Below are positions 1 through 64,000 of a DNA stretch of 64,000 nt, in pieces. The position numbers were made by a program, and so were the translations under genes. The stretch is from Basidiobolus meristosporus CBS 931.73 (lineage: Eukaryota > Fungi > Basidiobolomycota). The notes beneath the pieces were generated by a model. The model was not told where the DNA came from, made no database searches, and saw only the letters and a list, made by a program, of their open reading frames with translations. Location of the stretch: the NCBI GenBank assembly GCA_002104905.1, contig MCFE01000184.1, positions 62,001 through 126,000 on the forward strand, read 5' to 3'. Numbering within the stretch: position 1 is the stretch's first letter; each line of letters starts with the position of its first letter.

Positions 1-400
1 ATGAGTTTGGCCTCACCAATGCCCCTGCAACATTCATGACTCCAAATGACTGTCTTCCAGGAGTACTTAGACAAGTTTGTGATAATACACCTAGATGACA
101 TGTAGACATACAGCAAGCCAGAAGAGGATTGCATGGTGCACATTAAAAAGGTCTTTAAGAAGCTAAGAGAAAACAAACTATTTGGCAAGCTAGCCAAGTG
201 TGAGTTCTTTGGGGAACATGTTGAATATCTGGAACACATAGTGACTAGCACAGGAGTTACTTTAGACCCTAACAAGGTTGAAATTATCAAGAATCTGAAG
301 CAGCCCCATAGTATATCAGAGCTCAGATCATTCCTTGGAATGGTTTCCTATTATTGGATGCTTGTCAAGTCCTTTGCAAGTATTGTAGCCCCTTTACAAG
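1..400 (+). mobile_element. Degraded Ty3/gypsy reverse transcriptase fragment (internally deleted element, runs in from window start)
   Basis: FGLTNAPATF motif at the start, frameshifted ...HLDD... motif, ORF 133..441 with HIKKVFKKLRENKLFGKLAKCEF and ELRSFLGMVSYY; homology stops after APLQD at ~400. Confidence 0.85.
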
Positions 401-508
401 ACTTAGGGTTAGGGCTTGCAAGATTTGCTAATAATACTTAACCATTAAGATATTGGTATCACAAGAAAAGAGACTCAGGAGAACCCTCTCAACTTTAATA
501 GGGGAGAA

Positions 509-876
509 TGTCATGATCCACTGCTTGAATGTTTAAGTTAGATCAGCTTTTAGTCAAATCAATTAGTTATATGTTCAGCTTATGAGTCTATCAGTATTAT
601 CAATCAAATCAGTGGCATTAGTCAGCAAATGAATTAGCAGATCTTTATCAAACAGAAGTAGATATATTAGGCAGCATCTTATTGGGTGATGATGATACAA
701 TCAAATGAGTCATCAGCCACAGCCTACATTAAGTAATACAACTAGTCAGCAATTGATCTGGCAAAATGTATATAAGGAGCGGCTGGAACCTCAATAAAAT
801 CAGTTCAAGTTTTAGTGAATAAAATACTAGCTAAACTCCCTATTCCTCTACAACTCTTATACCAAGACTTGTAACA
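509..876 (+). repeat. Probable 3' LTR of the gypsy fragment at 1-400, preceded by a polypurine tract
   Basis: Purine run ATAGGGGAGAA (498-508) directly before TGTCATG; ends ...TTGTAACA; contains a TATAA-like box (~771) and AATAAA (~793); no partner LTR in the window. Confidence 0.6.
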
Positions 877-3002
877 CACTCACCAAGTAACTCCATTAAA
901 ATCCACTGGTCAATAAGTATTTCTGCTGCAATGCTCTATTTCCATTACTCTGTGGGTACCCAACAGCTTTACACCACTGCTTACTCACTGGTTCCCATAT
1001 GTCCTAGCCTTTAGCCAGCACTGAAAGGTCTAGCTCCTCATCTACCACTCTTTGCAATTAGTACTTGCAATATTCAAGAGTATTTTCTTGAGCGCTACTT
1101 CTGAAAAAGTGCTACAACCTCTTGGCATGCCATTAGTGTTCCAAAATCTCACTGAGGGCTTTGTGATTGCCTCTTGAGTACTTAACATTGTTGCTTGGTC
1201 TGTTAGCTGGATCTTCAATTTGTCAACAATGCAGGAAGTAGGGGCTGTGGTAGACCAATGCCTTGCTCTGCATACTTATCTACCTCACTGGATTGCAGCT
1301 CAACTGTCTGTGCTTTCAACTCTTGTGAAAACAGTTGTTTTCTTGTTAGCAATTCTTCTTGCTATGATGGAACTTAGTCTGTTCCAGGCTTACCATGTTA
1401 ACTGGCAAGTACCACATCATTTTTCTCATGCATCCCTGTCTCTGGTTGGATAGACTTTTTTGCCTTTACCTTTTCCTTTATCACTGCCAGGTCTTTCACT
1501 ACTACTTTGTCTGAGTGCATCTTGAATTGAGCTATGTTTACTCCTTGATAAATACCTATGAAAAATAATTTGGTCCTGCAGGTTAAAACAATCCAGATGA
1601 GCCATCAAGATCTTGTCAGGAGAGTGCAATACTACCAATAGCTTGGAATTAATGACAATCTACACAATCTTATGACAGGATTACAACAGCATTTGGCTCA
1701 TTTAACAGCCAATTAAACTTACAAAACATCATGATGTTTGTATAGTGCTTTGCTGAGGGTGACATGGCATTGTTATGGTCTTGGTGCACTCTACAACAAC
1801 TTGAGTGGATCTAATCTGCCAGTATATCTAATTGCCCAATATAGCAAAAACTTAATGATGTCTTGATGGCCTCTTAGCAGGCCTCTGATGGTAATAAATT
1901 GGCAGTATGGCTGACTATAGCCAGTTCTGTATAATGTTACCATGCCAATTTACCAAATGGTATTTCCTTTTTCTACCTCCCCTTGGCCAATTTATATATA
2001 CCACTATAGTAGAACCCCTCTTTATTTGCTTACCCACTACTACCTTGGGTATTCCACATATAGCTCAAATAAAAAAAACTATGGCCTCCAGCTTACTAAC
2101 CTCTACAAACGCACGCATCTGCTGCAATTGACATACTTCTATTGCCACAACTTTACATCTTTGTAGTATGATACTTGTAAAGTTGCTGTATACCTTGTAC
2201 TGCTGGTGACATATACATCTTGCAAACATATGCATGGCTGTCACCACTTCTGCCATGAATACCTCCTGAATATCTGCAGATATCTTATTGGTATTTAGCC
2301 AATATACTCCTTTTCCCTGCTGGATTCTAGTCCCCCTAATAGGTGTGCTCTGGCTCTTGTTTGTATGAATTCTGTATTGAATTGTGTAGAAATGGGCTTG
2401 TGACCATTGGAAATCTGGCATACCTTGGCATTTTGATATGAACTGGAGTCCTCTATCAGATATAATGTCACTTGGGATAAAATGGAGCCGGAAAATGTTC
2501 TTGATTACTAGGTGGGCAGTCTCCTTGGTGTCTATATTCTTGGAGCAGGGAATGAAGTGAGCCATCTTTGTGAGTCTATCTGCCACTACCAGGACTGAGT
2601 GGAATTGGTTGGATTCTAGGAGGTTGGTTATGAAGTCCTTTGAAATTGACTTTCATTGCTGGTCAGGAATTGGCAAGGGTTGAAGTAGTCCATATGGCTG
2701 GTGTCTGGCAGATTTTGCACATTTACATGTGTCACAGAATTTGAGGTACTCCTTGACAAGGGATATCATCTTGGGCCACCAGAGTCTCTCTTGATTGCAT
2801 TCATAGTTTTGGCAGTACCAAAATGTCCTGCAGCTATTGCATCATGGCAATGATGGATGATATCTAACTGGATATCAAGGTCTGGGAAAAATAGTTGGTG
2901 CCATTGGTAGATGATGTCATTGACTAGATTTAGGTGCTGGTGGTTTGGGAACTTGGATGGTGGGTCAGTGGGAGACATGAAGTATTTCTTGACTGTTGCC
3001 GC

Positions 3003-3805
3003 TGTGGTAGGGTAAACATACCTCCCACAGACAAGTTTATTCATATAGCCATTATGATATACTTATCCATATTTTATCTTATCAGTATTATCCCATTCTT
3101 CTTTTGCCCATATTTTCAGTATTATCCCCATATAATGTTTACCCTGATTAGTTATTAGCATTAGTTATCCCAGATGTTATTCAGCTTTGTGATCAGTATA
3201 TCTATCTACCTAAGGCAAGTACCCTTGTCAGTACCTGTGACACATGACCTAGGTCTGTGTTACCATCCCTACCATTTCAATACTGTATATGGTATTTCTA
3301 TGTTGCACAGGTTTCAGACTACTGATTCCTGATTGGATGAATGTGCTGTGCCTTTTAGAGCCTTCCAGGACATTCTTGGCATATTTTTAGCTCATAGTGA
3401 TGTCATCAAGAATTCCACTGATACCTAGAATCTTCTAGAACCTTGTCATTAGTAACCACTTGGCAATCAGGAAAAGTATTTAAGGGAAAGCAATCCCTCA
3501 TCAATAAATGATCCCTTCTATCAGTAACACTTTACCTTATTGATTAGCAGTTGATCACTGCACCTGCCTTCAACAGTACATCTTGGACCTGCCATCAAGG
3601 AGCTTTTCAGGGTAGTGCACAAGACACACAGAGGCCTTTGGAGACACTTGGAGCATCTAGGAGGCTAGAGAAGCAGGAGCTTTTACCATAGTGACATACT
3701 GGCAAACACACCAGCAGTTTAGACACAGAGGTTATTGCACTCATCAGACACCTCATACACCTTGAGTTGTGTAGCTTCTCCCAGGAGTACCTCTACACCA
3801 CCACA
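3003..3805 (+). mobile_element. Solo LTR (803 bp) inserted in the gypsy pol
   Basis: Starts TGTGGTAGGG, ends TACACCACCACA; flanks CCGC (2999-3002) and CCAC (3806-3809) differ only by a CpG>CpA change; gypsy pol reading resumes across it; homologous to 6084-7154 in opposite orientation; TATTTAA/AATAAA at ~3478-3508. Confidence 0.8.
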
Positions 3806-4989
3806 CCACTGTGGAGTTGGTGGCTTAGCTGGTCTTGACTTTCTCAGGGAGGAAAGGAGCTATATTACTGGAGGACTAGGTTGCAAGGAGCTCAAAATGT
3901 CTTTTGTTGGGTACAGGGTTTTTCATTTACCTACAGGCATTGTCCCCTTCTTCAAGGGAATATTCCACCTTTCTGGACATGGCATTGGGTTTTCCTTTTT
4001 TTACACCTGGTCTATAGGTAATGACAAAGTCAAAGCTAGACAGAAAGAGGGACCATCTGGCTTGTCTCTGGTTTAGTACTCTGAGGTGGTAAAGTACTCA
4101 AGATTTTTGTGGTCACAGCAGATCTTTATCTTTTGAGCTGCACCATTAAGATAGTGTCTCCATTGTTCAAAGGCAACAATAATTGCAAATAGCTCCTTGT
4201 TATAGATATCATAATTTACTTCAGCTGGAGTGAATTTTCAAGCATAGAATGCAATAGTGTGTAGCACATTCTTGTCATAATACTGGGAAAGGACGGCACC
4301 AAGGGCAAAGTCAGAGGCATTGGTTTCTATGATGAAAGGTCTCTTAAGGTCAGGGCGGGCATGCAGTTTGGTGCACAAGAAGAATTTCTTGATAGAATCA
4401 AAGGACTTGCACTGTTCCTTATTCCAGGCAAAGGGCAGATTGTCTGGGTGAGCTTTGCCAAGGGAGTGACTATCTTGGAGTAGTTGGCAATGAATCTACA
4501 GTAGAAGTTGGCAAATCCAAGGAAGTATTGGACTCCTTTTACAGAACAGGGAGTTCTCCAGGATTGGATGGCTTCTACTTTCTTGGCAACCATTCTTGCT
4601 CCATATGAGCTTATACAATAACCTAGGAACTCAACTTCTTTCTGGTCAAATTCACATTTTTCCAGTTTGGCATAGAGGCTAGCAGTGTCAAGCATGTTCA
4701 AGACTTTCTTCACATGGGAATTATGTTCTTCTTAAGTCTTGGAGTAGATCAGAATATCATCAAGGTAGATGACCACAAATTGATCAAGGTACTCATGGAA
4801 TATATCATTCATCAGGTGTTGAAAGACAACTGGGGCATTGGTGTATCCAAATGGCAAGCTCTATACTCAAAGTGACCATATCTTGCTCTGAAGGCAGTCT
4901 TCCATTCATCACCAGGCTTGATCATGACAAGGTTGTAAGCTCCTCTGAGGTCAATTTTAGTAAATACTTTGGCAGCACAGAGTTGATCC

Positions 4990-5338
4990 TGTTGTAAAAA
5001 TTTGTATTTCCACCTAAATAATCACCTAACTTAGTAACTTAGATCATCACCTTCAAATCCTAGAGAATACTGACCAAATTTGTTGTCGGAATTTACTTAG
5101 AATATTTTCACCAAAATGCCAGGTACCCAAATCATGAAAATTCTCAAAGTTGTCCAAACAGCCCCAAACTTTGCACACATGTTCTTGAGACCTTCCTTAA
5201 CCTATTCTACATGTTTGTAATGCCAAGACCATCTGAAAGTATAAATACTACTTTTACATTCAATAAATCATTAAGTGAAAACCACATAATCTACTTGTTC
5301 TCCCAATCACTTCCAATATCTCCAAGACTCTTACAACA
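4990..5338 (+). repeat. Copia 5' LTR
   Basis: TGTTGT...ACAACA, 349 bp, aligns without gaps to 9701-10049; followed by the PBS. Confidence 0.97.
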
Positions 5339-5350
5339 GGTTATGAGCCC
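5339..5350 (+). promoter_or_regulatory. Primer-binding site complementary to the anticodon stem-loop of initiator tRNA-Met (Ty5/Drosophila copia-type half-tRNA priming)
   Basis: GGTTATGAGCCC abuts the LTR end; it is the reverse complement of GGGCUCAUAACC in tRNA-iMet; its ATG (5343) is in frame with gag. Confidence 0.88.
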
Positions 5351-6083
5351 CAAGCAGTCACTCTCGGCAATGCCTACTACTGCTATTACTGGAATTTTTC
5401 CCTCTGCTGAAAAGTTGGATGGCTCTAACTACCAAGTGTGGAAGGTGAAGATGAAGATGCTGCTACAAGAAAGAGGCCTTTGGGATATTGTCATGGGAGA
5501 AGAATGCCCTCCTAAAAACGTGGGAGAGGAAGCCTTAAAGTACCAGAAGAAAGAACAAAGTGCCTTCAACTGCATTTGCCTTAATGTTAAGGACAAATTG
5601 CTAATTCAATGCTCAAGAGCAAAAATGGCAAAGAATGCCTGGAAAGCATTAGAAGACACCTACCAGTCATGTTCAGCTGCCAAGAAAATGTATCTGAGAC
5701 AAAAATTCCTTACTACAAAGATGCTACCAGGAGAAGAAATGCAAAATCTAATTAACAGAATTACCCTGCTGGTAGATGAGATGGAATTTGTGGGCGTACC
5801 AACTACTGATGAGGATGTGATAGTTACCATCCTGAATAGCCTGACAGACAAGTTTCAGGGCCTTGTATCAGCTTTAGAGTCCAGAACTGAAGATTTGACC
5901 TTAAATTACGTATATGGAAGGCTCCTGGATGAAGAATTAAGAAAATCAAGCGCCAATAAGAAGGAAGAAGAAAATGCTTTAATAATCAATGATAACCAAT
6001 AAAGGAGGTACCCAAGACCCTACAAAGGCAACAGCAACCTATTTTGCAACTATTGCAAAAGGAAAGGATACACATCAGACCGG

Positions 6084-7154
6084 TGTGGTGGTGTATAAGT
6101 CCAAGGGAGATATATGTCCAACACTTCTCAAGTGTTTAGTGTGTGGGGTGTTCACTGGGTGCAATAACCTCTGGCAAAAGCTTGCTAAGAATACTTCGGT
6201 TCTGTCTCTAATCTAATGTGAAGGGGAATAAAGCCACAAGCTTGTCAAGGGAAAACTATTGAGCTACAATCCCCAACTAAGTTGGCGTCTTAACAAAAGT
6301 ATGTGCTGGGTTCAGCGTCCTTTGAGATGACAATGTACTAAAGCTTCCAAAGTCAAAACAACTGTAAACTCCACCAGCAGGGACTTGATAAGAATGCAGC
6401 TGTGGTCAATAGTTACAAAGACAGAAAAGTATCTTTGCCTGTACAAGAACAAACTTGGGAAAGAATCAAATATAATAAAAGATACCTACTCTGAGTATTC
6501 CTCACAAGTAGTGCCTCCAAGGTCAGTTGGCTGTCAGCGCGGTTTCCTGGGAGTGTCCTGTGGTCTGGGGTTGGAAGTTCAGGTAGCAGCAGGTAGCAGT
6601 GATCACACTAATCAACAAGTCAGTATATTGATAAAAGGGATGATGATTTATTGTTGAGGGATAGCCTCCCTTATATACTTTTCTCACTGGCTAAGTGATT
6701 ACTAATCATGGTGTTCCAGAAGGTTCCGGAGATCAATAGAAATCTTAATGACATCAGAATGACCTAAGAATGTTCTAAGTAGGTGCCGGAAGGTTCTAAG
6801 AGGCACAGCACATCCAACCAATCAGGAATCAGTATTCTGAAACCTGTGTAACATGGGGATACCATATATGGTATGGAAATGGTAGGGATGGTGACACGGA
6901 CTGATCATGTGTCACGGGTACTGGCGCGGGTACTTGCCTAATATAGAAGTACTTATAGCTAGTAATCTTACTTAAAGTGAGGGGTAACTTATGCAATAAG
7001 GTAAGCAGGTGTGATAGTCAACCGGCTTATGGGATAGTACTGATTGGGTAAGACAAATGGGATAAAACTGAAATAAGTGTAGTAGAGATATAGGGAAGTA
7101 GAAAATAAGGGAATGAGCACATCTGTCAGTGGGTGTCACTGTCACCCCACTACA
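6084..7154 (-). mobile_element. Solo LTR-like element (1071 bp) inserted in the copia gag zinc knuckle
   Basis: Ends TGTGGTGG / CCACTACA are near-perfect inverted termini; 4-bp TSD CCGG (6080-6083, 7155-7158); removal restores FCNYCKRKGYTSDRC|LKKRDY. Confidence 0.9.
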
Positions 7155-9700
7155 CCGGTGTCTCAAAAAGAGAGATTATCAGCAAAAAAAGCCTGAATAC
7201 GGAAATGCTGCAACAACTGAAGATAGACTATTCATATCTGCACTAAATATGACCACAAACAAGGATTCTCAGATGTGGTATGTTGACTCTGGAGCTTCTC
7301 AAGACTTAACACACCAAAAAGAACTTTTTACCCAATATCAAGAAATTCCAATTAAGAAGGTTTTCATGGGTGACAATAGAACACTTGATGCAGTGGGTGA
7401 AGGAACTATCCAAGTAAACCTAAGAAGCAGTGAAGCAAGCCATACACTGACCTTTAAAGAAGTACTCTATGTACTAGAAATAGCCAAGAACCTACTCTCT
7501 GTAAGCAAGGCCACAGCAGAAGGACTCAGTTTCAGTTTTGACAATTCTGGATGCAGGATCACTGATCAAAATGGTGCCCATATTGCTTCAGGCATCAGAG
7601 ATCAGAATCTATACAAGTGGACTTATATTCCATCATATTTGGAAGCCAATATAAGTAACTTAAATGAAGAAACACCAATGCTTTGGCACAGGAGATTTGG
7701 GCACATCAATTTTGATTATTTGCGCAAAATGATCTAAGATCAGCTAATTTCTGGAGTGAAAATTGATCCCCCAGCTAATTTGGAGCACTGTGAAGCCTGC
7801 ATATATGGGAAACAAGCCAGACAATCATTCAAGAGCTCTGGGTTAATCAAAACCAAGAAAAAACTAGATTTAATTCACTCAGATCTGTGTGGACCTATAC
7901 AAAATTTATTCTTAGGTGGGATGAATTATTTAATCACCTTTATTGATGATTATACAAGATACACATGAGTCTACTTCATGGAGAGAAAGGAAGAAGCTCT
8001 GTCTAAGTTCTGGGAGTTTAAAGCCATGGTGGAGAGAGAAACTGGTGAAAAAATCAAGAAAATACTCTCAGACAATGGTGGAGCATACATCTCAAAACTC
8101 TTCACCCACTTCTGCAAAATTCATGGGATAAAGCAAGAGACTACTGTACCATGCTCCCCACAGCAAAATGAAGTAGCAGAACAAGCTAACAGATCAATAA
8201 TTGATATGGCAAGATCTATGATCCATGATCAAAAATTATCTTATGATATTTGGGCGGAATCAGTTGCCACTGCTGTATACCTTAAAAATAGGAGTTATAA
8301 CAGAATATTTTGTGATTCTACTCCATCTGAAGCATGGTATGGATACAGACCAAGTGCAGAACATCTAAGAATATCTGGGTGTACAGCATATGCCAAAAAA
8401 CTGGCTGGAAATCAGTCAAAATTTGAGCCAAAAAGTGTAAAATGCATATTTTTGGGCTACTGCAATGAGAGTAAGGCATACAGACTCTACAATACCAAAG
8501 CAAGGAAGCTGATCAAGTCCAGGGATGTGTTGTTTGATGACAATTCAAAAATTTCACAAAACATGACATCAGATGATGACAAAAATCTAATCTTAAGTCC
8601 ACCATTTGTCAGGATTGAATCAGAGCAAAACAATGAAAATTTTTTCACTCCAGAGAACTCTACAACTGTGGTTCAGCCAGAATAAGTGCCCAGGAATATC
8701 CCAGAAGTGATCATTCCTGTATCAAATGCCTGGAGATCCAATTGGACAAGAAATAACCCAAATTACTATATCAATGAGTGTACAAACTTAGCCTATGCCT
8801 ATTCAGTCCATGTTGATGACCCCAGACTGTAAAAGAGGCCCTAAATAGCCCTCAGACAAAGTTTTGGAGATCTGCAATGACTGAGGAATATCAGGCCTTA
8901 ATGGAAAATCAAACTTGGGACTTGGTCAAATTACCAATCAACAAAAAATCAACTGGATGCAGATGGGTCTTCAAGACAAAATACAAGGCTGATGGTACAA
9001 TTGAAAGATACAAAGCAAGACTTGTAGCCAAAGGATACTCTCAAACAAAAGGACTTGACTATACTGAGACCTTTGCACCGGTAGCCAAGTTTAATTCCAT
9101 CAGATTAATATTGGCTATTGCAGCCAAATATAAGTTTTTTATTCATCAAATGGATGTAAAAACTGCATTTTTGAATGGAGAACTTGATGAGGACGTGTAT
9201 ATGGACCAGCCTGATGGGTTTACTGACCAAGATAACCCCCATTTGGTCTGCAAGCTTAAAAAGTCACTATATGGTCTCAAAAAATCACCAAGAGCCTGGA
9301 ATTGCAAGATAGATTCTTAATTGGAATCTTTGAGTTTCAAAAGAAGTAATGCTAACTATAGTATATACTATAAGCCAGATAGAGCAAAACCAGTTTTATT
9401 AGCTTTTTCTCTTTTTACAGATTTAGGCCTATGTCAAAAAACGCCTATTACTTTATTTCAAGATAATCAAGGATGTATACAATCAGGTAGAAATCCAACT
9501 TTTCATGCTAGAACCAAGCACATAGATATTAGACATCATTTCATACGTGAAGCTATAGAGAATAACTTAGTTAGCTTAGTTTACTGTCCTACAGATGAAA
9601 TGATTGCAGACATATTTACCAAACCATTAGCTAGAGACAAGTTTGAATATCTTAGGTCAAAATTAGGACTAGTCAGTATGAACATATAGCTGAGTGGGAG

Positions 9701-10049
9701 TGTTGTAAAAATTTGTAATTCCACCTAAATATTCACCTAACTTAGTCACTTAGATCATCACCTTCAAATCCTAGAGAATACTGACCAAATTCCTTGTCAG
9801 GATTTACTTAAAATATTTTCACCAAAATACCAGGTACCCAGAACATGAAAATTCTTAAAGTTGTCCAAACGGCCCCAAACTTTGCACACATGTTCTTGGG
9901 ACCTTCCTTAACCTATTCTATGTGTTTGTAGTGCCAAGACCATGTAAAAGTTTAAATACTACTTGTACATTCAATAAATCATTAAGTGAAAACCACATAA
10001 TCTACTTGTTCTCCCAATCACTTCCAATATCTCCAAGACTCTTACGACA
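9701..10049 (+). repeat. Copia 3' LTR
   Basis: TGTTGT...ACGACA, 349 bp; about 22 substitutions versus the 5' LTR by manual count (~94% identity); preceded by the PPT. Confidence 0.97.
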
Positions 10050-11968
10050 GATCCAACAGGGTGTTGATTAGGGGCAAAGGGTACTGGTTCTTGATGTGAT
10101 CTTATTCAGTGCACAGTAGTCTACACACATTCTTAGGGTACCATCCTTTTTTTGTGAAAAAGAGGATTGCGGCACCAGCCAAGGACTTAGAGTGCTGAAT
10201 AAAATCTTTCTGGAAGTTTTCTTGGATTTAACTGTGGAGTTCTTTCAACTCAGGTTGCAAGAGGTGGTAGATAGGGCCAAAAGGTGGTGTTTTTCCATCT
10301 TCAAGGTCAATGGGAAAATCATATGGTGTATTTGCTGGGAGTAGTTTTGCTTTGTTCTTATCAATGACATGGGCAAACTCTTGATACCTGGCAGGTATTC
10401 CATTGGAGGGGCTTCCTTTGATGATGATGGGCTCCTGGGTCTGGAGTAGCTTGGGAAAAGATACTTCTTCACCTGAGAAGTCAAGTGCTTTCACAAAGTT
10501 GACCTGATGGACTCTGGGGAATGTCAGGGTTTGGTCTTCAAGTTGATAGCTGGGTTATGGTGACTAAGCCATGAGCTTCCAAGGACTATGGGGCTGTGGG
10601 GAGAGTTGATGATGTCAAAGGCTATTGTCTCATGGTGACCAGTACTGGACAGCTGGAGTAGACATGTCTCATTGGTAATGGCACAAGAGGAAACAGATCT
10701 TCCATCAATAACATCTATTTGGACAGGAAAGGATTTCAGGATATTGGGGATTTTGTGCTTCTGGACAAAGGACTGGTCAATGAAACAGGAGGAAGCACCA
10801 GAATCTATGAGGGCAAGGACATGGACAGGACTGAATTCAGGGATATGGATGTTGATAGGCATTCTTAAGGACTGGATGGACTTGCTAGCATATGATGCTT
10901 CTTGGATGTGTTGAATTTTCATTGGAAGGTCCAGTTGCAAGCCTGTCATTATAACTGGACACTGGAGCTTCCCAAAAGTTCTGGAGAAGGCTGTTCACTG
11001 GATGATTGCAGGAGTTTGAAGCTGGACTTCTTGTTGGGACAAGACTTGGCAAAGTGGCCTGGTTGGCCACAGTAAAGGCAGAGGTTTGCCTGTTGATATT
11101 GGGATCTTTCTTCTTTTGTAAGTTTCTTGTATTTGGCACTGTCAATTTGCATAGGGTCATCAGGCTTAGTACTGGGTGACTGAATTACTAGGAAAGAGCT
11201 TGGCTGATAAGTATGTTGGAACTTTTGTTTCTTCTGGAGAAGGCAATTGTCACATTTTATTGCTTGATATCTAGCTTTACCCAAGGTAGTTGGGTCAGGG
11301 AGTGTGAGTAGTAGGTCACTGACTTCATCCTTGAGTCCATCTTGAAACTGACTAATTAGGGCAGCATCACCCAAAGGCTCAAGTCACTGGCTTGTAGCCA
11401 GAATTCAGAAGCATAGGCAGATGCAAGTCTGTTTCCATGCTTCAAGCTCTTGATCTTGTTGGCAGCAGTTCTGGCCTGGTCAATGTTGCCACATGTTAGC
11501 TCCATATCTGTGAAAAAGGCATGGTAGTCACAGAGTAGAGGGGAGTTGGTTTCCACCAAAGGGGAGAGCCATTTCAGGGCAGTTCCAGTGAGCAGGTTAG
11601 AGATATAACAAACTTTTGCTTGATCTGTTGGGAGCCAATTGGGTTGTAGCAACAAGTGGTGTTTGACTATGTTGATGAGACCTGGGAACTCATTTTGGGA
11701 GCCACTGAACTTGGTAGTGGAAGTGAACTTGGTATCATGGTAGGAGGGAGTATGGATATACTGTTGAGTATTTTGGCTCTGAAGCTGAGCAACAGTGTTT
11801 CTGAGATCTACATTGTCTTGTTGCAGCTGGGCAAAGGCAGCCATGACACTTGCAAAGTTGTACTCTGGACTGGACATGTTGGGGTAGCAGGAGGTGGAGA
11901 GGTCTTTTGAGCTTGTTCAGGAATACTGGATACTACTGGCTAATATGTTGGTTATAAAGCCACTAATT

Positions 11969-12832
11969 TGTCAAGAATACAATTATTGAGCCACAATCCC
12001 CAACTTTGAAATAAGTTAATGTCACTTCAGAAGGTACTGGCTTTAACATCCTTTGATAGAGTATTGTACAAAAGCTTCCAATACTGTAACAACTGTAAAC
12101 TACACCAGCAGGGTAATAAAGTGAATGCAGCTTTGGCCAATAATCATACAAAGATAAAGTATCTTTGCCTTTAAACGACAAGACTAGGGAAAGATTCAGG
12201 GTGATACTTATTGCAGGTATTCCTTTACAAGTTCTTCTCAAGAACTTTGGGTAGAAGGCAGAGATCCACAGGTAAGTCAAGATCAGTCTGATAGTACTGT
12301 TATGAGTAGACACAAGGCAGGAGAGTAGAGCTAGGCAAGGCAGGACCAGGAGAGGACTTAGGTGTGGATCAACAAGGCAAGGTGTGTCTCCAAGGCAAGG
12401 CAGATTTCCAAGGCAAGGCTGTGTATTCAAGACCTGTGTTTATCAGACTGAGGAATACACAAGAGGAGATAGGACTATTTATACTTTTTGGCAATATGTA
12501 TGCTGAGTGATATTGGTTAATACCAATAGGGTTCTGAGGTGAGGCACAGTAAGTGTGCTAAGATAGAAATATACTAAAGAACAGGCTAGAATATCACATG
12601 GAAATATGTCAGGGGTCGGCTAGGTCATGTGACATGCAATTACCATATATGGTATTTGGCTACATAAGTTACAAATGGGAGCCTCCATAGAATGCTTCAT
12701 TGTGTAATGTTGACCTGGAGCTTTCCAGAAGTTGCTAGATTGTAGTGGAGCTTTCTAGAAGGAACTGGGATTTCTTCACCAACTTGATTTAGCTTGAACA
12801 TTGGAGACCAGGGATGTCATGTGATGATGACA
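11969..12832 (-). repeat. 5' LTR of the minus-strand gypsy element (~864 bp)
   Basis: TGTCA...TGACA inverted termini; lies ~90 bp upstream of the gag ATG (11877); right end abuts a copia RT fragment. Confidence 0.65.
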
Positions 12833-13212
12833 GCATGTACATGGACCAGCCAGATGAGTTTGCTGACTAAGATAATCCTCCTTTGGTCTGCCAGCTTAAT
12901 AGCCCCCTTTATAGTATTAAATAATTCCCAAGTGCCTGGAATTGCATGATTTATTCTTTTGTGCAATCTTTGAGTCACTATGTATATAGTATCTACTATG
13001 AGTGGATAGAGCAAATCCAGCTCTATTGGCTCTATATGTGGATGATACTATTTTAGCCATTAAAAGTCAAGAAATATCAGAAGTGACTATATCCAGCCCA
13101 TCTAAAGAGTTCAAGATGTATAATCTGGGAGAGCTCAGTTTCTACCTGGGGATAAACTTCTGCATAGCCACAAGTACCCAGAATATCACCCTAAGCCAGT
13201 CCAAGGATAAAC
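12833..13212 (+). mobile_element. Older copia RT remnant (target of the gypsy insertion)
   Basis: ATGGACCAGCCAGATG...CTTTGGTCTGCCAGCTTAA matches the copia RT at ~9200-9310; ORF 13002..13220 carries LALYVDD and LGELSFYLGI. Confidence 0.8.
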
Positions 13213-13560
13213 TGCTGTAAGTGTCTTGGAAATATTGAAAGTAATAGGGAGGACAAGTAGATTATGTGGCTTTCACTCAATGATTTATTGAATATAAAGT
13301 AGTATTGATACTTTTACATGGTTGTGGCACAACAAGCATATAGAATAGGCTTAGGAAGGTCCCAAAAACATGTGTGCAAAGTTTGGGTTGATTTGGACAA
13401 CTTCGAGAATTTTCATGTTCTTAGTACCTGATGTTTTGGTGAAAATATTCTATGTAAATCCCAGCAAGGAATTTGGTCAGTATTCTCTAGGATTTGAAGG
13501 TAATGATCTAAGTGACTAAGTTAGGTGAATATTTAGGCAGAATTACAAATTTTTAAAACA
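13213..13560 (-). repeat. Diverged copy of the copia LTR, minus orientation
   Basis: Reverse complement aligns end to end with 4990-5338; no matching TSD found. Confidence 0.85.
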
Positions 13561-13561
13561 T

Positions 13562-13877
13562 TTGTTGTCACAACCATGTAAAAGTGTAAGTACTACTTTT
13601 ACATTCAATAAATCATTAAGTGAAAACCACATAATCTACTTTCCCAGTCACTTCATATCAGGTACCTAGAACATGAGATTCTGATGAGTTGTTCAAGCAG
13701 CCCCACACCTTGCAAACATATTCTGTAGACCTTCCTAAGCATATTCTAGGTGCTTGTCTTGCCAAGATCATGTAAAAGTATAAATACCACTCTTGCATTC
13801 AATAAAGCATCAAGTGAAAGCCACATAATCTACTTGCTCTCCCAATCACTTCCAATATCTCCAATGCTCTTACAACA
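13562..13877 (+). repeat. Two tandem partial copies of the copia LTR 3' half, plus orientation
   Basis: 13562-~13655 (CCATGTAAAAG...CACATAATCTAC) and ~13656-13877 (CAGGTACC...CTCTTACAACA) match the copia LTR. Confidence 0.8.
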
Positions 13878-15601
13878 GAAGAAACTTATAACACTCTGCA
13901 ATATGTAGACTAGGTTCTTGGTGGTTAAGTTTGTATTACATCCTCTTATAACTACTCAACTTGCACTAGATTTGACTTGACAATATACTCAAGACTTGTT
14001 TTGTTGGATAGTGCCACATTTAGCAATGAGTGCCAAACAGTGCCATAGGGTGCCAGAAAGGCATAGCCAGCCAATACTTGGCCACAGACAGTGAGAGATA
14101 GCTCTACATCTTTAGGCAAAGTAGCCCTAGTGTTTCACCCACTGTGCTAGAGAAAATCCATGTTTTACCTTTTTTTTGGGATGCATGTATAAAAGGGAAA
14201 GAACCAGTTGGTGAAAGCTTAGAGGGTGATAGATTCCAAGATATCAGCCAAGTCATTTGGAATATTTAGAGCACACCTATTGCCCAGGAGCATCCAAATG
14301 GTGTAGTTACTGGCCAGAACTGTCTGATGATGGGTAAGTTTTTGGGAGTTTTAGAGATCAGGTATAACTCAAAGGATTTACCGGTAGTTTGCAAAGCTTC
14401 TTGGGCTGTTGGGAAATGTAGAAAACATTGCGTATTTTCTGATAACAATTCCCGTAACCGCCTGTGGAACAACAAAGAGTTATATGACAGGGCTGTAGAC
14501 AAAGAGCGACCGTTGCATTGAGCAGGTGTGATATCACCATCCACAGATGATTGACTGGACGAAACAGCTGGGACAGCTTGATGTCCGTACTCACAAACAG
14601 GTGAACAAGGTTGGACGAACTTCACTAGGGAGCAAATGAACTTGGTGGGATCAAGACACCTTTGGTTATATCATGCCGAGCTAAATATATGGAGGTGCAG
14701 TGGCAAGGAATGTACCAAAGCGACCATTTGATCATGCTTCCCAATGATCATTCATCGATAGCTAGAAACAGTTCGAGGGTATGCAGGCATATATGGGCAA
14801 TTCAAGATTCAGAGATGACTATGATAGCGTAAGAGCTCCAAGTGAGCCCAGGTACCCGTGTGGATTGATAGACACCCAGTCAGATGCTGGGCTGATTAGC
14901 GGATTTCAAACCAGTCCACCCGCTACGGAGCATGCTCAAGCTATTGGGGATTCTATGCTGTCCCGATATCTTCTGCATCGTCCACGGCCTCGGATTAGTA
15001 CGGCGGGTGCCACATGTGTGGTTGGGATGCCTTTGGTCGACCCATCATTCTGGGGCGATCCCACATGTCCGTCTCCAGCGATGATCCAGATCTAGACGAA
15101 GCAGATGGTGGGTTGATGGGCTGCAACCAATTTGGTAGACGTTGGGTTGCAGGAATGGGACTTGATCGAGGATCTGCCCAGTAGAAACCCACCAGTTCAC
15201 ACGCTTTCGAGTGATACAGAGCAGTGAAGGGTTTCCCCCACATGGCATGAACAACAAGCTTATCCCGCCTCTACACACGCGGGCACCATTGGTGTATCTC
15301 TCACACCCGCCGCTGATAAACAGTGAAACTCCCGGTACAAGCCACTGAGAATCGAAATCCCCATCGAGACCGGCCGGTTTATCAGGCGGCTGGTGATATC
15401 ATGATGATTCCCCTTCCCCAGCGGCACCTGTTGACGAGATACGAAATCCCCGGGCATCGATGGAACGGGCAACAACCTTCACACGCAACCGTCGTCGAGA
15501 TTAAGCTTAAACTGGGACTTTGCCAGCGAGATCTAAATATAGACGGCCAACGCCAGATATGGATCCAACGAATGGTGACGATGGATCGGATTCCTTCCTC
15601 G

Positions 15602-15632
15602 AGTGGACAGTGGACAGTGGACAGTGGACAGT
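15602..15632. repeat. Heptamer tandem repeat (AGTGGAC) x4.4
   Basis: agtggacagtggacagtggacagtggacagt read directly. Confidence 0.95.
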
Positions 15633-17002
15633 AGAATTCGATTCGCTATCTTCGCATCTCCCTCCCTGCGGCATCCAGACCGTATTCCATTGGCAGATCG
15701 GATGGAGCCTCTTATCCGAGTCCTCACCCGCTTCACCCCTTACCTCCCCTCCCCTCACCCCGACGCTCGCCAACTCATGCGAATCGAAGCACGGTGGGCC
15801 TGCACACATCGTCAAATCCAAATAGATTTGTTTCACCTCCTGTAGATTGCCAATGACACTCGCCGACACCGTGTGAGAGGGAGTTGATGAGGGATTTGAC
15901 GTGTCTCACCAACGTGTTTTCCGGACAACAAGGAAGGGTGTACCTGAACAGGAGCTACGGCCGGCCATTGGCTCCCGCCTCGTCCAGCGCCGAATCAGTC
16001 GCGACCGAAGCGGGGTTGGTCAAGAAGGTTGGCGAGCGAGATGAGACGTTTTAGCTTAAATTATGAAGCAGACCTCGAGCTCGAACGGCGGATCATTGGG
16101 TGGATGGGCGCGTCGAGTGTTTGCATAAGCAAGCTCGGGATCCTGGCGATGGGGACTTGTAACACAAGCCTGGTCGTTGGCCATGATTCCCAGATGGAGG
16201 TTGATTAGGTGACGGGAAGCGTCGACCCACGCTTACCCCACGCCAACATCGGCCAACGAGAGGGATTACGACACGGCGGGGGCGTGAGTCAGTGTTAAGC
16301 TTCAGATGGCTGCTACATCGCCATGAGCCCTCCACCCACTGTGGTGAGAAGGACACCCACTTATTTTTAGACGGTCTTACTCACTGCCCACGGAACAATG
16401 GCAAGTAGTCAAATATAAGCGCTGGTCTTGCCATTTGAATCCACTGGCTGGGCGAATCACGGGGAGCTGCATCAGCAATCAAGATTCACACTGGTATCAT
16501 CACCGCTTGGCGTATGTTGCCTGAACTAAACATGGACGAGAACAATGAATCCTGGACCCACCAATCCGAGTGAAGGGGGCGGCCCGAAAGGGAAACGGGG
16601 CAGGTGGGGCCAGCCACGCCCACCACCGCTTGGCTGGATCTGATCCCCCGAGGGGCTTTCCAACTCCGAATCCAGTCCAACTAGGATCACGACTCAATCG
16701 GGCGGTGGCCATGGACATCTCCCCAACCCTCGATCATCTCACTGAGGCTCAGAGGAGTGCAATGCTGCTCACCTGCGGGAGGTTTCAGTCGCACCGGATG
16801 GAGCCAACCAGTCCAGACCAGGGGTGACGCACATCTCGGACCGGCATATTGCCAGTTTCAGTGATGATCAAGGTAGAATTCCATTCGGATGGCGGGGGTA
16901 GGCGATCCACCAAATCCATTCGAATCTGCCCAGGGAGCAGGTGATCGCTCGGCAGGTGAACTCCACCAGCCATTCCGTGACCAGAAAGGCACCTACCCAG
17001 TG

Positions 17003-17073
17003 CTAAAAATAAGGCAGAGATCTGGGTTTGATTGATCAGTGTCTGTGAGGGGAGTCGTAGCCTAAAAATAAGG
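17003..17073 (+). promoter_or_regulatory. Two copies of CTAAAAATAAGG (MEF2/Rlm1-type YTAWWWWTAR core) upstream of the homeobox gene
   Basis: Exact 12-bp direct repeat at 17003-17014 and 17062-17073, 290-360 bp before the ATG; function inferred only. Confidence 0.3.
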
Positions 17074-17360
17074 ACAAATTATGGGTGCGAAACCAGCTGC
17101 GGGTGACGTCGAATTCATCATTTGGTACGCCGCGAAATCTTTATAAGGCCTGGATGGTACAAGGGGTGAACAGCCCATATTTGATCCTCAGCAAAGCCTT
17201 TGTCAGCGCCAACACCACCAGAAATCCTTGTCCTGTATCCCCTAGAGTTTTGTAGTGCCATATACCCACCACGCTCCTGAATAGCCAAGTGATACCCTCG
17301 CCCAACCGCACGCCCTTATACCCACCTTCTCTCTGTAATACCTCTCACAACATCTAGTCA

Positions 17361-18647
17361 ATGATCAAAACCGAAGACCAGTTGGTGGACGACTTCCTAG
17401 ACCCGGAGTCCCCCTCCGGTGAAGGCAAGGAAGTGAAAAGAAGAAATCGATTGAACCCCCGTCAGGTGACCCGGCTGATGGAGGTCTTTGAACAGACGGC
17501 CAAGCCAAAGGCCGATATACGGCACAAACTGGCGGAGGAGCTTGGCATGCACCCGCGCGCCGTGCAAATCTGGTTTCAGAATAGAAGACAAAAACTGAAA
17601 AAAGAGAGCCTAGAGGCCACAGCGGCCGAGTCCAAATATCCCCTGGACAAGGCCAAGCTCACGTTGTGCGATACCAACCCTGTATATACAACCCCACAAA
17701 CATCCTACCTGTCTGGTTACGGCCTTACTCTGAACAGCTTCCCCAGCATGGCCAAAGGTTCGATTGCTGATGCCGCCACATTTGGCCTACAAACCCCATC
17801 AAGCATCGCCATACTCTCAGGCCTCGGGCTGGGACCTAGTCAAGATTCCATTCTTTCCTCTTCCGCCGCGCTGTCCCTCTCACCAGGTAAGCAACTGAGT
17901 CCCCCTGATCTGTACGGCACGAGTGCCTAATGGTTTTTTCCTCCAGATTTCTCTGAAGCTGCCACCTCCCTAGATAACCAAATCAATAATTCCTCTCTGG
18001 CTTTGCTACAAGGATGTAATACGGTCTCCCTAGACCAAGACGACGCCTTTCCCAATCTCTTCGACGGGGGAAGCTTGGCCCTGGACGTCGCGAGCCATTC
18101 TCGCACTTCCTCTGCCACCTCCAGTAATACCAACTGTACTGATCCAACGATGGATTCGTCAATTAACGGTCATTCACCCTTTCTGTCCGCAGGGCTTGAT
18201 TCCCTTGGCCTGGATCTGTCTTCCCAGATCAGTATGCTGCAAAGGCAGCACTCGTACCCCCAAAACCTACCGATGAAGAGGAAGGCCTTCTCGTGGCATG
18301 ATCTATATCCACTGATGCCGCCTGGCCAGGAAAAAATGACCAATCCCTCACTAGCCGATCACCCCGCCAAATCCCAGAATCTAAAGCGGCAGACACCGGA
18401 GGTGATCTATGGTAATCAACACCCGATCATGTCCACCAGCCCCAACCGGAACCCCAGTCTCCCCGTCTACACCCGCTCCTTTAGTGATCCGTTTGTCGGT
18501 GAGATGCACCCGGATGGCAAACGGCGGAGGGTTGGCGAAAGCATCAGTGAAAACGAAGACATTCTCTCCGCATTTCTGCCGCTGGAACAGGAGCTTAACA
18601 AACCCAACTCCGCGGGGGGATTGAGCGACATGCTTGCCTATCTGTAA
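17361..18647 (+). CDS. Homeodomain transcription factor, ~408 aa, join(17361..17886,17947..18647)
   Basis: RRNRLNPRQVTRLMEVFEQTAKPKADIRHKLAEELGMHPRAVQIWFQNRRQKLKK homeodomain; a 60-nt GTAAGC..CTCCAG intron joins ORFs 17361 and 18003 in frame. Confidence 0.9.
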
Positions 18648-19141
18648 TGGATTTCATGTAGTTTATTTATGACGGATCTGGATTTTAATGTGGTTCCCCT
18701 CGTTTTCTTGTGAAAAAATTTTCAACCTGGCGTGTATATTTTACATATATATTTATAATTGTTCCCTTTCCGTAACTACCCGTAATAATGAAAAGAGGCT
18801 TTAGTTGTAGGCTCAAGTCGGTGCCCTGGTCGTGTTGTCGGAACAACAATCGTCGAGAGCGGAGATTGAGGACGCGTTGTCTTTCGGCCAGGGGATTCTT
18901 AGTCAATGTACAAATGAACTGTCAAATGTCATATTCAAACTGCAACTTGAATAACGATAAATAAAATGATTTGTGAACCAAAACTAAATACGGTGGCGAC
19001 ATTTAACGTTTTAATTTTGTCAATCTAATAGGTCTAATAGCCGGATGATGCGCTTGAGCTGTGGTACTTGATTTGGCTGATGCGCCCGGTCCGCTTCGAA
19101 AATGTCGGGATGTGTGTTCAGTAGTGGCGGTAGTTTCCAAT

Positions 19142-22100
19142 CTATTTGAGGAAAGGGTTAGAAATTCTGGCTTTTCTTGTTGCCGACCTACGGACAAACC
19201 TGGCTGCAGGGCGAAAGCTGGACTCGGTTGTTGCAGAGCCTCTCATCATATCCGCATATCTACGCGTAATCTCAATGAACTCCTGCCCGTAAGACTCGGC
19301 TTTCGTTTTCGTAACCCCTGGGAGATCCATTAGATCGTTTATCGCTGGAGAATATTCGTCAGTATTATGCTACACCAAACCAAGGTTCATTCAACACTTA
19401 CTCTCGGGTAACCTTTGCGACATCAATATCAGCACGCTATCCACGAAAATGGTTCGTGGTTGAACCTGCATTCGGGCACACATCTACGGAGCGAGACTTT
19501 GGATGAGCTGAATATCTTTTGAGATAGTATCTCAAGATTCCTTACCCCGTTGCGCTTCCCTCTCAGTTCTTCGTAGCATGCTTTCTGCATTGGATCGCTG
19601 TTGTTGCTACTCTCGGCAGGGCCGAAGTTCAACCGGGTTTGATCGTTGTCAACTTGAAGGGGCTCCTCAACTATCTGAGATTTACGGACAGTCTTTCGGA
19701 TGAGTTTTGACGAGCTGGTATTTGGGGTATCTTTCTGCTTCTACAATGGGGCTGAGTATGTGCACATATTTCGTGCAGAATGACCGCCAAACTTACCAGT
19801 TCTGTCGTTGAAAATTGCATCACAAATTTCTTTCTTCCATTCAATAGTTGGAACGAGTTCTTCCCACACTGCGAAGCACACTAAGTAAATCCATTCCCTT
19901 GTGTACATACGTATGTGTGCTGCTTACCTGTAAATAGGATGCAATGAAGCCCTGCACCGTCTGCTCACAGCGTTCACTGAGATATTCTTGGAGTACCAGC
20001 ATTCGGAACAACCTCTCTACATCGTTCCGGTTGAGGTGTTTTCCTGCGCCATACATGGCCAAATTATCTTGACCCGATCTAACGATTTTTTGGTGCTTCA
20101 TACCACGGAATATATCCACAGCCTGGATCAATGTTATATGTTGATTTTGCACTTCCTGCACTAGTTTGATGGCGCTGATCGCCTCCGACGTCATATCCCG
20201 GTCAACATAGGACTCGCGAGAAGTATTGACGCAGTTATCACAAGTTTGGTGGCACTCCTTTGGATCGAATCGCTCCCCGAAGTAGGCCAACACTTGTTGT
20301 CGACGGCAGTCAGTGCGGTTTTCGCAGAATTGCACGACCTGGAACAAGTTGTTTCGCTGCTGCTGCTTCAGCTGCTGGTTCCCGTCGCCTTGCTTGATAA
20401 GAAATTCGATGGTTGTCTTGTCCTTGTACGAGTAGAATAAGATACAGGCCGCGTGCTTTCCATCTCTGCCTGCACGCCCCGTTTCCTGGTAGTACCCCTC
20501 TAAGGACTGCGGCAGAGAGTAATGTATCACAAAACGAACGTCGGATTTATCAATTCCCATACCAAACGCGATGGTGGCGACGATCACCTGAAGCTTATTC
20601 TGTTGCCAATCGGACTGGATTCGGGATCTATCTTCCTTGTCCAGGCCTGCGTGATAATGCTCCGCTTTCACGTTGTATTCGGTTTTCAACATATATGCAA
20701 CATCCTCACAAGCTTTCTTGGAAGTACAGTAAATAATCCCCGTTTGCTTGGCGTAATTGGCGGTGATGTAGGCATATATGTCGTTGTTGACATTCTTGGT
20801 CTTTGGGCGTACCTCATAATAGAGATTTTTTCGATTGAAGCTTTGGGAGAACGACATGCAGTTCTGAATTCGCAGACTCCCAACAATATCGAGCTGGACT
20901 TTGGCGTTGGCGGTTGCGGTTAACGCGATGATAGGGACGCCTGGATAGCTTTGTTTTATGTGGCCCAGCGCTTTGTAATCAGGTCGAAAATCATGGCCCC
21001 ATTGGCTTAAACAATGCGCTTCGTCGATAACAAACCTTGCCAGGAGTTTACGTCGAAATAGCTTTTGTATAGCCTCTTGAACTTGGTTACTCTTGATCAT
21101 CATTTCAGGAGTGACGTAGAGGAGTTTTAGCCTTGGGTCATTTCTCTCAACCTCGCTAAAGATGAATCGTCGCTTTGCCGCATCGGTGTTTCCCGTCAGG
21201 CAGGCCGCAGGGATGCCGAGTCGTAACAGATGTTGCACTTGATCTTGCATTAAAGAGAGTAGAGGGGAAATCACAAAGGTTACACCTTTAGTCGTGCCCT
21301 TACTTACGATTGCAGGCAACTGGTAACACAAACTCTTTCCTCCACCAGTTGGCATCAACACGAAGGCGTCTTTACCGCCTAGAGTAGCATTGATGGCCTC
21401 CAGTTGATTTTGTCTGAACGATTTGAGCTTGAAAACCTGTTTTAATGCTTTGTCGACATCTTTGGACCAGGGGTACGAAGGAAGCTTCGGCTTGACTTCG
21501 ATTGACTGAGAGCTTGGTAGGTTTGATGTGGTTCTTGGCTGGGATGGGTCGTTAGGTGCTTGAAAGCTGTTGTGATGATTTGTGCTGGCTGGGGCAGGTT
21601 CGAGATTCGATATGCTCTGGTTGGCGGGGTTGCTGGAATGCGGTATCGGATCGAAACCTCGATTATCCGCCAAAAACATCTCGTCATGTAATTGTGAAGG
21701 ATCGGTTGGCTCGCCTGTATCAATATCCTCATAATTAGAGTTCTCCATTGGGAAGTTGTCCGAGAGATCGTATGTGTTCTCTATATGTTGTTCAGCCGCC
21801 ATTTTGGAGAATGGATTGCCATTGTGTAACGATTCTTCGAACGAAACATTTGACATCATGCTTGGAGTACGCGAGTTGGCAGATTGCTATGTGACCGGTT
21901 GTTAGTAAGACACTCGACATCGCCAAGTGCGAAAAAGTACACTCACATGGCTGGTTGAGCGCATTTCTTCAAGGATTTTTTCAACTGTCTTTATCTGATT
22001 CACCAACTGCGATCTAAGTCAACCAAAGATTAGCATTTGCGAACGTCTCAAGCACGGGATGCAAAATACCTTTCAGTCTTCAATCTTCTGCGTAAATTCA

Positions 22101-23449
22101 TATTGGCATCGGATTCAGCTTCATCGTCGAGGTCACATATTCGATCACTAATCTCGCACTTCTCCATTTTATACGTCCGCAGCAGTCCTTGTAGGTCTTG
22201 GGCTGACAACTATGTAGGCCGGGTATATTGTGAGTACCAGGTGAATTAATTTGAATTGAAAGCCGACGTTACATTTCTATAGCCAGAGTCGCATTCGCCC
22301 AAGCGTTCTGTGGATTTCATATGGTCGTCACAGTTTTTGGTATTCTGAAGCTGTGCTGGTTTGGGGGTTGTCACTATGTTTGAGGATTCGGTTGGAACCA
22401 GATCGTCCTACGAAGCCGTGAAGTGTAAAAAACTAGAGCGTTGATTCCCTAATCACCAATAAAGTACGTACCAAGTCGATTTCGATGACTGAGGCAGGGT
22501 TGTTGGCCGGCTGCTTTGTGCTCAGTGATTTTCTTGGCTTATTCTTTGGTGTCGTGCTCGGTGGTTGGTTGACAGATTGCTCCATAGGAATTGGTGTCTC
22601 TAGAGGGTTGCTTTTAGCACAGGGACACTAGCTCTTACGATGATATAGGGCTACCTTCAGCTGGTGCACTCACAGAGTGGTTTTCGCTGATTCTTCGCTT
22701 CTTCGTCTGCGCGAATAAATCCTCGGTGATTTCCGTCAAGTCCACATTTACTTCCGACAACGATGTGGTGCTTTTTTTCGAACTGCTAGGTCTCGTTGTT
22801 TTGGATGGACTCTTCAAATGCTGTTGTTGTCTGACCATCTGTGACGGAGTGAATGGAACTATCGGAAACCCGTTAAGCTCTGCTTGCACTCTACGGACAT
22901 CCAGAAGCAAGGGCTAGCTTACCGCTTTGGAAATCATCAAAATCTTCTACGGGAATATCCGATATGAGTGCCAATTCTTCATCTTTCAGGTCCCCGAACT
23001 CGAAATAATCCTCATCGTATTCGTTTTCGGTTCGCTGGCGCTCCAGATTTGTGTGGATACCAGGCGAGGAGGCATTGCTAGGGGCCTGCAATATCGTGAA
23101 CGAGAATGCCGAATGCAATATTCACTGTTATACCGGTGCTTAAAAGTGAATTCATCGTTTTTTTACATACCCGTGAGTCTATAGCTGAAGCGATGTATGT
23201 TGTATTTATAGGACTAATCGGTGGGGATATGAAAAATTCATTGCCAGAGTTGTTACTGGAAATCGTTCTAGGGCCAGAAATTTGATTGTATTCTAACCTT
23301 GAGCGCGTCTCAGTGTTGAAGGGCATAGGGGAGGAATTTGAGGCGGTCTTTGGTGGTGGAAGTGGTGATTTGCTGGGAGTATGGGAAGTAGAACCACGGC
23401 TTCTTAGCCACATTAGCTGCTCTTTTAGATTGTTACGCGGTGCAGCCAT
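19142..23449 (-). CDS. SGS1: RecQ-family DNA helicase Sgs1/BLM (multi-exon)
   Basis: MPTGGGKSLCYQLP, FVIDEAHCLSQWGHDFRPDY, ATIAFGMGIDK, YYQETGRAGRDG, RQC Cys cluster (CENRTDCRR…CHQTCDNC), C-terminal HRDC-like exons; N-terminal exon boundaries approximate. Confidence 0.95.
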
Positions 23450-23976
23450 TTCTTTTTCTTTCTACTCGTGGTTAGTCCAAGTCCAAAAAAGCTTGTCCGG
23501 GCGTGTTGGATCAAAGTCTGCGTCAAAGGTTACCGAACACAGAAAATTATTTATAACACGTCTGATATGGACGGGAAGTTAACAGGTGCGTATATGCTAT
23601 ATGTATCAGGGCAAAGTGTGTATCTAACAACCAACGGTCAAGTGGGAATAGTCCACCCTAGGAAGCTCTCTGAGGATATTGAGAGTGCGGAATTACAACT
23701 AGTGTGTTAGTCTATGCTTAGAACCTCAAAACAACCTCCAACTGTTAGAGTAAATAATCACTGGATTCAATTATTCTAGAAGACTGGTTTATGTTTACTT
23801 TTATAGCAACCACTCTTCAATGATGGCCAGTAATTCTTACATAATCCGCAATATACGGTGCTAAAATCTTTTCTCAATTTTTCTTGGAACTGCGCCAATT
23901 TCGATCAAGCTATGGTTGCAACGATTATTGCTGTAGCATATGGAGGCATAATCATTTGACTGTTTATATAGAACCG

Positions 23977-26900
23977 ATGTTAACAGCGTTTGCAAGGAAT
24001 AGGCTTAGGCTTGCAGATGTTCGGCAGTATCCTGTACCAAGTCGCCTATCTGCCTTAACCTTCAGCCGCAAACTCTCAAGCGATGACACTGTGTCAGAGA
24101 TAGTAGAACCTCTCAATTCTGCCTTGGCACAGCAGGACCCAAATGCAGCTTGGCGAGCATTCACGAAAATCAAAAACAGCAAACTCGAGAGGGCCATTTC
24201 CTCTTATCAGTTTTCAGAGCTCGTACGGCTCTATTCCTCGACCAAATTGGATGGCGTAAAGAACAGAAACAGAGGCAACGAAATTATCAAGTACATGAGT
24301 TATATCGGTATCCAGCCCGAGAATCACAAACAATACGGTACACTGATATCTTTCTATGGTAACCACAGTCAGCCAAAGGAGGCCCGGGAGATCTTTCGAA
24401 GCATGGTCGAAGTTGGCTTGAAGCCCGATGCCTATGTATACACCGAGTTACTGTACGCTATAGGGAGAAAGGATTTGCCGGCAGCTTACAAGCTCTACGA
24501 AGCCATGAAGAGCAATCGCATTCACCCAAGCCTGTACACCTTCAACATCTTATTTAAGATATGTCGCCAACATCGTGATATGAAATTTTTAGCTACCTTT
24601 CATGAAGAGCTTCAAAAGGCCACATATATCACCCCGGACATTGTAACCTACTCAACATTAATAGACGCTTACGTAGCGGATGCGAATATGCCCCGCGCCA
24701 TGAAAGTGTTCGACGCATTGTCAGCACGCGATATCACTCCGAATGTTGTTACATTCAATACTCTAATACGCGGCTACACCAAGAAACGCGAAATGCACAA
24801 GGCGTTAAAGCTATATAACAAGATGATGAAGAGTGGAACGTCACCATCCATAGTAACCTATACAACGTTGATTGATGGATATCTCCATCTAAACGATGTC
24901 AAGCAAGCTATGCGTCTATACGGTGAGTTGAAAAAATCGACCCTACGGCCGGACTGCGTTCTGTTCAACACGCTTTTAAGCGGACTTGGCAGGAATTTCG
25001 AAGCTGTATACGTGAGGCAGCTCCTTAGCGATATGTCAACTTTTGAGGTCGAGCCCACCCTTGCGACATACAACATCTTGATTAATCTTTTTTTCAAGAA
25101 CAACCGATCCAGAGAAGCTATGGGGATATATAGGCAGATGAAAGCTAGGAACGTGACGCCAAACGTCCAAATATACAACACGTTGATTCACCGCAACGCA
25201 AAGGATGGTGACTTGAAGTCAGCAATGAACCTCTTCCGCGAAATGCAAATGGCCAAGATCCGACCCGATCAGAAAATATTCAATACGTTACTTCATGCCC
25301 ATGCCAGCCAAGGCAAAGTCGACGAGATACCCCGCATTCTAGACGAAATGCACGCTCAAAGGATTTCTCCCAACATTGTAACGTACAATATCATGATCAA
25401 CGCCTACCTGAAAGGCTCGAAGCTCACCGAAGCCACACGGCTGTACAACGAGATGGCAGAGAAGTCCATCTACCCAGACGTGGTTACCTTCAACTCTCTG
25501 ATCAACGCTAGCTTCAAGCAAGGGAATCTACAGAATGTCGAGAACCTCTACAGTAGTATGATCGCCAACCGCATTTCCCCCGATGTAGCCACCTTCACCA
25601 CACTCATCCACGGCTATTCGCAGGCCGCAAATGGCCAGAAAGCCCTAGAGATGTATACGCAAATGAAGAAGCTTGATATCCAGCCGAATCTCAAGACCTT
25701 TTCAGTTCTGATGAATGAGTATGCTCGCAGAGCAGACCCTCTCGGGGCCAGGGGTGTATTCGATGAGATGCTGGAAAGAGGAATCAATCCCGACGTCAGT
25801 GCCTTCAACGTCCTCATAAACACCTATGTTCAGGCCTCCAACTTGTTCCAAGCGAGAAAAATTTACGAGAAGATGCTAGAGGATCGAGTTAATCCGGACA
25901 AGATTACCTATTCCATTCTTATCAAGGCTCATACCCAAAATGGGGACATCGAGCAGGCGAGAGGGTTGCTCAACCGCATGCTGCAAAGGAACGTCCAACC
26001 AGATGCCATTGTCTTCACCTCATTGATCGATGCATACACCAGTCAGCCGGACATCTCCAGTGCAACCGCCCTTTACCAAGATATGCTTACGAGAGGAATA
26101 GAGCCGACGATTCGTACATATACCGTCTTAATAGACGCCTATGCGAAACAACGGGAGCTGGGGAAAGCCATGTCTCTTTACCAGCAGGTCAAATCAAGAA
26201 AGATGAGTCTGGACGTAACCCTCCTCAACGTTCTACTTGATGCCCACATCAAGAATGGGTTGCTGGGCGAAGCCATGGGGCTGCTTGAGGAATGGAAGGC
26301 TCGGGGCATCTCACCTGACTTAGTCACCTATACAACACTAGTCAACGGCCACACAAAGCACTCGGCGATGGATGTAGCCATGAGACTGTTCAACGACATG
26401 ATCCAGTCCAAGATTTCCCCAGACATCACCGTCTTCAATGTCCTCATCCACGGGTTTGTGGCCAACAGCATGCATTCTCAGGCCTTGTCTTTGTACCGGG
26501 AGATGATTTCGAAATACAAGGTGGACCCCAACGAGTACATTTACAACACACTCATCAGCGCTTACGCCAAGAATTCAGAGATGGAGCACGCGGTGGGCGT
26601 TCTCAACGAAATGATCTCGAAGAGCCTCTGGCCAAGCCCCGTCACATACAACGCCATTATCCACGGATATGCCACTGGCGGTGAGGCTGAGAAGGCGCTT
26701 GACACCTACCAGAAGATGAAAACCAGCGGAATTACACCAACGCTGGTAACGTACAACACCTTGATTAATTGCTTCATCGAGAATGCTGGCTTTCAGAAAC
26801 CTCGGACTATTGAGGCTGGCCTGAAGAACCGCAGCATCGCCCAGGCGCTTGATCTGTATAAAGAGATGCATACAAAGAAGATTCTCTCCGATCAGTACAC

Positions 26901-27345
26901 ATACAGCACAATCATGAAGGCTTATAGCTATAGCGGCGAGGGGGCGACGGTACTCGACCTATGGGGCCAAGCAAAGAGTCGGAGTTTCCCCAAGGACAGT
27001 ATGGAGGCAGTGATCTCTGTTTTGCTGGATAATTGTGGCTTCAACACCGACCTGTCCACTCTGCATCGCGTATGGGCAGAGCTCAAACGCGACAACTATG
27101 TGCTAACCGAGAATAACTACAATTCATACATCGAGGCCCTATGTCGACTTGGCTCCTTCGAAGAAGGGACCAAGGTATTCACCACAGAGATGAAAGATGC
27201 CGGGATCACGGCTACTCTGAAGACCTGTCGCACCATTTTCACGCCATTGAAGGCCGCCAACAAAGCTCGGTTGGTCCAGGAAGCGTATGACTTCGTTCGA
27301 AGCCAATACCCACAACTTTATTCGGAGCATTATGAACCGATTTAG
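23977..27345 (+). CDS. Intronless pentatricopeptide-repeat protein, 1122 aa, ~25-28 P-type PPR motifs, probably mitochondrial
   Basis: Tandem 35-aa repeats of the form PDxVT[YF]NTLI...A..LY.EM...G; first ATG at 23977 gives an Arg/Leu/Ser-rich presequence-like N-terminus (MLTAFARNRLRL…). Confidence 0.95.
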   Translation: MLTAFARNRLRLADVRQYPVPSRLSALTFSRKLSSDDTVSEIVEPLNSALAQQDPNAAWRAFTKIKNSKLERAISSYQFSELVRLYSSTKLDGVKNRNRGNEIIKYMSYIGIQPENHKQYGTLISFYGNHSQPKEAREIFRSMVEVGLKPDAYVYTELLYAIGRKDLPAAYKLYEAMKSNRIHPSLYTFNILFKICRQHRDMKFLATFHEELQKATYITPDIVTYSTLIDAYVADANMPRAMKVFDALSARDITPNVVTFNTLIRGYTKKREMHKALKLYNKMMKSGTSPSIVTYTTLIDGYLHLNDVKQAMRLYGELKKSTLRPDCVLFNTLLSGLGRNFEAVYVRQLLSDMSTFEVEPTLATYNILINLFFKNNRSREAMGIYRQMKARNVTPNVQIYNTLIHRNAKDGDLKSAMNLFREMQMAKIRPDQKIFNTLLHAHASQGKVDEIPRILDEMHAQRISPNIVTYNIMINAYLKGSKLTEATRLYNEMAEKSIYPDVVTFNSLINASFKQGNLQNVENLYSSMIANRISPDVATFTTLIHGYSQAANGQKALEMYTQMKKLDIQPNLKTFSVLMNEYARRADPLGARGVFDEMLERGINPDVSAFNVLINTYVQASNLFQARKIYEKMLEDRVNPDKITYSILIKAHTQNGDIEQARGLLNRMLQRNVQPDAIVFTSLIDAYTSQPDISSATALYQDMLTRGIEPTIRTYTVLIDAYAKQRELGKAMSLYQQVKSRKMSLDVTLLNVLLDAHIKNGLLGEAMGLLEEWKARGISPDLVTYTTLVNGHTKHSAMDVAMRLFNDMIQSKISPDITVFNVLIHGFVANSMHSQALSLYREMISKYKVDPNEYIYNTLISAYAKNSEMEHAVGVLNEMISKSLWPSPVTYNAIIHGYATGGEAEKALDTYQKMKTSGITPTLVTYNTLINCFIENAGFQKPRTIEAGLKNRSIAQALDLYKEMHTKKILSDQYTYSTIMKAYSYSGEGATVLDLWGQAKSRSFPKDSMEAVISVLLDNCGFNTDLSTLHRVWAELKRDNYVLTENNYNSYIEALCRLGSFEEGTKVFTTEMKDAGITATLKTCRTIFTPLKAANKARLVQEAYDFVRSQYPQLYSEHYEPI

Positions 27346-27664
27346 TGCGGCCAATGTAAATACGAATGTTGTACCCTATTGGTGATGTTGGTATCTAGAT
27401 CCTGACCCACGCTGGGTGCCAAGATTTAGATATTCTCAATCCGAATAGATATGTTATCAATCACGTTATGAAGCAAAATAATGATTAGTTACACCAAAAC
27501 CGATAGTTCCAAATAGGGAATAAACCATCACATCCGTCAAGATAGCCTTGTGGTTCAAGCGGTCTTGCCTCTCAAAAAGAACTCTAAAAGAAAAAATTCG
27601 TCGGATAATAAATGTGTGGTGGCAGCGCGACAGCTCTATCAAGAGAGCTCTCTGATTTAGCACA

Positions 27665-29086
27665 ATGGAGACTGGTCCTCAACCCGATGAACCACTAGCC
27701 TGGTCTAATGTTGGTATTGCTGCAACCTTACTAACGATCAACGGTAGCGTTTCTCGTCGACCTCAGTTTATTTCTCTGTTCTAAAGCGCTTCCTGACCAC
27801 AGGCTTCATCTCACTTTACATGGGATTAAACCTGGAATGGTCGCTTCTCATCAGTGGGACCCGAGCCTTGGTGCAGTTGACTCTGATGGGAATGATTCTT
27901 GAAGATGTGTTCAAGACCCAAAATCCGTTCTTTATATTCGGAATGGCCTGTAAGCGATATTGTTTGAGTGTTTATTTGAGATAGGCTACTCAACAGGTTT
28001 GCTCCCTTATAGGCGTTCTTGTGTTACTGGGCGCCTACGAGACCACCTTTAATAAGAGTAAAAGAAGGCATACGGGGATGGTAGGTGGAAAATATTGACG
28101 ATCAAGTAAATATGTCCGCTAATGGGTGAGATGTCAGTTCGTCTCAGTTCTGATATCGATGTTTTCTAGCACGCTTTTCATTGGCCTAATTGGTGATCCA
28201 TGGACGTTGTATACTCCCTCGAGAGCTGCCAATTAACCTGCATCGTACATATAGGTAATGCCTTCGCCATGAATGTTACTCCCGTGTGGACTGCTCATAA
28301 ATTCATCCCAACGCTCGGGATGCTCCTGGGTAACTGCATGACGGGGATGGCACTTGGAATCAGTTCCTGCCTCACTCAATTCTGGTACGTTTCGGCCCGG
28401 TGTATTAGCTTGGAGATTGGCTAATGCTTATGTGAAGTGACAACAAGGAGCGGATAGAGATGGCGCTGGCGTTTGGTGCCACCAGATGGGAGGCTGGGCG
28501 CCCAGTCGCCGTGGAGGCTATCAGGGTAGCCATGTTGCCATCCATCAACTCGATGAGGTGAGTGCTCGGCAGTTGAGTTTGAACTTTTTTTGACCATCTT
28601 CAATAACCACAAACTGGGTTGACAGCGTCATGGGGCTCATCTCTATTCCAGGTTAGTCGTCATACGCAACATAGAATTCGACGTCGAGACTGAGCATGGA
28701 AGTTTAGGCATGATGACGGGCCAGATCCTTGGTGGCGCGCCGGTCATGGATGCGGTCAAATACCAACAAATAATCGTGTTCATGATCAGTGCCTCGACCT
28801 CACTCGGGACATTAGGAGCAGTACTCGTAAGCAATCATGCTTGGGATTTCTTATTGGGGCAGTACTAACCATTCTGAAGACTTGTGTGTCGCTATGCCTG
28901 GACTCTAATCACCGGTTGAGACTGGACCGTATTTATAGTGCTAGCAAGACATCCACGTGGAGCTCGTTCAAGAATCTCTTTGTTGTGGGCAAGCCGACAC
29001 CCTCCGACCCTGAAACCAAGAGTCTATTAGCCAAGGTTCGGTGCTATGGTAGTGACAACAGCCCTGCCGCCTCCATCGCCATTTAA
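27665..29086 (+). CDS. UPF0014 / YbbM(FetB)-STAR2/ALS3-like membrane protein (multi-exon)
   Basis: Spliced reading gives RALVQLTLMGMIL, FIPTLGMLLGNCM, EMALAFGATRWEA, AMLPSINSM, VMGLISIPGMMTGQILGGA..MDAVKYQQII. Confidence 0.88.
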
Positions 29087-29162
29087 GCAGGCTTATTCAT
29101 CAAAACATAGAGGTACACCACCATTTAAGCAGGTTTACTCATCAAAACATAGAGGTACACCA
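29079..29162. repeat. 42-bp tandem duplication spanning the UPF0014 stop codon
   Basis: CCATTTAAGCAGG(C/T)TTA(T/C)TCATCAAAACATAGAGGTACACCA twice, 2 mismatches. Confidence 0.92.
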
Positions 29163-29356
29163 GCATTCTCGCAGCACAGGCTTGATTAATAGACGCAAAT
29201 AAAATGATTAAGGTGCAGAGAACAAGCTAAAATTCATGCATCCGAAGGCATTACTCTAATGCATTACTGGTTACTTCCGCAATATAACCGTTTTGGTTGG
29301 TTGCTTGTTCGGAGGTACACTCCTGAGATTATACCTGATTCGGTTCTCCTAAAGAA

Positions 29357-29413
29357 GTTGAGTAAATCGAAGGGGGATCTCCTGTTGTTAACCATGTTGA
29401 GTAAATCGAAGGG
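29357..29413. repeat. 18-bp direct repeat GTTGAGTAAATCGAAGGG x2
   Basis: Copies at 29357-29374 and 29396-29413. Confidence 0.9.
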
Positions 29414-29673
29414 AATAGTTGTTTAAGGTTTCCAATCCACACCAATCCAACCTAATCCACTCCTTGTTCTCCTCGTTCTCCTTCTAATCAGACCATATTG
29501 GCGCATGTATTGTATTTTAGTTCATCTTAACTTGACTAATCCGGTTCAATAAGAGTTAATACTTCACTGCTCATTGAATCTACGCTGATTTAATACATCG
29601 CGGCTTATTGAATCCATGCTGATTCGATACCGCTCCCACCGCTTGAATGTATGCTGGCCCGGCTTCAATTGAT

Positions 29674-29756
29674 TATTACTCCTACACAACAGAGCTTCTA
29701 ATGAATATTACTCCTACACAACAGAGCTTCTAATGAATATTACTCCTACACAACAG
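29674..29756. repeat. Perfect 32-bp minisatellite x2.6 upstream of the cyclin gene
   Basis: TATTACTCCTACACAACAGAGCTTCTAATGAA starting at 29674, 29706 and 29738 (partial). Confidence 0.95.
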
Positions 29757-30083
29757 CTGGGATGGCGCTGCTTAATGATTTACAGAACCTAGATAAGGAA
29801 TGTACCAACAAAAGCCTATCCCCTGCTTGGCGAGACAGTAATCAGTCAGATCTCATTCCAGGTCTCATCCCGCGACCTTCATTCCCAGTTGACTAGGCGG
29901 AGATTTTATGCGAGCAACAATCAATGTGTAGCATATGATTTAACCTCCTATCTTCGGCATGTTATAAAAGCCGTTGAACGATCACCCCAACCCAATCCAA
30001 CCTCTGACTGTCATGCTGTATTTTCTCTAGGAAAACACCCAACCACACCCAACCCCATTGAAGAACCTCTCCCCCACGCTATC

Positions 30084-30800
30084 ATGCTCTATTATCCCCA
30101 TGCGCCAATCAACCATCTTTCTATCCAGTTTAGTGAACACGCCAAGAAGGCGGTGACCATATTCTCCATATTCACCGCACGAGTGATCAATGGGCTCTGG
30201 CACGGCGACCGGAATCCCAACGATGCGGTCTCCGAACAGGGCATCGACTCTCCCACTCAACAGAACCGCTGCTTCGAGGTGTTCTGCTCCAGGGTGCTAG
30301 CCTGGAGCAAGGCTTCCAAGTTGACGGTGTATTTGTGTCTCAAGTATATTCATCGGCTGAAAATCTATCGGCCCGAGATCCAAGGGGCACTCGGCTCAGA
30401 GTACCGAATGTTTGTCGTCGCCCTCCTGGTGGCACAAAAAATGCTAGAGGACAAGTCATTCAACAACAAAACCTGGGCCGTGATCACCGGCCTCCAGGCA
30501 CGAGAAATCAGTATCATGGAGAGGGAGTTCTTCCAGTGCTTGAAGTGGGACATCCATGTGTGTCATGTGGAGTTCGAGAGCTGGCGGGCGAGCCTGGAGC
30601 GCCAGTACGACTATTTCCACACATTCATGTCGCAACTCGAAGCTCACAACAGCATCCCTCTGACGCCACCATCGTTCTCGCCCCCCTATCCCAAGCATCG
30701 GGGTCACTCCTCGTCGTTCCCCCATCCTCATCCTCATCCTCACTCCCATCCATATCAATACGCAGCCTCAAAGCGACGCCGGTTTTCATCTATTTACTGA
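30084..30800 (+). CDS. Pho80/Pcl (Clg1-like) family cyclin; start codon uncertain (ORF open from 29889)
   Basis: LCLKYIHRLK…GSEYRMFVVALLVAQKMLEDKSFNNKTWAVITGLQAREISIMEREFFQCLKW cyclin box; His/Pro-rich tail. Confidence 0.85.
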   Translation: MLYYPHAPINHLSIQFSEHAKKAVTIFSIFTARVINGLWHGDRNPNDAVSEQGIDSPTQQNRCFEVFCSRVLAWSKASKLTVYLCLKYIHRLKIYRPEIQGALGSEYRMFVVALLVAQKMLEDKSFNNKTWAVITGLQAREISIMEREFFQCLKWDIHVCHVEFESWRASLERQYDYFHTFMSQLEAHNSIPLTPPSFSPPYPKHRGHSSSFPHPHPHPHSHPYQYAASKRRRFSSIY

Positions 30801-31475
30801 ATGCCTGTAGAAGTCACCCATTACTCTCATCTGTACTATCAATCCTTCTCGCTGATCCCCTCTTTCCTGGTAGAATCGGATCCTCCTGTATTTTTAATTT
30901 TAGCTTCCCCATTCGCCTCCAACGAATGAAATGTTCTGGCTTGGCCGTTCGTCCCAAACACTTCTTGCTTCGAGTCGCCTGTACTATATATGCACGTCTC
31001 AATATTTCTTGACTGTCTCATGGGTCTGCATTACCGATTCTGTCTTAGTTCTACCAATAGAGATGAAGAGACCCTCAGGGAAATAAATTCATGCATTGCT
31101 GCGAATCCCGCCAACCTGACAACCAGATGGCATTCTCTGAACATGTCTAAGCCACCACCGAGCTTTACGTAATGGCCATTTAGGCTGGTGTTCGATCGGG
31201 AAGCTAAGCCACATCACATCAATCACTTGATGTTTACCCAAGAGACATGGGAACCCAGTAATTTTGGTCGCTTGATTAGATGTCCACTCAACACTCACCC
31301 CTTTTGCTCTGACGACGCATCGCGAGCCCACTTCGTCATCCACGAACCCACTATAAATAACCTGAGCCAGCGATTTCCCCACCAGCGGCTACTCTTTCCA
31401 CCTACATCGAACGATTTCCCAGTGATTTGACTTTGAACACTCTGCTCCCCGAGATAACAAGTAGCTGAAGAAGAC

Positions 31476-33341
31476 ATGCGCATCTCCACCCTGTGTGTGC
31501 AATTATTCCTCCTCTCCGCCGTCATCGCCACCCCGAATGTTGGCAAAGAGAGGACCATCTTGCAGGTTTTGGATGACGACTACAGATTTGCCCGGTTGAT
31601 GGACGCATTGAATAAGGAGCGCTCCTTGACCGAAGAATTGATCGATCGGCCCAAGGGCGAGGTAAGCGGTTTTTTGTTTGTCTCTGGTGTTCCTCTCACT
31701 GAGCCGGCTCCCTCTCCAGATGACCGTCTTCGCCCCGACCAACGAGGCTTTTCGAAAGCTTCGTGATCGCTTTAGAGGCCGCTATCCCAAGGACCTTCTA
31801 AAAGAGGTAACTATTTCCCAAATGTCTTACTCTCACTCCCCCCCGTCTAACTTCGAGTGCAACAGATGATCCAATATCATGTGATCTACAAGGTAACCCC
31901 TTCGGAGACATTGAGCGACGTTAAGCTGTTCCAGACGTCTCTGCAGCTCAAAGAGCTGGACGATCGGATGCAGAGTGTTCGGATCACCAAGCACAACGGA
32001 AAGCCGCTGCTTAATGGCCACGCTAGATTGCAAGAGACCGATCTGGGCGCGATCAATGGACTGATCCACGCCATCGACGAAGTATTGATCCCTCCACCGG
32101 AGATCAACAAAGTCCTCCTTAGAACCCCATCGCTGTTCTCCACCATGAGCGCGGCCCTTCAGAGAACCGGGCTGGACAAGAAGGTCCAGGAGTCCTCCGC
32201 ACTTACCGCGTTCATTCCCACAAACCAGGCATTCAGGAACCTCGGATGTCGCGCCCTGAACCATCTGTTCTCCAAGGACGGGGAGAAGGATCTCCGGAAA
32301 TTAGTCGAGTATCACTTCTCCAACAAATTCTCCTACTCTCTGGATATGCTCAATGAGGTCACCGGTGGAGGTGGCGAAAAGCGTGGTCGCAGAAGAGACG
32401 ACAACAGGCGTCGTAGAGACGATGACTGGGCGAAGGAGAACGGAATGGTAACCTTCAAGTTGGATCACCCTCAAGACGTGGCTGACAGTATTGAGGATGA
32501 ATGCTACGATGAACGGGACTTGTACACTCGACCTCGCCGCGGCAGACGTGGTGGCTGGGACGATGACGATTACGACCAGCCTCGCCGTGGAGGCGACCGT
32601 CGCGGCAGGGGTGGTTGGGATGATGATGACGACTATTATGACCAACCTCGCCGTGGAGGCGACCGTCGCGACAGGGGTGGCTGGGATGATGACGACGACT
32701 ATTATGACCAACCTCGTCGTGGAGACCATGGTCGTGGACGAGGCGGTTGGGATGACGATGACTATGACCAACCTCGTCGTGGTGGCCACCGTCATGGTAG
32801 AGGCGATTGGGACGATGATGATGACTATGATCAGCCACGTCGCGGTGGCCATCGGCATGGAAGAGGGGGCTGGGATGATGACGATGACTACGATCAACCT
32901 CGTCGTGGTGGTCATCGCCATGGCAGAGGTGGTCGGGACGATGATGACGATTATGACCAACCTCGCCGCGGAGGCAATCGTCGTGGAAGAGGTGGCTGGG
33001 ACGATGACGATGACTATGATCAACCACGTCGTGGCGGCCATCGTCGTGGTAGAAACGACGATCATGGACGTCGCGGCCGTCATGATAACCCTCATGGACG
33101 TGAAGACACTGAAAAGATCCGATTCCCATCCATGTTTGGTGGGGAGAAGTTGGATGTCTACCTAAACTCAAACTCACTCCGAGGTAACCACTTCGACATC
33201 GTGGTCAACAACGAAGCGCGTGTTATCTTCGCCGACTACGTCGCTAAGAACGGGGTCATCCATGGGCTGGATAACATACTGATTCCCGAAGGGCTAGACA
33301 TCCCTGATGATTGGTTCGACGATGAACCCTGTGAATTCTAA
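31476..33341 (+). CDS. Secreted fasciclin (two FAS1 domains), ~582 aa, join(31476..31661,31720..31806,31866..33341)
   Basis: Signal peptide MRISTLCVQLFLLSAVIA; FAS1 H1 motifs TVFAPTNEAF and TAFIPTNQAF; H2 motifs INGLIHAIDEVLIPP and KNGVIHGLDNILIP; two in-frame GT-AG introns. Confidence 0.92.
32530..33100 (+). repeat. Coding tandem repeat: eight ~21-aa units WDDDD(D)Y(Y)DQPRRGG[HDN]R[HR]GRGG inside the second FAS1 domain
   Basis: Eight DQPRRG units counted in the 31857..33341 translation; the codons vary synonymously between units. Confidence 0.95.
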
Positions 33342-33628
33342 AAGGAGAACCTTCGTGATTGGGATGTAAATAACATGGTAATCCACCACTTTCTCTTCGC
33401 TCAGAACGCTATCAAACTACCGCGCAATTCCTTATGATTCCCACTTGCGCCCCTTCCAGAACACCTGTTTAAATAAACAAACGCGTTTCGCTTTATTATT
33501 CTCCAATCTACCTCAGGGAAACGTCTGGAATGGAAAGATTACACAGATAGCGATTTTAACGATAGTCATGTACTATAGAAGAGCGGTAAGATATGTAGCA
33601 GTGGGAAGAAGTGAACCCGCCGAACCCC

Positions 33629-34657
33629 TTAGCTGTCCATCACATCAGCAATCCAATTAACAATTTCCTCTGTCTGCTTCTTCTCCACCGAGCACTCGGC
33701 AAAGGTGACCAGGTTGGTGAGATGTTCAAATTTGAATTTCTGGTCCTCGAACCCTAGGAATTCGGTAACATTGCCACCATCCCCAGAGTCATGTGTCTCA
33801 AGAGCAGCACCACGTGTGACACGAATGCGATCACTTTGAACATGAGGTTAGTATTGGCCTTGAGGGAGGGGAGGGAGAGGGGATGGGCACAGCTAGTGTA
33901 AACAACATACATTTCCGACTCGAGGATCTCTTGGATTTTTTCCTTTCGGAAGGCCGTCAACAACTCGGACTTGTTGCAAGCTACCAGGACAGAGATTTCG
34001 GAGCGAAGGGTATGATTGTTCGATAGTACGTCATACAAATAACTGCCCAAAGGAGAGATCAGTATTTTCGTTTGGAGAAATATAGAATATATCCTACGTA
34101 CTCCGCAATGGAATGTTTAAACTTATTGATGGTCGTGCTATCCACCACAAACACCACCCCGCGGGTGATGGGCATGTAGTCGGCAAACTTGAAGCGTAGC
34201 TTCTCGTGGCCGGGAACATCGACGATGTGGATCGGGGCCTTAGTCAGTGGAGTCTCCTGATAAGGGGAATACTCGTAGTTCAGAACAGGTAGAAGAAAGT
34301 GGTCGGAGGAGGGGGAAAGGCAATTTTACCGAGGGATCTTTCAACTCCACATAGCCGTCATTCTCGGTCATAGAAGTACAAGTGGTCGGCACTTTGCCAA
34401 AACGAAGCTATAATGGGAAACGCGGCGTACGACGGTTAGCCAACCAACCCTCCAGAGGCCGTCCACACGACCAGTAATACGTCACTTACATCACAGTACA
34501 ACGAGGTTTTTCCCGAATCTGCCAAGCCTAGGAGCAGGAAAGCATCGTTCTTCTTGGCATTCTTCAGTAGTTTGCTGTGTCCCCCAGTCGACAAGAACCC
34601 AACGATAACGATGGCCAAGATGGCCACCACAACGAGTGCTACGGTACCAAGCTCCAT
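33629..34657 (-). CDS. SRP102: Signal recognition particle receptor beta subunit (multi-exon GTPase)
   Basis: N-terminal TM helix, P-loop LLLGLADSGKT, IVDVPGHEKLR, LVACNKSEL G4 motif, C-terminal VTFAECSV. Confidence 0.88.
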
Positions 34658-34995
34658 GCTAAAAGCGAAAACTCGATCGTACGTGCGGGTGCACTAGCGA
34701 TGATAAAAGCAGCTTGGGATTCATCCCAGCAATTCTATTGGGTAGATTGGAAAGATTTTCAAGTGAGTGAATGCGTATCAACTGCATGTGCTTTCGATGC
34801 TCAATTTATTATAAGGAAAATCACAGTAATATTCACAAATGAGGGAATGTCTTCAGTAGGTGAGATGCAAGCAAGAGTAGTGATCAAGCATACGTATAGA
34901 AAGAGAAGACCTTTGGAAGGGTAGCTCGACCATTATAGTTTTGTATAAAGCTTCAAAATAATAAGTCTAAATAGAATATTTGTTTACATATCAAT

Positions 34996-36777
34996 CTAGC
35001 GGGTCCACTGACGTCCGTCACCAGCTCTGGAGTTCAAACTTCTCTGCTTGACGAAATGCTCCTTGCCATCATGGCTCTTGCCCTTGTACCCGGCACCAAA
35101 GCCACCACCTCCGCCACGACGCTCTACCTTCTCACCCTTGCCGCTGGCACCTATGCTGATGTTGACCTTGGGAGGCACAACGAACCCGAATGCCTTGGCA
35201 ACCTTTTGAAGATCCAACTGGTTGACGTTGAAGATGGATTTGAGGGAATAGGAAGCGTAAGCTTGCAAGTACGAACGGTAACCGTCACGTGCCGACTTGT
35301 TGAGGTAGTAGTTCTTCTCGACCAACTTCTCGAGTTGGGCTTGGACGTTGGCGATTTTGTTGTTGGGGAACTGGTACTCATTGAGGGGGACCTTGGCCTG
35401 CTTCAAGAAACGAAGGAAGCCTAGTTCGGAGGGGAGCAAGAACAGGAGAGATTTACCACGGGTACCGGCTCTGGCGGTACGGCCCACACGATGGATATAA
35501 TCTCTTGGATCATCCGGAGGATCGTATTGGATGATCCAATCGACGGCGGGGATATCGAGGCCACGGGCAGCAACATCGGTACAGATAAGAATACCGGTCT
35601 CGGCGTTGCAGAATTCGAAGAAAGTGTTGGTTCTCTTCTGCTGCTTCTGACGGCCGTGAAGATCCAATACGGGGATGTCGATGTAGTTCAACAACTCGGC
35701 GTGGTACTTGACGGAGTTACAGGAAGAGAAGAAGACAATGATCTTCTTCTTGAGGTTCTTCTTGAGGAAGGTGAACAGAAGTAGGAAGCGCTTGTCACTC
35801 TCGCAGACAACATAACCTTGCTCCAAACCTTCGGCGGTGGATGTGTCGTTTCTTTCATCAACGTTGATGTAGAGGGGTCCCTTCTTGAGCGACATTCTAG
35901 CAAGATCCTCGACCTTGGTGGTCTGGGTGGCCGAGAAAAGCATAGACTGACGAGACTCGTTGGGAAGAATACGAATAATCTGCTTCATTTCATCCTCGAA
36001 ACCGCATTCCAAAATTCTATCAGCCTCATCAATGACCAGCGCCTTCAAGTTCTTGAAGACGAATCCTCTGGTGTTTTGCAAGTGATCCAAAAGACGACCA
36101 GGAGTAGCAACGAGAAGGTTCACACCCTTGGTGAGCTTGTCGGCCTCAGCCTTTCTGTTGGCACCACCAATGACGATACCGAAAGTCTGGCTGTGGAACT
36201 TCAGAAGGTCCTTGGCAACCCCGAAAATCTGAAGGGCCAGTTCTCTGGTGGGGGAAATGATGATGACACCGGTGCCGTTTCTGGGCTTGAACTTGAGCTT
36301 GGCCAAAAGTTCGATGGCTGGGATCAAGAAAGCAAGGGTTTTTCCGGAACCAGTCTTGGCGGCACCAAGAACATCACGACCAGCCATAAGGGGAGGGATG
36401 GTGCGTGCTTGGACTTCAGTCATCTTGGTGAAGCCCATCTCGCCGATGGCGTTGGAGGTCTTCTCGGAGAGACCCAAAGCGCTAAATTCGTAGTTGAGCT
36501 CTTGACCTGTTTCGAAGCCTCATTAGTACGTATTCTATTACAGAGAACGTGCCAAGACATATTTACCAGCTTCGTTGAAATTCTCCTGTACAATGCCACC
36601 TTCCATCTTGTGCTCGCGAATGTTGCTTTCTTCGACGGGCTCTTCGTCACCAACCTCGACTTCATCGTTGGTTTGCTCGACCTCGGGCTTTTTACTGACA
36701 GGCCCGTCGTCCTCGGTCGCGACGTGCTTACGCTTCTTGTCGGCAGATTTCCTGGACTTCTTCTCTGCGGGTGCCAT
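34996..36777 (-). CDS. HAS1: DEAD-box RNA helicase Has1/DDX18 (one intron at ~36490-36557)
   Basis: [63 protein letters not shown]. Confidence 0.97.
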
Positions 36778-37671
36778 GGTGTCTCAGCTAGTAAGTCCTC
36801 TAGTTGGTGAAGTCCAATTCTAAAATACACTACCTCTTGAAGGCAAAAAAAAAAGTGAGAAAAAAAATCATGACCTGTTTTACCAAGAACAGTATTTTTT
36901 TTCTTTTCGGGAACATTCATTTTTTCGTCCATCAGCTGCCCTGTGCTAACCACGTCTCCACCTCGCCTTCCTGTTTAACTAATCACAAATCCTCCGAGCT
37001 GGGTTAAATTCCCTCGGAACGGAACGTAGGGAACATGAGATGAAACATTGTAAGATTTCCTGTAAACAATTCCACCCTGCCAATCAGGCGGTGTTGGCTG
37101 GATATCTCCTGTTTATTTTAAGGAATCTAAGATGTTTCATGAGCTTATATTCTTGATCTTCCGCTTATTACAGGAAGAATCAGTGACAAATGTTCATGTC
37201 ATATGAGGATGTAAACATTTCCCATTCCCTGAGGGGCGGTGATTTGTTGGAGACGGAGCATTCACTATTACTCCATTATTACTTGTATAATTTAGTTGAA
37301 CATTCGATTACCTGCCTACCCCACTTTGATAACACTTATCTGCAAGTAAATAGTGACAGGGTTTTCTCAAGTCACCTTTGTCAAGCTGGAGAACATAAAA
37401 CGAAGACCGAGTATAAGAAAGGCCGTGAAGGCGGTTAGAAATAAGGTTTGTTGCAATCCGCTTGCTCCCCATCTCCATAGTAACGGGCGTTAACCTTCTT
37501 TACAACTGGTTGGTGTCCCGCGTTGTCTAGGAGGTATTCTCTTCCTTCGCTATGCCTAACCATCCAGCGTCGCGCTCGGCCAACACATCTGACGAAATGA
37601 CTTGGTAAAAGCACTCTCTTTGGGTCAATCTGGCGTCGAGACAGAAGCCCTCTAAGCCTTTTAACTAATAG

Positions 37672-40420
37672 ATATCCAATGTCGAGCATTCGTACCAGTA
37701 TGTAAAGGAGATGGCAGAAGGGAACCAGACAGAGTTAGCATCTCTATTAAACTTTTTTCGCAATCGGTAAGGAAGAGTCAAGAATGGCCGCTCGACATTT
37801 TGTTAACACGTCCACGCGCAGCTTGATTATAGAAGACCAATACTGGAAGAGTCTCGACAAACTTGCTAAAAAACAGGCCGAATTCTTCCCTTTAATGTAA
37901 TTTCGAGCCGTTAGCCTATTGCGCTGCCAATCCAACCCTAAGCTCCCAACTATTTGAAATTTTCAGGACTGGAACTTCAAACCTAATGACCACTTCCCAA
38001 CAAGCCTTTAAAGCCATCGTGTCTGCTCACGAAGATATGGCGGCTGCGCATAAAACAATCGCCGAGAGGCTCTCCAGGGAGGTTGTGCAGTGTCTTGCTA
38101 TGATCAAAGTAAGATTACAACAACCCTGTCACCCAGGAACATGGTGACTAACTAACGTTGCCAGGATAAACATCGGACTAAAAGCGCCCAGGTCAAATCT
38201 ACATTGAAGTCATCCAACAAGGAGTATTTGGAATACAGAACCCAGGTCTTACCGAAAGTAAGCGTTGCCCCGTGGTGCAATTTGAAGAGGCGTAGTAACT
38301 GATCTGTTTCACGGGGTTTAGTTACAGAAGGCGTATACCTCCAAATGCGAGTCGCTTCAGCAAGCATTTGGCAACGACGAGGAGAACCAACCCTCTCGAC
38401 ATAAACACGCCGTCTCCAAGGTGCGTTCAATGTCTAACCACACATACATCCGACCCACCTGCTGATACTTTTGCACAGAACCTGGCCAAATACGCCAAAG
38501 CTAAAAAAGAGATGGATGATGCAGGTACAAATTGTCGTGATGAACCAGTCGAAATCTGATTCTAACCAGCTCTTGCACTCTAGACGAAGATTACCGCCAA
38601 GGCATTCAAGAACTGGAACGCGTGAGGCAGAAGCACGCATTCCATACCAAGAGTGCATTCGAGGTAACAGCGAACCGCCCACCCCCTCCTTGGCAACGCA
38701 CTTACGACCTTGTCTCCGATAGGAATCGAGAGTCATGGAGATTGAGCGCATCGAGCAGACAAAGGAGATCTTCCAAAAGTTTGGTATCGCGGAGCAGGAA
38801 ATGTGTGACAGGACAAACGCGGTACGTGTAACAAACGCCGTGACCAAGATGAACCGGTTGCTGAAATGATGATTAGATACTGGAGCAGATTTTCCCCTAC
38901 GTGGAATGCATCAAGCCTGACGTCGACATCAAATTGTTCAGCGCATCCAGGCAGTCACATGACTACGCCCTGCCGCCACCAGTGTACTACCACAACTACT
39001 ACGTTGGCGTAACTAAAGGTAAATACGACGTATGCGCCCACCGGAATCGCATTGTTGATTCATCGATTATCCTGTAGATCTGATATTCGGGGTGCCGTTA
39101 ACCGAGCACCATCGACTGAAGAAGCGACACGTGCCGTTGATTGTAGAAAAGTGCATTGATTTTATCGATCATCATGGTTGGTGGTGGTTTTGGTTTGCTC
39201 ACCCTGTGCAACTGTTGATATCCTTTTAGGTCTGGACAAAGAGGGCATCTACAGGATATCAGGCAAGCACACCCAAGTCCAACAGCTCCGACAGGCGTTT
39301 GAGAAGAGCGAGGCGATAAGCCTGACTGATGATGTAAGCGTCGCCTCGGTGGCTGGTTTGTTGAAAACGTACATCAAGGAGCTTCCCGAGCCTTTGTTTC
39401 CCTTCCCATTTAACGAGCGTGTGGAGTATTCAAGTATGACCCGAGTTCCGATCTCGCTGGGTGTGTTTCGTTAGGTGCGTTTCATACTCACGCATGTTTC
39501 CCATTCATCAGAGAATCCCGACTCCGCTGACAGGCTGCTGACCCTGCGCCACAAGCTAAGCACCCTGCCTGATGCCCACCTCTACACATTGTTATATCTA
39601 GCCCGGCATCTGTCTCGGTAAGCCAACCCACATTCCCCAGTTTGCCCAACGTGAGAACTCACCTAATGCTACCAGGGTGGTGCAGCATTCTGACGTCAAC
39701 AAAATGAACCTCTCGAACATCTGCCTGATCTTCACCCCGGTGATATTTTACGATGCGCCCGATTCCACCGGGGCAGGGTTTCTCGCGGAACGACAGTGCG
39801 ACATTGTGTTGGAGGACCTGGTCGGCAACATCCAGGATATCTCGGACTCGGATGGGTTGCTAAATACGGAGGGCCTGTCATCCAGAAACCGGTCAAGTCA
39901 ACCATCTGGTTTGTCCCCCGCACGCCAACACAGTAGAAACCTGTCAGCGGACGCCATCCTCAAGTCATCGCCAAGGCTGCCCGAACGATCCCATTCGGCC
40001 AACGCGCTGCTATCGAAGGAGTACCGGCTGTCCGAGCCATCCATAGACAGTTTGAGTATCAGCACCCGGAACTCTCAGCTATCCTTCGAGTCGCACAACA
40101 GCCAGTTCTCATTCAGTGACAACGCGGAGTTTTCTCTAAGCACCATCCCAGAGGCCAGCTTCGAGGCCCTGAAAACCCCGGAAAGCCCGTCCTTCCTGCA
40201 CCCTCTGCCACCCTCCTTACCGCCACGGGGGAGTTATTCCCCACGGTCCTCCATCTCATCCAGCAGATCCTGGAACCGAGAATCCACCCAAGGGGACGTT
40301 TCACTGAGTGAATCCTCACAGGACAGTGAGCCCACCACTGCAAAATGCTCCAGCACTTCCACCGTAGCCCCAACTCACTCCATCACGCCGCCTGAGTCGC
40401 TCAACAACCTAATCTCCTAG
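37672..40420 (+). CDS. F-BAR (FCH) + RhoGAP protein, Rgd1-like; 5' end uncertain
   Basis: Helical FCH-type exons (LLNFFRNR..IEDQYWKSLDKLAKK); RhoGAP motifs IFGVPL, VPLIVEKCIDFI, EGIYRISG, GLLKTYIKELPEPLF, NKMNLSNICLIFTP; Ser-rich tail. Confidence 0.85.
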
Positions 40421-41155
40421 CGGGGGATACTGGCCGTTACCACCAGTGGGTTGGTGCTTGTTTGATACTTTCGAGCTTTCCTTCACGTCATTTTCATTGA
40501 ACTCATCTGGCACGCCTCCTCACTCGCGAACAAAGATACGGATGGGAGGGAGCGGCTGGGTTCGTTGTTGTTTGTACCATGTCCTCGTCACGCCTCCGCC
40601 CCACACCCACCTTTATTCTAGTTCTTAACCTCACCTTCCCACCTTTAACATTCATCACATCCTGTTGCGAGCGAGTTCCCTCGATCCTTCACGCAGTAAC
40701 TGTTAACCCACTCATAGTTAATTTATTCCTCAATAGAGACCGAAATGCCACGAGCCCTTCTCCACTCGGCCGCTCGCACGTCGTGACTGTATGTGGCGTG
40801 TACACGGTGGCCGCCCCGGAAATCGGGTGGCTGCACGCGTGAGGCCGAGGTTCGATTTCGGGCAAGTCATATCGAAGTAGCAAATAAATAGTGTAGGATG
40901 CCAATCAAGTTTATGATACCAAGGTCTAAAAGTGGTACAAAAAGAGTTCACACGAATACGCATGGTATGGAGTCAAGCTAGGGGCGGGTGAGGAGAGAGG
41001 GGGGTGGGGGAAGGAGGCACGCTCGTTCTGAAGATTCCTAAGCGTATGCGTTAGGGGTCAAGGGTGACGGGTGGGGTGTATGCGCGGAAGTGTGCGTGGT
41101 CTAACAGGGTTGATGGGGGATGACAAGGAGGGGAGATTTCGAACCACCCAGCCGC

Positions 41156-44100
41156 TCAAGAAACGATCTTGTAAGCGTCTCCCAATCGTCTCAAGAAGCT
41201 CTGGACCGCTTGGCGGATATCGGTATGAAGCTTGCTCGAGAAGAGGGCCAGGATCTGTGGATAGAGCTGGGGAGCATGCTTGGTGAACTGGCGAGACCAG
41301 GGAGAGGATGGGTTAGGAGTTGTGGGAGCTTGGTTGAGAACTAGGTTAAAATGGGGCTTACCCGGGATTCATCCAGTTCGGAGAACCTGGTCAGGACTTT
41401 GACTACGACCGGGCGCCAGATCTCTAGGTTCGAGTCGACCGAGCTACGGTCGATCATGTTGTACGAGCTCAATATCGTATATGAGAGTCTAGAAACACCA
41501 TTAGAATCAGGTCGATGGCGACAAGGAAGGTCATGTACGAAGGCTTACGGGGTGAGTTTGTCCTCCACTTCGTCAGTGTGGTTCTGGCGGTCTTGGGCGC
41601 TGTCGCTGTACATCTTGAAGAGGAGAAGAATACAGGTGTGCGCGCTCTGGGTCTCCTGTCGGAAGAGATTGGGAAGCTGCGGCATCAAATCTGGTGGGCC
41701 CCGCAGTCAGTGAGGTTCATAAGGGTACAGGGTCAAAGTAACAAGCATACGGTACCTGCTTCATAAATGGCTTTACGGAGTTCCATATCGGAGTTGAATC
41801 GTTTGGCAAAGGAGAAGGACCGTTCGAGGCAGTCGATGATGATGAACAAGTGATGGGAGTCGATTGAGCGATACACAACGTCGTTGCTGCTGAAAAGATC
41901 TTCCACAGTTTGGACCAACAGAAGTCGAAGAACGCATTTGGCAGTGATGCGTCGGAATTCCTGCTTGTGCTGATCCATCTGATAGTATGAGGCAGCGGGA
42001 GTGGGGGCGGGGTTGGAGCGCATAGGAAGGGCAGCAGCGAGAGACGGGCTCGAGGGGGAATCAGTGTGGAGCAAGGTTTTGCGGAAGTCGAACAGGCCTT
42101 GTGGGTTGCTCTTGTCGAACAAAGTAACGAAAGTGGAGCATATCTTGTCCCAGAGTGCCCCGTTCAACCGGGCAACGTTGCTCTCGATAAGCCTTTGCAG
42201 ACAGCTATTGCCGATGCGACCCAGCGTCTCGTTCTCGTGGGTGATACACACCGTGAGCAACTCCAGCACGCCATCCATCATGGCGTTGAGCGAATCGAAG
42301 TAGAAGGTGAACAGGTCGATGGTGTTGCGAAGTGCCTGAACGAGCGTGGTGGAGATCCACACGCTCAGATCCTCCTGGCTTCTGAACCTGGACTTCTTAC
42401 TGGAGGAGTCCAGATCGTGGAACATGGGGAAAACGATTTGCTGGAACATCGATGCCCAGAAGTCGCAGGAGAAATTGGCGCCGTGTTGCTTGAAAGTGTC
42501 AAACATAAAGTCCAGGGCGCGATCCCGAACCTCCAGATCGTCACAGTTCATGATGATGTCGTAGAGGCCATGCATGATTGGAAGCCAGACCGAGAGCTCG
42601 GAGTCTTCCTGGGGCGTAGGGGATTCGTTATGCATGGGGATTCCAATCTGGCGGGTGATCAGATCCTGGGTGACCTGCTTGTAGATCTCCATCGAGTGAA
42701 GGCTGATCTTCACGAAGCGCGTGTTCTTGCAAAACTCCATCAGACACGACACGAAGTCGTCCAGGTATCCGTGGGCCGCAATCTCGTGGAAATTCTCCTT
42801 CGAAATCGACTTGACGATCTCGAACGCCATGGCCACGATCGCCTCGTTGTCTTCCTTGGCGGCCTTGGAGAAGACGCCGAACATCGTCTTCCATCCCGAG
42901 CGGATGTGGTACCCGCGAGCTTGGATCATCTGCTGCAGACAGCGGAGAATCATGTCTTTGATGCTGTGGTTCTGGTTGTGCTCCAGGATGAATTCGAATG
43001 GCTTCAAGAAGTCCTTCTGGAACTTGAAATGGGGAAGCTCCTCCTTCTCCAGAAACTTCATCGAGAGCTGTCGGAGAGAGTCCAGCGCGAAGAATCCCAC
43101 GTGGGCATTGGCATGGCAGCCAACCTGGTTGAAGTGGTCACCCAGGATGTCCCACATGTTGGACCATTCCATACGGATTCTGCTCATGTTGTAGTAGCAA
43201 ATCTCCACCAGCTTCTGCAGACAGTAGGTTCTAGGATGCTCCGCATTCTTCGACGAATGGATCTCCTCCATCGAAATCTCGCTGAGCGCCTTGACAAAGT
43301 CGACCACAGCATGTCCTGACAGGCGAACGCTCCCAGTGAAGATACGATCGACCGCGACCACCACCTGCTGCGACCTGGTCTCGATCGCCGCCTCTTCAGC
43401 GTACGAGGGAAGGGGCGCCGCACCTCGGCCGGACTTGTTCGAGTGAAGGGATGCGGTAGATTGCCGCTTCTCAAGATGGCCTGGCGAGTGGGAAAGGCGT
43501 CTGGCCTTGGTCAGATCAGGAATCGCGTCGCCATCAGCACCGTTGCTGATCAGCTGGAATCGCTCGAGCTGGCTTACGCAAGCGAGGACATCTCTCCACG
43601 ATTCCTTGAGGTAGTTGCCCTCCGAGTGAGCAATCTCAAGCAAGGTCTTGATCGCTTCCACGTTCTTGACCTTCATCTCGCTTAGGTTGTTTAGGTAGGT
43701 GAACTTCGCAAGGGTCGATACAAAAGCGTTTCTCTCCAGCTCCATGTCGAACGCAGCGGCGATGTGGACAGCGAACTTCAGCCCTTCGAGGGATAAGTTG
43801 ACGACCTCCAAATCATCGTAGTCCTGCATCGGGGTGCTGACTCCGGCCAAAAACGCCATCCACACCAACTCGAACATGGGTCGGACATGCTCGAAGTGAG
43901 ACGCGCTGTAGTAGGTAGCCTGGAGGCGGCTGATGCCCCGTCTGCCCCGTCCCTTGAAGATTGCTTCTGTCTTCGAGGCCAGCTCGGCGGACGCGTGGGC
44001 ATTGAACTCGCGTCTGGCCTTGCCGGTGATCACCTCGAAGGGGGACAGATCTCTAAAAATGCTCATCGGCCCATTGGAGGCGGAGTTCGCGGCGGCGCCT

Positions 44101-47100
44101 TTCTCGTCCTTGATGCGGATCTCGTTCTTCGAGATGTCGTCGTAGATCTCTTCCAGAAACTCCGCTGGCAAATCGGCCTTGTCATCGATCCCGGCGTTGT
44201 TCTTGAGGAACTCCGCCTTGGTCATCCGGTTCTTCACCTGCGGGTTGTGGAGATCGGTGTTGAGCATGATCACCGAGTAGGCCAGGACGTAGGCTGTATC
44301 GGCGTTGGCGAACACCCCGGCATTTCCGATCACGTACCGCTCAGCGAACTTGAGCATGAACCTGTCGATCTTCTGTGCCTCGCCTGGTAGACGGAACGCC
44401 TGGAGGAACTTTCGTAGCGCATCGACGAAGTGCATCTTGCTGAAGTTCATCACGTCGACAAACGCGTGCATGATGGCGATGCTTTCCTCATTCCCCTCGC
44501 CCAGAAACTCTCCCAACGTCGTCTTGTTGACGCCCTCGGACTTCAACAAGAAGCGGGCGATGGTCTTGGGCTCGCTGTTTTCAATACAGTGCGCGTCTAG
44601 CAGGAACTTCAGCCCCTTCTTGGGTCTCCAATTGAACATCTGGATACCCTGCTGAAGAATCTGTTTGCGGTGCTTCAGACTCTCGAACTGGCTGGGGTCG
44701 TCGAGTGGTAGAGATCGGACGCTCTGACCAGAGCCGTTAAGTATCGGGCTCGGAGAGGAGTATCCGTTCACAATAGTGCTTACGTTACTGTCGTATCCAT
44801 CCTCGCTCTTACGCAAACCAGACCGGTCCATCTTCTCGTCATCGTACACCGGATTCTCGGCGTCCGCTATCATCAGGCCCTTGTCGCTCCATGTGGTCAA
44901 TGAGCGGAGGACAGCTACGAGACACTTCAGTGCCTTCTGCCTGATGTCATTCTCGTTGCCTTGGTTTTGAAGCTGCTGCTGCGAGGCCAAGGTGTTGTTC
45001 AATGAGGTGGTGGTCAATGACGGCTGAACAACACTCGAATGGAGAGGCGAGTTGGGAAGATGAGAGCTTCCGGAGGCTGTGGAGTCCGTGTGGATGGAGG
45101 TGATCTTCGAGAGAACATTCACCAATCTTTCGTAGATGTTATCCAGCGCCTCTTTGTCACAGTCGTAGTTCAAATAGATTTCAACCAGAGCCTGAGGATC
45201 GTTGCATATGTTCTCCAACACCCCCAGCAGAACCAGTTTTTGGTGGAATGAGGCTGAGCGCATCTCTAGAATGGGAAGGAAGATCTCCTTGAAAAACACC
45301 TCGATCTCCTTCTTCAAGAGCATACGCAACCCTTGGAGGAGCTTCAGGAAGATCTCAAGGGAAACCTCGAAAATTCCTCCCTCCGTCAAAACAAGGTTAC
45401 GACTCAAACTCAAGCAAAGGTACTGCTTGACTGATGTCAAAAGAGTAACGTGGACCGGTTGATTGTCCTCCGCATAGGTCACGAAGCCCACCTTGGGGGA
45501 GGCAAACGTCTCCAAGTGAGAGGTGATGATGGTTAGGATAAGATGAAGCGACAAGAGTTTAGAGCGCATGGAGAGAGACTTCACGTCGGACGCCCCTTCG
45601 GTAGTGATTGGCTTCATGGACAAACGGCAAAGTGCTCGGAAGAGCAAATACGCGTCCCGAACTTCCATGTCGTTGGAGTCGCTCTCTTGACTCCCGGCGC
45701 CTGTGTGCTCTTTGGGAAGTTCATCTTGTGTCACCGAAGGAGATTTGGTGAGGTCGTTGTCTTTGAAGGCGCTAGAAATACTGTCTGATTCGGTGGGTAG
45801 GTTCTCAGTCGGTGAATGCTCTCCTGTCGCAATACTTTCCTGAGGCTCTTCAACCGCCGGTGTTGAATTCAACTCGGTGGGCGCTTGGCTCTCCGCAGTC
45901 TTAGCATCGCTAGTGTCCGTGGGAGTTTCTGCACTTGTATCCAGTGGTACTTCCACCAGACCATCATCGTCGTCGAAACTCTCGGGCTCATTACTGATGG
46001 TTTCAATTTGCACCTGCTCTTGTTCCTGGGAAGTTTGAGCCGTTGTATCTTCTGTGGGGGATGCACTCTCGTCGGCCACCTCAGCTTCGTCATCCTTTTC
46101 CTCGTTGTCATGCATTTTCTCATCATCAGGGTCAGACCTGACGTCCGTATCACCTTCAGGTGTAGAATCAGGAAGCGAGAGATCCCCCGCTTCCTGCTTT
46201 AGAATGATTTCTTTGACGTCTTGACTGGAATCGTTTCGGAGGATTTTGGGTGAGTGTGCGGTGGTGGTGGCGGAATCACCGCCATTTGCTATAGCACTTC
46301 TTCCGATCTTAATGCGACCGAATATAGCGTGAACCATCTGGGTGAGAGTACCCTGGGCAATGGTCTGATTTACGGGATCCCTAGAGAGTAGGAAGATGTT
46401 ATATGTTGTTCGGACTGCCTTTAGAAGAGCTCTTTGGTGGATTTTGAAGGTTTCCGAGGTGATGGCAGCAAGCAGGGCCTTGAAAAGAGGGGGGAATAAG
46501 CTTTAACTGCTATATCTCTGGTGTACCTAACTAAACTATCCAAAATGATACCTTGATGATCTGCAACTGAATCTTGTCATTCGTTCCTTCACCAGTAAAA
46601 CAATCGCAAACCAGGTCAATCAACTGATCTGTTAGTGGGACTCGTGCGCCGGGCGATAGTTCTACACCAGGCTCTTCTAAGGATACTTTATCCTTCTCCT
46701 CGGGTTTATCAGGGTTGGTGTCTGCTGCCGAAGGCTCGGGTGCAGTAAGCACGATGGTCGGGATCGTCTCACCATTGAAAATGTAGTTGTAGGTGATGAG
46801 ATTTCCAATACAATCGATAGCGGTAACAATAAGATTGACGACTCCGGTCTGACAGGCCAACTTTAGTGGTAAGAATAAGGCCACCGAATCACTAGAAAAG
46901 AATGGAGTATTAGAATCAGGATCCTCGATAAGTAACCTTGGCAGGGGTTCGATACCTCGCTGTACAAACAGTGGCGTCGGGATAGCTCTTTATCACGTCT
47001 GTGGTGAGAGAAAGGTTATCAATGAAGCCTTCGGAGGGGGAAATAGCAGAGAAGTTCAGTAAGGTTGAGAAGTACACATGCCTAGGGCTCTTGTGACGGC

Positions 47101-47274
47101 CTCGCTCAGCTCTTTGTTCTTTCTTCCTTGCTTCGATTTCTGGATGCTCTCAAGCGCATTAATGATAAATAGAGCGCCGGCAGCCAAGTGGCTCTTGGAG
47201 GTTGCGGTAGATGATGAGCCCTCCGTGACCGTTGAGGCTGTCGGGGATGGTGGCCCAGTATGGTTTTCGGACAT
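41156..47274 (-). CDS. SEC7: Sec7/BIG-family ARF guanine-nucleotide exchange factor (multi-exon)
   Basis: Sec7 domain FRLPGEAQKIDRFMLKFAERY, YVLAYSVIMLNTDLHN; HUS box YLNYDCD; HDS regions; DCB N-terminus. Confidence 0.97.
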
Positions 47275-47922
47275 CGGGAGATCCACTACCCAATGAAGGA
47301 GAATACAATAATTATGGCAACAAAAAACCGAGGTCTGTAGAAATCAAAGGGACAAGGATGCTGGCTACAGTGAAAGGCAGAGAAAATCGAAAATCGGTAT
47401 CTTCGGAAGCCGCTCTATCCTCGGCAATGATTAGAAATTGGCGAAATCACCAGTGAACTCCGATTCAATCAGGATCCCCTTTTCAACAAATACCTGCCCA
47501 CCCATTCCACTCGGGCTTATTTTCAGCCCTTCTCTATGATGTACCTTTGATACCATTGATTTGGTAGATTAGTCCCCAATTCTGGCTGGTGACAGGTCAT
47601 CGTTGATCCATGCGATTTGTTACTACGGAACAAACATCAACTGTAGTGGATCTCTTGAGCCAACAATTTGTTCGTGGTGCACCTGGAGAGCGTGGAGGAA
47701 TACCTGCCGAACGATTGGCCAGGGGAGTGTGCAGGTATGATGTGCTTCGGTGGCAAGGCGTTCTGGAATGACCCTCTCCATCGCTGAGAATGCATCACGC
47801 ACTGTTTTGATTTTGGGATCAAATGAAATCTATGTTTACCACAAGCAAAAGCCAAACATTCTTGGGATGAATTTTGCGTGGCCTAAAACACGACTTGACC
47901 TAGCCCGAGCAGTGGTAAAAGC

Positions 47923-49732
47923 ATGAGCGAGCGAAGAACCAGAAGAAGACCACGTCAAAACGTCAGGTAATAATGGGGCTCCCCGAAACCCGCTTCTTTA
48001 TCGCCTCGCTTCCGTGTGTTAAACTTCTTCTCCCAAGTGCTGCACATTATGTCGGCTACGTAGAGGACAACGAGTCGGTAGAGGCCATCATGAAGAAATT
48101 CGAAGAGTTGGAGAAGATCCAAAGTGAAATCGCCAAATCGAACGCTCAAAAGGTCGCCACCGAGAGCGAAACGGTGGACACCAATCCAGATGCAGTCGCT
48201 GCAGTAAGCGAAGATGTAGTACCAAGCACCAATGAGAACGGTGCAGAGCAAGGCCTCACCGAAGAACAGCTGGAGGAAGTCTTCAAGCAGACGAGTGTGT
48301 TCACCGTCAGGTCAGCAATTACTAATGAGGATATTGATGCAGTCGATGATTTGGAAATCTGGAGAATGGACATGGCGAATGGAGATACGGCCGAATTTGA
48401 AGAAGAAGAGTAAGTGGTTGCCGACACACTTTGTTGGATAAGAGGGGTTGTTGAATTGTTTGCTGCTTTGCCATCTAGTGACTATCTTGCGGTTGACGAT
48501 GATTTCTGGGATGAGGAGTTCGGCGTTAGCAGGAAAAGAAACCGGAAGACTGGCCTTCCTGGAGAAAGAAGGGGCAGGTTGGACAAGGAGAGCATCTTAC
48601 AGCGGTACAGAATCATGCATGTTAGACTACAGGATCGCAACGGCAACTTCTTCATGGTCAAAAAGAAAGTCAGGTATGTGCAGCATAACCGCAGCTCCTG
48701 ACCGCATCGCTCACAACCATTGTCTGGTGTTCGCTGCAGCGCGATCGACCCCAGTCTGCCCACATACGTCAAGATTCCAGCAGTCCCGATCCCAAGATCT
48801 TGGGTCCATACCATATGCGAGAAAAAGCCAATCGAAGAAAGGATCCCCGGCTCCAGGTAATTCTCCATGAAGCAAGATATGTCTCGAGGCCATACTTAGA
48901 AGCATTCTAGGTATTACGAACAGAACATCACTTCCCTCAACCTGTCCACCCTTGGCAAACAATTCCAGGTGATCTACATGGATCCACCACTCGTCCTGCC
49001 CAACGAGGAGCCCTCCCCAGGGAAGATCACTCTGGAGCAACTGGTAACGTAGGCCTACTTGGTTGATAGCGCACGCACACTAACACTGCCACAGGCCGCA
49101 CTAGAGATCTCCCGGATTGTGCCAGTCGGGTTTCTTTTTGTGTGGATCGAGAAGGAATACCTTCCCGATATCGTGCAGATTGCCGACAAATGGGGCTTCA
49201 AATATGTCGAGAATTTCTGCTGGATCAAGAAAAACATCAACAACCAAATCGCCTGTCAGCCCTCCGCGTATTTTAGGAAATCCAAGTTGTCCTTGCTGAT
49301 CTTCCGAAAGGTAGGCGCTGTCTGTCGCTCGAGTGCGCCACCCGACTGACCCCATTCTAGGAAGGAGATATTGAGCTCCGCCATCAACGCAACCCCGATT
49401 GCGTGTTTGACTTTATCAAGCCTCTACAAGGTACTTACGCTCGAGCTTCTCTGCTTTGTTGTTCGGTTTAGCTGATGCATGGCGCTGTTTGTGTATCCAG
49501 AGGACGAAGTTTCCGAGAGAAAGCCGGAATTCATCTACGATGTCATTGAGACCATGCTGCCCACTGCGCTCTATAGCGAGGAGTACCCCAACGGCGAGAG
49601 AATGCTCGAATTGTAAGTCAGCCCCCCTTTGCCAGCCCGCATGCGCTTTCTAACCAACTAATCGATCCCAGGTGGGCCAAGAAAAACACCAGAAGACAGG
49701 GTTGGACCACGGTGGTGGATCAATCCCCATGA
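47923..49732 (+). CDS. MT-A70 family N6-adenine methyltransferase-like protein with DPPL motif (probably MTA9/AMT6/7-like), multi-exon
   Basis: Spliced reading gives FQVIYMDPPL (48981-48992), GFLFVWIEKE, WGFKYVENFCWIK, KSKLSLLIFRK, ELRHQRNPDCVFDF, RKPEFIYDVIETMLP, RMLELWA; N-terminal HYVGYVEDNESVEAIMKKFEELE segment. Confidence 0.88.
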
Positions 49733-49960
49733 CCTTCGGCTTGGCTGCCCCTCCCATCCCATCCCCTCGACCGCAACATGTTTATCACAGACATCCCATC
49801 CCCACTATTTACCTGTGTATTTTAAACATCTCATTAACCGACATAGACAATGTTTATTTCTTGATATAAATTCCTTTTTGTTGAACATCGACGCTATTGG
49901 CTGGGAAGCACTTGATTTAATTACCAGAGGCTGCATTTGGCCAATCTTGGATTAACCGCA

Positions 49961-50002
49961 CTCAATCCAACTCGACTCAACTCAACTCAACCCAACCCAA
50001 CT
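49961..50002. repeat. Imperfect pentamer microsatellite (CTCAA/CCCAA) immediately upstream of the GNAT ATG
   Basis: ctcaatccaactcgactcaactcaactcaacccaacccaact. Confidence 0.85.
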
Positions 50003-50011
50003 TCCTCCAGA

Positions 50012-50545
50012 ATGCGGTCCTTCGAAATCACCAACGAGAAGGTCAACGCAGACGTCGTCGCCCATCCAGCAGCCTCCCCGGATGCCCCTCAGATAATGGC
50101 TCTCCTGGTAGAAACGGCCAAATGGCTTTTGAGCAAGGGAATTAGCCAGTGGAGCGACCTGATTCAGGGTATCGACAACCGACACCGGATGGCGGAGCGT
50201 ATCGAGGAGGGAAGTGTATTCAAGTTCGTGAAAGGCGACGTGCTGGTTGGTGTGGTAATTATTCTCGAGCAACCGAGTCCTTGGGATATCGAGCTCTGGG
50301 GGGACGCCGGGCACCCTGAATCCCTCTATATCCATAGACTTGCCATCAACAGAGAATACTCAGGCGTGGGCCGGGACATCATGCGTTGGGTGGAGAACGG
50401 CATTGTGTATTCCAACAAGACGAAGCTTCGTTTGGACTGCATGGGCTCCAGCCCTGCGCTCAACAAGTTCTACCAAAGCCTGGGCTACTCCTACCAAGGG
50501 AAAAGCAACACCGGTTACAGTTTGTATGAAAAGAGCATAAAATAA
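50012..50545 (+). CDS. Intronless GNAT acetyltransferase, 177 aa, resembling Bacillales (YesJ-type) GNATs
   Basis: LLVETAKWLLSKGISQW, PSPWDIELWG, LYIHRLAINREYSGVGRDIM (motif A), LRLDC…LNKFYQSLGY (motif B); family resemblance is from memory. Confidence 0.88.
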   Translation: MRSFEITNEKVNADVVAHPAASPDAPQIMALLVETAKWLLSKGISQWSDLIQGIDNRHRMAERIEEGSVFKFVKGDVLVGVVIILEQPSPWDIELWGDAGHPESLYIHRLAINREYSGVGRDIMRWVENGIVYSNKTKLRLDCMGSSPALNKFYQSLGYSYQGKSNTGYSLYEKSIK

Positions 50546-50848
50546 ACTCGATTGATCCGTGGCACGTGATGTCCAAGGAAAGCCATAGATACTGATGGAA
50601 GAGAGAGGACTTTTTTTTCGGCACCAAGTTGCGGATGGTTTTTTTAATGCAGATCGGGGACCAAAATTCCGGCGCTTAAACAACCACTTATTGTCCCCCT
50701 TTTCCCACCTTTCTTGCACTCTGCTGGGAAGATATCACACTCTGTAGTGGTGAATAGTTTCATACAATAATACCAGACGTATCCACTATCCAAGGATTGT
50801 TTTTCGTTCCAATAGTTCTTGGCTTGATTTTGACCATCCATCTGTAAG

Positions 50849-52227
50849 ATGCCTCCCAAGAAAGCCCCCAAAGTTGATAAGAGTGTCCAAAAGGCCAAAC
50901 AAAAGGCCGTGGAAGACAAGACCTTTGGGCTGAAAAATAAAAACAAGTCTTCTAAAGTGAAGAAGAACATTCAGCAGTTGCAAGCCCAAGCAACTTCTAT
51001 CGGTAACAACAAGGCCAAGGTAAGAGTCGCAACCACTCGAACACTAGATTCCCCCGTCCCCTCGATCCGGCCTCCCCGATTGAACCCCTCTCCTCCCTGT
51101 CTTTGCAAACAAACTACTACAGTCCATCTTCTACTCAGACCCGCCTTGCAACCGGTTCACCCTATTAACGCGCTTTATGGTTTCCTTTCATTGTAGAAAG
51201 AGGCTGAGGAAAGGAAGCAGAGTATTTTGAGCAAAAAGGAACTCGAGGCCCAAAAGAAGGCTGAGCTGGCCGAACTCTTCAAGCCTGTTCAGCAGCAAAA
51301 GGTTCCTTTCGGTACTGACCCCAAAACCGTTCTCTGCTCCTTCTTCAAAGCAGGCCAGTGCCAAAAAGGAAAGGGCTGTAAATTCTCGCACGATCTCAAC
51401 ATCGATCGTAAAACCACCAAGAAAGATCTATACACCGATCACAGAGATGATCAAGCCAACGGTACTTATACTTCTACCAACATTGCCCTTGCCCGGCCTA
51501 CTAGACAGTGGCTGACCTTTCTTGCTCCTGAACAGACAACATGGAGGATTGGGATCAGGCTAAACTAGAGGAAGTGGTTACTTCCAAGCATGGAAATCCT
51601 CGTACTACAACAGACATTGTCTGCAAGTTCTTCTTGGAGGCTATCGAAAATCAGAAATACGGTTGGTTCTGGGAGTGTCCCAATGGAGGTAAGCAAGTGT
51701 GTCCACCATTCATCCCCAAGCTAAGTGGACGAGTGAACTAACCATCGGCTGGATCAGGCAATAAATGTAAATATCGTCACGCCCTTCCACCTGGTTTCGT
51801 GTTGAAATCCAAGAAGAAGGAGGAGGAGAAGGAGGAGATCAGTATCGAAGACTTCCTGGAAACGGAGCGCCACAAGCTTGGTAAGAACCTCACTCCGGTT
51901 ACTCTTGAATCGTTCATGGAGTGGAAGAAGAACCGCAAGGCTAAGCAAGAGGCGGAGGCTTCTGAGGCCATCAAGGCCAAGGAAGCCGCCTTCAAGGCCG
52001 GCAAATCCTCGAACATGAGTGGTCGTGAATTGTTCGACTTCAACCCCGACCTCGTCTCCGAAGGCCTCTACGATGACGATGACGGTGTATTTGACTTCTC
52101 TGCCTATCGTGACAAGGAGGTTGATGAGGCAGCCGAAGGAATTAGCAACCTCGATGTCAACAACGAATCCCTATTCGAGCAAGAGAACCTTGACGATCTG
52201 GATGATGATGACGACGATGAGGAGTGA
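50849..52227 (+). CDS. TMA46: CCCH zinc-finger translation machinery-associated protein Tma46/ZC3H15 (multi-exon)
   Basis: [85 protein letters not shown] region. Confidence 0.96.
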
Positions 52228-52510
52228 AGTGCTCTATAAGATATCTTGTCCGCTCTGTACCAATTACACCCTCAATAAACCAAAAATGATATATAATTGC
52301 ATAACACGCCACGCCCCGCGCCCCGCGCTTCTAATGTTTTCTGAGCATATGTATTACAAGTGATGATGTGTGGTAAATGAATAATAATCTACAAGAATAG
52401 CTGGCGCATACTTTGACTAATCTAATATCACGTTTACATCAAGCGCGGCCATCAAGTCCTAGTGCTAATGATACATTGGAGATGCGCTTTGCTTCATGCA
52501 GCGGAGATGT

Positions 52511-55461
52511 CTAGCGCCACTGTGGTTTAGCGCTTCTTCTGACCGTGCCACCACTAGTGCCAGCTGAGGTGGATCCGAACAACTTCCTGGTGGACCCGGT
52601 GGACCCGGTGGACGTTTTCAGAACTCCATTCACGGGAGTGTCGCCGCCGCTGACTCGGCCTCGCACTCTCTGGCCACTCCCCGCCTCATTGATTGGGTGG
52701 AATCCTGCGCGGCTGCGTCTACGTGCACTATTGCTTCTGATGGCACCTGCGCCCCGATTAGCACTGGCTTTGGGGGTGCTGGGCGAAGATCTAGCACTGT
52801 TGGTCCTGGGCTTCAGGCTGGATTTCAATATGCCGGTGGTCTTCTTGAGAGCAGAGGGGAGGGCCGGCGGCTTGACATAAGGTGAGGATTGATCCGAGTC
52901 TCCGTTCATGGCGGACCTGGTGCCTTTCGGATCACTTTTGAATGGAGATGACAAATCCCTCTCGGTGAACGTCACCATGCGAGTTCGTTTGGCAGGACCA
53001 GCCGTTGAGCCATTGCTTGATGTTGAATTGATGCGAACTCGTTTGATGTTTTGTATCTGAGGGGAGCTTGGTACTGGGTTTTGGTTTTCTTTGGCGGGCT
53101 TCACCGCCTTCGCCCTCAGCTTGGCGGGAGAGCGACGTTTCGGCGAGAGGCGTCGCATCAAGATGGCACGAAGAGGGGATTTTCTGGCGGCCGATTTGAC
53201 TGGGGATCGGGCCAGTTTGGTTGGCCGCGTGGACCTGATGGTCAGCTCGTTCAGATCGATGGTCAGGTTATCCGAGTCCATCTTGGATACCTCCGGAATG
53301 CTCAGCATTTCTTTCAGCTCCTCTTCCACTGCGCCGTAGGACGTAGCGATGTCCTTTTTCTTGACCACTTCGGCAAACACCGAGATCTGCGACATGTAGA
53401 TATCGTTCAGATAGGACGTGTCCAATCCTTGGGATTTCACCATCTCAATGCAGTCGCGGAGCCCGGCCAAGCATGTGGCGTTGGTCCTCATAAAGGCGTG
53501 AACGATCTGTGCCTGGCTGCGGCTGGTGCACTGATTCAACACAACCAGCTTCTCCAAGCGAGTTCTCAGAGACTCCAGGTTGCGCGTATCGACATTCTGA
53601 ATATCACCGACCAAGCCTATGTCCTTGAGAGTGTCGGTGGGCAGCTTGGGTGTCGCTCCTTGGAGCAGTCTCTCTATTAGATGGCGATGACGTTTGTTCG
53701 TATCCCATGCGTAATCAAGTCGACGGGCAATAGCGTTCTTATTCTCCTCTGCCGCCTGCAGGGCATCCTGAACCATATTGAGGTAAGACTGCATTGTGGT
53801 GTCATCCTCGCTGGAGGTTATGACGGTCATGTACGTATCGCGCCACGCCTTCAGCCCCTCCAGGCGTTGATGGGTATCCATGAACTGCGCCCAGAGGTTG
53901 CCGATATCGCTCTCGCACTCATTGACTTTTTCGTAATGAATGTTGACCTTCTTCTGGGCTTCTTCTATTTGCTTACGCTGAGCCACAGAGAGCTTGAAGC
54001 CGCTGGGCTGGCTGTTGATCGATGCTTTCGGCTCGCTGTCTTTGACAACCAGCTTCCTCTTGAGCTCCTCCACCTCCGAACGTAGATCCTTGATGATTTT
54101 GACGTACTGCGAGACATGCATGTTGACACTCAGCGTGTTCTTCTCCACGCGATTCTTGATGTTTTTCGCCCGATTGGCGTATTTCAAGGTGTTGTGGGTT
54201 TCGTCGTAATAGAGGCTGGACGGACTCACGCAGACGATCATGACGGTCTTACAATTTCCCCCCAGAGAGAATTTCAAAAGCCGGGTCAACTTGCTGTCAC
54301 GATATGGGATGTGGGCTTTTTTGGTCTCGTCACAGAGGGCGTTGATGCAATTACCAAGGGCTAGAGCATCGGGAACCACGTTAACATCATTGATCGGTTA
54401 AGAAGCACGAGCACGATATAGGCTTACCAAGCAATGATCTATTAATATTGGCTCCCTCCTGGAGGCGTTCTCCCTTATTGGCGGTTACCGAGGCCCGCTC
54501 GCTGCCAGCCAGATCAATCAAACTCAAGGTGGCCATGACGTAGTCGGTGGTGATGTTGGCCGTCCTGGGCCTTTGCTTGATGTGGATCTGCAACACCGCG
54601 TGAGAGCGAGATGAGGTGGCGTTGGCCTCGGTTGGTGAGATGGTACGGTTTCGATTGCCACGAAGGATCATGCTCATCACTTGTTCAACCTAGGGGTCAA
54701 GTTAGTCGTTGACTCGGCGGTGGTGTCATCAAGTGTGGACTTACGTCTCGTGGAAAGTGCTCACTAAGGCCGGACACAACAACTTTCTTGCTCGAATCTT
54801 CGCGTAACGCAAGTGGTGGAGACACCTTTCCCTCTGGGATGAGCAGGTCTCGAATCGTCTCGTTATACACCTCTAGATAAGATAGAGACACCTCGACAGT
54901 CTTTTCGTTCTCTACGGCGCTGATGCGATTGAAGAGCTCTTGCATGGTCAGAAAAATAATCCCTGGGTTTTCTGGAGTGCCGCTGATGGTGTGGGTTTTA
55001 CCGCAGCCAGTAGCCTAGAGATAGCAAAAATGAGAGTGTGCTCTTGATGGAATCCAGATTAATCTACATACACCATAGGCAAACACAGTCGAATTGAACC
55101 CGCCCATAACGTTCTCAATCAAGGATTTACTCGTTCCCTCAAACACGTCCTCCTGGGTAGAATCCTCGTCAAAGACACGATCGAACACAAATCTTGCGTC
55201 CTTGTGGCGTTTGTTGCTGGCTCCGATTTTGTGGGAGGAGCGCATATCCTCGGGTGGATCGAATACGACGACGTGGTCGTCTATAACGTGGACCACCTTC
55301 CGCACGTACTTAGAGGGGGGCTGCTCATTGGATGTCTGGAACGCAGTAGCAAACGGGAATCTGTGATTGTTGCTCGGTGGAAGCAAGGCTATTTCGCGTT
55401 CATTGAATGGGCGAACTCTTACTGCGACCAAGATAGCCGATTCGCTTGAATCTGAAGACAT
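52511..55461 (-). CDS. KIP3: Kinesin-8 motor (Kip3/Klp5/6-like), multi-exon
   Basis: [75 protein letters not shown]. Confidence 0.93.
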
Positions 55462-56240
55462 GATTCAATGGACTATGGAAAGGGATTGGCCTTTGAGCTG
55501 GACAAAGGGTGGATATGGTACCAAAGAGAGCAGAGGAAAACAAAATCACTGAAAGTGGGGAGTCAATATGATGTGGATTGGTAGCGTCAATGCTTGATAG
55601 ATCAACGTGAGCCATCATCGCTGCTAGTTACCAAACGAGAAAATTTCAAAACAAAAACAAATGGGAATTCTACACCAATGATAGTGAGCAACGACCGTTA
55701 ACAAAAGTAAATAAACACATGTGTGCATTGCATGTATTTACGAAGAATTGATTTATGCACTCATCACGATTAGCGAAATGATGTTGCCACATGGCTAAAT
55801 CATCATTAATCGGACTCTTGGAATTAAACCTAATTGTAACCATCATTGCTGCCGATACATGGAGTTGATACTAAATATGGTAGAGTGATGCCATTTTGGA
55901 GTAATTTATACAAAGCCAGGGGTGGGGATTGTTCCATCGTCAAATATGGGAATCCCCAGTAAAAACCCACATTCTGGGCGCCCATCGGATGTATGATTGG
56001 TCAGACCCCATAAAGCGTATTTTCCATCATCATCCTTCTTTTCATATTACCAATTCGAGAATATGAGATGCGAAATGGGTGATTGACTAGATCATCAAAG
56101 ACCCTTTGGAGAAAAGGAAACTCAATCAAGTAACAAACGTTAATTTCCAGCCAATATACCGATTATTATTACTATTATTATTACCAATATACAATGTGAT
56201 GCATTAGAAGTATTTTACAGGGTTACAAGGTGTCACAAAG

Positions 56241-57333
56241 CTATTGCCAATAACTGGGGGGTAAATCGGTGGGTAAATAGTCGGGTAAGTCATTCGTGAT
56301 CGGAAGGTATTTTGGTGGGCGATCAGCCGTGATTTCATTGTAATTGGGCAGAATCTCGGATATAACACAGTCATGGTTGGACTTGGAAATCGGGTCGGGA
56401 GCAATGAATATCGGAAGAGAGGTAATCATACTGGTGCACATCCCGCCCACTTCAAGCTCTATCTTGGCATAGAGCCTGTGGGAGACCTCCACATACTCCG
56501 AGGAGGCATCGAGGTGAAGCCTCTTTGAGATCTTGGGTATGCGAATCTTAATTGTCTGTTCTGTTTCGTCACAGCTGAAGTAGTTGGAGACTGCATGGAC
56601 CGATTTGCGGCTCTCAACCGTGGTGGTGTTGCTAGGGTCGCTGGCGTCAGGGACACGGTAAAGCGTGATCTCGCCGAGAATCACCTCAACCCCGATAATA
56701 TGAACTTGCCGATAAAGTGGAATGTGGTGGAAATGGACGGGTACGACTTTCCCAGGACTCAGGTAATGGTCGGGGATAGATACGTCGTAGGACACGAGAT
56801 CCTTCCAGACACCCTGTGCTTTGGTATTGAACAAATTAAAGGCTACTGGGTTCAGAGTTTTCGAGAGGTGGACCGGCTTTTCTGCCCTGAAATTAAACTG
56901 AAAGATGGAGGTTTCGGCGATGGCACTAAAACCGTATTCTATTTGGGCATTCTCTGCTTCCAGTGATTCGGGGAGACTGCAGGGGAGGGCTAGTTCAAAT
57001 GGGTAGGAGTAGGTTTGGTGGGTGAAGAGGGAGGGGTTTCTGCTTTGGTCTAGAAATGACCAGGCATGGTGGACAAGACTTCTCTGGGTTTTCTGAATAC
57101 CTGGAGACGATTTAGTTGATGTCATGGTGGGGAAGAATCGGCAGTTGTGACTCACCTTTGTATAATGTCAAGTCACCATGGAATTTCAGCTGGATTCGAT
57201 GGATTTTCACAGGCGAAGCGGGCACAAATATCAAATTGCCTTTGATTAGAAAGAAGGAGTTCTCATCGTCATCAGGTCCGGTGAGGAAGTGATCTTGCAT
57301 AAGCTCAATCTGGAAAATCCCTTGGTTGAACAT
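56241..57333 (-). CDS. Alpha-arrestin-like adaptor (arrestin N and C domains, C-terminal PY motifs)
   Basis: KIHRIQLKFHG, YPFELALPCSLPESL, VEVSHRLYAKIE; tail LPNY, PPKY, LPDY, PPSY; intron near 57155. Confidence 0.8.
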
Positions 57334-57671
57334 GGCCGAAGAGTGCCTATGGGTGAATTGGAGGCAAGGCTTATATACACTAAGCGCAGCTTTGCTCCGG
57401 TCAATGAATCCGAGCAAGAATAACCGAGTGTCCAATATGGGCCTGCAATCATGCAACTGAAGTGCCTTAAATGTCTATTTTACCGCTCAAGTTAATTACA
57501 GTTCAGCAGTAATCGACCCGAGGTCAGCACTCAAGGCATGGAATTCGAAACCTGATTTGGGGAATATTTAGCCGAAACAGCCAACCATGATTGTAACTTA
57601 CTCGGTCAATCCTCCGTCTGTGTTACCTCGGTATATGCATGGCACCTTGAATGAGCTGGGGTGACTGATAT

Positions 57672-57732
57672 GAGGAATGGTTGACCGATGGGATGGGATG
57701 GGATGCGATGCGATGCGATGCGAGGAATGGTT
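57672..57732. repeat. Compound pentamer microsatellite (GATGG)3(GATGC)4 flanked by the 11-bp direct repeat GAGGAATGGTT
   Basis: Flanks at 57672-57682 and 57722-57732; repeat core 57687-57723. Confidence 0.9.
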
Positions 57733-58198
57733 AATTGATATCACGTACACAACGAATCATCTGTCCAACTGCAAACACATCAGACCATGGCAACAAATCT
57801 TTCGACTCCCGTATCAACGAATCATGATAACGAATCTTTCGAAATCTATAGCCAACAGGCAGCGAGCCCAGACGACTCAAGCAAGAAAAGATGCATTTGG
57901 ATGGGATTTCCTTCCAATTCCAGAAAATGATGGCAATGGAAGGTCGAAATTTCCCTGAGCTGAGCCATTTCCAGTCACTGAGTCTATATTTTGTAAACTC
58001 TGGGAAAGCTGGAACTTTAAATCGAAGATCAACAAAGGCTAATCTGATATTAACCATATATGGTCAATGTAAATGGCAAGCAGAACATTTGAACAGAATA
58101 TTTGCTGAGATCTAGACGGGATCAGGAATTTTTCGATCAAGCTTGACCGCACGATATAAATTGTACACCAATGCCCTTGCTTGTGAATTCACGTCAGT

Positions 58199-59528
58199 AT
58201 GTCTCTTCCTCTCAAAAATATGATATGGATGGCTCTTGAGCCTATCCTCAAGCTGCTGATCAATGCTGGTAACTACGCGTTTCTTTTTCCTTTGTTTCTT
58301 GCTTATGGATACTTACTCTTATTTTCCAACAGCTGGTGGCTTTGCATTGGCGAGAGCAGGGATTATCACTCCGGCCAGTGCTAGAACTGTATCCAAGATC
58401 ATCGTAAACTTTCTACTGCCTTCGCTGTTGATAGCAAAGCTTGTGCCACACCTTGATCTGTCCGAGATGAAGAACATGGGTGTATCCATTCTTGTTCTCG
58501 TGACGTATATTCTGGTTGGCCTGGTCGGCGGCCTTCTCATGAGGCGTTTCCTTCCCCTCCCTGATGGTTTCAAGGGTGGGTTTGTAGCCATGAATGTGTG
58601 GGGAAACTTCGCCGATCTCCCGCTTGCAGTGTTGATGTCTATTGGAAATAGTCCGCCATTTCTTCCCGGCGAGTCTTCCAAAGGGTCTGCCTACACCGCC
58701 ATGTTCTACGTGGTCTTCAATTTTACCCTCTTCGTCTGCGGTGGTTCAAGCCTTATCGAGAATGATTTCATAAACCCCACCTTGCTCCCAGAGACACAGC
58801 ACGTAACGGAATTGCCGGAGAAAACGGCTGATTATCCTAAAACCGATGCCACCCAGGGTGCTGAACCCCCAACTGCTGTTGACCATCTGGATAGGGTGAT
58901 CAGAATCCATGCCAACGACTCAAGCGCTACTATCGTAGACCCTTCCAAGGGTGCTTCAAAATCTTCAAACAGTGCACAGAAGTGGAAGGCTGGACTGAAG
59001 AAGTTCCTCAAATCTCTCATGTACCCACCTAATCTGGCCACTTTCATTGCTATTGCTATCGCATTGATTTCACCGTTGAAAGATCTCTTTGTCGTCAAGC
59101 CCGGTAGCGACCACCAACCATGCCTTAATTGGGTGCTGGAAAGTATCATCACCATTTCCGGCGGTTACGTTCCCCTTGCGTTTATGAACCTTGGCGCCGC
59201 TTTATCGAAGATCAGTGTCCGCCGTGTACCCAAGGTTGCTGCTATCGCCATCACTATCTTCAAAATGTTTGTGTTCCCATTGATGGGCATTGGATTTTGT
59301 CAGTTGTTGACATATCACACACCATTGATCGACCCGGAGGATCGCGTTTTCCGTTTCCTTCTCATGTTTGGTTCTACTGTACCTTCAGCTACTACGCTTT
59401 TGATTTTGACTCAAGTTTACAATCCCACCGGAAAGTCCAAGGAAATCGCCGGAATTCTGGCTCTTCAGTATATTGTGGGTTTCTTCACCATGGTTATATC
59501 TATGGTTTTCATCCTAAATATGTTATAA
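58199..59528 (+). CDS. Auxin-efflux-carrier / PILS-Ecm3-like membrane transporter
   Basis: About 10 hydrophobic segments; VNFLLPSLLI, GNFADLPL, LGAAL, VPSATT crossover-type motifs; one 5' intron. Confidence 0.85.
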
Positions 59529-59671
59529 TAACGAATGTAAATTGAGATAGACTAATGTAAATTATCAATAATAAAACCTCTTATTCCTTATTTCCTTTGG
59601 ATTTTTATTTCCCCATCAACTCTACCAAAGCATTCGATCAGCAAGTACGCATTATACATGTTCTGGGGTGC

Positions 59672-62600
59672 TTAAGTAGACACGCTTTGGAGATATTTAT
59701 ACAATTGTTGTCGCATCCGCCTACAGTTCCTGTGAGCATCTAGTGGTACATACTCTCCATGTTGACTCTGAAGGGTCCTGAACGAAGAGAGGGATCTTTT
59801 CAAGTATTTGACTGATGTTAAATTTGACATTTCCCTGCCTAGTTGTACGGTGGTGTCCAAGATTGGCGTAAGATTTGCCGGCCGCAGGTTCTTTAAGCAC
59901 GTCTATTCCAATGTTAGTTCGCTCGAGTTTTGACAAGCTGAGAGGATATCATGGACGCTTACCAAGAGCTCGGTCCCATTTAGATCCATCAATACCTCTC
60001 GTTGACTTACCAAGACTGCATTGATCAATGTGTAGAGATAGCCTGGCTCCTGAGTCACTAAATGGTCCCAGATTCGTGCCCATCTAGCCGAGCTAAATGT
60101 CTCAGAAAACAAAGTTTCAACCATTGCCCATATATAAGCCTAAAGGTGAAGCAAGATCAGAGCTTGGTGACTGGTTTGTTTTCTTGGCAAGTTACCTTTG
60201 GAGTGAGCTTGTTTCGCAGAAAGTGATCATACAGCGCTGGGTCTTGAATTTGCAATATATTATCGGCCAAAGTGAGGGGGAGTTGGGGAGGTTCGTTGCC
60301 ATCCCAAAAGCCTTGGGTCCAGTTTACTGCAGGTGCATCAGTAGTTTGCCTAAAAACAACAATTTAGACTGGATTTCAACTTACCGAGAATTGTCGCCAA
60401 CATTTCAAACGTCTCGCATGTATGCGCGTTGAACAGTATAACAAACGGAAAGATCATCTTGGTCAGGGTTTCCGTATGCTTGACATGGCCAAAAACGCTT
60501 GGTGACCAATAAGCCAAACAGGAGATTGTTCTTTGAGAGAGAGAGAGAGAGGGTCTCATGTTAGCCCGATTTAAAGCGTCTTCAGTGGTATATATGCACA
60601 CACCTTTTCATTAGATGTTCGAGCTCTTTATCCTTCAAATGAAACAGGTCCTGGAATTTTTCAATTACTGGATGATCGCCTTTGATCTCCAAATTATGAA
60701 ACGCCTCTCGATCACCAGGAATGTCCAGAAGCTGCTTCCAGATAGCCAACCTAAGAAGATTTCTGACTTAGCTAGTTATACCATACATGCATATATAGGT
60801 AAACCTGAGCACTTGCCTTTCCCGAGAAGGATACCCCTTTTGTTTACGTAAATATTTCCACAATATTTCCTTGCTAAGGAAGGAAGTTCCCTACAGAATA
60901 GCTGAATATCTGGTAAAGGTACGCAGTATAGCATTCATAGAGCCGTACCGGTACCGTCGAAAACTGAGAGCTGTTGACTGAGTTTTCGGAGAGTTTTGAG
61001 GTCTTTGTTGAAGTGGGTGTGTGTTGTTCAGGATCTTTTGGGGTTCCAAAACCTCCATCTAGTGTTGAAGGTATACCAATCAGAAGAGCCGCAGTACAGT
61101 TACTGGCTATTGAATGCGCATACCTGAACGTTTTGATGAGCCCTTGTAGCTGAATAGACTATCTAATAGCCCAGTGCGATATGAGCTTTCATGGTGCTAA
61201 ATTCTGTAAAGGATGATGGCTATGTATTACCAATATCTTCATTTTGGAAGTTCGACGGCTTCATCTGTTTGGTAGGTTTTGGAAAAACATCGTAGTTGGA
61301 TGGACTTTCTACAAAAATTAGAGTTATTCAAAGGTGCTTCAAGCTGCACACCGCTTTCGCCTCACCTGCTTCTCTCTTTATCTTCATAAACGGTTTAGAC
61401 TCCTCTGTGATCTCTAATTTTCAAGTAGGCCGATTAGTGTGCGGGATATGAGGGTACAGCAGAAGGGATTACCTTCAGATTCAGGGACATCCAGACACTT
61501 CGATACTTCCAGATATGCAGGCAGTTCTCTTTTAAATTCCTGAAAAGATGGGGTGCTCAGCATTGGTATGTTCCTTTTTATCTGGTAATAAATACTCATT
61601 ACTTCTCCCAAAAAATCTGATGTTGCCCAAAGCAAGATCACCGAGTTCTGAAGCACACAGGTAGTTACCAAGTAGCCTCCATCAAAAGAGATTTCGAACA
61701 GTGATATCTATAAAAGCTCAATAATCATTGAATGCAGGTATAGAAATCGGCATCCTCCCCACCTTAAAATCAATATCTAGCTGTTGTACTTGGTCGAGTC
61801 TTTCAATGTCTAGAGAATAGAGTATCCCTTTGCTGTTCAAAACCAGTATTTTCTGACATTCGGTTAATCGCAATATTTCGTCAAGATACTCTATTGTGCC
61901 TCATACCTTGCTACTGCCAACAAATTTCATGTCGATGATTCCGCATTGGAAGCACTCGTGATTACATTGGCCAAGAGACTCTTGAGACTTCATGTCCATA
62001 ACTGTCAGTGAACTACGATGCTCGATGAATTAAAACCTATAAGCCGGTTGGATTTCGAGCGGCCGTATGCGACTTACTCTGTCCCGTAGACAAATAATCC
62101 GTCTTCGTGATTGAATGCAATATTCCCGCCAGGATTTGCTTCTTCCCCAGGCGTCGTTGGCTGACAGTACTCCCAGATACATTCGAAATTCTGACTGTTC
62201 CAGAGTGTGATCGCACCGTCGTTATGAATGACATAAATGTACTTGCCAGTGGCCGAAAAGCTCGCCTAGTTATAATGTTCTTTAGCTCCCTATTCTTCCA
62301 TGACCCATTTGAGGCATTGAAATTACCTTTTGAACTCCTACTGAATTTGAGACAAGTACTCTTTTACGACTCCAGTTTTGACGATCCCAAATGGTTGCAT
62401 CACTGAAAGTAGTAAGTAGAGCTAAGGAGCTAGAGGGATCTACTGAAATATGCCGAATTGGAAACTTGTGAGCCTTTAAGATTTTTGCAATCGGTTTTCT
62501 GGTGTCTAGAGAAATACGAACGTCTGCTTCAATAAAAGTATATACTTTGTCATTCCGAAACAGTCATTACCAAGATTATAACACCCAATCGATGTATTTG

Positions 62601-63104
62601 AGAAGCCAATAATCAATTCTCGTGTATTCTTCGAGCTATGGATGCTAATTGCTGTGCCAGCTATACCGATACGCGCAAGTAGCCAGAATCTTTTGTGGGT
62701 TCGTAAGCTCAACCGCGTCATAAACAAATATCTATTGTGAACCTAACTGATTGGCTTCAAAGTCGAAGATGTACAGGTTCCCCAAATGATCTACAGTAGA
62801 AAGCACTGCTTCTGACCAGACTTGTGCTGCAGGGGTGCTAGTCTTCTTAAAGAAGCTCATGTCACTGAAACGGACACTTTTTGGTGACGGAAGTCTTTCA
62901 CTTGGCGTACGCGAATTAGAGATCATAGCTAAAGGTCTGATATTATATATTAGCATTTCATACAGATCTATCAAAGCTTCAACTCTCCACTCACTCTACG
63001 TTGAGGTTGGATTTTTTCTCTTTTAGATTCTTGTAATCCCATATTACACCTTTCTTAACGTCGCCAATGAACACCACACTGGTGGTTCTTTTCTCACTCT
63101 CCAT
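59672..63104 (-). CDS. TBC1D31: WD40 + TBC protein, orthologue of TBC1D31/WDR67, without the C-terminal coiled coil (multi-exon)
   Basis: Spliced segments match recalled human TBC1D31 in order: VDHLGNLYIFDFEANRF (GDHQGNIYVFDLHGNRF), RKRVLVSNSVGVQK (RKRKLNIRQSVGIQK), GYPSRERLAIWKQLL (EYPTKYRMFIWRSLL), RTISCLAYWS (RTLSALAHWS), WAMVETLFSE (WPLLETVFSE). Confidence 0.82.
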
Positions 63105-63304
63105 CAATGCGTTTAGATGTTGATGACAAAGATACTACATCAGTGAATTTCGTAGAAATGATCTTTTTGATTCGAATCGGATTTATCGAGATACATAATG
63201 ATAACACACTACATATTAAAATCGAGTCAAATTATAAGATGCATATTGCTCAGTAAATGCTCATGTACGAAAGGAGGCTTTCAGGTATTATGGGAATGGA
63301 GAGG

Positions 63305-64000
63305 TCATATCTTGGGAATCTTAAGAGATTGTGAGATCATCAGTGTCCCACTCAACGCATAGCTTAATACAAGCGGGTGGAAAGTCAGGGTATTGGCGAG
63401 ACTTGCAACTCCGCCTGGTAATGCGGTCTGGATGTCTCCCACATATACAAGATACCCCAGATAGCCGGTGATTAGGAGGGTGGTAGGAATGGGGGTTCCT
63501 TCAAAGTGCTTTACCTTACCACTTTCGTCTTTTGGCAAGGACGCAACTGTTGCATTATATCTGGCCAATCGAGCGATTCCACAGGACACAAAGTAAAGGA
63601 GAACACAGATATCAATAACGGAACGGAGCCCCAAAGTAAACCCGAACACTGCAGGAGCGACCCCAAAAGATATCTGTTTAAACAATAGGCTTGGTTAGAG
63701 CGCTCTGTGTCAGGGCCAACATTACTAATACACGCACCAAGTCAGCTAAAGAGTCCAACTCCTGGCCTAGCAGAGAAGAATTTTTACGCCACCTAGCTAC
63801 TCTACCGTCCATAAAGTCAAAGAAGGTTCCCAATGGGATTAGCCAAAAGGCAACCCATAGGTATACGGTGTTGTTCTCTATGAGATATGACATGGAAGCA
63901 AATATGGAGCCAGTTCCACAGGTGCCATTTAACAATGTCAAGAAATCGGCGAGGTGAAACTCACGGACCAAATTGAAGTGGTTATTCAGATATTCTACAG
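63305..64000 (-). CDS. CHO1: CDP-diacylglycerol--serine O-phosphatidyltransferase (fungal PS synthase); 5' end outside the window
   Basis: CDP-alcohol phosphotransferase motif DFMDGRVARWRKNSSLLGQELDSLADL|ISFGVAP; CGIARLARYN; KHFEGTPIPT; ISQSLKIPKI. Confidence 0.93.

Follow-up and report, generated by a model that had tools for sequence, protein, structure and literature searches.

We found that the genome of Basidiobolus meristosporus CBS 931.73 (GCA_002104905.1, contig MCFE01000184.1) very probably carries, judging by sequence, a tail-less ortholog of TBC1D31/WDR67, a protein recognized in 2024-2025 as the core of the linker that holds centriole triplets together (PMC12290023, PMC12506977). 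The host is a non-flagellated fungus, as the first-pass annotation of this DNA had supposed, and it apparently keeps a TBC1D31 gene that is intact by its predicted frame. In the 64-kb stretch of DNA analyzed here (the window), the predicted gene runs on the minus strand from position 63104 to 59672 and encodes ~817 aa in one frame over 17 exons with GT-AG introns; in the predicted product, a TBC (RabGAP-like) domain comes after a WD40 propeller at the N-terminus. The C-terminal tail of TBC1D31 forms the central filament of the A-C linker (PMC12506977), and in this flagellum-less fungus it is precisely the filament-building part that would have been removed. The gene would represent a natural separation-of-function allele, with propeller and RabGAP domain but without the central-filament helix. 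It would be a specific structural marker and not merely a cell-cycle kinase, and with this one protein an old question becomes testable, namely whether the nucleus-associated organelle, which bears microtubules, derives from a centriole.

The gene model was obtained by hand splicing with a phase check (Table 1), which replaced the wrong 303-aa model of a naive intron-minimising dynamic program. All 16 introns are canonical (GT-AG) and 54-88 nt long, and the frame is kept for 817 codons; because the splice sites were picked to preserve the frame, its intactness counts for less as evidence. In a codon-usage test trained on the other long ORFs of the window, the modelled frame scored best in 16 of the 17 exons and the introns scored negative. 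The splice between exons 2 and 3 yields an N-x-F-W junction, as in the relatives. The propeller and TBC parts lie on the same strand in the expected order and are joined by the frame-keeping predicted model, which, together with collinear profile matches, bears out the succession of WD40 repeats and TBC domain seen in the first-pass annotation.

The public annotation breaks the gene into two pieces, both unnamed, of 252 and 173 aa. Taken at face value, these models describe two independent neighboring genes, one WD40-only and one TBC-only, and the stop at 61718, to which the public model continues from exon 7, is reachable if the weak GTGGGG donor is unused. Both public models, however, interrupt conserved sequence: the 252-aa model starts only after exons 1-2, and the 173-aa model starts downstream of exon 13, the exon with TBC motif A, and is therefore N-terminally truncated. 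Exon 8 is missing from both. A WD40 part followed by a TBC part, collinear on one strand, was found in five other loci (L003-L007), and in the intron-poor L006 and L007 the two occupy adjoining ORFs; the Tetrahymena and human proteins also have both domains (PMC12506977, PMC12290023). We consider two separate genes very unlikely and a single functional gene probable. The Obelidium mucronatum locus is likewise annotated as two pieces (215 and 709 aa). Gene predictors split TBC1D31 in early-diverging fungi, so that proteome-based presence/absence profiles will under-call it.

Table 1. Predicted exons of the TBC1D31-like gene and neighboring features (positions in the window).
Feature	Position	Strand	Remarks
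Exon 1	62995..63104	-	ATG 63104; donor GTGAGT; in-frame codon score +21.5
Exon 2, first propeller blade	62748..62936	-	P0070 residues 101-119 match the exon end (E 5e-4)
Exon 3, WD40 blade	62571..62689	-	Profile of relatives E 3e-11; within public model P0001
Exon 4, best-conserved WD40 blade	62327..62505	-	Profile E 1e-14
Exon 5, WD40 blade	62078..62265	-	Profile E 3e-6; tblastx matches L002-L005
Exon 6, diverged propeller part	61907..62012	-	In public model P0001; in-frame codon score +11.0
Exon 7	61763..61852	-	Spliced at 61763, donor GTGGGG; codon score +11.3
Exon 8	61473..61707	-	78-codon open frame; codon score +17.4 (other two frames, -41 and -18)
Exons 9-11, low-complexity linker	61413-61366, 61308-61231, 61142-60949	-	GT-AG sites keep frame
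Exon 12, TBC lead-in	60805..60890	-	Keeps frame; codon test ambiguous
Exon 13, TBC motif A (R-x-x-x-W)	60604..60750	-	Profiles E 3e-8 and 3e-7
Exon 14, TBC Gln-finger region	60385..60530	-	Profiles E 3e-10 and 3e-9; alignment A2
Exon 15, TBC C-half	60196..60326	-	Profile E 3e-6; tblastx L004; weak Pfam RabGAP-TBC match
Exon 16, TBC C-half	59963..60139	-	Profile E 4e-16, 55.9 bits
Exon 17, diverged RabGAP end and stop codon (59674-59672)	59672..59902	-	76 codons; codon score +4.2
Intergenic gap, 143 bp	59529..59671	.	Up to stop of convergent Mem_trans transporter
Mem_trans transporter, convergent	58263-59528	+	ORF

The family assignment was examined by searches with single window exons, relatives' proteins or profiles as queries. 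Profiles made only from relatives in other organisms matched seven window exons (exons 3, 4, 5 and 13-16) in collinear order, and these seven were the top matches in the six-frame translated window, a similarity far above chance. At the N-terminus, exon 1 and the Obelidium mucronatum protein P0070 align over residues 1-22 of both (BLASTP, E 3e-4), and exon 3 was matched by L002, L004 and L005 (tblastx). Profile A2, which covers the N-half of the TBC domain and includes window exons 13-14, was run with an E limit of 10 against the 177,635 sequences of PDB; it found only 9qzc_7 (E 2.2e-33) and 9qzc_AE (E 1.5e-26), and no other TBC structure matched. The two chains are the Tetrahymena A-C-linker proteins TBC1D31A/B, 9qzc_AE being titled 'TBC1 domain family member 31'. 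The same chain was the best single-stretch PDB match of WD40 profile A1 (E 3.9e-16, profile positions 18-221), the rows above it being repeat proteins whose scores were summed over many short matches. A family profile of the post-TBC region found, in PDB, only Tetrahymena TBC1D31A/B (E 2e-10 and 1e-7). With family profiles containing no window rows, exons 13-16 scored 23-56 bits, compared to 12-16 bits or nothing with Pfam RabGAP-TBC; exon 16, the final stretch with proven homology, reached 55.9 bits versus 16.2 bits with the generic Pfam model. Judged by these profiles, the TBC domain stands nearer to TBC1D31 than to other TBC subclasses, and the propeller is related specifically to that of TBC1D31. 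The nearest named relative, P0039, is entered at NCBI as 'TBC1 domain member 31 [Nowakowskiella sp. JEL0078]'. The PDB-wide restriction of the profile matches to Tetrahymena TBC1D31A/B and this chytrid name agree with the TBC1D31/WDR67 family proposed in the first-pass annotation.

Profiles alone were informative in PDB: single window exons did not match the Tetrahymena chains directly, a search with P0001 was uninformative, and the link from the window exons to Tetrahymena runs via chytrid-like intermediates. Exon-by-exon Pfam searches gave weak generic WD40 and RabGAP matches only, and ESM Atlas returned generic WD40 and RabGAP clusters, with a TBC1D31 cluster as one of 10 structural neighbors, a result that does not discriminate. 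Exhaustive phmmer with exon 4 (59 aa) gave the self-match P0001 and the single-stretch relatives P0039, P0048, P0056 and P0066; the remaining matches, mostly generic multi-repeat WD40 proteins by Pfam, were discarded. This search missed even the Obelidium ortholog and so has no bearing on absence in other fungi. No metazoan sequence was found in word-index searches, which operated with a length window and a shared-word limit.

Exons 6-12 and 17 gave no significant similarity to relatives by BLASTP, small profiles or the relatives' profiles, and their basis is the open frames, the splice signals and codon usage, and for exons 6 and 7 also public model P0001. BLASTP and small profiles gave no support for exons 7, 8, 12 and 17, and exon 12 had no BLASTP match to P0074; exons 7-8 had been aligned to L003 by eye, and this alignment was dropped as evidence. 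Exon 8 probably holds the final blade and the beginning of the linker. Exons 9, 10 and 11, with weakly positive codon scores (+3.9, +7.8 and +2.9, respectively), are where the model is least certain, and exon 11 may use other acceptors. The regions equivalent to exons 6-12 and 17 are conserved among the relatives themselves, and their undetectable homology in the window could reflect relaxed constraint.

Such divergence would also be seen in a decaying relic, that is, a TBC1D31 gene drifting toward a pseudogene after true centrioles were lost and making no working protein. The lost tail, the ~300 middle residues and last exon lacking detectable similarity to relatives, the degenerate post-TBC motif and the failure of gene predictors to make a single model all fit a relic. 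Against decay speak an 817-codon frame over 17 exons that is interrupted only by canonical GT-AG introns of narrow size range, codon usage that favors this frame in 16 of 17 exons and is negative in introns, and seven exons in which 31-52% of residues are still identical in chytrid-like relatives, although the lineages separated very long ago. Predictors also fail in this way in Obelidium, a chytrid with flagella that presumably uses the gene. We judge decay to be improbable and prefer a functional gene.

The TBC domain of the Basidiobolus protein is predicted from its residues to be catalytically dead. In alignment A2, read by eye, the Y-x-Q position is T-L-T in the window and Y-L-P in relatives, and no Arg is found three residues past the motif-B Asp. 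In the TBC-L/WDR67 subclass, the catalytic Arg and/or Gln are missing (PMC3655817).

The conserved post-TBC motif corresponds to approximately residues 692-707 of the Tetrahymena chain, which is the RabGAP end (profile; PMC12506977). In the window gene this motif is degenerate; the relatives start a helical tail at this point, and the frame of the window gene stops ~21 residues past it. A tail of at least 150 aa is kept in all four relatives with sequence past the TBC domain. The praja2 site at human TBC1D31 residues 940-970 (PMC8126939) falls in the part that is missing from the Basidiobolus gene. Searches with the relatives' profiles found no tail-like sequence anywhere in the 64-kb window, and the 143 bp to the stop of the convergent gene could not accommodate 150 or more tail residues. 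The first-pass annotation had placed the end of the frame at 59672 and the convergent transporter stop at 59528, and these coordinates are correct, with 143 bp between the stop codons; its statement that the coiled-coil tail is absent and has no space holds by the stop position, the gap and the tail search of the window. As the long C-terminal helix/coiled coil is missing, the gene is classed as a tail-less TBC1D31 variant and not as a typical family member.

A component of the A-C linker would be expected to lie between microtubule triplets and to depend on CCDC77, MIIP and POC1. In papers from 2025, TBC1D31 is described as a core structural protein of this linker in centrioles (PMC12290023, PMC12506977), which dates the praja2-PKA-OFD1 scaffold frame adopted in the first-pass annotation, and it is reported to be missing where the linker is missing, e.g., in C. 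elegans (PMC12290023). In Tetrahymena, the RabGAP domains of TBC1D31A/B and the POC1 C-terminal helix bind the C-microtubule wall, and a WD40 domain reaches the CEP135-containing A-link (PMC12506977, PMC12290023). The Basidiobolus nucleus is accompanied by a centriole-like body with a non-9x3 microtubule arrangement (PMC3281927). Our literature search turned up no paper on centriole genes of Basidiobolus and none of relevance on fungal TBC1D31.

The protein could also be kept for work unconnected with any centriole-like body, such as that of a pseudo-GAP scaffold for membrane traffic or signaling. For human TBC1D31, published reports describe a part in EGFR trafficking that depends on Rab22A (PMC11516053) and activity at centriolar satellites (PMC8126939), and canonical A-C-linker assembly is impossible without the filament-forming tail. 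On the other hand, in human as in Tetrahymena the family is a structural core of the A-C linker (PMC12290023, PMC12506977), its absence is reported together with that of the linker in C. elegans (PMC12290023), and both of the named fungal relatives found (2/2) are from flagellated chytrids. We regard a working ortholog kept for such a role as unlikely.

The Basidiobolus protein would retain the microtubule-binding RabGAP module and the A-link-reaching WD40 module, but not the filament helix; given this combination, it would most likely sit on non-triplet microtubules in the nucleus-associated organelle and serve there as a short adaptor or lateral connector. It would be unable to form a longitudinal filament and would offer no praja2-type docking site. 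On balance, we favor the reading of one TBC1D31 gene of ~817 aa, with propeller, diverged linker, dead TBC domain and no tail, whose product may act as a lateral connector at the nucleus-associated organelle. Considered separately, the role at this organelle, which is drawn by analogy to the linker proteins, is only tentatively proposed. It is more doubtful still that the nucleus-associated organelle is a remodelled centriole with a TBC1D31-based lateral connector, in which the tail was lost alongside the triplets and the long A-C linker. If this were true, the tail-less gene would be a molecular fossil of the dismantling of centrioles toward fungal spindle pole bodies.

Human TBC1D31/WDR67 is a protein of 1066 aa, and the Basidiobolus protein (~817 aa) is without its coiled-coil regions and praja2-binding helix. 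In centrioles, the human protein (125 kDa) belongs to the core of the A-C linker (PMC12290023), and its subclass is TBC-L (PMC3655817); compared by literature description, its order of WD40 propeller and then TBC domain is the same as in Basidiobolus. Tetrahymena thermophila TBC1D31A/B (PDB 9QZC and 9QZF; 937 and 1202 aa) share this domain order as well. They continue, however, into a C-terminal helix of 230 to ~500 residues that is bundled as the central filament (PMC12506977), whereas the Basidiobolus protein stops at the RabGAP end. The chytrid proteins from Nowakowskiella (P0039) and Obelidium (L004) are 31-52% identical to the Basidiobolus protein over the conserved exons, in collinear order and with matching N-termini. 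Conservation of the middle blades and linker is seen between these chytrids but does not extend to Basidiobolus, and Obelidium, unlike Basidiobolus, has the conserved post-TBC motif and a long helical tail. The hosts of the chytrid orthologs are flagellated, whereas Basidiobolus is non-flagellated.

Translation of the minus strand of the window between 63104 and 59672 revealed many short open segments, with WD40-like peptides first and TBC-like peptides after. In the model, spliced by hand, 17 exons are separated by 16 introns (all GT-AG, 54-88 nt), and a phase-by-phase check found the predicted frame unbroken over 817 codons, with splice sites that were selected for keeping the frame. In a codon-usage test trained on the other long ORFs in the window, the modelled frame was favoured in 16 of the 17 exons (exon 12 was ambiguous); in-frame scores were positive for all exons and negative for almost all introns. 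Exons 9-11, with alternative acceptors, are the least certain part of the model. Comparison with the relatives found no homology support for exons 6-12 and 17, though these stretches are conserved from one relative to another. The stop codon of the convergent Mem_trans transporter is 143 bp away, and the first-pass annotation thus had the coordinates and description of the locus right. With stop codons this close, the two 3' UTRs probably overlap. Upstream, a CDP-alcohol phosphatidyltransferase gene ends ∼200 bp from the start codon, so the promoter region is very short.

Features of the window and of related loci
Feature	Location	Strand	Description
TBC1D31-family gene (assigned by profile)	window 63104-59672	minus	ATG at 63104, stop at 59674-59672
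Public model P0001	window 62721-61718	minus	252 aa, WD40 fragment
Public model, RabGAP-TBC product	window 60611-59903	minus	173 aa
Mem_trans ORF	window 58263-59528	plus	intronless, 421 aa, auxin-efflux-carrier-like, convergent
CDP-alcohol phosphatidyltransferase gene	window 63305-64000	minus	PF01066, public annotation
Open frame	window 23845-27342	plus	1166 codons
Low-G+C segment	window 1-14000		G+C 0.36-0.44 vs 0.44-0.56 elsewhere in window; strong local skews
Obelidium mucronatum TBC1D31 gene	L004:10001-13866 (GCA_025765595.1)		annotated as 215 aa + 709-aa RabGAP-TBC product
Metagenome orthologue	L006:2747-5516 (JGI 3300047131)		intron-poor, near-complete, long helical tail
Metagenome orthologue	L007:299-2849 (ENA ERZ19026238)		intron-poor, near-complete, long helical tail

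An exhaustive search with exon 4 identified P0001, a public protein that matches part of the gene exactly and that NCBI names 'WD40 repeat-like protein [Basidiobolus meristosporus CBS 931.73]' (contig MCFE01000184.1, GCA_002104905.1). Taken at face value, P0001 and the 173-aa RabGAP-TBC product would be two separate genes, which is a rival reading of the locus. Both models interrupt conserved sequence: exons 1-2, which align with the N-terminus of a protein from a chytrid, precede the P0001 Met, and exon 13, which encodes TBC motif A, precedes the Met of the 173-aa model. This second model also reads through the last intron. In the intron-poor metagenome contigs the gene pieces adjoin on one strand. 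Gene predictors likewise split the Obelidium gene into WD40 and TBC fragments, and a contig end truncates the Nowakowskiella model; phylogenetic profiling of the TBC1D31 family from proteomes will therefore be unreliable in early fungi.

Among the single-stretch exon-4 matches and the results of word searches were fragments belonging to Nowakowskiella sp. JEL0078 (a protein that NCBI calls 'TBC1 domain member 31'), to Obelidium mucronatum and to several metagenome/Logan contigs. The 59-aa exon-4 query was insensitive and missed the Obelidium orthologue, so absent matches in other fungi are uninformative. By tblastx, the gene gave collinear matches of 31-52% identity to L002-L005 (loci of relatives); L003-L005 matched both propeller and TBC exons, and L002, whose contig extends no further than the propeller, matched in that part alone. 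The source organisms of L006 and L007 are chytrid-like, and these loci would be useful as full-length references for family profiles.

Pfam searches with single window exons gave weak generic matches. The decisive family test was profile searches of the PDB, where the A-C linker of Tetrahymena is modelled in 9QZC/9QZF (PMC12506977). For the N-terminal half of the TBC domain, the profile combined the relatives with window exons 13 and 14, each in its own row; with E up to 10 allowed, it matched 2 of the 177,635 sequences in the PDB, namely 9qzc_7 (E 2.2e-33) and 9qzc_AE 'TBC1 domain family member 31' (E 1.5e-26), and other TBC-domain structures were absent from these matches. The best single-stretch match of the propeller profile was 9qzc_AE (E 3.9e-16), and the post-TBC-region profile significantly matched only the same two chains. 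Profiles built without any window sequence recovered exons 3, 4, 5 and 13-16 in collinear order as top six-frame window matches (E 3e-6 to 4e-16). The link to Tetrahymena is indirect, by way of chytrid-like intermediates, since single exons, searched one per query, gave no match to the Tetrahymena TBC1D31 chains in the PDB. In the profile alignment, residues other than R and Q occupy the Arg-finger and Gln-finger positions, in line with the published lack of the catalytic Arg and/or Gln in TBC-L/WDR67 (PMC3655817). On these sequence profiles, we assigned the gene to the TBC1D31 family. Several matches of the 1166-codon frame to the TBC N-half profile were repeated but weak and below threshold (full E 0.003, with 0 single domains significant); the matching stretches are probably repetitive or low-complexity sequence instead of a TBC domain.

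The relatives share a motif, G-x-Y-P-x-F-N-x-Y-P..., where the RabGAP domain ends; the profile match places this motif at about residues 692-707 of the Tetrahymena chain. The Tetrahymena RabGAP module ends at residues 691 and 705, where long helices bundling into the central filament begin (PMC12506977). In Obelidium, L005, L006 and L007 (4/4) a charged helical stretch of 150 residues or more follows the motif. In the Basidiobolus gene the last proven homology ends within exon 16; the 76 codons of exon 17 show no significant similarity to the relatives, the motif is there in degenerate form only, and the stop codon comes ∼21 residues after it. Searches of the rest of the 64-kb window with profiles and tail segments of the relatives gave no match, and the genes on either side are too close for a tail to fit. 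A decaying relic is one rival reading of the locus, to be set beside the open frame and its codon usage. The earlier proposal of a truncated TBC1D31 orthologue and possible basal-body relic stands in part: for the family (PDB profiles), for the non-flagellated host and for the absent tail (window searches and flanking genes). We concluded that this is a tail-less TBC1D31 variant in an unexpected host; the family is known and the variant is new, recognised neither in public annotation nor in the searched literature.

McKerracher and Heath reportedly described, in 1985, the Basidiobolus nuclear-associated body as a ring of 11-12 singlets. This body is 'superficially like a centriole', with a different microtubule arrangement (PMC3281927). 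We tentatively suggest that the propeller and pseudo-GAP modules still present might serve as a lateral connector or adaptor on its microtubules, and that triplet loss could have made the filament-forming tail dispensable. In a rival reading, the modules might instead have a non-centriolar role. WDR67/TBC1D31 belongs to the A-C linker core, where in human cells it and the proteins CCDC77 and MIIP depend on one another (PMC12290023). The Tetrahymena structure has a RabGAP dimer of TBC1D31, together with the POC1 helix, on the C-microtubule; a WD40 domain extends to the CEP135-containing A-link, and the C-terminal helices make the central filament (PMC12506977). In human TBC1D31, the praja2-binding helix (residues 940-970; PMC8126939) lies in the part of the tail that the Basidiobolus gene lacks.
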